Shown here: one piece after another, positions 1-32,000 of the stretch
Numbering within the stretch: the first letter of the stretch is position 1
Layout of the letters: each line of letters opens with the position of its first letter
The notes under the pieces: generated by a model
Told to the model about the DNA's origin: nothing
Databases searched by the model: none
What the model saw: the letters and a program-made list of their open reading frames with translations, nothing else
Made by a program: the position numbers and the translations under genes
Source of the DNA: Candidatus Saccharimonadota bacterium
GTDB lineage: Archaea > Micrarchaeota > Micrarchaeia > Micrarchaeales > Micrarchaeaceae
Assembly (NCBI GenBank): GCA_963698035.1
Contig: OY969114.1
Location: 600,001-632,000, forward strand
Reading direction: 5' to 3'
DNA: 32,000 bases

Positions 1-1
1 G

Positions 2-1363
2 TCTCTGCCAGAGCAGGTTGACGTTGCCGTGATAGGCGGCGGCGTTGGCGGCTATGTTGCCGCGATACGCGCCTCGCAGCTGGGCAAGAGCGTGGCGCTC
101 GTTGAGAAAGAAAAGCTCGGCGGCCATTGCTTGAATTATGCGTGCATACCATCAAAGACTATGATACACATTGCCAGTCTCTTCTATGATGCGCAGCATT
201 CGCAGAAGTTCGGCCTAAATGTGGGGTCCGTCTCAATAGATGCCAAGAAGATGCTTGACTGGCGCATAGATGTATCGAACAAGCTCGAAGCCGGTGTTGG
301 TTTCCTGTGCAAGTCGAACGGCATAGATGTGTTCAAGGGCACCGCAACGTTCCTCTCATCGAACAGCCTGCAGCTGACAGACGGCGTGACGCTGGAATTC
401 AAGAAGGCGATAATCGCGACAGGGTCCGAGCCCACCGTATTGAAAGGGTTCGAGTTCGGCTCGGGCATAATCGGTTACAAGCAGGCGCTCATGCTCGATC
501 ACATACCAAAAACAATGCTGATCATAGGCGCGGGTTATGTAGCTGTTGAGATTGGCACGCTCTATGCTAAAATAGGGACAAGCGTAACAGTATTGGCAAG
601 GTCGGATGTGCTGTCGCATTTCGATGCAGACGCTGTCTCCTTGGTAAAGAAGCGCATGCAGGAGCTTGGCGTAAAGATAATAACTGGCGTGAACCCCACA
701 TCAAGAAGCGGAAATACCATAACGCTGAGCAACGGGCAGCAGGTAGACGCGGAGGTCATTTTAGTCGCCACGGGCCTCTCGCCTTACACCCAGCAGCTTG
801 GCCTTGAGAACACGAAGGTGGCGTTAAATGATAAGGGATTCATAACCGTTGACAACAAGATGCAGACCTCTGACCCGAACATATTGGCCGTTGGTGACGT
901 AATCGGCGAGCCCCTCCTAGCCCACAAGGCAATCCGGCAGGGCGTGGTTGCGGGTGAGGTAGCCGCAGGCCAGGATTCCTCATATGACAACATAGTCGTG
1001 CCTGCGGTGATATTCTCAGACCCTGAAATAGCAATAGCGGGGAGCATTGCAGAGACCGAAGGGGTTAAGGTGGTGAAGTTCCCGTTCACAGCTCTAGGAA
1101 GGGCCGTTGCACTCGACTCTACAAATGGCTTTGTCAAGATTGCGTACGAGGATGACGGCCTTGTAAAGGGTGTAGAGATTGTGTCGCAGGGCGCCAACTC
1201 TATGATAGCCGAGGCAGCTCTCGCCATAGAGATGGGTGCCACATTGGAGGACATCGCCGACACGATACATCCACATCCAACGTACAGCGAGGCGATTCAG
1301 GAAGCGGCCGAGGCGGCTCTAGGCCGCGGCATACACTTCTTCTACGGAAAGCAGAACAAGTAG
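2..1363 (+). CDS. lpdA: Dihydrolipoyl (dihydrolipoamide) dehydrogenase, E3 component; 5' end runs off the window
   Basis: The FAD Rossmann motif VAVIGGGVGGY straddles the ORF-track GTG at 29. The frame is open back to base 2 with no ATG/GTG/TTG, so the true start is upstream of the window. Other motifs: redox-active disulfide GGHCLNYACIPSK, second dinucleotide fold IIGAGYVAVE, and C-terminal interface motif HPHPTYSE. Confidence 0.9.
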   Translation, partial: SLPEQVDVAVIGGGVGGYVAAIRASQLGKSVALVEKEKLGGHCLNYACIPSKTMIHIASLFYDAQHSQKFGLNVGSVSIDAKKMLDWRIDVSNKLEAGVGFLCKSNGIDVFKGTATFLSSNSLQLTDGVTLEFKKAIIATGSEPTVLKGFEFGSGIIGYKQALMLDHIPKTMLIIGAGYVAVEIGTLYAKIGTSVTVLARSDVLSHFDADAVSLVKKRMQELGVKIITGVNPTSRSGNTITLSNGQQVDAEVILVATGLSPYTQQLGLENTKVALNDKGFITVDNKMQTSDPNILAVGDVIGEPLLAHKAIRQGVVAGEVAAGQDSSYDNIVVPAVIFSDPEIAIAGSIAETEGVKVVKFPFTALGRAVALDSTNGFVKIAYEDDGLVKGVEIVSQGANSMIAEAALAIEMGATLEDIADTIHPHPTYSEAIQEAAEAALGRGIHFFYGKQNK

Positions 1364-1370
1364 TGCTCAG

Positions 1371-2108
1371 ATGGATTATGATACTTTTGAAAATGGTTTC
1401 TCGCACACCTCTCTGGGCGCCATACACTTCAAGCATCATCCTGGGACAAAAGAGAAGATAATATTTATACACGGATTGGGCGGGACCACCCTTGTATGGA
1501 AAAGACTCATGGAATACCTGCCCGACAACCTTGACGTATTCCTGATTGACCTGCTGGGGCACGGGGAGTCGGATGCACCTGACATAGATTACACGGTGAG
1601 CGTGCAGTTCCAGGCCCTCAGGGAGTTCATAGCGCTGCAGAACAACGGAGACAGCTACATCTGCGGCCATTCCTACGGCGGTTGGGTTGCCGCATATTAC
1701 GCTACGCAGCCCTGTGCATACAAGGGGCTGATACTTGAGGATTCGCCAGGTCTGAGCGAGCTCTTCAATGACCTGTCCGCGAGCAGCGAGGCGGACAAGC
1801 ACAAGGAATCAGTGCTAAGACTGGAACTCGGGGAGGGCAACAACGAAGCGGTCATGAGAAGCATAATCTACTCAAACTTCGATGTAGACCTGCTCACAAC
1901 ACAGGCGCTTTCAGAGATAAAGAGGAGGGTCCTGATACTGTGGGGCTCGAACGATGAGCTGATCCCGGTAAGATACGCCAATCTGTTCAAAGACAAGATA
2001 AAGGGCAGCGAGCTAAAGATTATAGACGGGGCAGGGCACATCCCCCACTACGACCAGCCCGCCAAAGTTGCATCTGCCATCTTGGATTTCATAGGGCGCA
2101 AATCCTAG
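1371..2108 (+). CDS. Alpha/beta-fold hydrolase
   Basis: Oxyanion-hole region IIFIHGLGGTT, nucleophile elbow GHSYGG (G-x-S-x-G), and C-terminal His context DGAGHIPHYDQP. It starts 7 nt after the lpd stop, so it is probably co-transcribed. Confidence 0.85.
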   Translation: MDYDTFENGFSHTSLGAIHFKHHPGTKEKIIFIHGLGGTTLVWKRLMEYLPDNLDVFLIDLLGHGESDAPDIDYTVSVQFQALREFIALQNNGDSYICGHSYGGWVAAYYATQPCAYKGLILEDSPGLSELFNDLSASSEADKHKESVLRLELGEGNNEAVMRSIIYSNFDVDLLTTQALSEIKRRVLILWGSNDELIPVRYANLFKDKIKGSELKIIDGAGHIPHYDQPAKVASAILDFIGRKS

Positions 2109-2110
2109 AC

Positions 2111-2713
2111 CTAGATTTTACCATTCATTATCCTGCGGCGCAACTCGCTCATCTTGCTTATCCGCCTGGCCCTCGGCTTTCTGGCCCTTCCCTCCTCAAC
2201 CCTGCGCTTTATGTAGAGCATCACCTCCCGCTTCTCCTTCTGCGTCTCCACCTCGTATGTCTCATCAGACCTCCTCTCCACCTCCAAGCCGCAATAGTCC
2301 AGCCCCTCGGCTAATATGTTCTCACGTATCTTGTCCCTGTTGTACCTCCTTTTTTTGAGTATCGCGGAAAGTTTCGAGAGGTTCGACCTTGTGACCACGC
2401 ATATGCTGTAGTGCAGGTCAAGGTCGGCGGCGAGATGACCTACAACAATGAGCGTCCCCCCACGTCTCTTTAATTCGGCCTGCAACGCCTTGCGCAACTC
2501 GCTCATCTTTACTATCTTGGTGCCGCTCGCGTCCAATCCGGTGAAGAGCCTGCGTCTCTCCACAATGTCATTTATCTCTATCACGCGTAGGCCGCCCAAG
2601 AGCCCAGCCAACTTTCTTGCGAAGTGGCTCTTGCCCGTCCCAGGGGTTCCGGTCACTGCGATGACGAGTCTCTTCTGTATTTCAATGACCCCTGATGTAA
2701 TTTGCAGCCGCAT
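2111..2713 (-). CDS. Fap7/AK6-like P-loop NTPase (putative adenylate kinase, ribosome biogenesis)
   Basis: Walker A VTGTPGTGKS. The segment RYNRDKIRENILAEGLDYCGLE matches the conserved C-terminal segment of archaeal Fap7-type kinases. It has an unusual Arg/Lys-rich C-terminal tail. The ATG at 2713 overlaps the upstream gene by 32 nt. Confidence 0.7.
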   Translation of the reverse strand: MRLQITSGVIEIQKRLVIAVTGTPGTGKSHFARKLAGLLGGLRVIEINDIVERRRLFTGLDASGTKIVKMSELRKALQAELKRRGGTLIVVGHLAADLDLHYSICVVTRSNLSKLSAILKKRRYNRDKIRENILAEGLDYCGLEVERRSDETYEVETQKEKREVMLYIKRRVEEGRARKPRARRISKMSELRRRIMNGKI

Positions 2714-3281
2714 CGAACAGGGAATTTAGCTCAATCCTCGAGAGCTCCAGGCTGAAGGCATCGCTAGGAGGCACATAGACGCTTACGGTATAGTCCTTGT
2801 TGCCGCTGAAGAACCAGGAACCTATCCGGCTGTCTTTGTACTGGTAGCTGAAGTCCGCCACAAGATTGGAGGTCGAGATAAGCTTTCCCGCCAGCTTTAT
2901 CGTCTGATCGTCAACAGAGTTTATGGTTATGGTCTCCTCTCTGGCAGCGTCTCTCTCTATCTGCATAGGCTTGATGAGCGGCACGTTATTCTGCTTCGCC
3001 TGTATCGATATGTTCTGCGAAAGCTGCCTGGTTATGGCATTTGCCTTTGCTATGCTGTCGTCCAGCGCCTTGACCTGCTCAGGAAGCTCCTGAAGAAGTT
3101 CATCTATGTGCGAATTGACCGCCTCCCTCATGTTTGATATCGTTACCTCTATGCCCCGCTCAGAGGCGTACTTGGGCGCGTCGTTGAGGAAATCGGATAT
3201 TGAAAAACTGAACTTGCCGCCCACCTGCTTGTCAACCTCCTTTATTATCGCGTCCGTATAATCGCTCCACAGTTCTGCCAT
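2682..3281 (-). CDS. Hypothetical protein (no family recognised)
   Basis: A 199-aa ORF with ordinary globular composition. It is co-directional with and overlaps the Fap7-like gene. No motif was recognised by eye. Confidence 0.6.
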   Translation of the reverse strand: MAELWSDYTDAIIKEVDKQVGGKFSFSISDFLNDAPKYASERGIEVTISNMREAVNSHIDELLQELPEQVKALDDSIAKANAITRQLSQNISIQAKQNNVPLIKPMQIERDAAREETITINSVDDQTIKLAGKLISTSNLVADFSYQYKDSRIGSWFFSGNKDYTVSVYVPPSDAFSLELSRIELNSLFDAAANYIRGH

Positions 3282-3333
3282 TCCAACACCACTATAGCTT
3301 TAAAGCCAAGGCTAATAAATCTAATGTGACAGC

Positions 3334-3582
3334 ATGCCCGGCGTGGACAATTCCAATATCGAGAAGAGGATAGAGAAGGACATAGGCATGTTCTACTCGA
3401 ATCTTGGGTCATTGAAGCTGGAGAATGCTGACAGGAAGATTGGCAAGCTTGTAGATACGGCGAGAATGTACGCGAGCGACGCGAAGAGCTACCTCGCAAA
3501 GAAGGATTTCTACACCTCCTTTTCGTGCATATCATATGCGCATGGCATACTCGATGCAGTGAAGGGACTCCTGGGCGATTGA
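3334..3582 (+). CDS. DUF357-family small archaeal protein
   Basis: An 82-aa helical protein ending in the pattern characteristic of DUF357 (ARMYASDAKSYLAKKDFYTSFSCISYAHGILDAV). It is followed 1 nt later by trm1. Confidence 0.7.
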   Translation: MPGVDNSNIEKRIEKDIGMFYSNLGSLKLENADRKIGKLVDTARMYASDAKSYLAKKDFYTSFSCISYAHGILDAVKGLLGD

Positions 3583-3583
3583 G

Positions 3584-4669
3584 TTGTATGCAGAGGGTAA
3601 GGCAAGAATAGAACAGGGAAGCGCGTTCCTCAATCCGAAGGCGAGGTTCCTTCGCGACACAAGTGTCGCCTTCGTGGCTTCTATCGCCACAAGGGGCAGC
3701 AAGATACTAGACGCAACCGCGGGCACCGGAATAAGGGGCATAAGATATTATCTTGAAACAAAGTCGAAGAGCCTCACAATGCTGGACATGAACAGGGATG
3801 CCTATCGCTCGGCAGCGCTCAACATCAAGGCAAACAAGGTAAAAGCTGAGATGCTCAACCTGAGCGTCCAGGAGTTCACAAATACTACAGCAGAGCGCTT
3901 CAACTTCATAGACGTTGACCCGTTCGGAGGGATATCGCCCTACATATACGACATAATGAAGGTCTCAAAGGACGGCACCTGCCTTATGCTGACCTGCACA
4001 GACGCCGCGGTCCTCTGCGGCGCTCATCCTAACGCATGTATAAGGCTCTATGGCTCGAAGCCGATGCACAACGAGCTCTGCCACGAGACGGGGATAAGGA
4101 CGATGATAAACTATGTAGTATCCGTCGCTGCGCAATTCAATTTTGGTATCGATGTTCTCTTCTCGCTCTACTATGCACACTACATGAGGATATTCCTCAG
4201 GCTCTTGCACGGCAACGCGAGTGCAATGGCCTCGATAGGCAGCACCGGATATGCGCACTACTGTGCCAACTGTGGTTTCTATGAGACAGAGAAGAGGCTA
4301 CTCCCAAGGCAGCGCACCTGCAGGAGCTGCAAGCTGCGGATGCCTGCATACGGCAGGATGTGGCTCGGGTCTCTCTATGAAAGAAAGATGCTGGACGATA
4401 TTGTATCAAGGACCGGGAAGATGGGCATTGCAGGAAAGGAAGCGAGGATCCTTGAGGCAATCCAGGGCGAGCCGGATATCCCCCTTTTCTATTCTGTCCC
4501 AAAGATGACAAAGCGTCTGCATCTCCCCTCTGTTAGACCTTCAGATCTAATGGATGCGCTGGAAAAAAAAGGATACGCGGCTGCAAGGACGCAGTTCGAT
4601 GACAGTGGCATAAAAAGCGACGCCAGCCTTAACGTCATCAACAGCTGCATACGCAAACTGTCCAGATGA
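3584..4669 (+). CDS. trm1: tRNA (guanine26-N2)-dimethyltransferase Trm1
   Basis: N-terminal EGKARI...FLNPKARFLRD, SAM-binding ILDATAGTGIRGIRY, catalytic IDVDPFG, and a C-terminal Cys4 cluster (CANCG...CRSCK). The start in this frame is TTG at 3584. Confidence 0.9.
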   Translation: MYAEGKARIEQGSAFLNPKARFLRDTSVAFVASIATRGSKILDATAGTGIRGIRYYLETKSKSLTMLDMNRDAYRSAALNIKANKVKAEMLNLSVQEFTNTTAERFNFIDVDPFGGISPYIYDIMKVSKDGTCLMLTCTDAAVLCGAHPNACIRLYGSKPMHNELCHETGIRTMINYVVSVAAQFNFGIDVLFSLYYAHYMRIFLRLLHGNASAMASIGSTGYAHYCANCGFYETEKRLLPRQRTCRSCKLRMPAYGRMWLGSLYERKMLDDIVSRTGKMGIAGKEARILEAIQGEPDIPLFYSVPKMTKRLHLPSVRPSDLMDALEKKGYAAARTQFDDSGIKSDASLNVINSCIRKLSR

Positions 4670-4707
4670 CTCTGTCGGCTTACTTCCACTATTCTCAGGA
4701 TTGACAA

Positions 4708-4720
4708 CATATAAATATCT
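4708..4720 (+). promoter_or_regulatory. TATA-like box (catataaatatct) upstream of the 4781/4799 ORF
   Basis: This is the only AT-rich octamer in the 111-nt spacer. It lies about 85 nt upstream of the in-frame ATG at 4799, which implies a long G-rich leader (see findings). Confidence 0.35.
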
Positions 4721-4780
4721 AAAAAGAAATAAGTTGTAAGAAGGGGAAGTGGGATAGACGCCAAGGGGGGTCTAGGATGG

Positions 4781-5119
4781 GTGAGGGAATTGGATGGGAT
4801 GGCACTAGGGAGAGATATCGGAACTAGGTTGGGCAAGACGAAGGACTATATGGATAAAGCCCGCTCCGGAGAAACCGCAGGATGCTCCATATGTAGGAGG
4901 ACCTTTTCAAGGAGCGAGGCAAAGATTGTTCTTCCCTCAGCAGCTTATGGGACAACAGTCCTGCCTACCTCGAGAAGGCTCACGTGCGTCGGCTGCTATA
5001 GGGGATTGCTAAAGGTAAATAGAGTAGTTGCAGGAAGCACTCAAAGAGATGACCATGCAATGAGGAAAATAAGGCAGCATATCGCCAGGCAGATATTACA
5101 GAATCCCAAGTCCAAATAA
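4781..5119 (+). CDS. Small hypothetical protein with CxxC...CxxC (zinc-ribbon-like) motif
   Basis: ORF-track start is GTG 4781; the in-frame ATG at 4799 is more plausible. It has two CxxC pairs (CSIC, CVGC) and a basic composition. No family was recognised. Confidence 0.45.
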   Translation: MRELDGMALGRDIGTRLGKTKDYMDKARSGETAGCSICRRTFSRSEAKIVLPSAAYGTTVLPTSRRLTCVGCYRGLLKVNRVVAGSTQRDDHAMRKIRQHIARQILQNPKSK

Positions 5120-5122
5120 AGT

Positions 5123-5815
5123 TTATCTGCGCCTTGAGTCGACCGTAATCATGTGGAACTCGTTCTCGTAGCCGAGCGCTGCCTTGAAGGCATCCGGCTC
5201 CATCGTTATAGTATTGTCCGAGTAAGGATCGTTTATGTAAAATGTGTCCTTGTCGTAGCCCTTTACAACGACCCAGTGCGGCGAAGATTCAAGGTAAGGA
5301 TTCAAAATTTTCGCATTCACTATTACTATTGGTATCTTACCGCCGTTGAGCGCCTTCTTTATTGAATTCACGCTCGCAATGCCGTAGTTCTCCTTTATCT
5401 TCATGGTGCGCGCCTTCTCCCTTATCTCGTTGAATGAGGCGGTGAGCGTGTCCAGGTTTATTCCCTCGTAGACGGCGAGCTTCCTCTCATAGCCCTCATC
5501 CTTCACATTGCTCGTTATCTGCGTCCTCGCTCCTCTCTTTGCCAGCGCGTATGCAAGCCCGTACCTTGAGCCGTGCCAGACACTGCCGTTTACCGCCTGC
5601 TGCCAAATCTCAAATTCGCTCTCTTTCTTGAGCTGCGTCCTATTGTTTATGTACTTCAATACCATCAGTGCGCACGCTGCGGAGCTCGTGAACTGCTCCG
5701 TCTGCGCATAGTTTGGTATCTCGAATATTTTTGCCTCGCGCATCTTCGGCCTCTTCCTTGCACCAGCTGCAGGTGCGCGCCTTGCATTCCTTGACTTCTT
5801 GCTTGATTTTGCCAT
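5123..5815 (-). CDS. Peptidase C39-like (papain-fold cysteine peptidase) protein with polybasic N-terminal tail
   Basis: The candidate catalytic Cys context IPNYAQTEQFTSSAACALMVLKY resembles the C39-like Q...C motif. A downstream His sits in SPHWVVVKGYD, followed by YINDPY. The first ~28 aa are Lys/Arg/Ala-rich. An SD-like GGAAGTGA lies 5 nt upstream of the ATG. Confidence 0.65.
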   Translation of the reverse strand: MAKSSKKSRNARRAPAAGARKRPKMREAKIFEIPNYAQTEQFTSSAACALMVLKYINNRTQLKKESEFEIWQQAVNGSVWHGSRYGLAYALAKRGARTQITSNVKDEGYERKLAVYEGINLDTLTASFNEIREKARTMKIKENYGIASVNSIKKALNGGKIPIVIVNAKILNPYLESSPHWVVVKGYDKDTFYINDPYSDNTITMEPDAFKAALGYENEFHMITVDSRRR

Positions 5816-5835
5816 AACATCACTTCCATAGAAGA

Positions 5836-5933
5836 TGCAGGGAGGGAGATTTGTTCACTGCTTTTGAACTCCCGCAGGCCTAAGCCAACGGATCTTGAGT
5901 CCGCCGCGTTTGACCAAGCTCCGCCATCCCTGC
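5836..5933 (-). tRNA. tRNA-Leu(CAA) with a ~13-nt insert (putative intron) inside the T-loop
   Basis: Reverse complement, read by hand: acceptor GCAGGGA/TCCCTGC plus discriminator A; D-arm GCG-AGCTTGGTCAAA-CGC with A14 and G18G19; anticodon stem GCGGA/TCCGT; loop CTCAAGA (U33, anticodon CAA, G37). The long variable arm is GGC-TTAG-GCC. The T-stem is GGGAG/CTCCC, and its loop reads TTCAA[AAGCAGTGAACAA]AT. Total length is 98 nt (85 nt without the insert). No CCA is encoded. Confidence 0.85.
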
Positions 5934-5955
5934 ACACTCCAGTTTAGTACTCTAA

Positions 5956-5966
5956 CATAAATAATT
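5956..5966 (-). promoter_or_regulatory. TATA-like box for tRNA-Leu (minus-strand AATTATTTATG)
   Basis: The AT-rich element is centred about 28 nt upstream of tRNA position +1 (5933). This is the expected archaeal TATA-to-TSS distance. Confidence 0.45.
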
Positions 5967-6161
5967 GTTTGCCTAGTTGACATTCGATAGTCGCAACCAG
6001 CATTAATGTCGAAGAGTGATATTTATGCTTTGTTATTCGATTTTTGGCAGCTTTATAAACCTTTCGGTTACTGGTTCCGATTTTTGCTCTCATAAGCGGC
6101 GAACCGGCGCCCCACCAAGGGTTAAATAATATTTTATCCTAATTAGTCTCAAGGTAATAGG

Positions 6162-7697
6162 ATGGCAGTTGCCAAGAAGAAAAAATTATATCTTATAGGC
6201 ATAGACTCGGCCCCGCTCTGGATAATCAAGGATTTCTATAAAAGGCGCAAGTTCGAGGGATTCGAGAGCCTGATAAAGGACGGGGCGCTGATGAACCTGG
6301 AGTCCACCCTTCCGCCGATGACAGGCCCCTCATGGCCGAGCATATATACTGGGTTCCGGCCGGGCGAGCACGGGGTGTGCGAATTCTTCAAGTTGGAGCC
6401 CAGCTACACCAAGACGCTTGTCTACTACGATCCAAAGATAAAGATGCCGTTCTGGGAGAGGCTTGCAGAGCACGGCCTCAAAAGCCTGCTCGTAACCCCT
6501 CCTATGCTCGTAAGGCCGAGCGAGAGCCCAAATATCGACACGCTATCTGGGTTCCCCCTGCCCGCTAGGTTTAGTTCGCCTAAGATAAGGAAAATAGCGG
6601 AGCGCTACGCATTCAGCGGAGAACCCGAAATCGAGGGGAAGATGAGAAGCGGCGAGATGAGCTTCACGCAGTGCTCTGCAGCTTATGTGGATGGGATACA
6701 CCTAAGGAGCCAACTGAGCAAGGAGCTCATAGAGAAGAACGATTACGACCTATCGTTTGTCGCTTTCACAGAGCAAGACAGGATGTCGCACTTCTCTCTC
6801 AGTGACCCGAAGTGGAAGGATTACATACTGCCGCTATACGAGGCGATATCCGAATTCATAGTCTGGGTGCAGAGGCGCGCAGAGCGCGAGAACGCGCTTG
6901 TCATGGTCGTCTCTGATCATGGATCCCAGCCGATAAGGCAGAAATTCCTGATGAACGGGTGGCTGATAAACAGCGGCATCGCGTACCTCAAGAAAAACCT
7001 CGAGGAAGCGATGCGCTCTCAGTCGGGCATAAGTGGCCTGAAGTACAACATAAGGGAGAAGATGATAACGAGCGGGCTGAGGAAGAAGCTCTACTACAAG
7101 CTGCCCGAATCGGTAAGGGAGGCTGCCAAAGGCGCATTCGAGAAGGGTCTCACAGGGACATCGGCTGAGGACTACACCAAGCTTCACGATTTTGATTATG
7201 ACATGGGAAGAACAATGGCGTTCGCCAGCCTCACAAACTGCCCGGTAAGCCTGGTCTTCATAAACGACGAGAGGTTCGAGAATGGCATAGTGGCAAAGGA
7301 TGAAAAGAAGAGGCTCAAGAAGGAGATAATGTCCGCGCTCCTTAAGCTGAAGGACAGGCAGGGCAAGAAGCTCATAGTAAAGGTCTATGACGGGGACGAC
7401 TACTATGAAGGAACAAGGCTTTTCATAGCGCCTGACATACTGGCCGAGGCGCGCGAGGGCTACATACTCGACCCCACGGGCTACAGGAAGAGCGGAGGTC
7501 TTTTTGCAAAGCCCGAGATCGCGAAGAGCGGCGACCACCTGCCAAACGGCATATTCGGCGTTATAGATTACGGGAGAAAGCTTGACTACGCGAGGATGAA
7601 GAGGAAGCGCCCCAGCGTATACAACATAGAGCCCACGATAATGGGCTACTTTGGATTTGCTGCGCACAACGACGCGCGCTACAAGCCAATATTCTAG
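6162..7697 (+). CDS. Alkaline-phosphatase-superfamily enzyme (type I phosphodiesterase/nucleotide pyrophosphatase-like)
   Basis: N-terminal metal-ligand region LIGIDSAPLW; nucleophile region LESTLPPMTGPSWPSIYTGFRPGEHGV; distal metal site MVVSDHGS. Confidence 0.8.
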   Translation: MAVAKKKKLYLIGIDSAPLWIIKDFYKRRKFEGFESLIKDGALMNLESTLPPMTGPSWPSIYTGFRPGEHGVCEFFKLEPSYTKTLVYYDPKIKMPFWERLAEHGLKSLLVTPPMLVRPSESPNIDTLSGFPLPARFSSPKIRKIAERYAFSGEPEIEGKMRSGEMSFTQCSAAYVDGIHLRSQLSKELIEKNDYDLSFVAFTEQDRMSHFSLSDPKWKDYILPLYEAISEFIVWVQRRAERENALVMVVSDHGSQPIRQKFLMNGWLINSGIAYLKKNLEEAMRSQSGISGLKYNIREKMITSGLRKKLYYKLPESVREAAKGAFEKGLTGTSAEDYTKLHDFDYDMGRTMAFASLTNCPVSLVFINDERFENGIVAKDEKKRLKKEIMSALLKLKDRQGKKLIVKVYDGDDYYEGTRLFIAPDILAEAREGYILDPTGYRKSGGLFAKPEIAKSGDHLPNGIFGVIDYGRKLDYARMKRKRPSVYNIEPTIMGYFGFAAHNDARYKPIF

Positions 7698-7705
7698 CTG
7701 ATGGA

Positions 7706-8950
7706 ATGAAATTGCTGATAGTAGATACCAGCCCTGGACTAAGAGGGGTCGGAGGTGCTTCCAGGGTTGCGAGTAGCCTCTTCTACGATCTTAGGAAGAA
7801 GGGGATATCGACATACTATCTGGGGCAGAAAAGCGATTACATAAGCAAGGGCAAAAATACATTCTTTTTGGGAGGCGGAGGCTGGACGCAGAGGCAAGCC
7901 AAGCAGTACATAAATAGCGGCCTGCGCTCCTTGGCAGAGAGCTGGCCTGCGAGGGCCGCCTACTATTCTGTCTATTCGATGACAAAGCACAGCAACGAGG
8001 AGATGGAGAGGTGGGTCTCAAGGGCAAAGCCCGACATAGTTATAGCGAGCTCGGTGCAGGACTACCTGCTCCTCAAGTCGCTCGCCAAGCAGCTCGGAAG
8101 CGCGAAACTGATATACATAGACCACGCAAACCTGTCTGGCAGCTACGGCAGCTCCCTCGAATACAACAAGCTAGGCTTCACCCTGGGCACCGGGCCGTAT
8201 GCGGGGCTCGAAGGCGCGAAGAAGCGCTTCTTCTCCCTTTTCGACGGCGTGGTCGCGCTAAACAAAGAGCAGTTCAGGGCGATAAAGAGGTTCAACAGGA
8301 ACGTGACGATAATACACAGCAGCATGCTAATCCGCAGCACAAAGGTGGGCACGCCGAAGATGCAGGCGCTGAGAAGGTCGCTGCGCATAAAAAAGGGCGA
8401 CAAGGTCGTACTCTACCTGGGCAGGCTATCCGAGCAGCAGAAAAATATAGGGACATTGATAAAGGCGTTCAGGTCGATAGAGAACCCCAAGATCAGGCTG
8501 CTAATAGTGGGGGATGGCAAATCGAAGGAGCTTTACGAGCGCATGTCGCAGGGAGACGGCAGAATCTCCGTGGTCGGAAGGGTTGACGACCGCATGCTTG
8601 CCTACTACTACTCGCTGGCAGGTCTCTATGTGCTACCGTCCATATGGGAGGCGTTCAATGCGACAATGATAGAGGCTGCGCACTTCGGCGCATCGCTGCT
8701 GCTATCTACATCAAGCATAAACGAGGACATAGCTGAGAGGTTCGGGGAGGAGCTCTACACCTTCGACCCATACAAGAGAGAGGAGCTTAGGTGGAAGATA
8801 GAGAAGTACTTCAACGACCCCGAGCTGCAAAAAAGGCTGCACACCCTATCGAAAGAGATAGACGCAGAGTACAGCAAGAAGAAGCAGATCGACAGCTATG
8901 CAGTCACGCTAAAGTATTTCTACAAGAAAGGGAAGTTTCCGGAGAGCTAG
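7706..8950 (+). CDS. Glycosyltransferase, GT4 (GT-B fold, Glycos_transf_1-type C-terminal domain)
   Basis: C-terminal domain pattern VLYLGRLSEQQKNIGTLIKAF...LLIVGDG...LYVLPSIWEAFNATMIEAAHFGASLL (the E-x7-E region). It starts 8 nt after the upstream gene. Confidence 0.85.
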   Translation: MKLLIVDTSPGLRGVGGASRVASSLFYDLRKKGISTYYLGQKSDYISKGKNTFFLGGGGWTQRQAKQYINSGLRSLAESWPARAAYYSVYSMTKHSNEEMERWVSRAKPDIVIASSVQDYLLLKSLAKQLGSAKLIYIDHANLSGSYGSSLEYNKLGFTLGTGPYAGLEGAKKRFFSLFDGVVALNKEQFRAIKRFNRNVTIIHSSMLIRSTKVGTPKMQALRRSLRIKKGDKVVLYLGRLSEQQKNIGTLIKAFRSIENPKIRLLIVGDGKSKELYERMSQGDGRISVVGRVDDRMLAYYYSLAGLYVLPSIWEAFNATMIEAAHFGASLLLSTSSINEDIAERFGEELYTFDPYKREELRWKIEKYFNDPELQKRLHTLSKEIDAEYSKKKQIDSYAVTLKYFYKKGKFPES

Positions 8951-10029
8951 CGCGTTATCTCATACTCTTTTACTGTCTCATAAAGCTCTCTAGCTTCCTT
9001 GTTCTTATCGAAGTATTCGCGCACAGGCTTTATCAGGGTCTCAAGTCTCTCAACCACGTAGCTCTTCAGGTCTGCAGGATGAAGCTTTCCATCTTTGTAT
9101 ATCTTCACGAGGTCGTCGTATCCCTGCGCCTCTATTGTGCCACCAAATTTCTGCGGCCTCTCTATGACTATCTGTTCATCCATCTTTTCAAGTATCGCAA
9201 GTTTGAGGAAATCAAACAGTGGATTTCCGTAGACTACCCTCTCGGGGCAATACGCGCTATTTATCTTTAACTTTATCTCAGCATACGAGTTGTGCATGTA
9301 TATCGCACTCTTAGGGTTCGATTTTGACATCTTGTATTCTATCAGCGCATCCGCGCTTTTCTTCTCTATGCCCCCCGGTATCCCTCCAAGGCCCATCATG
9401 AGTGGGTGGTGCACAGCAACCGGAACCTTCCACCCGTACTTCTGCGCAACCTCCCGTGCGAGCATGTTCGCCCTCCTTTGGTCCATTCCAAGCTGGCAGA
9501 TGTCTATGTCCATTTGGAAGATATCGGTAACCTGCATTGCGGGATAGAAGAGCTGTGCAGCGTGGAGTTTCTCGCTTTCCTTTCTACCCATTATTGTGAC
9601 CGCCCTCTTTATCCTCTCCAAGCTCGTTGCCTTCCCCACCCGCATGAACCTATCCCAGTAGTCTATCCCGTCCATTAGTTTGCTTGCCCAGACTATTTCA
9701 ACTTTTGATACGTCTATACCGCAGCCCTTCCACACCTCCACGAAGTACCTGCCCGCCATTTGTATCCTATCAAGATCACCATCAAGCTTGTTGTTTATCA
9801 GGCCGAAGTAGTCCGCAAGATAAAGCTTGAACTTTACCCCCGCAGCCAGCATGAGCTTAAGATTCTTGGCTCTCTGGAGCCCGAAGTGTATCGGCGCTAT
9901 CCCAGAAGGCTCAAACCCATCGTATGCTACGGGATGGTCGTTGGTCTCGAAGAGCTGCTTTAGCTCCGTCTCCGTCACTATCTCCTCCGCGAAGCCCTTT
10001 ACTAGCCCAAGCTTTGTCTCTACATCCAT
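8947..10029 (-). CDS. tyrS: Tyrosyl-tRNA synthetase (archaeal type)
   Basis: Class I synthetase with HIGH-equivalent PSGIAPIHFG and KMSKS (YKMSKSNP). It is collinear by eye with archaeal TyrRS (FEPSG..., YPAMQVTDI, GMDQRRANMLARE, KINSAYCP, ERPQKFGG). Confidence 0.93.
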   Translation of the reverse strand: MDVETKLGLVKGFAEEIVTETELKQLFETNDHPVAYDGFEPSGIAPIHFGLQRAKNLKLMLAAGVKFKLYLADYFGLINNKLDGDLDRIQMAGRYFVEVWKGCGIDVSKVEIVWASKLMDGIDYWDRFMRVGKATSLERIKRAVTIMGRKESEKLHAAQLFYPAMQVTDIFQMDIDICQLGMDQRRANMLAREVAQKYGWKVPVAVHHPLMMGLGGIPGGIEKKSADALIEYKMSKSNPKSAIYMHNSYAEIKLKINSAYCPERVVYGNPLFDFLKLAILEKMDEQIVIERPQKFGGTIEAQGYDDLVKIYKDGKLHPADLKSYVVERLETLIKPVREYFDKNKEARELYETVKEYEITR

Positions 10030-10179
10030 GATTACACGTAGACTATTGCAACAGAATGCTCTTTATTCCTTCTTTTCACAGCCCTATTAATCTCTCTCAC
10101 ACACTCCCCTTTTTAAATATTCGGTCTACAATCCCTGCTCACAGTACTTAAAACCCGAATTTTATAACCTTGAGTAAAG

Positions 10180-10251
10180 AGCCCAAAGAGGGAATTGAAC
10201 CCTCGACCTTCTGCTTACCATGCAGACGCTCTACCACTGAGCTACTTGGGC
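10180..10251 (-). tRNA. tRNA-Thr(GGU)
   Basis: Reverse complement GCCCAAGTAGCTCAGTGGTAGAGCGTCTGCATGGTAAGCAGAAGGTCGAGGGTTCAATTCCCTCTTTGGGCT. Acceptor GCCCAAG/TTTGGGC; anticodon stem TCTGC/GCAGA; loop ATGGTAA (anticodon GGT); T-arm GAGGG-TTCAATT-CCCTC. Length 72 nt with no intron and no encoded CCA. Confidence 0.92.
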
Positions 10252-10598
10252 GTAGTAAGCTTGTAAACCTCGCTTCCCCTGCTCACCGCCCGGTCCAACT
10301 TTATGCCTACAGAATCGCCCGACCCTGCCTCGGTAACGTCCCTCCTGTTTATCTGCATGCTAGTGACCTCCTGCGTGAGCATGAGTCCCATGCCGTCGTC
10401 TATCTCAATCATGTCGCCGACCCTCAGGTCGCCATTCAGGGTTATTGCAGCGACGCTTATCTTGTCAAAGAAGTGCTCAACCGTGCCTATGTGCAACCTG
10501 CCGCCTCCCTCTCCTTGCATTGCAGCCGCATCCCTCCGCTCCCTCTCCTCAGCGTCGCGCATCGCGTCTTCAAGATCACCAGAACCTCTCATGACCAA
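10242..10598 (-). CDS. Small beta-barrel protein resembling EF-Tu domain 2 / peptidase-U32 C-terminal domain (translation elongation factor-like protein)
   Basis: The pattern IGTVEHFFDKISVAAITLNGDLRVGDMIEI...QEVTSMQINRRDVTEAGSGDSVGIKLDRAVSRGSEVYK is typical of this small barrel family. The track start is TTG 10598; ATG 10592 is more likely. The last 10 nt, including the TAG stop, overlap the 5' end of tRNA-Thr. Confidence 0.6.
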   Translation of the reverse strand: MVMRGSGDLEDAMRDAEERERRDAAAMQGEGGGRLHIGTVEHFFDKISVAAITLNGDLRVGDMIEIDDGMGLMLTQEVTSMQINRRDVTEAGSGDSVGIKLDRAVSRGSEVYKLTTPK

Positions 10599-10609
10599 TG
10601 CCTCTCAAC

Positions 10610-10621
10610 AAAAATATATAG
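10610..10621 (-). promoter_or_regulatory. TATA-like box (minus-strand CTATATATTTTT)
   Basis: It is centred about 24 nt upstream of ATG 10592, consistent with a leaderless transcript of the small barrel gene plus tRNA-Thr. It sits in the 31-nt spacer after the pilin-like gene. Confidence 0.4.
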
Positions 10622-10629
10622 AGCTTTCA

Positions 10630-12117
10630 TTATGGGACCTGCATCGCGTTCCCCGGCGTCACGGCCGGGAGGACCCCACCCGGTGGATAACCCCTAACTC
10701 TTACGTAGTAAATCGGCCCGATGCTCAATCCGGAATTGAGCTCATCTATAAAGGCTATCGACTGTGGCAGTGTCGGCAGGTCGTTAACAATTCCGATTGT
10801 TATGGAGTTCCCATAGTTGGCTAATGCCGATACAGAGCTTGGCGAGGCACTCGGCAGCATGACCGAGTAGACAGTATTGGAGCCCAAGCTGAGCCCCGCC
10901 ACCCTTACGGTGTTTGACCGGTTATTCGAGGTCTGCAGGCCGTAGGAGCTGCCATATACGTAGACCATCGCCGTGCTGTAGTTGATGTTTTGGGAGTTCG
11001 CAAGCCCTATGCCTGCAAGGCAGTAAGTACCGCAGCCTGTGCTTGAGGGTACCACGCCGTAAAAGTCGACTACGCCGGCACCGAAAGAGCTTTCCGAGTT
11101 TAAGTTTGTAATGAAAGGGCCGCCCGCGGGCGGCGTGACCGTAACCCCGTTGCTTACTTTGCAGAATGATGACGAGCAGCTGCTCCAACTTGTCGAATTG
11201 AGGGTGCTGCCCGCGAAGTTGCTGTAGAAGTTGAATACGTTTTGGCCATTGTCATACTGCGCATACGTGTTGCTCTGCAGCGGCGACTCGCCGGCATAGA
11301 GGCTATCGTACCCTATGCTATTTGGCAGGAAGTACATCGACAGGCTTGCAGATCCGCTTGGGGCTATGCTGCGGTCCATCACCACCCAGAAGATTACATT
11401 GCTAGTGGAGCTTGATGCGCAGTTTGTTTCACACCAGCTGTATAGCTCCTTTGCGCTGTCATAGAAGCGTATATTGCCCAAGTTCGGACTTTCGTATGAG
11501 GAGAATGTGTTTGGCTTGAACGTGACCATTATCTGGAGACCACCTTGTGTAGCATTTGTGGTGTTAATGTTATTAACCGAGAATGGAACGTAATAGTAAG
11601 GTCCCCCGGACAGCTTCTGCACCTCCGCTTGAAGCTGCAGAGTTCCTGTATAGATGTAGTTGCCGTTTGCCGGGCAGCTGTAGCTGTATAGCGATAAGCT
11701 CGAACCTGCGCAGTAGTTTGCCGATATTGCGAAGGAGCCGGTATACGTATTGCCTATCCTTGGAGCGAAGTTGAGCTTCGCCGTGCAGTAGACGGTCTCA
11801 CCCTCAGAAACTATGTTAGGCGTGCAGATTCCGTTGATGCTCATAGTCGAGCTTATAATCACGTTAAAGCTGCTCACGTTAACCTCTCCGGGCTGCGTGA
11901 AGGTCGCTATCAGAAAGAGCTGCGAGCCTATCCCATTCCAGGTCGCGTATACCACGTCCGAGCAGGAGAAGCCTCCAAAGAAGCTGCACTCCTGAGGCAG
12001 TATCGATGTCGATGAGGATGAGAGTATAAGCACAAGTACGACTGCGATTGTCATGATTATTATGGCGAAAGAGTAGACCGAAAGGAATTCGACAGCACTC
12101 TGGCCCTTCTGCTCCAT
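10630..12117 (-). CDS. Type IV pilin-like protein (class III signal peptide) with large DUF2341-like / ConA-like lectin C-terminal region
   Basis: The N-terminus MEQKG|QSAVEFLSVYSFAIIIMTIAVVLVLIL has a short basic leader, Gly at -1, Gln at +1, Glu at +5 and a hydrophobic helix. This is the archaeal EppA-type/DUF361-like prepilin signature. The middle segment LQIMVTFKPNTFSSYESPNLGNIRFYDSAKELYSWCE...NVIFWVVMDRSIAPSGSASLSMYF resembles DUF2341. The remainder is Ser/Asn/Gly/Tyr-rich with many N-x-S/T sequons. Confidence 0.8.
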   Translation of the reverse strand: MEQKGQSAVEFLSVYSFAIIIMTIAVVLVLILSSSSTSILPQECSFFGGFSCSDVVYATWNGIGSQLFLIATFTQPGEVNVSSFNVIISSTMSINGICTPNIVSEGETVYCTAKLNFAPRIGNTYTGSFAISANYCAGSSLSLYSYSCPANGNYIYTGTLQLQAEVQKLSGGPYYYVPFSVNNINTTNATQGGLQIMVTFKPNTFSSYESPNLGNIRFYDSAKELYSWCETNCASSSTSNVIFWVVMDRSIAPSGSASLSMYFLPNSIGYDSLYAGESPLQSNTYAQYDNGQNVFNFYSNFAGSTLNSTSWSSCSSSFCKVSNGVTVTPPAGGPFITNLNSESSFGAGVVDFYGVVPSSTGCGTYCLAGIGLANSQNINYSTAMVYVYGSSYGLQTSNNRSNTVRVAGLSLGSNTVYSVMLPSASPSSVSALANYGNSITIGIVNDLPTLPQSIAFIDELNSGLSIGPIYYVRVRGYPPGGVLPAVTPGNAMQVP

Positions 12118-12138
12118 ACGCCGAACTTCTCAAAGCAG

Positions 12139-12146
12139 ATTTAAAT
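12139..12146. promoter_or_regulatory. Palindromic TATA-like box ATTTAAAT shared by divergent genes
   Basis: Its centre (12142.5) is 25.5 nt from the minus-strand ATG at 12117 and 27.5 nt from the plus-strand ATG at 12170. This geometry fits two divergent leaderless transcripts from a single TBP site. Confidence 0.5.
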
Positions 12147-12169
12147 ATTGTGCAGGAGCAGTCCTGCTT

Positions 12170-12964
12170 ATGGACGAGGATTACTACAGGGGCATAGCCA
12201 AGTCGATAAGGCTCCACAAGAGGCTTGGGCAGAACTTCCTGCTGAGCAGGCGCATTGCCGCAGCAGAGGCTGCGCACTGCGCTGGCAAGAACGTTCTGGA
12301 GCTGGGCCCCGGGCTTGGCATCCTTACCGAGGAGCTCTGCGCGGTGGCGAAGTCCGTCATATCGATAGAAATAGACCCTGACCTCTACGAATTCCTAGAA
12401 TCGACAGCCTCTCACAGTAACCTCAAGCTTATCAAGGCAGATTTCTTCTCAGTTGACCCGGCAAAGCTGAAAGGCATCGACATACTCGCTTCGAATGTGC
12501 CCTACCACCTCTCAAGCAGGCTGCTGCTCTGGCTTGTTGAAAGGAAGCTGCCTGCGGTACTCTGCCTCCAGAAGGAATTCGTGGACAGGATGCTTGCGAA
12601 GGCTGGCACCGAGGACTATTCGAGGCTGAGCGTCTTCTGCTCCCTGCGCTTCTCGGCTACGCGGCTGATGAAGGTGCCTTCCAGCTGCTTCTACCCCGTG
12701 CCGCGGGTGCAATCCTCGCTGGTCTACCTGAAGCCGAAGGCTGCCGGCATAACGAAGAAAGAGATGGAGATAATATCGCTGGTCATGGAGCACAAGAACA
12801 AGAAGATGAGGAATGCGGTCGAGGACTCGGCGGCCTCGTTGGGGCTCGACAAGCCTGCCGCAAGGAAGATTGCAGACTCGATGGAGTGCTCCGGCATGAG
12901 GGCTTCAAAGATGGAGCCGCTGCAGCTACTGGACGCCGCGAAGCGTCTTTCAAAAATGCTCTAG
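12170..12964 (+). CDS. rsmA: 16S/18S rRNA (adenine-N6,N6)-dimethyltransferase KsgA/RsmA/Dim1
   Basis: N-terminal KRLGQNFL, SAM-binding VLELGPGLGILTEEL, and catalytic-region ASNVPYHLSS. Confidence 0.9.
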   Translation: MDEDYYRGIAKSIRLHKRLGQNFLLSRRIAAAEAAHCAGKNVLELGPGLGILTEELCAVAKSVISIEIDPDLYEFLESTASHSNLKLIKADFFSVDPAKLKGIDILASNVPYHLSSRLLLWLVERKLPAVLCLQKEFVDRMLAKAGTEDYSRLSVFCSLRFSATRLMKVPSSCFYPVPRVQSSLVYLKPKAAGITKKEMEIISLVMEHKNKKMRNAVEDSAASLGLDKPAARKIADSMECSGMRASKMEPLQLLDAAKRLSKML

Positions 12965-13677
12965 AACGAGTATGCAGCTGGCTGCACCTCGTCCATTATG
13001 AGTGCGCTTCCCACGCCCGATTTAAACCTCTTCTCCGCTTTTGTAGAATCCTCTTTTCCTAACAGCATCTTGTAGTGTATCGGTATAGAGTATTCCGCCT
13101 TTATAGCATTCGCCGCCCCTATCGCCTCTTCAACGTCCATCACGAAGGTGCCTCCCATCGGGAGCAGCGATGCGCCTATTCCTTTCAATCCATTCATTTC
13201 CTCTATGTGGTCCGTATCGCCCGCATGGTATATCTTGAAGCCGACCATGTCTATTATGTAACCCACCCATCTATTCTCCTTCGGATGAAACGACAGCCTC
13301 TCCTTCTTAATGTTGTACGCGGGTATCGCCTCCACGCCTGTGCTGCGAAGCTTGGTGGTAAATCCCGGCTTTGACAGCGTGAAATTCTTAAAAGTCCCTT
13401 TCTCAAAGCATCCTTGCGGGCAGATTACTTCACCATCCGGTTTCAGCACCCTAAGTATGTCATCCTTGCTGCAATGATCCATGTGGGCATGCGTTATCAG
13501 GACGAAATCGGCCTTCTCCTTTATTGAAGAGCTGATTCTAAATGGATCCACGAATATGTTAAAGCCGTCTCCCTTTATGTAGAAGCTTGCGTGCCCGATC
13601 CAGAATAATGTCTTGTTTATTTCCATCCAATCACAGCATCTTTTCACAGCGAAATAATTTAACACTTTCAGGTACAA
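12961..13677 (-). CDS. MBL-fold metallo-hydrolase (UPF0173-like)
   Basis: Metal-binding HxHxDH motif ITHAHMDHC, a later YHAGDT, and the family-typical N-terminus LFWIGHASFYIKG. The internal ATG at 13626 (MEINKTLFWIGH...) may be the true start. Confidence 0.85.
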   Translation of the reverse strand: MYLKVLNYFAVKRCCDWMEINKTLFWIGHASFYIKGDGFNIFVDPFRISSSIKEKADFVLITHAHMDHCSKDDILRVLKPDGEVICPQGCFEKGTFKNFTLSKPGFTTKLRSTGVEAIPAYNIKKERLSFHPKENRWVGYIIDMVGFKIYHAGDTDHIEEMNGLKGIGASLLPMGGTFVMDVEEAIGAANAIKAEYSIPIHYKMLLGKEDSTKAEKRFKSGVGSALIMDEVQPAAYSF

Positions 13678-13697
13678 AACGATTAGTCAGACACAAA

Positions 13698-13709
13698 GAT
13701 ATAAATTTT
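13698..13709. promoter_or_regulatory. TATA-like box (GATATAAATTTT) between divergent MBL and giant-protein genes
   Basis: The core ATATAAAT is centred at 13702.5, which is 25.5 nt from 13677 (minus-strand start) and 26.5 nt from ATG 13729 (plus). A second TTATAAAA at 13722-13729 would instead serve ATG 13750. Confidence 0.45.
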
Positions 13710-13728
13710 GGGGTAGTTATCTTATAAA

Positions 13729-16700
13729 ATGCAATTGCTGGGCGTGCCAATGGGAACTGGGTGGGGTCGTTACACAGCACATATGCTTACTGCACTATTT
13801 GGACTGCTTTTCTTCTTCTCATTGGTTCTGAGTTCCCATGCAGCCATCCCAAAAACAACTACCTACACCACCATCTACCAGTCCACCACCCTCCGCTCCA
13901 CCTCCATCTCCTCCACCACTTCCACCACTACTATCGCCCTACCTACATGCACTTGCAACGAGCAGTCTGAGAGCTGCGGCGTGACGCAATGCACCTGTCC
14001 AGTATCGTGCCCCCAGGAGATTGTCCAGCCACCCTGCAGCGAAGGCAAACAAAACGCCTATTGTTATGCACACATCTCCACCACCCTCTCCACCTCCATC
14101 TCCACCTCCATCTCTTCCACTTCAATCTCCTCCACCTCCGTCTCCTCCACAACCTCCACCATAAGCACCCTCTCCACCACCACCATAGTGCCGCAGCCTG
14201 ACATAATAACAATATGCACAAACATACAAACAAGCACCCCCTTCAAGAAATATGGGGGAAGTGGGGGCTTCTTGCAACAGATAAATACGACCCAGACTAT
14301 GCCCGTGACTACTAACGTAATTTCATATGACAGCCAGAACGCACAGTGGCTAATAACCTGCCCCAAAGCCCCAAATCCTACAGATACTCTTGAGTATCTG
14401 AACTCACCCAACACGCAGTTTATCGCAGGGGACGAGTGCCTCACCAATTCAACCCCGCTAAGCTCCAAGGTATGCCTCAATGTCATAGTGAACTGGAGCG
14501 ACACCATACTCGCGAACGTCATCCTAAACGTCAGCGGCACTAATCTGGCGAACCTTTCGGTGAGTAATCTTGCATACTCGGGAGAGAGCTACAACTATAC
14601 CGGCCCCCGCACCTCTACCACCACCTCAGTCCCCACCGTCTCCACCGTAACTACCTTCTTCTCCACTACGATACCTGCATGTACTTGCGGCGAGGAAGAC
14701 ATCGACTGTGACGTAGCGCAATGCCACCCCTGCCCCGGCTCATGCCCATCCACGGAGACGGCAAAGTGTGGCTCAAATGCTTATACTTTTCATTGCGAGG
14801 CATCCACCACTACCGACCCCCCCAGCGACTCCGCCCCTCTAGCTTCCTCCACCACTACCTTTATTACCACCACCGTCTCCGCCACTCTCCACCTTCCCCG
14901 CGCGGTCATCCCAAAAACAACCACCTACACCACCGTCTACCAATCCACCACCCTTAAATCCACCTCCATCTCCACCACCCTCTACTCCACAACCACCACC
15001 ATCAAGCTAGCTACATGCGCTGCCTGCGGCGACCAGTCTGAGAGCTGCGGCGTGGCGCAATGCATCTGCCCCGCATCGTGCCCCCAGGAGGTTGTCCAGC
15101 CACCCTGCAGCGAAGGCAAACAAAACGCCTATTGTATACCGGTCTACTCCACCACACTCTACTCCACAACCACAACCACTACCTCCTCCACCACAACTAC
15201 CATCTCCCTACCGCAGGCGTATATATCAAGCGGCTACGACTCAGCGTCGAACATCTTCCAGGGCGTGCCTTCATCAAAGCAGAGCGGGGTATGGAGCTGG
15301 CACGCCAAGGTAGCGAACCTCTCTCTGGCAAATACCAGCCAGCTATCCCAATCCGATTGGATAAACTTAATCTATAACACAAAAGACTCAAGCGGAGATG
15401 CGTGTCAGTACGACTATAACCTCTCGGTGCAGGCATCGATTAGCTCCCTGCAGAATGGGGAGGCGCCTGTACCTGTGGCACCATCCACCTCCGGCGGAGA
15501 CTACCTATCGTTCAACAATGTAACATACACTGGATTTACAACAGGGCAGCAGTACGGGGCGAACGCAATTGCGATGAACTCCTGTTACCTCCCCAATTTC
15601 TGGACCCAATGGCATCTAGTAAGCACCAGCGGCGCAATGAACTATCAGGGCAGCACGCAGAGCCCTGTCTGCGTCTACCAGTACGGCAACGTGCCAGAAT
15701 ACTGGAGTGCGAACGTTATCGGGGGTACCCTAACAACAGGATACGTAATGGCCAACACCCTCTCATTCGGCGACAGCTCTGTGCTGCCCTACCTCCTGTA
15801 CAACATCTCGCTCCCCACCATTGTGCAGACGCTGGGATCGACCGAAAGCTTCCTCAACTCTTCCTATGACCTCTACTCGGCGCACAATCTACAGTCGCCA
15901 GGCAACTTCCTAGACCCATTCCTGATAGGCGGGACCTCAGACGGATCATCAATATTTATGAACGTAAATGGGGTACTCGCGCAGCTCTCGGCACCAACCT
16001 TCTTTGGAAATCCCGCGGCATCACCCACATCGCCGATCTACAACGGGCTGCAGATACAGGCTACCTCATTTGTGGTGCAGCAGAACGCAACAATAGCAAG
16101 TACCTACGGACTTAGCAACGCGCAGGCGATAGGGCCATCATATTCCATAGCCAGCATAACAAATGCTATACTCTTCGCTGAGGCGTCGAACAACAACTTC
16201 TTTGTGCTGAGCAACATCAGCATCTGTTCTAGTTCTAACCCTGCTAACGAAAATTGTTTTATTAACAATGCGTATTACATATACAGGCTGCAGTACTTCC
16301 CTGCAGGCTACTTCAGCACACCCGATAGGACTCCTTCCCAGGCTGCTCCCACGAATGCGCCCTCTGCCACTGCCTACAGCGCCAATGTGGAATCCTACCT
16401 CAGCAATGTATCCTCACTGCAGCAGGGAGGCTACTACATTACCAGCATGTACAATGTGACTAAGCTGTGGTATCCTGCATATTATACGTACCCCAAGCCA
16501 ATAGCAATGGCATCAGATGCAGGTGGAGACCTCTTTGTGTTGGCGGCAAACGTTATGGGAACCTGTTATGGTTCAGGAAATGGGTGCAGCGCTTACGGCT
16601 TCGACCTTTTCTACATATCCAGCTCTGGGCAAGTACTCTTCGACAATGTGACCTCCAGTCCGGAATATAACACGTGGCTTGGTTCTATAATATTTGGTTC

Positions 16701-19700
16701 CTCTCCCCAAAACACTTCATTTACAGTTTCGCCCACCGGGCAGTACCTCTACGTGAGCACGAAGAGCATACCCTACGTCTTCATATATACTGCAAAGGTC
16801 GTCAACGGGCTGAATTCCACCTATCTAACGGCCATAAACCTATCGTATTCCACACCCGCATATAACCTAAGCATAACCAAGTACCTTGGAGGCGGTGGCC
16901 CATACAACTCAAGCGCGTTGAAGAGTCTGTACGCACCCGGCTCTCCAAACTTGAAAAACTTGAATGATACGCCAACTGCGCCAAGCGGTTATTCATCGCA
17001 CTGGCCTATAGGCCTCGCTGAATCGCAGGGCATCCTCTACGTTCTTGATGATTGGTTCATCGGCGAGCCCCCGCTTGATGCGGGAGGTAATCCCGCAGCC
17101 GAAAGCATCCTAATGCTTCGGGCGTTCACTTACAATGGCACCGAAATACCTATCGATGCAGCTACCTACGACGATGTCATACCAAAGAGCTACCTCAACC
17201 TGGGTACTGGATACGTAGCGGGACAGCTCTATCCTCCGTACGGGCTGCCGATATCTGCAAACTTCTCCGTGCCGAAATCTTTAGGCAGTAACCACTACTC
17301 ATACCTAAGTTACTGTGCCTATGGATGCACATACAGCCCATTGTCAAGCTGGTCTCAGCCCGCATACAACGCGCTGCTTCCAGACTACTCATGGATTACA
17401 AATAGCTCGCCCCCGGTAGGGCCGTTTTTGGGTGCGGAGTCGCCTCCCACCCCCGGAAAGGTTGTCGCATGGACAAATCCTCTAGTGATACCCTTCGCAT
17501 CCTTCACTGCGGATTTAAACAACACCCTCTATCTCAATGCCTGGGCGTATGCATATCCTACCTCCTTTTGTACTCTCGAGACTCCAGTAACAGCCCCCCC
17601 AATATCTTCATCATGCAGCCAGTTCTACGCAGAGCTGGCAGGCATCCACTTCAACCCGCAGAATTACACTAGGATCGCGGCCAACCCGCAGATCTCATAT
17701 GCGTGCTATCTTGGCATTAATACAAGCCCCACCAACATCTTCAAACCTTCCTCCCCTTCCGGCACCACCTGCACAACCGTTGCAAACCTCAGCAGGCAGA
17801 AGCCCCCGGCCCTTGGCATCCCCGATCCGTTCTCTTATGCGGAAAGCCTTGGAAGCCCGAGCGCGTACCTATCCGGGCCGCTATCGCTAACTACACTGTA
17901 CCCAAGCTTGTATGGTGGCGCCGATCCTCCATCACAACCAACTCTGGCCATCTCCCCCACCACAATCTCCACTGGCACAAGCGTTACAATAAGTGCAACC
18001 TGCCAACCAAGCACAGATAACTGCGCAATAGACTACCCGAACTTAGGAACGCAGATAGCCATAGGCACAGGCTCCGCTACCGATACATTCACACCAGGTA
18101 CAGCAGGCTCATTCTGCTACTATTATGCCAATGATATAACTACCGGCCTAAACTCTGCAGGGCAATGCCTTGCAGTCACTTCCTCCTCAGGGCTCAGCAA
18201 TTCTTCAAACATTGTGATAGGGAACAGCATATCAATAAGTATTCCTTCGATACCAGCCGGGCTTGCTGCATCCAAACTGAAGAGCGACATATCCGGATAC
18301 ATCCTCGTCCCAATTAACTATACATATTCGCTGACCCGATCTTACTCACCAAGTCCGGATTTGCCAGCGTTCGGTGACCCTTCTTCCTGCGGCTCCATAT
18401 CGCTTCCTGCCCAATCCACCCAGAGCTTCCAGGTCCATACGGATGTACTTCAGTCCGCTTCAGAGAGCCAGCTCAACGAGAGCCTGGCGAGCGGCTTTGT
18501 GATAGGGCAGTATCAGAACAACAATAAGTACTATGAAGCGAACCTGTCTGATGCCGGTCTGATACTACCCCCGCAGATCTTCCTCAACATATTCTCGAAC
18601 AGGATATTCGGTGAAATGTACATAAACCAGAGTATGAACCCGCGCGGCCCGTCACTCGGAGGGAATGGGCCTTCATCCTTTACAGGCAGCTCGTACGGAA
18701 GCATCCTCATAGCTGCAGACCCTGTAATCCAGGGCTACCCAGACCAGATAACGCTCTACGCCGGTAGTGAAACAGCCGGGGACGCCCTATGGTTTTATGT
18801 CCTCAACATCAATGGCAACCAGGTGGCTGCCAGCCCAACCTCCAGCAGCGGCTCTGTAGCGCTGACTATCTGCGCCTCTTCTAACTCCTGCCTGCCGCCA
18901 GGATATTATAGTATAGAGGCGTACGCCATGAACCCCATCCAAACCCTCATCCCGATATTCCCGCAGCTAATCGTCCGATCGAGCGCAAGCCTTGGGGACG
19001 TTGTGATAAATGCGACCCATACATTCAACTACTCGCAGATTAACTTCGAACAGATGTATGGCGGCGGCATCGTGGCTCCTGGGTTCTCTGAAGAGGCTGC
19101 GCTGCAGCTCAACCCCCAGGCAATCGGCGCAGTATGCAGCTTCTGCACGCTCCCCTACTACTACAATCCTGCGAACCTATTTGTCGGCAACAACAGCCTC
19201 TCGCACAGCGGCCCGCTCCAGACGAATCTGGTAGCGCTCTTCAGCCAGTTCAAGGTGATGACCCATCTTGACGTCCTGGACCTAAGCATGCTGTACAACG
19301 CCAAAGTGCTCGGCTACAACCGGCTTAATTACAGCTATACAGACCAGTTCAACAACACGATAAACATGCCCATGGATGTTGATTTGGCGAACATAACTCT
19401 GATAACCTTGAACGTGTCTAGCGTGATAAATTCTAGCAATCCCAACTCCACATTCGTGAAGGTGAAGGGCATAGCCGGGTACTACCCCAGCTTCTTCAGC
19501 GTCACTCCGTCGCCCATCCCGGAGGGCAGCCCGATATACCTGTACTATGACACAAACATAAACTTCTACAACCAGAGCCTCAACCCGTCGTCGAATCCTG
19601 ACGCGTACTATACATACGCGCTGCAGTGCGCATTCGGCAGCGTGAGCGGCCCATGCGCCTTTGCCGACCCCTCCCTCATGACACTGCCACCACTCGGCCA

Positions 19701-20301
19701 GGGTCCGGTAGGTCTCCAGCAGGCGCAGACGATAAACTTCCACTCGCAGTTCAACACCACGGGGCAGTGCTCGCCAGAGCCAAACAGCCTGCTCATCGCG
19801 CCCAATACAACAGAGTGCAACATATACCCAGGAAACCAATGGGGGCTTCCCACCAGCGGCACTTCGGCGCAGGGAGTCCGCGAGTACTGCATACCGGATT
19901 ATACAAATGGCACGGGAGTGCTGACTACGCAGCTCGGGCTGATGGACATCGCAACTGCTGGCATCAACGGCAACTTCAGCTACAACTTTACAGTATGCGG
20001 TACCGGCACAGCAAGGCTGCAGGCGAGCTACTACGGCTACCCTGTCAACCAACCACAGCTCTTCTTCCAGACGCCGCTGCAGACCAGGCCATCGCTAAGT
20101 TCTGCTGGCGGGACATCGGTACCGCTTGTAGGCAGCCCGGAGTTCAACTACTCCATAGCGCCGAACACCACTGTCAAGTCTATCCAGATAGGTAGCTATT
20201 ACCTCTCACTGGGCGAAATAGCCTCGATACTCGGCATATCGATAGTCGCGGGGATCTTCTGCTACCTGCTGCTCAGGGACCGCTTTAGCTCAAAAGACTA
20301 G
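13729..20301 (+). CDS. Giant (2190 aa) secreted, C-terminally membrane-anchored surface protein with Ser/Thr-rich mucin-like tracts and Cys-rich modules (putative adhesin or S-layer-type glycoprotein)
   Basis: A single uninterrupted 6.57-kb ORF. It has a Sec-type signal (MLTALFGLLFFFSLVLSSHA|AIPK) with alternative starts at ATG 13750 and 13783. There are three 8-Cys modules separated by poly-Ser/Thr tracts in the first ~480 aa, and dozens of N-x-S/T sequons throughout. A C-terminal hydrophobic helix IASILGISIVAGIFCYLLL is followed by a basic tail RDRFSSKD. Confidence 0.9.
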   Translation: MQLLGVPMGTGWGRYTAHMLTALFGLLFFFSLVLSSHAAIPKTTTYTTIYQSTTLRSTSISSTTSTTTIALPTCTCNEQSESCGVTQCTCPVSCPQEIVQPPCSEGKQNAYCYAHISTTLSTSISTSISSTSISSTSVSSTTSTISTLSTTTIVPQPDIITICTNIQTSTPFKKYGGSGGFLQQINTTQTMPVTTNVISYDSQNAQWLITCPKAPNPTDTLEYLNSPNTQFIAGDECLTNSTPLSSKVCLNVIVNWSDTILANVILNVSGTNLANLSVSNLAYSGESYNYTGPRTSTTTSVPTVSTVTTFFSTTIPACTCGEEDIDCDVAQCHPCPGSCPSTETAKCGSNAYTFHCEASTTTDPPSDSAPLASSTTTFITTTVSATLHLPRAVIPKTTTYTTVYQSTTLKSTSISTTLYSTTTTIKLATCAACGDQSESCGVAQCICPASCPQEVVQPPCSEGKQNAYCIPVYSTTLYSTTTTTTSSTTTTISLPQAYISSGYDSASNIFQGVPSSKQSGVWSWHAKVANLSLANTSQLSQSDWINLIYNTKDSSGDACQYDYNLSVQASISSLQNGEAPVPVAPSTSGGDYLSFNNVTYTGFTTGQQYGANAIAMNSCYLPNFWTQWHLVSTSGAMNYQGSTQSPVCVYQYGNVPEYWSANVIGGTLTTGYVMANTLSFGDSSVLPYLLYNISLPTIVQTLGSTESFLNSSYDLYSAHNLQSPGNFLDPFLIGGTSDGSSIFMNVNGVLAQLSAPTFFGNPAASPTSPIYNGLQIQATSFVVQQNATIASTYGLSNAQAIGPSYSIASITNAILFAEASNNNFFVLSNISICSSSNPANENCFINNAYYIYRLQYFPAGYFSTPDRTPSQAAPTNAPSATAYSANVESYLSNVSSLQQGGYYITSMYNVTKLWYPAYYTYPKPIAMASDAGGDLFVLAANVMGTCYGSGNGCSAYGFDLFYISSSGQVLFDNVTSSPEYNTWLGSIIFGSSPQNTSFTVSPTGQYLYVSTKSIPYVFIYTAKVVNGLNSTYLTAINLSYSTPAYNLSITKYLGGGGPYNSSALKSLYAPGSPNLKNLNDTPTAPSGYSSHWPIGLAESQGILYVLDDWFIGEPPLDAGGNPAAESILMLRAFTYNGTEIPIDAATYDDVIPKSYLNLGTGYVAGQLYPPYGLPISANFSVPKSLGSNHYSYLSYCAYGCTYSPLSSWSQPAYNALLPDYSWITNSSPPVGPFLGAESPPTPGKVVAWTNPLVIPFASFTADLNNTLYLNAWAYAYPTSFCTLETPVTAPPISSSCSQFYAELAGIHFNPQNYTRIAANPQISYACYLGINTSPTNIFKPSSPSGTTCTTVANLSRQKPPALGIPDPFSYAESLGSPSAYLSGPLSLTTLYPSLYGGADPPSQPTLAISPTTISTGTSVTISATCQPSTDNCAIDYPNLGTQIAIGTGSATDTFTPGTAGSFCYYYANDITTGLNSAGQCLAVTSSSGLSNSSNIVIGNSISISIPSIPAGLAASKLKSDISGYILVPINYTYSLTRSYSPSPDLPAFGDPSSCGSISLPAQSTQSFQVHTDVLQSASESQLNESLASGFVIGQYQNNNKYYEANLSDAGLILPPQIFLNIFSNRIFGEMYINQSMNPRGPSLGGNGPSSFTGSSYGSILIAADPVIQGYPDQITLYAGSETAGDALWFYVLNINGNQVAASPTSSSGSVALTICASSNSCLPPGYYSIEAYAMNPIQTLIPIFPQLIVRSSASLGDVVINATHTFNYSQINFEQMYGGGIVAPGFSEEAALQLNPQAIGAVCSFCTLPYYYNPANLFVGNNSLSHSGPLQTNLVALFSQFKVMTHLDVLDLSMLYNAKVLGYNRLNYSYTDQFNNTINMPMDVDLANITLITLNVSSVINSSNPNSTFVKVKGIAGYYPSFFSVTPSPIPEGSPIYLYYDTNINFYNQSLNPSSNPDAYYTYALQCAFGSVSGPCAFADPSLMTLPPLGQGPVGLQQAQTINFHSQFNTTGQCSPEPNSLLIAPNTTECNIYPGNQWGLPTSGTSAQGVREYCIPDYTNGTGVLTTQLGLMDIATAGINGNFSYNFTVCGTGTARLQASYYGYPVNQPQLFFQTPLQTRPSLSSAGGTSVPLVGSPEFNYSIAPNTTVKSIQIGSYYLSLGEIASILGISIVAGIFCYLLLRDRFSSKD
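13840..14064 (+). repeat. Copy 1 of an internal ~230-bp duplication (Thr-rich linker plus 8-Cys module)
   Basis: It encodes AAIPKTTTYTTIYQSTTLRSTSIS...CTCNEQSESCGVTQCTCPVSCPQEIVQPPCSEGKQNAYC. Its last 44 nt (ttgtccagcc...gcctattgt) are identical to copy 2. Confidence 0.9.
14902..15135 (+). repeat. Copy 2 of the internal ~230-bp duplication
   Basis: It encodes AVIPKTTTYTTVYQSTTLKSTSIS...CAACGDQSESCGVAQCICPASCPQEVVQPPCSEGKQNAYC and is collinear with copy 1 at the DNA level with scattered substitutions. A diverged third Cys module lies at 14674-14796. Confidence 0.9.
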
Positions 20302-20341
20302 TTATTTATATGTAAAAAGAGATAATATTAATGGTGAGAAC

Positions 20342-21310
20342 ATGCTGCAGTTGTTTGTGCTGAGCATAGGGGCGATATACGCGCTGATACCACTTGTAAT
20401 CATAATAATACTGATAGCCGCGGCAGTGGGTCTGACCAGGGGATCAACCATCTTCGAGCTATTCGGGATAGAGGCCCTGGTGGGGATGGCAAGCGCAAAG
20501 AACATAGGAGCAGGCAAGGCTGGAACAGGCATCGGCGGGACGACTATGACGAAAATGCAAGCAAGACAGAAGTTGGCGGGGTTTGGAGCAACATCCGCTG
20601 GAAAAACGCAGAAAGTAACGGGGACTCTCGCAGCAAGTGCGGCACAGAAAGCCTCTACGAATGCAGAAGCAGCAGCCATGATAAACAAGTTAGCCAAACA
20701 GGGTAACCCAGAGGCCGTGGCAGCTGTGGCTGCGGGCGCAGCAGCTTTCGCAACTGCCTCTCAATCCCGCAAGGGTAAGGGTATAGTAAACCTCGCCGTA
20801 TCCTCTCCACCACCACCTCCTCCATTCCCCGGAGCAAAACCTCCCTCCAGATGGAACAGATCAACTAATGTATTCACCACGCGAACGCAAAGAGGGGGAA
20901 ACCCTCTTCTGACTATGCAGGTGCCCGCCCCCCTCTCTATTATGACATGGAGAACGAGGGCAGGGAGCTGGCGCACCACAAGGGCGGAAAGTCGTAGTGC
21001 TGCAGCAGCATCATGGGTCGCTAGTCAGCAACACGCTGCAACCATCGCGGCATACAGGCAGCATGCAGGTCCTGTGGCGCACCAAATGATAATGCAGGCG
21101 GCAAAGTATAAAACCAATCCTTCCCGAGTGCCTAAGCCCCTGCGCCGCTCTGCCTATCTCCCGCTGAGTAAGCCCGCTTCTAAAATGAGCTGGATATACG
21201 GTCACAGGGCGAGTGCACCAATTCCCCAGACGAGAAGGCAAATGATATGGTCATTCTATAAGGGCACAGGCGGCGCGCTGAAGCGAAAATTGAGAGAGGA
21301 AAAGGACTAG
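20342..21310 (+). CDS. Hypothetical N-terminally membrane-anchored, low-complexity basic protein
   Basis: An SD-like GGTGA lies 4 nt upstream of the ATG, 40 nt after the giant gene. It has an N-terminal TM helix (LFVLSIGAIYALIPLVIIIILIAAAVGL), then an Ala/Gly/Lys-rich segment, a PPPPPPFP tract and an Arg/Trp-rich C-terminal half. No family was recognised, and the low complexity lowers confidence. Confidence 0.5.
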   Translation: MLQLFVLSIGAIYALIPLVIIIILIAAAVGLTRGSTIFELFGIEALVGMASAKNIGAGKAGTGIGGTTMTKMQARQKLAGFGATSAGKTQKVTGTLAASAAQKASTNAEAAAMINKLAKQGNPEAVAAVAAGAAAFATASQSRKGKGIVNLAVSSPPPPPPFPGAKPPSRWNRSTNVFTTRTQRGGNPLLTMQVPAPLSIMTWRTRAGSWRTTRAESRSAAAASWVASQQHAATIAAYRQHAGPVAHQMIMQAAKYKTNPSRVPKPLRRSAYLPLSKPASKMSWIYGHRASAPIPQTRRQMIWSFYKGTGGALKRKLREEKD

Positions 21311-21318
21311 AGAGATAA

Positions 21319-22041
21319 TCAAGCAACTCTCTTCAGTATCTCCTCGCCGAGCCTTGCCCCAGCCGTTATTTCGGGCAGCACTATGCTCGAGGCCCCAGCC
21401 TTCGCGAGCTTCTGCATGTTCTCCTCCTCTATGACCCTGGATATCACGTCTATATTTGGATTTATGTCCTTAGCTGTTATCGCAATCAGGGCATTCTTCA
21501 CGTCCTCGTCATCGCACGCGATGATGCACGACGCCTTCTCGGTTCCAGCGGTCTTGAACGCCTCCTCGCTCTTCAGCTCCCCGACAACTGCGAGCATTCC
21601 CTGCCTGTAGAGCCGCGCAGCCTGCATATTATCCTGCACGATCGCCACGAACTTCATCTTCTCCTTTGCCAGTTCTTCAACAAGCACCTTCGAGAAGTTG
21701 TTGTACGGGGCGACTATTATGTGTTTATTCAGCCTCTTCACCTTTGCAAGTACGAAGTACTCAGTTATATTTATGCTGCGTATCAGCCTGATGAACCAGG
21801 TAGCAAGGAAGACCGCGAAGAGTGCGAAGACAAAAGCATCGAGAAGGCTCGAGGTCAATACAAGGGGACTGTCCACGAGCGCCGCCGGTATCAGCGCGTA
21901 GTAGACGTATAGGGATGCAAGCAGGTTCCATATGAGGGAGATGCCGAGCCCCACGCCCGCGATCGCCGTAAGCGCTACCGCGATGGCGAAGAGCACAAGC
22001 GCTATTAGAAGCACCAGGTAGTTCATGTTCTTTCTCTTCAT
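21319..22041 (-). CDS. Membrane protein with C-terminal RCK/TrkA-N domain (degenerate dinucleotide motif, no K+ filter)
   Basis: It has about 3 N-terminal hydrophobic helices followed by a TrkA-N-like domain (HIIVAPYNNFSKVLVEEL...FVAIVQDN...IIACDDEDVKNALIAITAKDINPNIDVISRV). Its ATG overlaps the upstream gene's stop (ATGA). Confidence 0.75.
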   Translation of the reverse strand: MKRKNMNYLVLLIALVLFAIAVALTAIAGVGLGISLIWNLLASLYVYYALIPAALVDSPLVLTSSLLDAFVFALFAVFLATWFIRLIRSINITEYFVLAKVKRLNKHIIVAPYNNFSKVLVEELAKEKMKFVAIVQDNMQAARLYRQGMLAVVGELKSEEAFKTAGTEKASCIIACDDEDVKNALIAITAKDINPNIDVISRVIEEENMQKLAKAGASSIVLPEITAGARLGEEILKRVA

Positions 22042-22820
22042 CTCCTCACCTTCTCCAGCAGCGCGCTGCCTATCTCAACGCCTGCGAGTATCTCCGGCAC
22101 TATGCACATCTCCGCGCCGGCGCGCTGCATCTTCGTTATGCCTGTGTCCTCATCAGCGGCCCTTGATATTATCTTCACCTTAGGGTTAAGGTGCTTTGCC
22201 GTCACTATGCCCATCAGGTTGGCCAGGTCGTCTTTCGTTGCGAAGACTATCGCCCTCGCCTTCACTATGTCCGCCTCCTTCAATATCTCCTCACTGGCGA
22301 AGTCGCCGCCTATTACCGTGTAGTTGCGGTCCCTTAGCATCTCTATTGTCACAGGGTCCCTATCTATCACTAGGAATTTCATCTTCTCCTCAGAGAGATC
22401 GTTGCAGAGCCGCTCCGCGGTCCTCGAATAGCCGCAGATTATTATGTGGTTATTCATCCTGCTCGCAGAGAGTATGCTCACCTTGGAGAGCAGCTCCGTG
22501 CCCGTTAGTATCTCTATTATTGCGGCAAGCGCGAGGCCAACCGCAACTATCTTGGCGACTCCGTCTATAACCGAAATTATTATGAGCTGGTAGAAGGCGG
22601 CGCCGAATGGCGGCGCGTTTGCCTGCAGCACAGATGCGACGCTTATCCCTACCGCATCAAAGAGCGAGCCAATTGTGTAGTATGCAGAGACATAGAGGTT
22701 GTGCGATATGTTGTAGACTATGTAGAGCGTGGCCAGGGCGAGTATCACTGCCGCTATCGCAAGATAGATGAGCGTCTTTCCCGCGATGCTCCTCCTCTCA
22801 AGCTCCGGCACATTCACCAA
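22038..22820 (-). CDS. MthK-like 2-TM channel-RCK fusion protein with non-canonical pore signature
   Basis: The architecture is TM - pore-helix-like segment - TM - RCK (HIIICGYSRTAERL...FLVIDRD...). The position aligned to the K+ filter T-V-G-Y-G reads A-V-G-I-S (22641-22655). TTG start at 22820, preceded by AGGTG. Confidence 0.75.
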   Translation of the reverse strand: MVNVPELERRSIAGKTLIYLAIAAVILALATLYIVYNISHNLYVSAYYTIGSLFDAVGISVASVLQANAPPFGAAFYQLIIISVIDGVAKIVAVGLALAAIIEILTGTELLSKVSILSASRMNNHIIICGYSRTAERLCNDLSEEKMKFLVIDRDPVTIEMLRDRNYTVIGGDFASEEILKEADIVKARAIVFATKDDLANLMGIVTAKHLNPKVKIISRAADEDTGITKMQRAGAEMCIVPEILAGVEIGSALLEKVRR

Positions 22821-22828
22821 GCGCCCAC

Positions 22829-23254
22829 CTACTTCATAAGCTCCTTGACAATCTCCCTGCTCGCGGTCTTCTGCGGCATCACTATGTAGTCGGCGCCTGC
22901 ATCCACCAGCTTCTCCCTTACGAAGTCGTCGTTGGACCTTGTCGCTATGAATATGCTTTTGTTGAGGTCCCTGGCGGTTAGCACAGCGAACAGGTTTTTC
23001 GCGTCGTTGTCCATGACTATTGCTATAGCCTTAGCGTTAGCGATGCCAGCAGATTTGAGGACCCTCGACGATGTGGCATCGGCATTTATGGTCTTGTAGC
23101 CGAGTTCCTCGCATCTCTTCGCTATGTCGGTGTTGGCCTCTATTATCACGAAGTCTACGTTGTGCTCGATGAGCATGTCCGTAATCTTCCTGCCCACGAC
23201 CCCATAGCCGCAGACTATCACATGATTCTTCGCCTCAATCCTTCTCTCAGCCAT
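22829..23254 (-). CDS. Soluble RCK/TrkA-N domain protein
   Basis: Intact Rossmann motif VIVCGYGVVGRKI, plus FVIIEAN, GDA-like INADATSSRVLKSAGIANA and IIATR-like FIATRSND. At 141 aa it has no TM segment. Confidence 0.85.
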   Translation of the reverse strand: MAERRIEAKNHVIVCGYGVVGRKITDMLIEHNVDFVIIEANTDIAKRCEELGYKTINADATSSRVLKSAGIANAKAIAIVMDNDAKNLFAVLTARDLNKSIFIATRSNDDFVREKLVDAGADYIVMPQKTASREIVKELMK

Positions 23255-23350
23255 GCTCCCGCTTCATATTAGAAAAGAATGCTTTTAATAGGCTCTGATG
23301 TTGGTGTGCGGGGCAGATTGCTGAAACCTATCCCCCTTTCAATCAAGATT

Positions 23351-23444
23351 TAGCTCCACCCAGATTCGAACTGGGGTTCCCAGGTCCAGAGCCTGGTGTC
23401 CTTTTTTGGTTGCTTTTGCGCAATGACCACTAGACGATGGAGCT
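23351..23444 (-). tRNA. tRNA-Gln(CUG) with a ~21-nt insert (putative intron) in the D-loop
   Basis: Reverse complement: acceptor AGCTCCA/TGGAGCT plus A; D-stem GTCT/GGAC enclosing a 30-nt loop AGTGGTCATTGCGCAAAAGCAACCAAAAAA (a normal loop is 8-11 nt). Anticodon stem CCAGG/CCTGG; loop CTCTGGA (anticodon CTG); T-arm CCCAG-TTCGAAT-CTGGG. Total length 94 nt. Confidence 0.85.
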
Positions 23445-23467
23445 AAACAATAGTATTGAGGGAACCT

Positions 23468-23478
23468 ATTTTATATTT
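23468..23478. promoter_or_regulatory. TATA-like box (ATTTTATATTT) between tRNA-Gln and the M50 protease gene
   Basis: It is centred at about 23473, which is 29 nt from tRNA +1 (23444, minus) and 21 nt from ATG 23494 (plus). It is the only AT-rich element in the 49-nt spacer. Confidence 0.4.
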
Positions 23479-23493
23479 GTTGCGTAAAATCCT

Positions 23494-24195
23494 ATGATGA
23501 TGCGCGAGAATACCTTCCTCATGCAGGAGATAAGGGACATAGTGATTGCAGATGCAGTACTGATACTTGCCATGACGCTCGTCCTCTGCGGGGGCATTTT
23601 CAGCATAACGAGTAACCCCTCGAGCTTCGTGCGGAGCTTCGTATATTACATCCCTATAGTCGCGGTGGCTGCTACCCTTGTCTTCGTTCTGCACGAGCTG
23701 ATGCACAAGTTCGTGGCGCAGCACTACGGTGCTATAGCGGGGTTCAAGACGAACACGATGGGCCTGATGATCACGCTGATCACAGGCGCCTGCGGCTTCC
23801 TCCTAGGAATACCCGGCGCCACCATGATATATGCACACTCGTTTGACAAGAGGCAGAACGGGCTCGTCTCGCTGGCAGGTCCGCTCACCAACTTCGCGAT
23901 CTTTGGCGCGTGCCTCGCAATCTTTTTCGTGCTCGCGCCTGCATCCACCTCATATCTTTACACGGCGCTCTCCCTCACCCTATTCATAAGCATACTGCTT
24001 GCATTCTTCAACATGCTTCCCATATTCCCGCTCGACGGGAGCAAGGTGCTCGCCTGGAACAAGCCAATCTACTTTGGCACGATTTGCATCATATTCGTGC
24101 TGATGATGCTCTTCACCCCCATCCCTATATACGTCATCATACTGATGGTGATTGTGGCTCTCTTCTTCTCGTTATTCTACAGGAGGGCGTTCTGA
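23494..24195 (+). CDS. Site-2 protease family (M50) intramembrane zinc metalloprotease, minimal form
   Basis: HExxH motif in a TM helix (LHELMHKF), a second motif FFNMLPIFPLDGSKV (NxxPxxxLDG), and multiple TM helices. No PDZ or CBS insert is visible. Confidence 0.85.
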   Translation: MMMRENTFLMQEIRDIVIADAVLILAMTLVLCGGIFSITSNPSSFVRSFVYYIPIVAVAATLVFVLHELMHKFVAQHYGAIAGFKTNTMGLMITLITGACGFLLGIPGATMIYAHSFDKRQNGLVSLAGPLTNFAIFGACLAIFFVLAPASTSYLYTALSLTLFISILLAFFNMLPIFPLDGSKVLAWNKPIYFGTICIIFVLMMLFTPIPIYVIILMVIVALFFSLFYRRAF

Positions 24196-24239
24196 ACAAG
24201 AAAGGTATTAAAGACTTATTAGCGACAGTATAGTCAGGC

Positions 24240-25538
24240 ATGGTATTAATGGCGGACGCGATGGCCCCCGAGACTAGGACCACTATAGATGCAATGATAG
24301 AGCTCCTGAAGAGCAGAGGCAAGACGGATATCGCCCAAATATCAATGGCTCTGGACACAGATCAGGGCATAATAGAGAACTGGGCAAAGGTTCTCGAGAA
24401 GGGCAATCTTGTCAAGATAAGCTACGAAGTGGGCAAGATGTTCGTAACTCCCTACAATCTTACACCGGAGCAGGAGACCGCTGTGAAGGCCGAGATGCAA
24501 ACAAAGGCATTTTCGATAGAATCTACCGTATCATCAGAGCTGCTCTCACTTGACAATCTTTCAGAGACGCTCAAGGGCATAAAGACCTCCATATTAGCAG
24601 CCGAGAAGCTGGAATCCGATCAGATGCCGCAGATGCGCAAGGCGCTCTCGCAGATAAACTCCATATCCGAAGCTGTAGACCAGAAGCTCAGGTCAGTCGG
24701 CCAGACGGAGAAGAGGGCGAACGAGTTCTATGATGCGATAAACAAGCGCGCTGCAGAGCTCGCCATGAGGGTCTCTCAGATCGAGTCGACCGTAAACAGC
24801 AAGAGCATCGAAGATGCAAGGCACAACATTGCTCAGATCATGGGCGAAGCGGCTGATGCAGACAAACAGATTGCGCTGATGAGCAAGAACACCAGCGATT
24901 CAATAAACCAGCTCAGGACGAGTATGGAGGAGCAGATGAAACAGCTGCACCAACAGATGGATTCAAACGGGAGGGACCTCGAGGCGAAGACGAAAGAGTA
25001 TTCAAGGCTGCTTTCCGAAAGCGAGCGCGAGTTAAGGGACAGGGCGAGAGCAGCCACCTCTGTAGTCCAGGAGTCGAAGGAATTCGAGCAAGAGAAGGAG
25101 AAAACAAAAAGTAGGATTAACGAGGTAAGGGCGGAATTTAACGACGCATATGCGAAGACCAGGGAGGAGATAAGCAAGAGCAAGAGCGAACTCGATGCAA
25201 GTTCAAAGGCGCTTCTCGACCAGGTAGACTCCATAAAGAAGGGATTCGGCGAGGCGGCGATGATGGATGATGCGATAACGCGGGTAAAGGGCGAGCTTGC
25301 ATCGATAGAATCGGATATCGCCGCGCAAAGGCGGGAGATAGAGGAATTACTCACGCAGATACACAAGATCCAATCTACGGAAGTGCAGCCTGACAAGAAG
25401 AGTGCCACCATCAATAGCATCAAAGACATGGTGGACAAGGCTGCATCAAACGTCAGCGATATAAGGAACAAGGTCAAGAATGTATCGGAGGGGGCAAAGG
25501 AGATAGGCAAGAAGGAAGAGGGGCAGCAAGAGGGATGA
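24240..25538 (+). CDS. Winged-helix-like N-terminal domain plus ~350-aa coiled-coil protein (function unknown)
   Basis: The first ~70 aa (IDAMIELLKSRGKTDIAQISMALDTDQGIIENWAKVLEKGNLVKISYEVGKMFVTP) look like a wHTH. The remainder is E/K/Q/S-rich heptad-like sequence. Its stop overlaps the ATPase start (ATGA at 25535-25538). Confidence 0.7.
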   Translation: MVLMADAMAPETRTTIDAMIELLKSRGKTDIAQISMALDTDQGIIENWAKVLEKGNLVKISYEVGKMFVTPYNLTPEQETAVKAEMQTKAFSIESTVSSELLSLDNLSETLKGIKTSILAAEKLESDQMPQMRKALSQINSISEAVDQKLRSVGQTEKRANEFYDAINKRAAELAMRVSQIESTVNSKSIEDARHNIAQIMGEAADADKQIALMSKNTSDSINQLRTSMEEQMKQLHQQMDSNGRDLEAKTKEYSRLLSESERELRDRARAATSVVQESKEFEQEKEKTKSRINEVRAEFNDAYAKTREEISKSKSELDASSKALLDQVDSIKKGFGEAAMMDDAITRVKGELASIESDIAAQRREIEELLTQIHKIQSTEVQPDKKSATINSIKDMVDKAASNVSDIRNKVKNVSEGAKEIGKKEEGQQEG

Positions 25539-27049
25539 TTCTGATGGAGCAGTCAAATAGCGAAGCGGGGCACGTAATGGCAAGCTACAGCTTGAACGCC
25601 AATGGGATGCCGGTCAACATAGAGATCTTGCAGGGTATAGATTACACCCCCACCTACAGAGTGACGATACCGGGGATGGCGGCTGCCACTAAGCTGTTGC
25701 TCATGTCGCTCAGGAGCGAGCTCATTCCCATGGTCTCTGTCGACACAACCAGAATACAGGACAAGCAATACCTTGATGAGGTAAACAAAAAGTACATAAA
25801 TGCGAGCAGCCTACTCATCGATAGGTATCTTCCAGGAACGCCGCAGAGCACGAAGTCATTGCTTATTGCGTATGTGATAAACATGATGTTGGGACTCGGC
25901 GACCTAGAGGGTCCGCTCGCCGACGAAAATCTTGAGGAGATTGCGGTAAACGGCGCAGGGCACCGCATCTGGGTCTTCCACAAGGATTTTGGCTGGTGCA
26001 AGACCGACATAACGCCGCAGACCGAGGAGCAGATATACGACTATGCGGAGCAGATAGGCAGAAGAGTGGGGAGGGAGATAAACAACCTGTCACCCCTGAT
26101 GGACGCTGTCCTGCCCGATGGCTCGAGGGTCAACGCGACGCTATACCCGATATCGGAGGTAGGCGACACAATAACGATAAGGAAGTTCGCAAAGAACCCG
26201 TGGACCATGCCCGCGATGATAAAGAACCACACCCTTGACCCGTCGCTCGCAGCGCTCGTCTGGCTCTGCATACAGAACGAGATCAGCTTGCTAATATCGG
26301 GGGGCACGGCAAGCGGAAAGACTAGCATGCTCAACGCGGCCAGCATATTCTTCCCGCCGAACAGAAGGATAATATCTGTAGAGGAGACGAGGGAGCTGAC
26401 GCTGCCCGATTTCCTCCAATGGATACCCATGGTGACAAGGCAGCCTAACCCGGAGGGCAAGGGAGAGGTGACGCTATACGACCTCACGATCAATTCGCTG
26501 AGGCAGAGGCCAGACATAGTGGTGGTCGGCGAGGTAAGGGTGCAGAAGGATGCGGAGACGCTCTTCGAGTCTATACACACCGGCCACGCGGTCTACGGGA
26601 CGCTCCACGCAGACAACGCGCAGGACACCATCATAAGGCTGACAAACCCCCCGATAGCGATATCAAAGGTGATGGTCAATGCGCTAGGCGGCATTCTCGT
26701 CGCGTTCAGACACAGGATGAGAGGAATAAGGAGGATACTGGAATATGGAGAGGTGCTGAGGAGCGGGGACGTCAACGTTCTCTACAAGTGGAACATGCGT
26801 GATGACACCTTCACCCAGATAAGCGAGATGACGAGGCTGGCAGATACGCTGATCCTCTATTCCGGTTATACACTCCAGGAGATAAACGATGACATAGCCG
26901 AGAAGATTGAGGTATTGAACTGGATGGTGAAGAACGACGTGATGTCTGTCAATGATGCTGGTCTTGTAGTTGCCAACTACTACAGAAGGAAGGACAAAGT
27001 GCTCGACATAGTCAGGAACGGCGTCAAGTTCGCAAGGGATATATTTTAA
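25535..27049 (+). CDS. Type II/IV secretion-family ATPase (FlaI/ArlI / PilB / TadA / EpdL-like)
   Basis: Walker A ISGGTASGKTS, Asp box ISVEETRELTLP, Walker B RPDIVVVGEVR and His box TGHAVYGTLHA, all in the canonical order. Confidence 0.9.
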   Translation: MILMEQSNSEAGHVMASYSLNANGMPVNIEILQGIDYTPTYRVTIPGMAAATKLLLMSLRSELIPMVSVDTTRIQDKQYLDEVNKKYINASSLLIDRYLPGTPQSTKSLLIAYVINMMLGLGDLEGPLADENLEEIAVNGAGHRIWVFHKDFGWCKTDITPQTEEQIYDYAEQIGRRVGREINNLSPLMDAVLPDGSRVNATLYPISEVGDTITIRKFAKNPWTMPAMIKNHTLDPSLAALVWLCIQNEISLLISGGTASGKTSMLNAASIFFPPNRRIISVEETRELTLPDFLQWIPMVTRQPNPEGKGEVTLYDLTINSLRQRPDIVVVGEVRVQKDAETLFESIHTGHAVYGTLHADNAQDTIIRLTNPPIAISKVMVNALGGILVAFRHRMRGIRRILEYGEVLRSGDVNVLYKWNMRDDTFTQISEMTRLADTLILYSGYTLQEINDDIAEKIEVLNWMVKNDVMSVNDAGLVVANYYRRKDKVLDIVRNGVKFARDIF

Positions 27050-27070
27050 TGACTTCCCTTCGTTATAAGG

Positions 27071-27790
27071 TTGGTACGAATGGCAGACCAAGAGAAGGCG
27101 ACCCTATATTCACAGCTTGTAAAACAGATTGTGGAGATTGAGGGCAGTTCTGAGAAGCCAGAATCCGGCAGCGTTAACATATCGGAGAGTTTTTCCGGGA
27201 GCACGCAGAGGGGCAACGTAGATTATTCCAACCTCATAAACCTGATAAGCGAGGTAGAGAGAAAGGAAAGCATCTTCCAAAGACCACAGAAGTTGCAGCC
27301 ACAGATTGTCGAGCAGGTAGCGCAGCCATCAGCAGAGGAGCAGCCACAGATTGTCGAGCAGGTAGCGCAGCCATCAGCAGAGGAGCAGGTTATTGTATCT
27401 GCAGAGGCTCTCGCAATCGCAAGCGCGAAGAAGCAGGTGAAGAAGGAGCTTGCCGAGCTGACAAAGGCATTGCCGATCAAGATGCCGATGTTCGAGGAGC
27501 AGAAAATAAAGAAGGTAAATTCTGACCTTGTGCTGCCAAACCTGTCCCTGTTGGACCAGGTTTCCGAGCTGGAGAGGATAATAGAAGGATTGAGGGCTAA
27601 CATTTTCATGGGGGATGAGAGGGAGATCGTGGAGGAGGAGCTCTACGGTCTTGCCGAGCAGGTCAAAAAGGAGAAGTCTGAGCTTAAGAAGAGGAAGACG
27701 CTCCAGCAGGATGCTGCGCAGCTCTGGAGCCTGAGAGACCAGAGGCTGACGGTTGCGATAGTGTTGCTGCAGCAGAGGAGGAACGGGTGA
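27071..27790 (+). CDS. Acidic hypothetical protein with a duplicated 15-aa unit and C-terminal coiled coil
   Basis: Track start is TTG 27071, with an in-frame ATG at 27080. It contains PQIVEQVAQPSAEEQ twice in tandem and is E/Q/K-rich. It sits between the ATPase and platform genes. No family was recognised. Confidence 0.6.
   Translation: MVRMADQEKATLYSQLVKQIVEIEGSSEKPESGSVNISESFSGSTQRGNVDYSNLINLISEVERKESIFQRPQKLQPQIVEQVAQPSAEEQPQIVEQVAQPSAEEQVIVSAEALAIASAKKQVKKELAELTKALPIKMPMFEEQKIKKVNSDLVLPNLSLLDQVSELERIIEGLRANIFMGDEREIVEEELYGLAEQVKKEKSELKKRKTLQQDAAQLWSLRDQRLTVAIVLLQQRRNG
27296..27385 (+). repeat. Perfect 45-bp tandem duplication (2 copies), in frame
   Basis: The unit cagccacagattgtcgagcaggtagcgcagccatcagcagaggag occurs at 27296-27340 and again at 27341-27385 with no mismatch. 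Confidence 0.95.
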
Positions 27791-27794
27791 GCCA

Positions 27795-28895
27795 TTGCTT
27801 TTCAAGAAGAAGGGGCCGCGCATAATAACCGTAGACGGAAAGCAGATAGAGCTACAGCCCAAGAAGGGCGAAGGGTTCGGCTCGTTCTTTAGCAGGAAGC
27901 CGAAGGCGCAATCGGACAAACCCGTGCAGGGTCCAACTTCTATAAACGCATCTCCGTCGCCGCAAGTTGCTGCCATGCAACCCCAGCCGGCGCCGGCTCA
28001 GATGCAGACACCACCCCTGCAGGCCAAGCAGGGTGCGAGAAGGCCGTCAGCCGGAAAGCAGGGAATCTGGCACAGACGTATACAGAAAATAGAGATGAAG
28101 AACAGGAAGCTTGAGGCACTTCTAAAGCAGCACGGAATAAAACAGAGCGTCTACGACTTCATACAGAGGATGACTATAGCTGCCATGATAGTCGCGGTGG
28201 TCGTCGCGGCGACCCTGCTAGTCCTTCTCACGCACCTCAAGCTAAGCCCCATAGCTGCAGCCGTCATCGCAGTAGCGCTGGGCTTTGCGATATACCAGTA
28301 TTCGTTCAGGGCATTCCTCCACTTCCCGCTCAGGAAGGAGGCGAAGTCCACCAAAAACATAGAGCGCGACATACTCTTTGCCTCGAGGGACCTAATAATA
28401 TCCCTGAGGTCCGGAATGCCGCTCTACAACGCCATAGCTTCTGTGAGCAGCGGGTACGGTGACGCGAGCAGGGAGTTCACCAAGGTAACGGAAAGGGTGC
28501 AGCTCGGCATGTCGCTCGAGGATGCAATCGACCAGACGATAGCTGAGAGCAAGAGCACCTCCTTCAGGAGGCTCATGCTGCAGGCATCGGTGAGCATAAA
28601 GGCGGGGGCCGACGTTGTGGGATCCCTGCAAAGCATAATAGACCAGCTGTCCGAAGAGAGGGTGATAGCCCTGAGGAGATACGGGCAGAGGCTCAATGCG
28701 ATAGCGATGTTCTACATGCTCTTCGGCATCATACTGCCCAGCATGGGAATAGCGATCGCCACGATACTTACTACATTCATATCAATTATCACGATAAACT
28801 TTGCAGTCCTGGAAGCCGCGCTTGTTGGGCTGGTCTTCCTGCAGATAATATTCCTGCAGATGATAAGGAGCTCAAGGCCCGTATTCGCAATGTGA
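27795..28895 (+). CDS. Type IV filament platform protein, single T2SS-F domain (TadB/EpdJ-like) with Pro/Gln-rich N-terminal extension
   Basis: TTG start preceded by GGTGA. It has a ~110-aa disordered N-terminus, then TM helices and T2SS-F-like helices (RDLIISLRSGMPLYNAIASVS...VQLGMSLEDAIDQ...ASVSIKAGADVVGSLQSIIDQL), followed by C-terminal TM helices. Confidence 0.8.
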   Translation: MLFKKKGPRIITVDGKQIELQPKKGEGFGSFFSRKPKAQSDKPVQGPTSINASPSPQVAAMQPQPAPAQMQTPPLQAKQGARRPSAGKQGIWHRRIQKIEMKNRKLEALLKQHGIKQSVYDFIQRMTIAAMIVAVVVAATLLVLLTHLKLSPIAAAVIAVALGFAIYQYSFRAFLHFPLRKEAKSTKNIERDILFASRDLIISLRSGMPLYNAIASVSSGYGDASREFTKVTERVQLGMSLEDAIDQTIAESKSTSFRRLMLQASVSIKAGADVVGSLQSIIDQLSEERVIALRRYGQRLNAIAMFYMLFGIILPSMGIAIATILTTFISIITINFAVLEAALVGLVFLQIIFLQMIRSSRPVFAM

Positions 28896-28899
28896 TGCT

Positions 28900-29895
28900 A
28901 TGCAGATAAATTTCGAGAGATTGGTGTCGAGGGACCTGGCCAGGCGTCTCTCTAACGAGATGGATCTCGCCGGGATAAAGAGCAGTGTGAACAAGCTGCT
29001 CAGCATAGCGATAACCGGCGCGCTTGTCATACTAATAATAACCTCTTTCGCCCTCTCGATAATAGTAAGGGTCGAGTTCTTAGAGGCGTTCTTGATAGGG
29101 TTCGCTGCCGCAGGCTGCTACATAGCCTTCATCTACGTCTACCTCGAGTATTTAATTGACAGAAGGAAGACCGCACTGGAGGTGATACTTCCTGACTATT
29201 TCCAGATCGCATCTGCAAACTTGAGGAGCGGAATGGCGCTCGACAGGGCGCTCCTGCTCGCGGCAAGGCCGGAGTTCGGCTTCTTTTCAGACGACATGAA
29301 GGAGATGAGCAGGAGGATTTTCGGCGGCGAGACACTCGAGAATGCGTTCAGGTCGGAGAGCACAAAGTACCGCTCCTATCAGCTCACGCACGCCATAAGG
29401 ATGATACTCGAGTCGATAAGATATGGCGGAGGAATGGCAGATCTCCTAGATCAGCTCTCAAAGGACATACGCAGCCAGCAGACCGTCCAGAAGGAGGTAG
29501 CGGGCCAGCTCTTCATGTACAGCATCTTCATCGCATTTGCAGGCGTAGTAGCCGCGCCCGTGCTCTACGGCCTCACCGGCCAGATGATAACCGTGACCGA
29601 CACCGTCTGGAAGGGCATACTCGCGTCCAATCCGGGAGGCCTGCCTACAACAGGCGTCTCGTTCCTCAAACCGACCCCTCCGCAAATAACCCCCATACAG
29701 TACGAGGATTTCTCGATCATCGCGATTGCGATAATAACCGGGTTCGCCAGCCTGATAATGTCGGCAATAAACACCGGCTCGCCTGTTAAGGGAGTGAGGT
29801 ACCTACCTCTCTTCATAATTGGCAGCGTTGGGATCTATTTCGTCGTGATAAAAGTGCTGTCAGGGCTCTTCTCCGGACTGAGCGCTGGCGTATGA
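28900..29895 (+). CDS. Type IV filament platform protein, single T2SS-F domain (TadC/EpdK-like)
   Basis: T2SS-F pattern FQIASANLRSGMALDRALLLAA...IFGGETLENAF...ILESIRYGGGMADLLDQLSKDI flanked by TM helices. It starts 4 nt after the preceding gene. Confidence 0.75.
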   Translation: MQINFERLVSRDLARRLSNEMDLAGIKSSVNKLLSIAITGALVILIITSFALSIIVRVEFLEAFLIGFAAAGCYIAFIYVYLEYLIDRRKTALEVILPDYFQIASANLRSGMALDRALLLAARPEFGFFSDDMKEMSRRIFGGETLENAFRSESTKYRSYQLTHAIRMILESIRYGGGMADLLDQLSKDIRSQQTVQKEVAGQLFMYSIFIAFAGVVAAPVLYGLTGQMITVTDTVWKGILASNPGGLPTTGVSFLKPTPPQITPIQYEDFSIIAIAIITGFASLIMSAINTGSPVKGVRYLPLFIIGSVGIYFVVIKVLSGLFSGLSAGV

Positions 29896-32000
29896 TCATG
29901 TAACGATGAAGTGCAACTTGCATGTGTTGTAGACAACACTGGCGCTGGTGCAGATCACGCTGCTGCTGTAGAATAGCCCGGTGCTGCCGCTCACTATATC
30001 GGGAGTCTGATTGAACAGCCCGTTGTACGAAGAGGCTAGCGGCCAATAATCTACCGGCGTTATCCCGTTAACCGTATTGTTCTGGTAGAGCTGCTCCATC
30101 TGTCCAGTCGAAAGCGGGGCATTGTATAGTTGCACGTCTGCCATTTCACCTATGAAATTTCCATCACCGCAGTATGCTTGGCCAAGCCCTATCCCTATCC
30201 CATTAGCGGTTGAGAAGCTGTTTGTGTTTATGACGGTTTGCTGCTGACCATTAAGCTGGAAAAGGTAGTTGCCAGTTGCAGGTGTCACAGACAATGCAAC
30301 AAACATCCAACTGTTCAAATTGCTCGGTGTGACTGCAGGGGATGCCATTGTGTCTGCAGAGGTGCACCGATGGATAAACAAGTTCCCATTACTGCCTTGC
30401 GCAGCAAGACCAAATGATTGGTAACCGGTCCAGGAGAAAAGGGATTCTACATCATTTGAACCGAAGTTAAATGCTGTGGGGTCAATCCACATCGCTATTG
30501 CGAATGGATAGTTACTGCCTGAAAGGCTCGATACAGTGTTAATAATGCCATTTCCATTGAAGGAGATGCCCTGCGGCACTATCCCATTATAGAGACCTAG
30601 GGCGCCGGTCTCATTTAGCACTATCCTATTGGAGACGGCAAGCGCCCTGGATCCAAGGTAGAGGTGGCTGTAGGAGCTGTTCCCGCACTGCTGCAGGTTC
30701 GCGCAGTTGAGCACCCCCTTCACAGCGCTTGAGTTGTAGCCGTTCAGCAGGTTGTGGAATATCGGGTCCATCGTATAGCCCTGCAGGTTGTAGTATACTA
30801 CGTTTGTAGGTGTGCCGTTGATGTTGTATCCCGAATAGTCATTCGCGTTTCCGTTCAGTGGATACCAGGCAACGAGCGTAGAGTTGAATATTGGTGGGCC
30901 ATAGAGCCCACTAGTATATAGGCTCGATACCTGCGCAGGCGAGAGCGATGTGCTGTAGACTTGAACGTTTGCGATTGAACCGCTATAATAGTCCCCCGAG
31001 TCGCCCCCTATGGTGAAAACGCTATTCCCACCCAGGGTAAAACTGCCCGTACCCTCATTATTGCCATTTATATAAATGTAGGCTTTCCCCGAATTATATA
31101 CCCCAACTACCTGATACCACGTGTTTGCTGCTAAGGGTATAGTTGCGCTAAGTCTACCATGCCCGACACATCCAAAATATATGACCCCAGGACCGTCTTC
31201 TCCCGCTCCAAGCCCAGTCACGCCCGCGATATTGCAGCCACCTTCTCCGGCAATCTGTGTTATGCCGGATAGTGTAGCCAAGTTAACCCAGGCTGAAATC
31301 GTAAATTGTTGGAGTGTATTTGATATAATGACTGTGTTTGTGTTAATTTCGCTTATTCCGTTGAAGCTGGCATCCTGCCTGTTCAACAGGTTGAAAGAGA
31401 AGAGTCCGCCAGGCCCTTCCTTGGTGGTCGACTGCTGTACGTTTTGCAGGTAGTTCGGGGAGTAGTTGGATGCAAAGTAGTAGCCGTTCTGTATCGCTGT
31501 CTGCAGCGGCGTCAGGTCCAAAAGCGAGAGCGAGGCTCCATTGAGCAGCGCAATCGTCCCGTTGGGTATCACGTTCGCGGAGAGCTGGTTCGCGGTGTAG
31601 ATTAGATAGGACACAGTGACTCCGCTGGCCGGCAGCGCATTCGTCACAAGGCCTATCGCACCACAGGCCGTCAGCCCCAGGTTCGCTGCGTTAGGTGTCA
31701 CCAGTATGAAGGAATTTGCCGGCAACGTCGGCATATTGGAGCATGATGTGGGCGTCCCTCCTAGGTAAACTAGAGTGCCGTATGCGAACATGAAGGGGCT
31801 CCTACTTCCAGCTATAGCAAGAGAATTGGCTATCAGGATTGGGTAGGGATATTTAGATATGCTTTTTATCGTGCTGGGGTTGTCGCTTTCAGCGCCATAT
31901 ATGTCCTGCGTTCCGTTTATGCTCACATTCGCAACCGCCGATATTCCATAGGTAACATAGCCGTAGCTCGAGTTGAGCGTGGCGAGCCCGGTCAGCTTTG
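29896..32000 (-). CDS. Large surface protein with two LamG/ConA-like lectin domains; N-terminus lies beyond the window
   Basis: I translated 31927-32000 by hand and the frame stays open to the window edge (…KLTGLATLNSSYGYVTYGISAVAN-VSINGT…), so the track start GTG 31926 is arbitrary. There are two Laminin_G_3-like units (FTISAWVNL...WYQVVGVYNSGKAYIYINGN...GSIANVQVYSTSLSPAQVSSLY and FAIAMWIDP...WMFVALSV...LFQLNGQQ...GEMADVQLYNAPLSTGQMEQLY). The linker LVAWYPLNGNANDYSG is also typical. Confidence 0.85.
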   Translation of the reverse strand, partial: KLTGLATLNSSYGYVTYGISAVANVSINGTQDIYGAESDNPSTIKSISKYPYPILIANSLAIAGSRSPFMFAYGTLVYLGGTPTSCSNMPTLPANSFILVTPNAANLGLTACGAIGLVTNALPASGVTVSYLIYTANQLSANVIPNGTIALLNGASLSLLDLTPLQTAIQNGYYFASNYSPNYLQNVQQSTTKEGPGGLFSFNLLNRQDASFNGISEINTNTVIISNTLQQFTISAWVNLATLSGITQIAGEGGCNIAGVTGLGAGEDGPGVIYFGCVGHGRLSATIPLAANTWYQVVGVYNSGKAYIYINGNNEGTGSFTLGGNSVFTIGGDSGDYYSGSIANVQVYSTSLSPAQVSSLYTSGLYGPPIFNSTLVAWYPLNGNANDYSGYNINGTPTNVVYYNLQGYTMDPIFHNLLNGYNSSAVKGVLNCANLQQCGNSSYSHLYLGSRALAVSNRIVLNETGALGLYNGIVPQGISFNGNGIINTVSSLSGSNYPFAIAMWIDPTAFNFGSNDVESLFSWTGYQSFGLAAQGSNGNLFIHRCTSADTMASPAVTPSNLNSWMFVALSVTPATGNYLFQLNGQQQTVINTNSFSTANGIGIGLGQAYCGDGNFIGEMADVQLYNAPLSTGQMEQLYQNNTVNGITPVDYWPLASSYNGLFNQTPDIVSGSTGLFYSSSVICTSASVVYNTCKLHFIVT

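Follow-up and report, generated by a model that had tools for sequence, protein, structure and literature searches.

We identified a 2190-amino acid (aa) open reading frame (ORF) encoding a giant protein with a signal-like N-terminus and a single C-terminal membrane anchor in a 32,000-nucleotide stretch of a Micrarchaeota genome (the window; contig OY969114.1, positions 600,001 to 632,000). The protein belongs to a family that appears to be restricted to this DPANN phylum. Our preferred, though tentative, reading is a type I (N-out) membrane-anchored surface glycoprotein in which a conserved scaffold presents swappable modules for contact with a host or matrix. The most likely role of such a protein would be contact with the host-cell surface or a biofilm matrix by a host-dependent episymbiont.

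The ORF (13729..20301, + strand) is intact as originally predicted, the frame remaining open for 6.5 kb without interruption. Inspection of the upstream sequence identified a TATA-like box ATATAAAT (13699..13706, +) approximately 27 nt 5′ of the ATG at 13729 and a second TATA-like box TTATAAAA (13722-13729, +) approximately 25 nt 5′ of an in-frame ATG at 13750, both of which would be compatible with a leaderless archaeal mRNA. The signal-like hydrophobic region (h-region) is retained from either of the alternative in-frame starts M8 and M19. As annotated publicly (P0001), the gene starts at M191, and its product is 190 aa shorter and lacks the signal-like segment. However, BLASTP homology with relatives begins at aa ~157-161, upstream of that annotated start. 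The 2190-aa protein is very probably made in the cell: in over 55 full-length relatives the ORF is likewise intact and the two termini are alike.

A signal-like N-terminus and a C-terminal anchor, as proposed, can both be read from the sequence. The signal-peptide-like N-terminus (aa 1-38; 13729..13842, +) carries the hydrophobic segment LTALFGLLFFFSLVLSSHA with the h-region LTALFGLLFFFSLVLS and a likely cleavage site after SHA, and the N-terminus is likewise hydrophobic in 51 of 55 full-length relatives. At the opposite end, the translation shows a transmembrane (TM) helix (aa 2164-2182, IASILGISIVAGIFCYLLL; 20218..20274, +) and a short basic cytoplasmic tail, RDRFSSKD, followed by the stop codon (20275..20301, +). 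A C-terminal hydrophobic helix is present in 50/55 relatives and basic tails occur throughout. The 2190-aa protein is rich in Ser and Thr (24 % combined) and poor in Lys and Arg (2.5 %) and in Asp and Glu (4.8 %), with 57 Cys residues; for the ectodomain we calculate a pI of 4.45 and, leaving glycans aside, a mass of 224 kDa. Approximately fifty N-x-S/T sequons had been counted by eye and our recount gave 52, compared with 33.8 ± 4.9 in 5000 shuffles (p ≈ 4e-4), while the core (aa 497-2160) contains 46 against 25.6 ± 4.4 in shuffles. This enrichment is not family-wide (median of 32 observed, 33 expected), although two sequons are present in every relative (100 %) and a further five in 68-82 % of them. 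Together with the invariant Cys residues of blocks B3 and D and the acidic, K/R-poor composition, the sequons argue for an extracellular, glycosylated protein.

An exhaustive HMMER search against representative proteins (clusters at 50 % identity) returned 207 matches at E ≤ 1e-3, 192 of them at E ≤ 1e-30, pointing to a sharply bounded family. We found 72 related loci in species-representative genomes, nearly all of them labelled Candidatus Micrarchaeota or Micrarchaeaceae; members include OJI07497.1 of Ca. Micrarchaeum sp. ARMAN-1. As the original prediction had suspected, there is no recognised family: Pfam, NCBIfam and PDB sequence searches gave no match, and by these searches the family is unannotated and previously undescribed. 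All members are giants of 1500-4000 aa (the loci have intact ORFs of 1500-3800 aa) and follow a common plan of blocks in the order A-B1-B3-C-D, then the TM helix and a basic tail. One metagenome-assembled genome (MAG) encodes three paralogues. The neighbourhood DUF2341 protein - KsgA - MBL - giant is kept in 13-17 loci, and a nearby pilin-like lectin-domain gene and type IV pilus locus are syntenic in relatives. The N-terminus of the homologue P0002 is DUF2341-like, matching the pilin-like protein at 10630-12117 with E = 1e-10, and a DUF2341-like module is also found within the L005 giant. Other relatives carry SLT_3 or Spherulin4 modules, the latter at E = 2.6e-36.

Block A (aa ~155-295, ~140 aa; 14194..14613, +; motif ..NAQWLITCP..) corresponds to what had been described as an unrelated domain of ~170 aa; the domain is present but is smaller and is conserved within the family, matching 11/13 homologues by BLASTP and 49/72 locus proteins by jackhmmer, with no match in Pfam. 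Block B1 (aa 497-760; 15217..16008, +), with the motif ISxGYDSxSxIFxxVPSSxQxGxWxW, is found in 57/72 locus proteins. It is followed by the variable region B2 (aa 761-999; 16009..16725, +), which has no relatives by jackhmmer, is all-β with moderate confidence in the AF2 model (pLDDT 60-80) and probably belongs to a propeller-like body. Block B3 (aa 1000-1400; 16726..17928, +; 66/72 locus proteins) contains the blade-like motifs SPTGQYLYVS and GILYVLDDW, a sequon conserved in 100 % of relatives (N1312, NYT) and invariant His, Asp, Trp and Cys residues (H92, D108 and W110 in the numbering of alignment A4). Block C (aa 1516-1640; 18274..18648, +; 67/72 locus proteins) carries the motifs YYxxNLSDxGL and FTNRLFGxxYxNQT. 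The membrane-proximal block D (aa 1758-2163; 19000..20217, +; alignments A1 and A5) is present in all 72 locus proteins and has six invariant Cys residues, the motifs LGYNRLxYTxxDRFNNTI and IYLYYDTNINYY and a sequon, N1906, that is 100 % conserved. Block D probably contains β-sandwich units; family members have weak Big_3_5 and CarboxypepD_reg matches.

Two inserts lie between these blocks. Insert 1 (aa 1401-1515; 17929..18273, +) has paired Cys residues (ATCxxxxxxC), is restricted to close homologues and is possibly Ig-like; similar modules are repeated in P0002. Two Ig-like segments had been proposed, one of which coincides with a sub-threshold Big_3_5 match over insert 1 (aa 1400-1515, E = 0.037) while the other had no match. 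Insert 2 (aa 1641-1757; 18649..18999, +) is lineage-specific, does not align to relatives and has no Pfam match.

Five Ser/Thr tracts totalling 136 aa and small eight-Cys modules are inserted ahead of block A and again between it and block B1, forming three units of a tract plus a module. The tracts comprise tract 1 (aa 39-73; 13843..13947, +), tract 2 (aa 113-155; 14065..14193, +), tract 3 (aa 296-317; 14614..14679, +) and tract 5 (aa 470-496; 15136..15216, +), with a Ser/Thr-rich linker at aa 357-429 (14797..15015, +). Module 1 (aa 74-112, CTCNEQSESCGVTQCTCPVSCPQEIVQPPCSEGKQNAYC; 13948..14064, +), module 2 (aa 318-356; 14680..14796, +), a diverged copy, and module 3 (aa 430-469; 15016..15135, +) correspond to the three tract-module units that had been predicted. 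The module does contain eight Cys residues, but with the spacing C-x(1,2)-C-x6-C-x4-C-x(1,2)-C-x3-C-x(7,8)-C-x8-C, x6 and x4 replacing the x(6,7) and x5 proposed originally. Modules 1 and 3 share 92 % DNA identity (15025-15135 against 13954-14064) and the second half of the linker appears copied from tract 1 (14897-15000 against 13835-13938, 80 % identity), indicating that two of the three module copies arose by recent internal duplication. No other giant among the 217 examined contains the module, and blocks A and B1, split here by an insert of ~200 aa, abut directly in most relatives. Ser/Thr linkers were thought unusual for archaeal envelope proteins, yet one or more occur in 61 of the 217 members of the family. 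Such linkers also occur in the haloarchaeal S-layer glycoprotein and in Sulfolobus SlaB and binding proteins. The mucin-like tracts and eight-Cys modules are lineage-specific decorations rather than the essence of the protein.

Fold assignments are tentative because the quality of the two AlphaFold models is poor (mean pLDDT 38.9 and 44.1), the AF2 model of aa 155-1354 reaching pLDDT 60-80 only at about aa 594-1194. Motifs resembling β-propeller blades had been noticed in the translation, and Foldseek matches of the AF2 model are indeed nearly all β-propellers, the top ones of lactonase-, paraoxonase- and sialidase-type, but at E ~1e-3 and TM ≤ 0.37 they give no more than a weak hint that the central part of the protein is a β-propeller. 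The β-propeller is a common ligand-binding scaffold, which we counted in favour of a contact role.

In the mechanism we propose, the protein would be exported by Sec with removal of its signal peptide, as the hydrophobic N-terminus suggests. Many of its sequons, including several that are strictly conserved, would receive N-glycans, and its paired Cys residues would be oxidised. The single C-terminal helix would then tether it with the basic tail in the cytoplasm, placing block D close to the membrane, with a body made up of block C and the propeller-like B region and a distal tip formed by block A and any N-terminal additions. The conserved blocks would serve as a scaffold to which evolution adds differing modules, both at this tip and at the block boundaries. 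Those of relatives include lectin-like DUF2341/LamG, lysozyme-like SLT, Spherulin4 glycosidase-like and Ig-like repeat modules and Gly-rich stretches. Here the Ser/Thr tracts may act as 'bottle-brush' spacers that, with the three small disulfide-knotted modules, displace block A by ~200 residues from the body, and the protein may reach through or past a separate S-layer lattice. Its own tip has no recognisable lectin or enzyme module, which we counted against a contact role. Micrarchaeota are known to attach to Thermoplasmatales hosts (PMC8975820). The original suggestion of a host-contact adhesin is plausible. Architecture, family membership and topology are established here, while adhesive contact with a host is our inference. 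The conserved core and housekeeping neighbourhood, which we counted against an adhesin, would suit a structural envelope protein equally well.

Such a structural protein could be an S-layer-associated pillar or anchor, spanning the 20-25 nm pseudoperiplasm and holding an SLP_Mh-type lattice to the membrane in the manner of SlaB under SlaA in Sulfolobales. The C-terminal TM anchor, the membrane-proximal position of the most conserved block, vertical inheritance with synteny over many species, and the finding by Gfrerer et al. of no identifiable anchor in SLP_Mh would all fit, but we consider this less likely than a contact role. The protein is four to five times the size of known anchor subunits and resembles none of the solved S-layer or anchor proteins in sequence, some genomes encode several paralogues, and a length of 1500-4000 aa with modules differing between species is hard to square with a lattice of constant spacing. 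No long coiled-coil stalk appears in the AF2 secondary structure, which is of low confidence. Still less probable is an enzyme or nutrient-capture protein displayed on the surface, its tethered propeller core processing or trapping host-derived glycans or other substrates. The types of propeller matched, the invariant His, Asp and Trp of block B3 and the glycan-active Spherulin4 and SLT_3 modules of some relatives are in keeping with it; however the Foldseek matches indicate fold class only, Pfam, NCBIfam and PDB profiles identify no catalytic family, and the enzyme-like modules are accessory inserts outside the core of a few members. A decaying or non-expressed ORF or a low-complexity assembly artefact, to which only the shorter P0001 annotation would point, is highly improbable given the long open frame, the intact orthologues with shared termini, the invariant motifs, Cys residues and sequons, the correctly spaced TATA-like boxes and homology upstream of the annotated start.

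Several known systems resemble the preferred surface glycoprotein in part. SlaB of Sulfolobales and the Staphylothermus tetrabrachion (~1500 aa) are heavily glycosylated proteins with a signal at the N-terminus, one TM anchor at the C-terminus and Ser/Thr-rich regions, and form regular assemblies with long coiled-coil stalks. The giant shares the signal, the anchor, the Ser/Thr-rich regions, a predicted heavy glycosylation and, with tetrabrachion, the very large size, whereas its prediction is almost entirely β, it has no sequence similarity to either and its relatives vary strongly in length and modules. The SPEARE giants of Nanohaloarchaeota and other DPANN/CPR giants are large surface proteins of genome-reduced episymbionts proposed to function in host attachment, the defining domains of SPEARE proteins being protease, adhesion and restriction-endonuclease domains. 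The giant has no match to any of these and no homology to the SPEARE proteins. Surface proteins have also been described from Nanoarchaeota (PMC6142677). The YVTN β-propeller/PKD surface protein of Methanosarcina mazei (PDB 1L0Q) combines an archaeal surface propeller with Ig-like modules and has a reminiscent SPxGxxxYVa motif, but its sole match to the giant is non-significant (E = 8.8, 28 residues) and Pfam finds no YVTN or PKD domain.

Within the phylum, experiments have identified the S-layer protein as the ~101 kDa SLP_Mh (Micr_00292) of Ca. Micrarchaeum harzensis (bioRxiv 10.1101/2021.04.28.441871, 10.1101/2024.05.28.596244). It is a PF05123/TIGR01564, MSTP-like β-sandwich protein of 978 aa with S_layer_N domains and an N-terminal hydrophobic segment, without a C-terminal anchor, and in the proteome of that study no A_DKE protein was more abundant. 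Both are acidic envelope proteins with little sulfur and little charge, SLP_Mh being glycosylated and the giant predicted to be; the giant has none of the SLP_Mh domains and is anchored at the opposite end. A lattice-forming S-layer role, raised in the original prediction, is unlikely because the known lattice protein belongs to this different, PF05123-type family, whose domain is absent from the giant. The giant 'surface layer' proteins of the Micrarchaeon Ca. Mancarchaeum acidiphilum Mia14 (MIA14_0152, _0331, _0793 and _0946; Golyshina et al. 2017, PMC5498576), four genes making up ≈ 2.5 % of a 0.95 Mb genome, are described as containing modules of the β-propeller (YVTN/Kelch) and PKD types, and a part in contacting the Thermoplasmatales host has been proposed for them. 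Whereas they are described as strain-specific and in part laterally acquired, the family reported here is conserved and syntenic and lacks Pfam YVTN, PKD or CARDB matches. Compared by description, the two share phylum, size class and a secreted surface location.

The giant is a real single gene, its ORF at 13729-20301 on the forward strand being open throughout and unbroken over 2190 aa. The translated protein is 24 % Ser and Thr, 2.5 % Lys and Arg and 4.8 % Asp and Glu, with 57 Cys. An earlier estimate of on the order of fifty N-x-S/T sequons was borne out by a recount of 52, against 33.8 ± 4.9 in 5000 shuffles (p ≈ 4e-4), while aa 497-2160 hold 46 against 25.6 ± 4.4. The N-terminus is a hydrophobic, signal-like segment and the predicted C-terminal anchor is present, as a single TM helix (aa 2164-2182) followed by the basic tail RDRFSSKD. 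The C-terminus reads ...SLGEIASILGISIVAGIFCYLLLRDRFSSKD, with no PGF motif ahead of the helix, and the giant gave no NCBIfam match for PGF-CTERM or archaeosortase-type anchoring. Two TATA-like boxes lie ~25-27 nt 5′ of the first two in-frame ATGs, a spacing that appears to match expectation for a leaderless archaeal mRNA. The public record for the same gene (P0001) is 2000 aa long and starts at M191 of the long form to which our residue numbers refer, thereby dropping the signal peptide, Ser/Thr tract 1, Cys module 1 and the beginning of conserved block A (window 13729-14298). Similarity of the giant to its relatives starts at aa ~157-161, 5′ of M191, and module 1 is a near-copy of module 3, from which we conclude that the long form is correct. 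The P0001 start is likely a misannotation caused by the low-complexity N-terminus, and with the long form the public gene model regains 190 residues and its signal peptide.

A first homology search with the giant identified only 14 relatives, all of them unannotated giants, while scanning species-representative genomes for the C-terminal block brought out 72 loci, nearly all in MAGs labelled Candidatus Micrarchaeota or Micrarchaeaceae. Exhaustive HMMER searching of 1.84 billion representative proteins with a profile of block D gave 207 matches (representatives of clusters at 50 % identity) at E ≤ 1e-3, 192 of which reached E ≤ 1e-30, and this near-absence of a twilight zone indicates a sharply bounded family with no detectable outside relatives. 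Word-indexed searches with two block D alignments (A1 and A5) returned only three short fragments each, the family having emerged from HMMER and the genome scan. One MAG contains three paralogues of the giant, and Ca. Micrarchaeum sp. ARMAN-1 contributes one member of the family protein cluster. The ARMAN-1 member and the labels of the loci together indicate that the organism carrying the giant is an ARMAN-type DPANN archaeon, with a small genome and dependent on a host. A Marsarchaeota origin, first hinted at by the names of protein matches, was dropped as nearly all 72 genome records, along with ARMAN-1, are labelled Micrarchaeota. The clusters of three homologous proteins (P0003, P0005 and P0022) and two of the loci (L052 and L066) do include MAGs labelled 'Candidatus Marsarchaeota', all of whose close relatives are labelled Micrarchaeota; these are probably mislabelled bins rather than evidence of the family in a second phylum. 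An isolated 'hypothetical protein' has become a defined family of 207 representatives with one conserved scaffold, unannotated and confined to Micrarchaeota.

Pairwise and iterative searches define five blocks of fixed order within this scaffold. Block A (aa ~155-295) is present in 49 of the 72 locus proteins, B1 (aa 497-760) in 57, B3 (aa 1000-1400) in 66, C (aa 1516-1640) in 67 and D (aa 1758-2163) in all 72. The giant carries all five in the family order A-B1-B3-C-D, followed by the TM helix and basic tail, and among 55 full-length relatives 51 have a signal-like N-terminus and 50 a C-terminal TM helix with a basic tail. Block D is the most conserved (30-57 % identity, six invariant Cys) and is marked by the motifs LGYNRLxYTxxDRFNNTI and IYLYYDTNINYY, the giant matching LGYNR, IYLYYDTNIN and the invariant Cys (A5), while block B3 contains invariant H, D, W and C residues (alignment A4). 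The sequons at N1312 (NYT) and N1906 (NST) are kept in every aligned sequence, and five further sequons of the giant are conserved in 68-82 % of them. Such strict conservation speaks for a protein that is extracellular and functionally N-glycosylated, although sequons are not enriched family-wide (median 32 observed vs 33 expected). The giant is a member of an unannotated family, conserved and restricted to one phylum, of surface giants with a C-terminal anchor, modular insertions, conserved glycosylation sites and conserved disulfide Cys.

The original prediction had singled out mucin-like stalks and knotted Cys modules as unusual. Both are present, with three 8-Cys modules at aa 74-112, 318-356 and 430-469, the spacing of which needed a small correction to C-x(1,2)-C-x6-C-x4-C-x(1,2)-C-x3-C-x(7,8)-C-x8-C, but they are not its core. 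The module is absent from the other 216 family giants examined, and Ser/Thr tracts (≥ 70 % Ser/Thr) occur in 61 of 217, the five tracts of the giant having the largest total (136 aa). In most relatives block A abuts B1, whereas in the giant ~200 aa of Ser/Thr tracts and Cys modules 2 and 3 lie between them, with one more tract-plus-module unit ahead of block A. Modules 1 and 3 are 92 % identical in DNA and the tracts preceding them 80 % identical, which points to recent internal duplication. The restriction of the module to this one of 217 giants, the adjoining of A and B1 in most relatives and the recent duplication together identify the stalks and Cys modules as lineage-specific decorations; it is the conserved scaffold that defines the giant. 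The three modules had no Pfam match at E ≤ 10 (laminin-type EGF, knottins, granulin and similar being among known 8-Cys kinds), and scanning metagenome DNA for the Cys spacing gave at least 120 matches, all of those listed being simple repeats of (TG)n/(TGC)n type and none module-like. The tract DNA consists of degenerate CCA/CCT/TCC repeats (families D1 and D2) and as such is liable to slippage and assembly error, and over the tract region (window 14001-15000) TCC/ACC-rich codon runs produce a strongly negative GC skew (-0.43).

Pfam and NCBIfam searches with the whole giant and nine sub-segments gave nothing above threshold, nor was there a significant match in PDB sequence searches with the whole giant or with profiles of B3 (63 sequences) and D (72 sequences), in line with the original prediction, which recognised no family for the linkers and Cys modules. 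Aligned segments of 63-72 relatives gave only weak Pfam/NCBIfam matches to Big_3_5 (in 7 of 72 block D segments) and CarboxypepD_reg (block D), together with accessory modules of single members. AlphaFold2 modelling as two 1200-residue halves (alignments of 14 and 17 sequences) yielded mean pLDDT of 44.1 and 38.9, values too low to draw conclusions about domains, with only about aa 594-1194 reaching 60-80; secondary structure was, at low confidence, nearly all β with short helices only. Foldseek with the N-half model retrieved almost exclusively β-propellers at E ~1e-3 and TM ≤ 0.37 from a model of pLDDT 60-80 at best, including the 7-bladed lactonase-like 3hfq and 3fgb, paraoxonase (PON1), DFPase and sialidase/paramyxovirus G attachment heads, while the C-half gave meaningless matches (E ≥ 0.05). 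The earlier suggestion of propeller blades is thus weakly supported by these low-scoring matches. No YVTN/NHL repeat profile of Pfam matched the giant or 63 aligned B3 segments, and 1L0Q matched only at E = 8.8; the body of the giant is perhaps propeller-like. Of two proposed Ig-like segments, that at aa 1400-1515 gave Big_3_5 at E = 0.037 (15 bits against a cut-off of 35.5) and the second had no Pfam match.

A number of relatives carry additional modules on this scaffold. The N-terminus of the homologous protein P0002 is homologous (E = 1e-10) to a DUF2341/LamG-like protein encoded within the window two genes upstream of the giant (10630-12117, reverse strand, 495 aa; its signal, MEQKGQSAVEFL..., is of the type IV pilin-like class III kind), and the giant of locus L005 has the same module inserted internally. 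The upstream gene keeps its place two genes from the giant in 13 related loci, and its pilus-borne, lectin-like product may be functionally linked to the giant scaffold. Locus L063 (4199-5485) encodes an N-terminal Spherulin4 domain of a glycosidase-like family (PF12138, E = 2.6e-36), and the homologous proteins P0007, P0009 and P0010 contain a lysozyme-like stretch, preceded by a Ser/Thr-rich linker in the latter two. Other family members have Gly-rich stretches or extra Ig-like repeats. Because the anchor is C-terminal, N-terminal additions lie at the distal end of the giant, where the scaffold accepts exchangeable modules.

The window places the giant among archaeal housekeeping genes (Trm1, class I Trp/Tyr-tRNA synthetase, KsgA and an MBL-fold protein). 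Downstream of the giant, a position kept in the closest loci (L001, L003, L004 and L008), lies a type IV pilus-like assembly locus (24240-29895, forward strand) that encodes a coiled-coil protein (432 aa), a T2SSE/PilB-type ATPase (504 aa), a 239-aa ORF, an UpsF/TadC-like membrane protein (366 aa) and a 331-aa membrane protein. Directly adjoining it is a reverse-strand gene (29896-31926) for a protein of 676 aa that carries a pair of Laminin_G_3 (ConA-like lectin) domains, fitting the pilus-linked LamG expansion reported for the Mia14 Micrarchaeon (PMC5498576). About 5 kb upstream of the giant a type I phosphodiesterase/AlkP-superfamily protein (511 aa) and then a GT4 glycosyltransferase (414 aa) are encoded (6162-8950, forward strand) and may contribute to the biosynthesis of glycans or the envelope. 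Three consecutive genes for TrkA-N (NAD-binding) proteins of 240, 260 and 141 aa (21319-23254, reverse strand) are kept beside the giant in six loci, and none of the genes of the window was recognised as a channel or transporter partner to them. Immediately downstream of the giant, a 322-aa ORF (20342-21310, forward strand) with an N-terminal TM and a very basic, low-complexity Ala/Pro/Arg-rich sequence matched no family and is missing from all 72 related loci; either it encodes a membrane protein peculiar to the lineage or the ORF is spurious, and this lack of conservation ruled out a functional operon with the giant.

We tentatively interpret the giant as a modular scaffold that displays binding modules for contact with a host or the matrix. 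It would be exported by the Sec pathway, would be glycosylated and would have a propeller-like body. A role in the S-layer had also been proposed for it. SLP_Mh, the S-layer protein of Ca. Micrarchaeum harzensis (A_DKE), was identified by experiment as the lattice protein. It is 978 aa long with PF05123/TIGR01564 domains, exceeded every other A_DKE protein in abundance in that study's proteome and has a homologue in essentially every Micrarchaeota genome (10.1101/2021.04.28.441871); its class is MSTP-like (10.1101/2024.05.28.596244). No S_layer_N or S-layer β-sandwich domain was detected in the giant with Pfam (E ≤ 1), NCBIfam (E ≤ 0.01) or PDB sequence searches. Lacking the SLP_Mh-type domains, and with the lattice protein already known, the giant is unlikely to be a lattice protein, and its family is set apart from that of the lattice. 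The main rival interpretation places the giant beneath such a lattice as an S-layer anchor or pillar. The authors of SLP_Mh found no anchor in it and proposed a second, TM-anchored stalk protein (10.1101/2021.04.28.441871), which the giant could in principle be; however, a protein so large and so variable in length, with swappable inserts and paralogues, suits this role poorly, and we consider it rather unlikely. Were the giant a plain structural envelope component, the finding would be a useful annotation and nothing beyond. One aligned B3 segment matches the lysozyme-like SLT_3 (E = 0.0025), and the giant itself drew no Pfam match above threshold; that it is a tethered enzyme or capture protein is quite improbable. 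A non-expressed ORF is scarcely credible, reading frames being intact in the related loci at 1500-3800 aa.

Returning to a scaffold for host or matrix contact, a bolder extension, which we regard as speculative and unlikely in its entirety, is that the family forms a conserved host-docking organelle of Micrarchaeota, an anchored β-propeller scaffold whose host specificity is set by exchangeable tip modules, with the 8-Cys/Ser-Thr cassette as a new, actively duplicating archaeal extracellular domain. The tip modules would be lectin-like, lysozyme-like or glycosidase-like and, in the giant, mucin-like stalks with a previously undescribed disulfide-knotted 8-Cys module. If true, this would provide a first molecular handle on how ARMAN-type DPANN archaea recognise and hold wall-less Thermoplasmatales hosts. 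To our knowledge, Micrarchaeota have no identified attachment protein, and the family bears on the wider question of how DPANN archaea hold on to their hosts and exploit them. In existing Micrarchaeum-Thermoplasmatales co-cultures, it provides antibody work, cryo-ET and glycoproteomics with a defined target, and as a marker it has tip modules that can be compared with host range.

Among known surface proteins, the stalk proteins SlaB and tetrabrachion share with the giant a C-terminal TM anchor (aa 2164-2182 in the giant). They differ in having a long coiled-coil stalk, whereas the giant is nearly all β in the low-confidence AlphaFold2 model and has no PDB sequence match. The SPEARE proteins of Nanohaloarchaeota combine serine protease, adhesion and restriction endonuclease domains, while no Pfam domain was detected in the giant. 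For Mia14, Golyshina et al. (PMC5498576) described four surface giants that carry PKD, YVTN and CARDB modules and proposed roles for them in host interaction. The giant appears to be of one kind with the giant surface proteins of host-dependent archaea and is a testable candidate for the attachment of Micrarchaeota to their hosts.

Follow-up and report, generated by a model that had tools for sequence, protein, structure and literature searches.

A Micrarchaeota genome carries a 94-nt gene for tRNA-Gln(CUG) on the minus strand of the window (the whole 32,000-nt stretch of DNA that was analysed), at positions 23351-23444, and in all likelihood this is a functional gene in whose D-loop a protein-spliced BHB intron separates C20a from A20b. 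Three observations support the reading of the insert as a BHB-type tRNA intron: the spliced product is matched by intronless orthologues, the motif has been maintained through compensatory changes, and a search of the genome found no further gene for this tRNA. The epsilon2-type endonuclease EndA very probably removes the 21-nt intron.

Gene anatomy and surroundings

All 21 stem pairs of the cloverleaf are standard (acceptor 7 bp including A1-U72, D 4 bp, anticodon 5 bp, T 5 bp), the T-loop is canonical, the anticodon is CUG and the D-loop measures 30 nt, exactly as the original prediction had described this gene. Without the insert, the molecule is an archaeal tRNA-Gln(CUG) that retains G18-G19, and the locus is orthologous to intact tRNA-Gln(CUG) genes by both sequence and synteny. 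The full gene folds with a z-score of -3.4 against shuffles. Its parts, together with its upstream element and a second interrupted tRNA gene of the window, are as follows.

23425..23444, minus strand: 5' exon, 20 nt, tRNA positions 1-20a, identical to intronless orthologues; acceptor 5' strand with A1, D-stem 5' strand and G18-G19
23427..23430, minus strand: 5' strand of the central BHB helix (G15, U16, G18, G19), pairing with 23406-23409
23404..23424, minus strand: 21-nt D-loop intron at 20a/20b, placed by register scan, shuffle test, covariation and its single copy in the genome
23351..23403, minus strand: 3' exon, 53 nt, A20b to discriminator A73, identical to intronless orthologues; D-stem 3' strand, anticodon arm (CUG), 4-nt variable loop, T-arm and acceptor 3' strand (U72), with CCA not encoded
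23469..23483, minus strand: TATA-box-like element ATATAAAA, recognised by sequence, 25-32 nt upstream of the gene
5836..5933, minus strand: tRNA-Leu(CAA) with a 13-nt T-loop intron, given as context outside the tRNA-Gln gene

Its neighbours are a divergent M50 protease gene on one side and a TrkA-N gene on the other. The TATA-like element and a purine-rich, BRE-like stretch upstream of it both fall within the 49-bp gap shared with the protease gene, and orthologous tRNA-Gln loci have a comparable TATAAA motif at a comparable distance; the element is a putative promoter of the tRNA gene. Within the interval 23445-23500, the AT-rich element at 23469-23477 resembles a TATA box whichever strand is read, and the promoter may therefore be bidirectional. 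The protease gene itself starts with three consecutive ATGs. A scan for bacterial promoters and terminators is of no value for an archaeon; the terminator it called is the anticodon arm in reverse complement.

Standard annotation overlooks this gene. On the window, neither ARAGORN nor Rfam at its gathering threshold reported it, and a genome-wide cmsearch scored the 3' part alone, at 22.9 bits and under the cut-off. Intron-aware prediction, which had been proposed as a means of confirming the gene, did not recover it either: ARAGORN with intron search and relaxed scores made a sole call at the site, a false one with a 371-nt intron. A self-splicing group I or II intron is ruled out, since the insert is 21 nt long and has no Rfam match, and the core of such introns needs hundreds of bases.

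The splice motif and its register

Excision of 21 nt yields a 73-nt tRNA that matches the intronless genes of three genomes of the same genus (G001, G002 and G004) base for base, which bears out the expectation that removing about 21 nt would leave a tRNA of this length; four further intronless genes of the genus differ from it at 2-3 positions. The exons of the three loci are identical despite 50-nt flanks that are merely 40-70% identical, and the M50 protease and TrkA neighbours are common to loci with and without the intron.

A scan of five placements of the 21-nt excision indicates where the junctions lie. The 20a/20b placement alone sets both cuts two bases 3' of a shared 4-bp central helix, on opposite strands, with a 3-nt bulge, a 4-bp inner helix, and G15-U16-G18-G19 paired with CCAA. 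Placements at 19/20, 20/20a, 20b/21 and 21/22 were rejected, with one of four central pairs each. The cut originally given as an example, after the A at 20b/21, is among these: it gives the right product, but the motif is absent there and fits one base earlier. When the 21 intron bases were shuffled, the motif arose in 4.5e-5 of trials, or 2.7e-4 with any of the five placements allowed. Read 5' to 3', the intron consists of a first base in the 5' bulge, the UUGC/GCAA inner helix closed by a 6-nt loop, CCAA, and the AA of the 3' bulge. The helix TTGC/GCAA that had been noted at the outset is the inner helix h'; its proposed extension by GGT/ACC fails, as the two share one A and cannot form jointly, and the central helix at the splice site is instead the one between G15-U16-G18-G19 and CCAA.

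The motif is relaxed rather than strict hBHBh' (perfect central helix, helices flanking both 3-nt bulges), because G15 lies opposite an A, leaving three Watson-Crick pairs in the central helix, and A14 faces A21 on the 3'-site side. The position of G15 forms G-U or G-C in 16 of 24 orthologues, and the mismatch with A is common to the other 8; all four central pairs are present in 14 of the 24, against three of four in this genome. A generic BHB scan that rewards a flanking exon helix left the true D-loop junctions of both tRNA-Gln and tRNA-Leu(UAA) unranked, a failure which indicates that the 3' side is loose.

These orthologues derive from 28 distinct D-loop inserts in Micrarchaeota-like records, of which 24 fit 20a/20b, two 20b/21 and two 21/22. 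In the alignment of the 24, the intron ends are conserved and the loop is free in length and sequence. The 20a/20b register pairs in 94% of cells, compared with 27-60% in slid controls, and all four inner-helix pairs have changed on both sides (13 cells), a level of covariation reached in 0 of 500 shuffles; as the sequences are related and were selected for their fit to 20a/20b, these counts support the helix and are not independent tests.

A different choice of junctions has to be weighed, for a single A has two possible partners: intron base 2, which gives the 21-nt intron, and U20, which gives a 19-nt intron. In this slipped register (UGGU/ACCA, 5' cut after A20b), the product would be a 75-nt tRNA with two extra A's and an 11-nt D-loop. 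In this genome the slipped register is the better textbook BHB. Both registers may be cut in vivo, or epsilon2 may pick the weaker one by recognising features outside the local motif, such as the mature tRNA body. This is improbable; if true, the gene would exemplify, in nature, a choice between alternative tRNA splice sites, or an archaeal endonuclease that selects its site with guidance from the tRNA body. Splicing mainly in the slipped register is a good deal less probable still. In its favour, all four pairs of its central helix form in this genome, next to a 3-nt bulge; the model rates it as more stable by 0.8 kcal/mol (-34.4 versus -33.6); it is the minimum free energy (MFE) fold; and it pairs as highly across the alignment overall (94.6%). 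However, the base in alignment column 42 can pair with intron base 2 in every one of the 24 orthologues, with covariation from U-A to C-G, and with U20 in only 18 of them; A20 in six orthologues breaks the slipped helix; and in the intronless genes among the matches listed for the order, G19 and A21 are always three bases apart, counting the bases in between. Given this spacing, the 75-nt product has no natural counterpart among them, and spacing and column-42 covariation together identify the 21-nt register as the conserved one. Folding had been suggested as a route to a BHB motif; the unconstrained MFE fold, which took the slipped register, also mispairs the anticodon and T arms and was set aside for junction placement. 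Some mis-splicing is conceivable.

It is hardly credible that the insert is kept and that the tRNA functions at its full 94 nt, with an additional hairpin protruding from the D-loop. The insert would make a compact hairpin, but it sequesters G18-G19, which are needed for the D/T elbow of tRNA. Moreover, conservation follows splice-motif geometry, down to the two bases before each cut, with a freely varying loop, and an enzyme able to cut is present. In favor of retention, D-loop introns of Methanopyrus kandleri outlast canonical ones in precursor reads (PMC3695527).

Distribution, need for the gene and intron history

Among the 160 genomes of the order that match the tRNA-Gln search pattern, 40 carry an insert at the same D-loop site: 35 of 80 in this family, 5 of 79 in the other large family and 0 of 1 in a third. 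The complete genome of Ca. Micrarchaeum sp. A_DKE has it, and genomes of the family carry an intron identical to the one in A_DKE. From this identity and from an endonuclease that matches the ARMAN-2 enzyme, the host would belong to Micrarchaeota, most likely to Micrarchaeaceae, but outside the genus Micrarchaeum. In sampled records of Nitrososphaeria, Caldarchaeales and Bathyarchaeia, tRNA-Gln(CUG) has D-loop introns of unrelated sequence at 21/22; in Woesearchaeota and Aenigmarchaeota the intron site is 20a/20b or 21/22. The D-loop of this tRNA is thus a recurrent intron site in archaea.

Several side observations emerged from these records. The genes of Nitrososphaeria, Caldarchaeales and Bathyarchaeia usually combine the 21/22 intron with a canonical one (L039, L042, L046, L056, L059, L099 and others), and several introns of the 21/22 type contain the word TGGTCAGA or TGGCCAGA, a mimic of the D-loop exon. 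Two Micrarchaeota genes (L084, L104) have C for U at T-loop position 55. Four records titled Methanothrix or Marsarchaeota (L065, L040, L043, L091) hold a tRNA-Gln gene of the Micrarchaeota type, suggesting that these bins are mislabelled or contaminated. A single-contig relative (G079) has two copies of the 5' part of tRNA-Gln(CUG), at C1:411592 and 412976, 1.4 kb apart, possibly marking an integration site.

The genome appears to depend on the interrupted gene. Its long ORFs contain 4479 CAG codons versus 1200 CAA, making CAG the major Gln codon. A search of the genome (one contig, 777 kb, 95% complete) for a second tRNA-Gln(CUG) gene, a CUG-anticodon arm, an exon copy, a split half or an intron copy found none; the original prediction had held that a second intact gene would suggest that this copy is defunct. 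That the locus is a pseudogene or assembly error, with CAG read by the intact tRNA-Gln(UUG) at C1:370082-370154, would agree with its being missed by standard finders, but is highly implausible and already largely refuted by conservation across relatives: the exons are unchanged relative to three congeners although the flanks have drifted, and the insert recurs at the same site in the 40 genomes and in A_DKE.

The history of the intron is less certain. A GatE tree of 30 genomes, chosen to include mixed genera and not at random, requires eight changes of intron presence or absence, six of them forced by well-supported branches. It places this genome as sister to its seven intronless congeners (99/95), and an intron-bearing member of g34 is likewise basal in its genus. 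This pattern, combined with near-identical intron ends across the family, fits a single early origin: the family may have had the intron from early on, with several precise losses since then, one of them in the sister branch with the seven congeners. Unlike the GatE tree, an EndA tree nests this genome weakly among the intronless congeners, a disagreement under which a re-gain in this genome is conceivable.

The endonuclease, the proposed splicing route and its significance

The genome has a single EndA gene (C1:397643-398800, 386 aa), whose product aligns end to end with the ARMAN-2 epsilon2 enzyme (PDB 4FZ2, E 8e-166) and has the features of that class: one chain of about 390 aa with three units and a middle catalytic domain. 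PF01974 matches strongly at 205-289 and weakly at the C terminus. The catalytic triad and the ASL lysine are in place: K160, Y235, H250 and K281 correspond to K161, Y236, H251 and K282 of ARMAN-2 and are invariant in 30 relatives. In ARMAN-2 EndA, the triad Y236, H251 and K282 and the ASL lysine K161 are reported to matter (PMC3488258). Genes for RtcB, archease, GatD and GatE are present, intact and open.

The broad-range endonuclease that had been postulated from the insert is therefore encoded, its architecture being epsilon2, and further non-canonical introns occur in at least six other tRNA genes of the genome: in the T-loop of Leu(CAA), Arg(UCG), Arg(CCU), Ala(GGC), Pro(GGG) and Ser(GGA), and in the D-loop of Leu(UAA). 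The insert in tRNA-Leu(CAA) makes the tRNA-Gln intron the second non-canonical position in the window, as stated at the outset, and this gene is a predicted second substrate of the same enzyme.

These other genes merit brief description. The tRNA-Leu(CAA) intron has a 4-bp central helix and nearly no inner helix, like the ARMAN-2 59/60 hBH type, and ARAGORN missed the gene. The tRNA-Leu(UAA) gene of this genome (G000, C1:360552-360660, minus strand) has a 20-nt D-loop intron with the inner helix UGGC/GCCA, which resembles that of the A_DKE tRNA-Gln intron; one intron family may possibly be common to both isotypes. The T-loop introns of tRNA-Arg(UCG) (G000, C1:324754-324860, plus strand) and tRNA-Ala(GGC) (G000, C1:135145-135250, plus strand), 31 and 30 nt long, are near-identical in sequence, suggesting that an intron has moved from one tRNA gene to another. 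Two pattern searches of the whole genome did not find tRNA-Arg(CCG); its gene may be missing or may carry more extensive interruptions. As has been reported for ARMAN, tRNA-Ile(UAU) is present and Ile(CAU) is not.

The available data are best explained by a model in which the precursor is transcribed from the upstream TATA box and trimmed at both ends. The D-arm would then fold into the D-stem, A14 opposite A21, the helix of G15-U16-G18-G19 with CCAA, the bulge U20-C20a-A, and the UUGC-GCAA helix. The 5' bulge would be well formed and the 3' side weak, the 3' site lying in an A-rich strand (AA|A) within a loose bulge or internal loop. An EndA homodimer would cut after the second base of each bulge, and RtcB, with the help of archease, would join the exons into the 73-nt tRNA; cleavage and ligation are predicted here from the presence of the enzymes. 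Subsequently, CCA would be added, the tRNA charged with Glu and amidated by GatDE, in keeping with its A1-U72 pair, and the mature tRNA would read CAG.

Both this class of intron and the epsilon2 enzyme are already published for this lineage, and the tRNA-Gln(CUG) intron is ordinary within it. A 2003 study by Marck and Grosjean is reportedly a source on D-loop introns of archaeal tRNAs. Non-canonical sites in archaea include D-loop positions 20/21 and 22/23 (Yoshihisa 2014, PMC4090602), and tRNA-Glu D-loop introns of M. kandleri have been seen in precursors (PMC3695527). Such introns are likewise short and bounded by a BHB-like motif in which exon bases of the D-loop supply the central helix, but they belong to other phyla with enzyme types other than epsilon2. 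Closer to hand is ARMAN-2 (Ca. Micrarchaeum acidiphilum), which we infer to be of the same lineage and for which non-canonical BHB introns and the epsilon2 EndA are described (Fujishima 2011, PMC3239211; Hirata 2012, PMC3488258; PMC12397907). There, 56% of tRNA genes are reported as disrupted, and in vitro both strict and relaxed motifs are cleaved by epsilon2 (PMC3239211); the substrates described for these assays, a strict motif at 37/38 and an hBH motif at 59/60, both lie outside the D-loop. The main text gives T-loop examples at 53/54 and 59/60 and mentions neither tRNA-Gln nor 20a/20b, the D-loop site seen here. A literature search of main texts found no paper naming a tRNA-Gln(CUG) intron at 20a/20b. 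In Asgard archaea, D-arm intervening sequences are missed by tRNAscan-SE, and D-arm inserts are the usual misses of annotators (bioRxiv 10.64898/2026.10.13.758758). The blind spot, an insert of about 21 nt that enlarges the D-loop, is the same, as is the use of compact relatives for the test, but the Asgard genes have several introns each and repeated gains, whereas tRNA-Gln here has one intron and a pattern more like repeated loss.

These findings fit the accepted picture of co-evolution between tRNA genes and EndA and leave it unchanged, and their importance is modest. For annotation, they imply that this genome, and probably many of its relatives, would appear to be without tRNA-Gln(CUG), because ARAGORN and Rfam miss the gene. 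Gene pairs that differ by the 21-nt intron alone, at one site and in several genera, are well suited to questions of precise loss or gain. Additionally, as the cultured Ca. Micrarchaeum sp. A_DKE has the same intron, D-loop splicing by epsilon2 and its choice of register are directly testable in this lineage.

Follow-up and report, generated by a model that had tools for sequence, protein, structure and literature searches.

What does a cluster of five tightly packed genes, called as open reading frames on the plus strand between positions 24240 and 29895, build in a Micrarchaeota (DPANN) archaeon? We addressed this question in a 32,000-nucleotide stretch of DNA (the window). The relevant features are:

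10630-12117, minus strand: DUF2341 pilin-like protein, 495 aa, with a class III signal peptide
23494-24195, plus strand: M50 (site-2 protease-like) membrane metalloprotease (Pfam, 4.1e-9)
24240-25538, plus strand: winged-helix (wHTH)/coiled-coil protein, 432 aa
25535-27049, plus strand: FlaI/PilB-family ATPase, 504 aa
27071-27790 from TTG (239 aa) or 27080-27790 from ATG (236 aa), plus strand: acidic protein
27295-27388, plus strand: perfect 45-nt tandem repeat, 2.1 copies (TRF), inside the acidic-protein gene
27795-28895, plus strand: platform protein 1, 366 aa, one T2SSF domain
28900-29895, plus strand: platform protein 2, 331 aa, one T2SSF domain
29896-32000, minus strand: convergent double-LamG surface protein (Laminin_G_3), open at the window edge

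The sequence-only reading of this DNA had proposed a five-gene operon, and all five frames are present and closely spaced. The first two overlap by 4 nt, and the following gaps are 21 nt (30 nt with the ATG start), 4 nt and 4 nt; the database entry for the acidic protein (P0121) begins at ATG 27080 and has 236 aa. The operon was also said to converge on a double-LamG protein, which is the case: the two stops abut (0 nt apart), and Laminin_G_3 matches two stretches of the protein (Pfam, 1.1e-28). The M50 protease is a small protein of membrane type with HELMH and LDG motifs. Its gene immediately precedes the operon in the same orientation in ∼15 Micrarchaeota loci, and lies on the opposite strand a few kb away in 7 more. 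It is a conserved operon neighbour, whose membership of the pilus system is uncertain.

The second protein of the operon matches T2SSE (Pfam, 1.4e-32) and contains all four nucleotide-binding boxes: Walker A (GGTASGKT) at 256, the Asp box (ISVEETRE) at 280, Walker B (RQRPDIVVVGEVR) at 323 and the His box (TGHAVYGTLH) at 349. These features agree with its earlier description as a FlaI/TadA-family ATPase, and its sequence marks it as the probable assembly motor of a secretion or pilus system. The best match among solved structures is afGspE (PDB 2OAP, 220 bits), followed by FlaI (192 bits) and CpaF (166 bits); the NCBIfam model TIGR03819 gives 167 bits, below its cut-off of 373. Identity to homologues is 59–89% across Micrarchaeota and 43–49% in other DPANN. 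In a neighbor-joining tree with archaeal ATPases (afGspE, FlaI and haloarchaeal PilB) and bacterial TadA/CpaF as references, and EpdL left out, it grouped with the archaeal proteins at 80% bootstrap and with TadA/CpaF at 0%. Thus, the label "Tad-style" holds for the architecture of the locus, but not for a specific affinity of the ATPase.

The two platform proteins carry one T2SSF domain each (Pfam; protein 1, 3.3e-16, residues 197–320; protein 2, 9e-16, residues 105–223) and are paralogues of each other (25% identity, E 1e-5). Among related loci, 68 extend far enough downstream to be judged, and 64 of these have two platform genes behind the ATPase gene (41/45 in Micrarchaeota and 23/23 in other DPANN); the split is therefore ancestral, and a frameshift in a single gene, which would have undone the earlier assignment of two real genes, is ruled out. 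In four related loci (L035, L036, L038 and L040), no platform genes adjoin the coiled-coil and ATPase genes. On three haloarchaeal PilC proteins, the platform 1 family HMM scores 37, 30 and 29 bits with the N-terminal halves and 13, 6 and 15 bits with the C-terminal halves, and platform 1 aligns to positions 4–251 of the 484 in the UpsF profile. The platform 2 HMM scores 65, 49 and 47 bits with the C-terminal halves and 9, 21 and 11 bits with the N-terminal halves. By these scores, platforms 1 and 2 correspond to the N- and C-terminal halves, respectively, of two-domain archaeal platforms. Platform 2 also scores higher with TadC (43, 42 and 37 bits) than with TadB (35, 33 and 26 bits), while the affinity of platform 1 to TadB is ambiguous; for both HMMs, haloarchaeal PilC scores exceed those of Tad proteins. 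Platform 1 has a P/Q-rich, basic cytoplasmic N-terminal tail (pI 10.4). A split platform had been taken as the hallmark of Epd and Tad systems. This is too narrow, as pairs of tadC-like genes occur in many euryarchaeal Clade 2 loci too (Makarova 2016).

The Epd system of Methanococcus maripaludis (EpdJ/EpdK/EpdL), which belongs to Clade 1 of Makarova, Koonin and Albers (2016), likewise combines an ATPase with two single-domain platform genes. Its EppA-processed pilins share a Q at +1 and an E at +5 with a pilin-like protein of the window, and large DUF2341 pilin-like adhesins are a Clade 1 feature (Makarova 2016). An EppA/PulO-type peptidase and a FleN ATPase are encoded apart from the locus in Ca. 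Micrarchaeum A_DKE, a cultivated relative. The window differs from Epd in having no ∼70-aa major pilin, in the wHTH/coiled-coil and 239-aa proteins, which are absent from the Clade 1 component list of Makarova, and in its LamG-bearing adhesin candidates, of which four form a convergent cassette in relatives. Bacterial Tad/Flp loci (TadA/CpaF, TadB, TadC) show the same ATPase-platform-platform order with one T2SSF domain per platform protein, and the large pilin-like accessory proteins seen here are analogous to TadE/F/G; however, TadZ, secretin, CpaB and Flp pilin are missing from the locus. Euryarchaeal Clade 2 pili (Haloferax PilB3/PilC3-type) resemble it in the afGspE match and the PilC scores, but the haloarchaeal references used have one two-domain platform gene, and pilin N-termini here are of the K-G/Q..E(F/Y)L type (the slash precedes position +1). 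Haloarchaeal PilA proteins have "SPVIG"-type N-termini, unlike this pattern.

The gene order of the window is shared by Ca. Mancarchaeum acidiphilum Mia14 (MIA14_0170-0177) and A_DKE (Micr_00440-00449). In A_DKE, the M50 gene (Micr_00440, arCOG00614) is followed by genes for the coiled-coil protein, the ATPase (64% identical to that of the window; arCOG01819, "CpaF family"), an unannotated ∼210-aa protein, the platform proteins (arCOG01812, then arCOG01811) and convergent LamG proteins. The orthologous Mia14 locus was already annotated with the same three arCOGs; its type IV pilus (T4P) genes were listed and placed in the Methanococci/Thermococci (Epd) group, and LamG genes were linked to T4P loci (Golyshina 2017). 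Our tentative assignment to Epd (Clade 1) leans on this published arCOG work for orthologues. The window comes from another species, and the 45-nt duplication is private to its 239-aa protein. A locus of this kind is thus already catalogued in related genomes, while its two cytoplasmic accessory parts are undescribed there: the Mia14 and A_DKE papers list the genes, without analysis of the coiled-coil and ∼210-aa proteins or of the pilin-like start of the LamG proteins. The main text of Krause 2022 does not report on pili, and a literature search returned no experimental work on any family member. Of the earlier view that both components and combination are uncharacterised, the part on the combination fails, since Golyshina 2017 listed it, and the part on components stands for the two accessory proteins, which lack annotation.

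The LamG frame is open to base 32000, so the visible 676 aa are a minimum and the N-terminus lies outside the window. The first visible residue aligns to residue 162 of an 852-aa orthologue (locus L006, 42% identity); orthologues have 850–1130 aa, and about 160 N-terminal residues are missing. The nature of its start was consequently deduced from orthologues, whose N-termini (..KRG/ILLTLLTLVIFILMLGE and SSKG/QLMTL..) resemble a class III-like pilin helix, as read by eye rather than by a trained predictor; Pfam PF04021 was not detected among them. Of the four pilin-like proteins encoded by the convergent cassette of relatives, three contain LamG lectin domains; the window gene is the orthologue of the first cassette member. 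In Micrarchaeota, the LamG proteins of the cassette begin with K-G/(I/Q)L.TL, KGF(V/I)FTLDA and K(S/G)/QIA.EF, and a 190-aa protein with RA/QFWSFD. In 21/38 Micrarchaeota loci, a LamG or pilin-like gene converges on the operon less than 1 kb from platform 2; in loci of other DPANN, none was found within 1 kb.

The pilin-like N-termini of the relatives, newly noted here, suggest a lectin-bearing tip, and we propose that the LamG protein of the window is a pilin-like subunit of it. The filament had been said to display or secrete adhesins; the link to lectins is conserved, and display is favoured over secretion because of these N-termini. Minor-pilin tip or priming complexes (T4aP with PilY1, T2SS GspH-I-J-K, T4bP CofB with a lectin domain) likewise comprise about four pilin-like proteins, and the cassette of relatives encodes some very large adhesin or lectin pilin-like proteins beside the motor genes. 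The likeness is drawn from function rather than from sequence, and by this analogy the cassette proteins may have a tip location and a priming role.

The Q+1 pilin with lectin-like domains read at 10630-12117 is real. Its N-terminus (MEQKG/QSAVEFL) is a class III signal, with K-G/Q and an E at +5, followed by a hydrophobic helix and a lectin-like DUF2341 ectodomain (4.3e-5; 24.3 bits, cut-off 23.4). Six-frame scans of the window found this N-terminus only once, and no small major pilin or prepilin peptidase. It resembles the N-termini (KGQAAMEFLMTYGW) of small pilins in other DPANN, where "KGQAAMEFL" pilins of 143–209 aa directly follow the platform genes. Encoded 12 kb away, the 495-aa protein is a candidate substrate of the machinery.

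The first protein of the operon has a wHTH domain at residues ∼14–72, followed by a coiled coil of ∼350 aa, and no transmembrane segment. The AF2 model (N-domain pLDDT about 85) shows an H-H-H-β-β topology before long helices, and Foldseek superposes this domain on ArsR/MarR winged helices with an rmsd of 1.0–1.6 Å, in keeping with the earlier winged-helix reading; the rod resembles MCP/Rad50/MukB-like structures. Weak wHTH Pfam matches occur in 8–14 of 36 family members. By an N-domain HMM, the gene is directly upstream of the ATPase in 65/72 loci (47/49 in Micrarchaeota, 18/23 in other DPANN), and in two more, L075 and L076, from two species, the domain forms an in-frame fusion with the N-terminus of the ATPase. 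That every sampled DPANN phylum has such a gene ahead of the ATPase, with a fusion in two species, is a new observation.

The 239-aa protein, cytoplasmic and acidic (pI 5.1), begins with short helices. A variable linker connects these to a conserved C-terminal bundle of three helices (residues 150–236, pLDDT above 90), which bears the motif LVLPxLSLxDQxxELExIxEG. It had been described as an acidic repeat protein. Both the acidity and the 45-nt repeat are genuine (100% matches, encoding PQIVEQVAQPSAEEQ twice), but the repeat is confined to the P/Q-rich linker, which is not conserved in the alignment and is predicted to be disordered. The family HMM finds the protein at the same position in ∼48 Micrarchaeota loci and nowhere else; it has only 25 homologues among 5.8 billion proteins, all "hypothetical", and no Pfam family, and Foldseek returned nothing under E = 1. 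Neither accessory protein has a Pfam, NCBIfam or arCOG assignment. Both the restriction of the 239-aa protein to Micrarchaeota and its terminal three-helix bundle are also new here.

Could the accessory genes stand outside the machine, the first as a plain DNA-binding regulator of the operon and the 239-aa gene as a passenger? The winged helix is canonical, its nearest structures are repressors, and archaeal T4P loci contain many unstudied transcription regulators (Makarova 2016). However, the wHTH domain has a mean net charge of −1.5 (range −4 to +1), the long coiled coil after it includes no ligand-binding domain, and the gene overlaps the ATPase start, holds this place in different DPANN phyla and, in two species, has its domain joined to the ATPase. 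It is also the most transcribed gene of the operon in an A_DKE co-culture, where all orthologues are transcribed (TPM 5.0, 2.5, 1.5, 2.0 and 1.6 along the operon; housekeeping SMC 1.4 and SufB 0.5, a similar range). We consider such a regulator-and-passenger arrangement possible but unlikely. The roles in the machine that we propose instead are taken from position, one fusion lineage and predicted structure; on this reading, the wHTH/coiled-coil protein is most likely a scaffold or regulatory subunit bound to the ATPase, and not a DNA-binding regulator only.

The product itself need not be a pilus. A bindosome- or T2SS-like system, comparable to BasEF of Sulfolobus with its class-III-signal sugar-binding proteins, could form a short pseudopilus or membrane array whose LamG lectins capture host glycans or sugars. 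The operon-adjacent substrates in Micrarchaeota are large carbohydrate-binding pilin-like proteins, the window lacks a small major pilin, the LamG genes of A_DKE are transcribed less (TPM 0.7–0.9) than the motor genes, and its authors describe an organism unable to make its own activated sugars. Nevertheless, the ATPase reaches only 128 bits with the BasE model (cut-off 1000), the small pilins behind the machinery of other DPANN are typical filament subunits, A_DKE transcribes a 159-aa pilin (TPM 2.1), and pili-like connections between ARMAN cells and Thermoplasmatales have been reported (cited in Golyshina 2017); surface display of this kind is quite improbable. A filament that serves to take up DNA, or to exchange it between host and symbiont, instead of adhesion would fit the speculation on T4P DNA exchange and the lateral gene transfer documented for Mia14 and Cuniculiplasma (Golyshina 2017), as well as the remark that a part in DNA uptake is conceivable for many pili (Denise 2019). 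It is very unlikely given lectin-type adhesins as the associated proteins, no ComEC, DprA or similar competence genes among the scanned window ORFs, and no retraction ATPase, archaea lacking PilT (Makarova 2016). An archaellum, which the sequence-only reading had already rejected, or its remnant can practically be dismissed. The FlaI/ArlI equivalog model is the best NCBIfam match of the ATPase, and JGI labels its homologues "flagellar protein FlaI", but its 250.6 bits fall short of the cut-off of 550 (no NCBIfam equivalog model reaches its cut-off), two single-domain platform genes take the place of a two-domain ArlJ, no archaellin or ArlF/G/H/CDE family matched among the scanned window ORFs, and Mia14 has no archaellum genes (Golyshina 2017).

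We therefore favour, with a probability of roughly three in four, the reading of the locus as coding for the assembly core, in the cytoplasmic membrane, of an archaeal type IV pilus from a family conserved across DPANN. A hexameric FlaI/PilB-type ATPase would drive a platform of two single-domain proteins, which would pull prepilins out of the membrane and polymerise them into a filament, after their cleavage by a class III signal peptidase encoded elsewhere. The wHTH/coiled-coil protein, translationally coupled to the ATPase, would act as its scaffold or regulatory subunit, and the 239-aa protein as an extra cytoplasmic accessory factor confined to Micrarchaeota. The proteins of the convergent cassette, of which only the first lies, truncated, in the window, would prime and cap the filament.

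With a cassette of LamG pilin-like proteins, the filament would carry carbohydrate-binding adhesins and could attach to a wall-less, glycan-coated Thermoplasmatales host. If this is true, the pilus would be the grip by which tiny symbiotic archaea, Micrarchaeota and other DPANN, hold on to their host cells.

The pilus operon comprises five forward-strand genes facing a convergent LamG gene, and the ORFs, spacing and Pfam domains all bear out the arrangement proposed in the sequence-only reading, including the two LamG stretches on which the operon converges:

24240-25538 (+), winged-helix (wHTH)/coiled-coil protein, 432 aa; ORF, with coiled-coil noise only in Pfam
25535-27049 (+), secretion ATPase, 504 aa; Pfam T2SSE, 1.4e-32
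27071-27790 (+), 239-aa protein with a TTG start (its database entry, P0121, begins at the ATG at 27080, 236 aa); ORF, no Pfam match
27795-28895 (+), platform protein 1, 366 aa; one T2SSF domain, 3.3e-16
28900-29895 (+), platform protein 2, 331 aa; one T2SSF domain, 9e-16
29896 onward (-), convergent LamG ORF; two Laminin_G_3 stretches, 1.1e-28

The successive operon junctions are a 4-nt overlap, 21 nt (30 nt with the ATG start), 4 nt and 4 nt, and the stops of platform gene 2 and the LamG ORF touch. Each of the four nucleotide-binding boxes attributed to the ATPase was located: Walker A GGTASGKT (256), the Asp box ISVEETRE (280), Walker B RQRPDIVVVGEVR (323) and the His box TGHAVYGTLH (349). 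Its homologues with solved structures in the PDB are afGspE, FlaI and CpaF. A scan of the window for bacterial promoters and terminators, a method not applicable to archaea, gave counts at the level of shuffled sequence. The locus combines defining features of type IV pili (T4P), namely a four-box ATPase, an adjacent T2SSF platform with transmembrane (TM) segments, and candidate substrates with class III signals. We consider it likely, at roughly three chances in four, that it encodes the assembly core of a T4P, the filament of which bears pilin-like adhesins of the lectin type and serves to attach the cell to a host.

Close homologues of the ATPase number in the hundreds, with 63-89% identity among the best 120 matches listed; the named homologues among the matches listed belong to Micrarchaeia, Micrarchaeota or ‘Marsarchaeota’. 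When the ATPase alignment was run against GTDB, with each species represented by one genome, it returned 80 loci, all from DPANN. Fifty-five are of the Micrarchaeota type (ATPase identity 50-76%), among them that of Ca. Micrarchaeum sp. A_DKE (64%), and 25 derive from Aenigmat-, Woese-, Nano- and Nanohaloarchaeota (43-49%). From these identities, the window belongs to a micrarchaeotal genome within DPANN. Many of the non-Micrarchaeota DPANN ATPases (L060-L083 of the related loci) are extended at the N-terminus by 40-220 residues that are rich in lysine and apparently disordered; such extensions are absent in Micrarchaeota. Four MAG contigs labeled ‘Methanosarcinales archaeon’ (L066, L070, L073, L075) carry a DPANN-type ATPase (43-49% identity) and a two-platform locus, and their ATPases sit among Woesearchaeota-type sequences in the tree; these labels likely reflect mis-binning or lateral transfer.

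For the analysis of synteny, ORFs were called in all loci and searched with the window proteins and family HMMs, and the count of platform pairs was confined to loci in which the downstream sequence extended for 3.5 kb or more. The ATPase is followed by two separate platform genes in 64 of these 68 loci (41/45 Micrarchaeota, 23/23 other DPANN). Thus, the split is real and old, and the objection that had been named against it, a single frameshifted platform gene, is ruled out. The exceptions (L035, L036, L038 and L040) retain the coiled-coil gene and an ATPase of 522-524 aa (about 60% identity; near 10001-11500 in L035 and L038), followed by unrelated genes without a platform pair. Platform proteins 1 and 2 are paralogous to each other (25% identity, E 1e-5). 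Against three haloarchaeal PilC proteins, the platform-1 family HMM scores 37, 30 and 29 bits on the N-terminal half and 13, 6 and 15 bits on the C-terminal half, while the platform-2 family HMM scores 65, 49 and 47 bits on the C-terminal half and 9, 21 and 11 bits on the N-terminal half. The pair is therefore colinear with a normal two-domain platform, as expected under the gene-fission scenario (Denise et al. 2019). By family HMMs, platform protein 2 matches TadC better than TadB, and platform protein 1 is ambiguous. A PDB sequence search with both platform proteins gave no significant match.

The locus had been described as Tad-style, which holds for its architecture; a specific affinity of the ATPase to Tad is not supported. 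A neighbor-joining (NJ) tree (302 columns, 200 bootstraps) was built from 21 DPANN ATPases, four TadA/CpaF, afGspE, FlaI, three haloarchaeal PilB, GspE, TrbB and VirB11; afGspE, FlaI and CpaF derive from the PDB and the other references from plasmids. In this tree, which is crude, with few references and possible long-branch effects, the DPANN ATPases are monophyletic (100%) and group with afGspE, FlaI and haloarchaeal PilB (80%); a grouping with Tad receives 0%, and the score on TIGR03819 is 167 bits against a cut-off of 373. TadZ/CpaE, a secretin (RcpA/CpaC), CpaB and a Flp pilin, found in genuine Tad loci, are absent among the scanned window ORFs. Curated cut-offs likewise exclude the ArlI, TadA and BasE equivalogs. 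The split platform had also been taken as a hallmark of Epd and Tad systems; it is not exclusive to them, since many euryarchaeal Clade 2 loci likewise have two tadC-like genes (Makarova 2016), and the split alone is thus not diagnostic of family. Epd-like (Clade 1) traits present here are the two single-domain platform genes and a Q+1 pilin with DUF2341. The ATPase orthologue of A_DKE belongs to arCOG01819 (E 4.7e-99), and the orthologue in Mia14, a second relative, was placed in the Epd-like (Clade 1) group (Golyshina 2017, PMC5498576). As the Q+1/E+5 N-termini, the DUF2341 pilin-like protein and the arCOGs of the orthologues all agree with Clade 1, we file the locus, on these traits, as an archaeal T4P and as a putative member of the published Epd-like class.

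Six-frame scans of the window identified one class III signal peptide, which confirms the Q+1 pilin noticed before. It belongs to a 495-aa protein with a DUF2341 match (10630-12117, -), which begins MEQKG↓QSAVEFLSVYSFAIIIM... (arrow, predicted cleavage; N-terminus K-G↓QSAVEFL). Class III signals were judged by reading the sequences rather than with FlaFind, and PF04021, the Pfam model for these signals, gave no match on the pilin N-termini. The usual rule for such signals is [KR]-[GA], and Q+1 pilin-like proteins of related loci are looser: they retain K(-2), Q(+1) and E(+5), and have A, G, S, I or M immediately ahead of the predicted cleavage (L011:480-962, L030:4801-5754, L034:7104-7673, L044:8492-11152 and L046:3296-5095). 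The scans found no short (~70 aa) stand-alone major pilin in the 32-kb window; 68-aa and 159-aa pilins of A_DKE lie at sites away from the operon, and Clade 1 genes for short major pilins are usually encoded elsewhere (Makarova 2016). No A24-family prepilin peptidase is present within the window, and relatives have one (Mia14_0570; Micr_00634, arCOG02300).

Downstream of the platform genes, the two groups of loci differ. Non-Micrarchaeota DPANN have ORFs of 143-209 aa starting ‘K(K/G)GQAAMEFLMTYGWAILVV’ directly after the platform genes. In Micrarchaeota, the platform genes converge instead on a cassette, every product of which starts like a pilin:

cassette member 1, adjoining the platform gene; 850-1130 aa with LamG domains; ‘..KRG↓ILLTLLTLVIFILMLGE’ or ‘SSKG↓QLMTL’
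second LamG protein; ‘KGF(V/I)FTLDA(I/V)FAL’
~190-aa protein; ‘RA↓QFWSFD(I/V)IFA’
third LamG protein; ‘K(S/G)↓QIA(I/L)EF’

The LamG ORF of the window is open at base 32000, its N-terminus lying outside. The first visible residue aligns at residue 162 of an 852-aa orthologue in the related locus L006 (42% identity, 714 columns), which identifies it as cassette member 1; about 160 residues of its N-terminus lie beyond the window edge. The earlier suggestion of flanking lectin proteins thus holds as to the lectin link and can be extended: from the N-termini in relatives, the LamG cassette proteins are probably pilin-like subunits. A role in priming and capping the filament would follow by analogy with the minor-pilin/PilY1, GspK and CofB complexes.

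The first ~70 residues of the 432-aa protein are conserved in the family alignment, and wHTH matches in Pfam are weak but recurrent (MarR in 14, DeoR in 10 and TrmB in 8 of 36 family members). In an AlphaFold2 model computed from 17 aligned sequences, the N-domain forms a winged helix (H15-26, H31-38, H42-54, E58-63, E66-71; pLDDT about 85), followed by helices of 105, 42, 147 and 48 residues. Foldseek places the N-domain on ArsR/SmtB/MarR domains (CzrA: 59 columns, rmsd 1.0-1.6 Å, probability 1.0) and matches the rod to coiled coils of a chemoreceptor, Rad50 and MukB. A gene matching the N-domain HMM lies directly upstream of the ATPase in 47/49 Micrarchaeota and 18/23 other DPANN loci. In two Woesearchaeota-type loci (L075:5208-7070, L076:9674-11464), the wHTH domain, without the coiled coil, forms the N-terminal part of an in-frame fusion with the ATPase; the two fusions are alike and probably stem from a single event. 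A phmmer search of 1.84 billion representative proteins with the 65-residue wHTH segment of the window, rather than the HMM, matched 167 clusters, in almost all of which the match is N-terminal in proteins of ~400-440 aa. The wHTH domain is slightly acidic (mean net charge -1.5). Micr_00441, the A_DKE coiled-coil protein, has the highest transcript level of the operon (TPM 5.0).

The 239-aa protein is more narrowly distributed. Its family HMM matches at this one position and in Micrarchaeota alone (about 48 loci), and a search of 5.8 billion proteins found 25 homologues, all annotated as hypothetical. The protein starts with a short helical motif, which a variable P/Q-rich linker joins to ~90 conserved residues at the C-terminus; these contain the motif LVLPxLSLxDQxxELExIxEG... 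and are predicted to form a three-helix bundle (pLDDT above 90). It had been termed a repeat protein; a perfect 45-nt duplication does exist (27295-27388), and it lies in the linker, which is not conserved in relatives. Foldseek returned only generic three-helix bundles for the model (E ≥ 3), and Pfam searches over 32 family members gave no consistent family. In deep-branching Micrarchaeota (L050-L056), a gene of 206-1026 aa, missed by the family HMM, lies between the ATPase and platform gene 1; its N-terminal motif resembles that of the 239-aa protein, and it is either non-homologous or very divergent. Other DPANN have no gene in this slot. The 432-aa and 239-aa proteins are both acidic and without TM segments, and the N-terminal tail of platform protein 1 is very basic (pI 10.4). 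The acidic accessory proteins may contact this tail electrostatically.

Other features of the window include the following:

5123-5815 (-), peptidase C39-like protein, 230 aa; DUF3335, 2.1e-24
5836-5933 (-), 98-nt tRNA; Rfam 44 bits, missed by ARAGORN
10179-10251 (-), normal tRNA-Thr(GGT)
13729-20301 (+), 2190-aa surface protein; Sec-type signal peptide, C-terminal TM anchor, 52 N-glycosylation sequons
20342-21310 (+), 322-aa membrane protein, directly after the 2190-aa protein
21319-23254 (-), three consecutive TrkA_N-domain genes (240, 260 and 141 aa), two with N-terminal membrane segments
23494-24195 (+), M50 (site-2 protease-like) small membrane protease, directly upstream of the operon

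Pfam has no family for the 2190-aa or the 322-aa protein. Both genes recur, likewise upstream of the pilus operon, in A_DKE and L007. The 2190-aa protein is not the Micrarchaeota S-layer protein, SLP_Mh being Micr_00292 (101 kDa). The TrkA_N genes, placed between the gene for this giant protein and the operon, also occur on the identical Logan contig L001. The M50 gene directly precedes the operon in about 15 relatives and lies a few kb away on the opposite strand in seven; the protease may be only a syntenic neighbour. No ABC exporter adjoins the C39-like gene among the scanned ORFs. The 98-nt tRNA probably contains an intron, tRNA introns being common in archaea.

Several other readings of the locus were weighed. 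The claim that it is not an archaellum proved sound, and we give the archaellum practically no weight: the ArlI model NF058587 scores 250.6 bits against a cut-off of 550, the platform is split with no two-domain ArlJ, and no ArlF/G/H, archaellins or other archaellum families matched among the scanned window ORFs. Use of the filament for DNA exchange is very improbable. Display of the lectins at the cell surface in the manner of a bindosome, with no long filament, is improbable to a lesser degree; the analogy is one of function, and the BasE model NF053672 scores 127.8 bits against a cut-off of 1000. A purely regulatory wHTH protein, a reading that affects one component, is somewhat less improbable and still unlikely. 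Its conserved position, translational coupling, fusion to the ATPase and top transcript level favor a motor subunit, and we infer that the 432-aa protein more likely belongs with the motor, as a scaffold or a regulatory subunit, than acts simply as a transcription factor.

Within the preferred reading of a pilus with lectin-type adhesins, a more detailed scheme is put forward tentatively, at less than even odds. The wHTH/coiled-coil protein may be an integral cytoplasmic subunit of the pilus motor across DPANN, a scaffold like ArlX/ArlCDE, that docks on the N-terminus of the ATPase, as suggested by the in-frame fusions in the two Woesearchaeota-type genomes. The Micrarchaeota motor may have gained a three-helix-bundle factor and a four-gene pilin-like cassette (three LamG), which would form a glycan-reading tip that sets host range.

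Parts of this locus type are on record. In Mia14, Golyshina et al. 2017 (PMC5498576) described an ATPase of the CpaF family (MIA14_0170), two TadC proteins (0172, 0173) and a secreted T4P component (MIA14_0176), noted key components common to many Micrarchaea, linked expanded LamG proteins to T4P loci, and reported one FlaK-like peptidase and no archaellum. For A_DKE, Supplementary Data S5 of Krause et al. 2022 (PMC8975820) lists Micr_00440 (M50), Micr_00441 (coiled-coil, no arCOG), Micr_00442 (arCOG01819, CpaF), Micr_00443 (without any annotation), Micr_00444 (arCOG01812), Micr_00445 (arCOG01811) and the LamG proteins Micr_00446, 00447 and 00449. All of these orthologues, Micr_00440-00447 and 00449, are transcribed in co-culture; an EppA/PulO-type peptidase (Micr_00634), FleN (Micr_00290) and a 159-aa pilin (Micr_00375) are encoded elsewhere, and the main text makes no mention of pili (PMC8975820). 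T4P genes and LamG expansions in DPANN have been reported since 2017, and the locus is no surprise to specialists. The earlier view that the components and their combination are uncharacterised therefore fails for the locus type, which was already catalogued, and stands for the wHTH partner and the 239-aa family, of which, as of the pilin-like LamG N-termini, we found no account in the literature. What is added here is an ATPase partner conserved across DPANN and occasionally fused, a Micrarchaeota-specific accessory protein, and the pilin-like LamG cassette.

We know of no DPANN pilus that has been dissected so far. The locus type bears on the question of how DPANN recognize and grip their hosts: Micrarchaeota share it with Woese-, Aenigm-, Nano- and Nanohaloarchaeota, its genes are transcribed in the only Micrarchaeum in culture and, in Micrarchaeota, it is physically linked to pilus-subunit-like lectin proteins. 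The wHTH/coiled-coil and 239-aa proteins are candidate new motor-associated components, and the LamG pilin-like cassette is a candidate determinant of host specificity.
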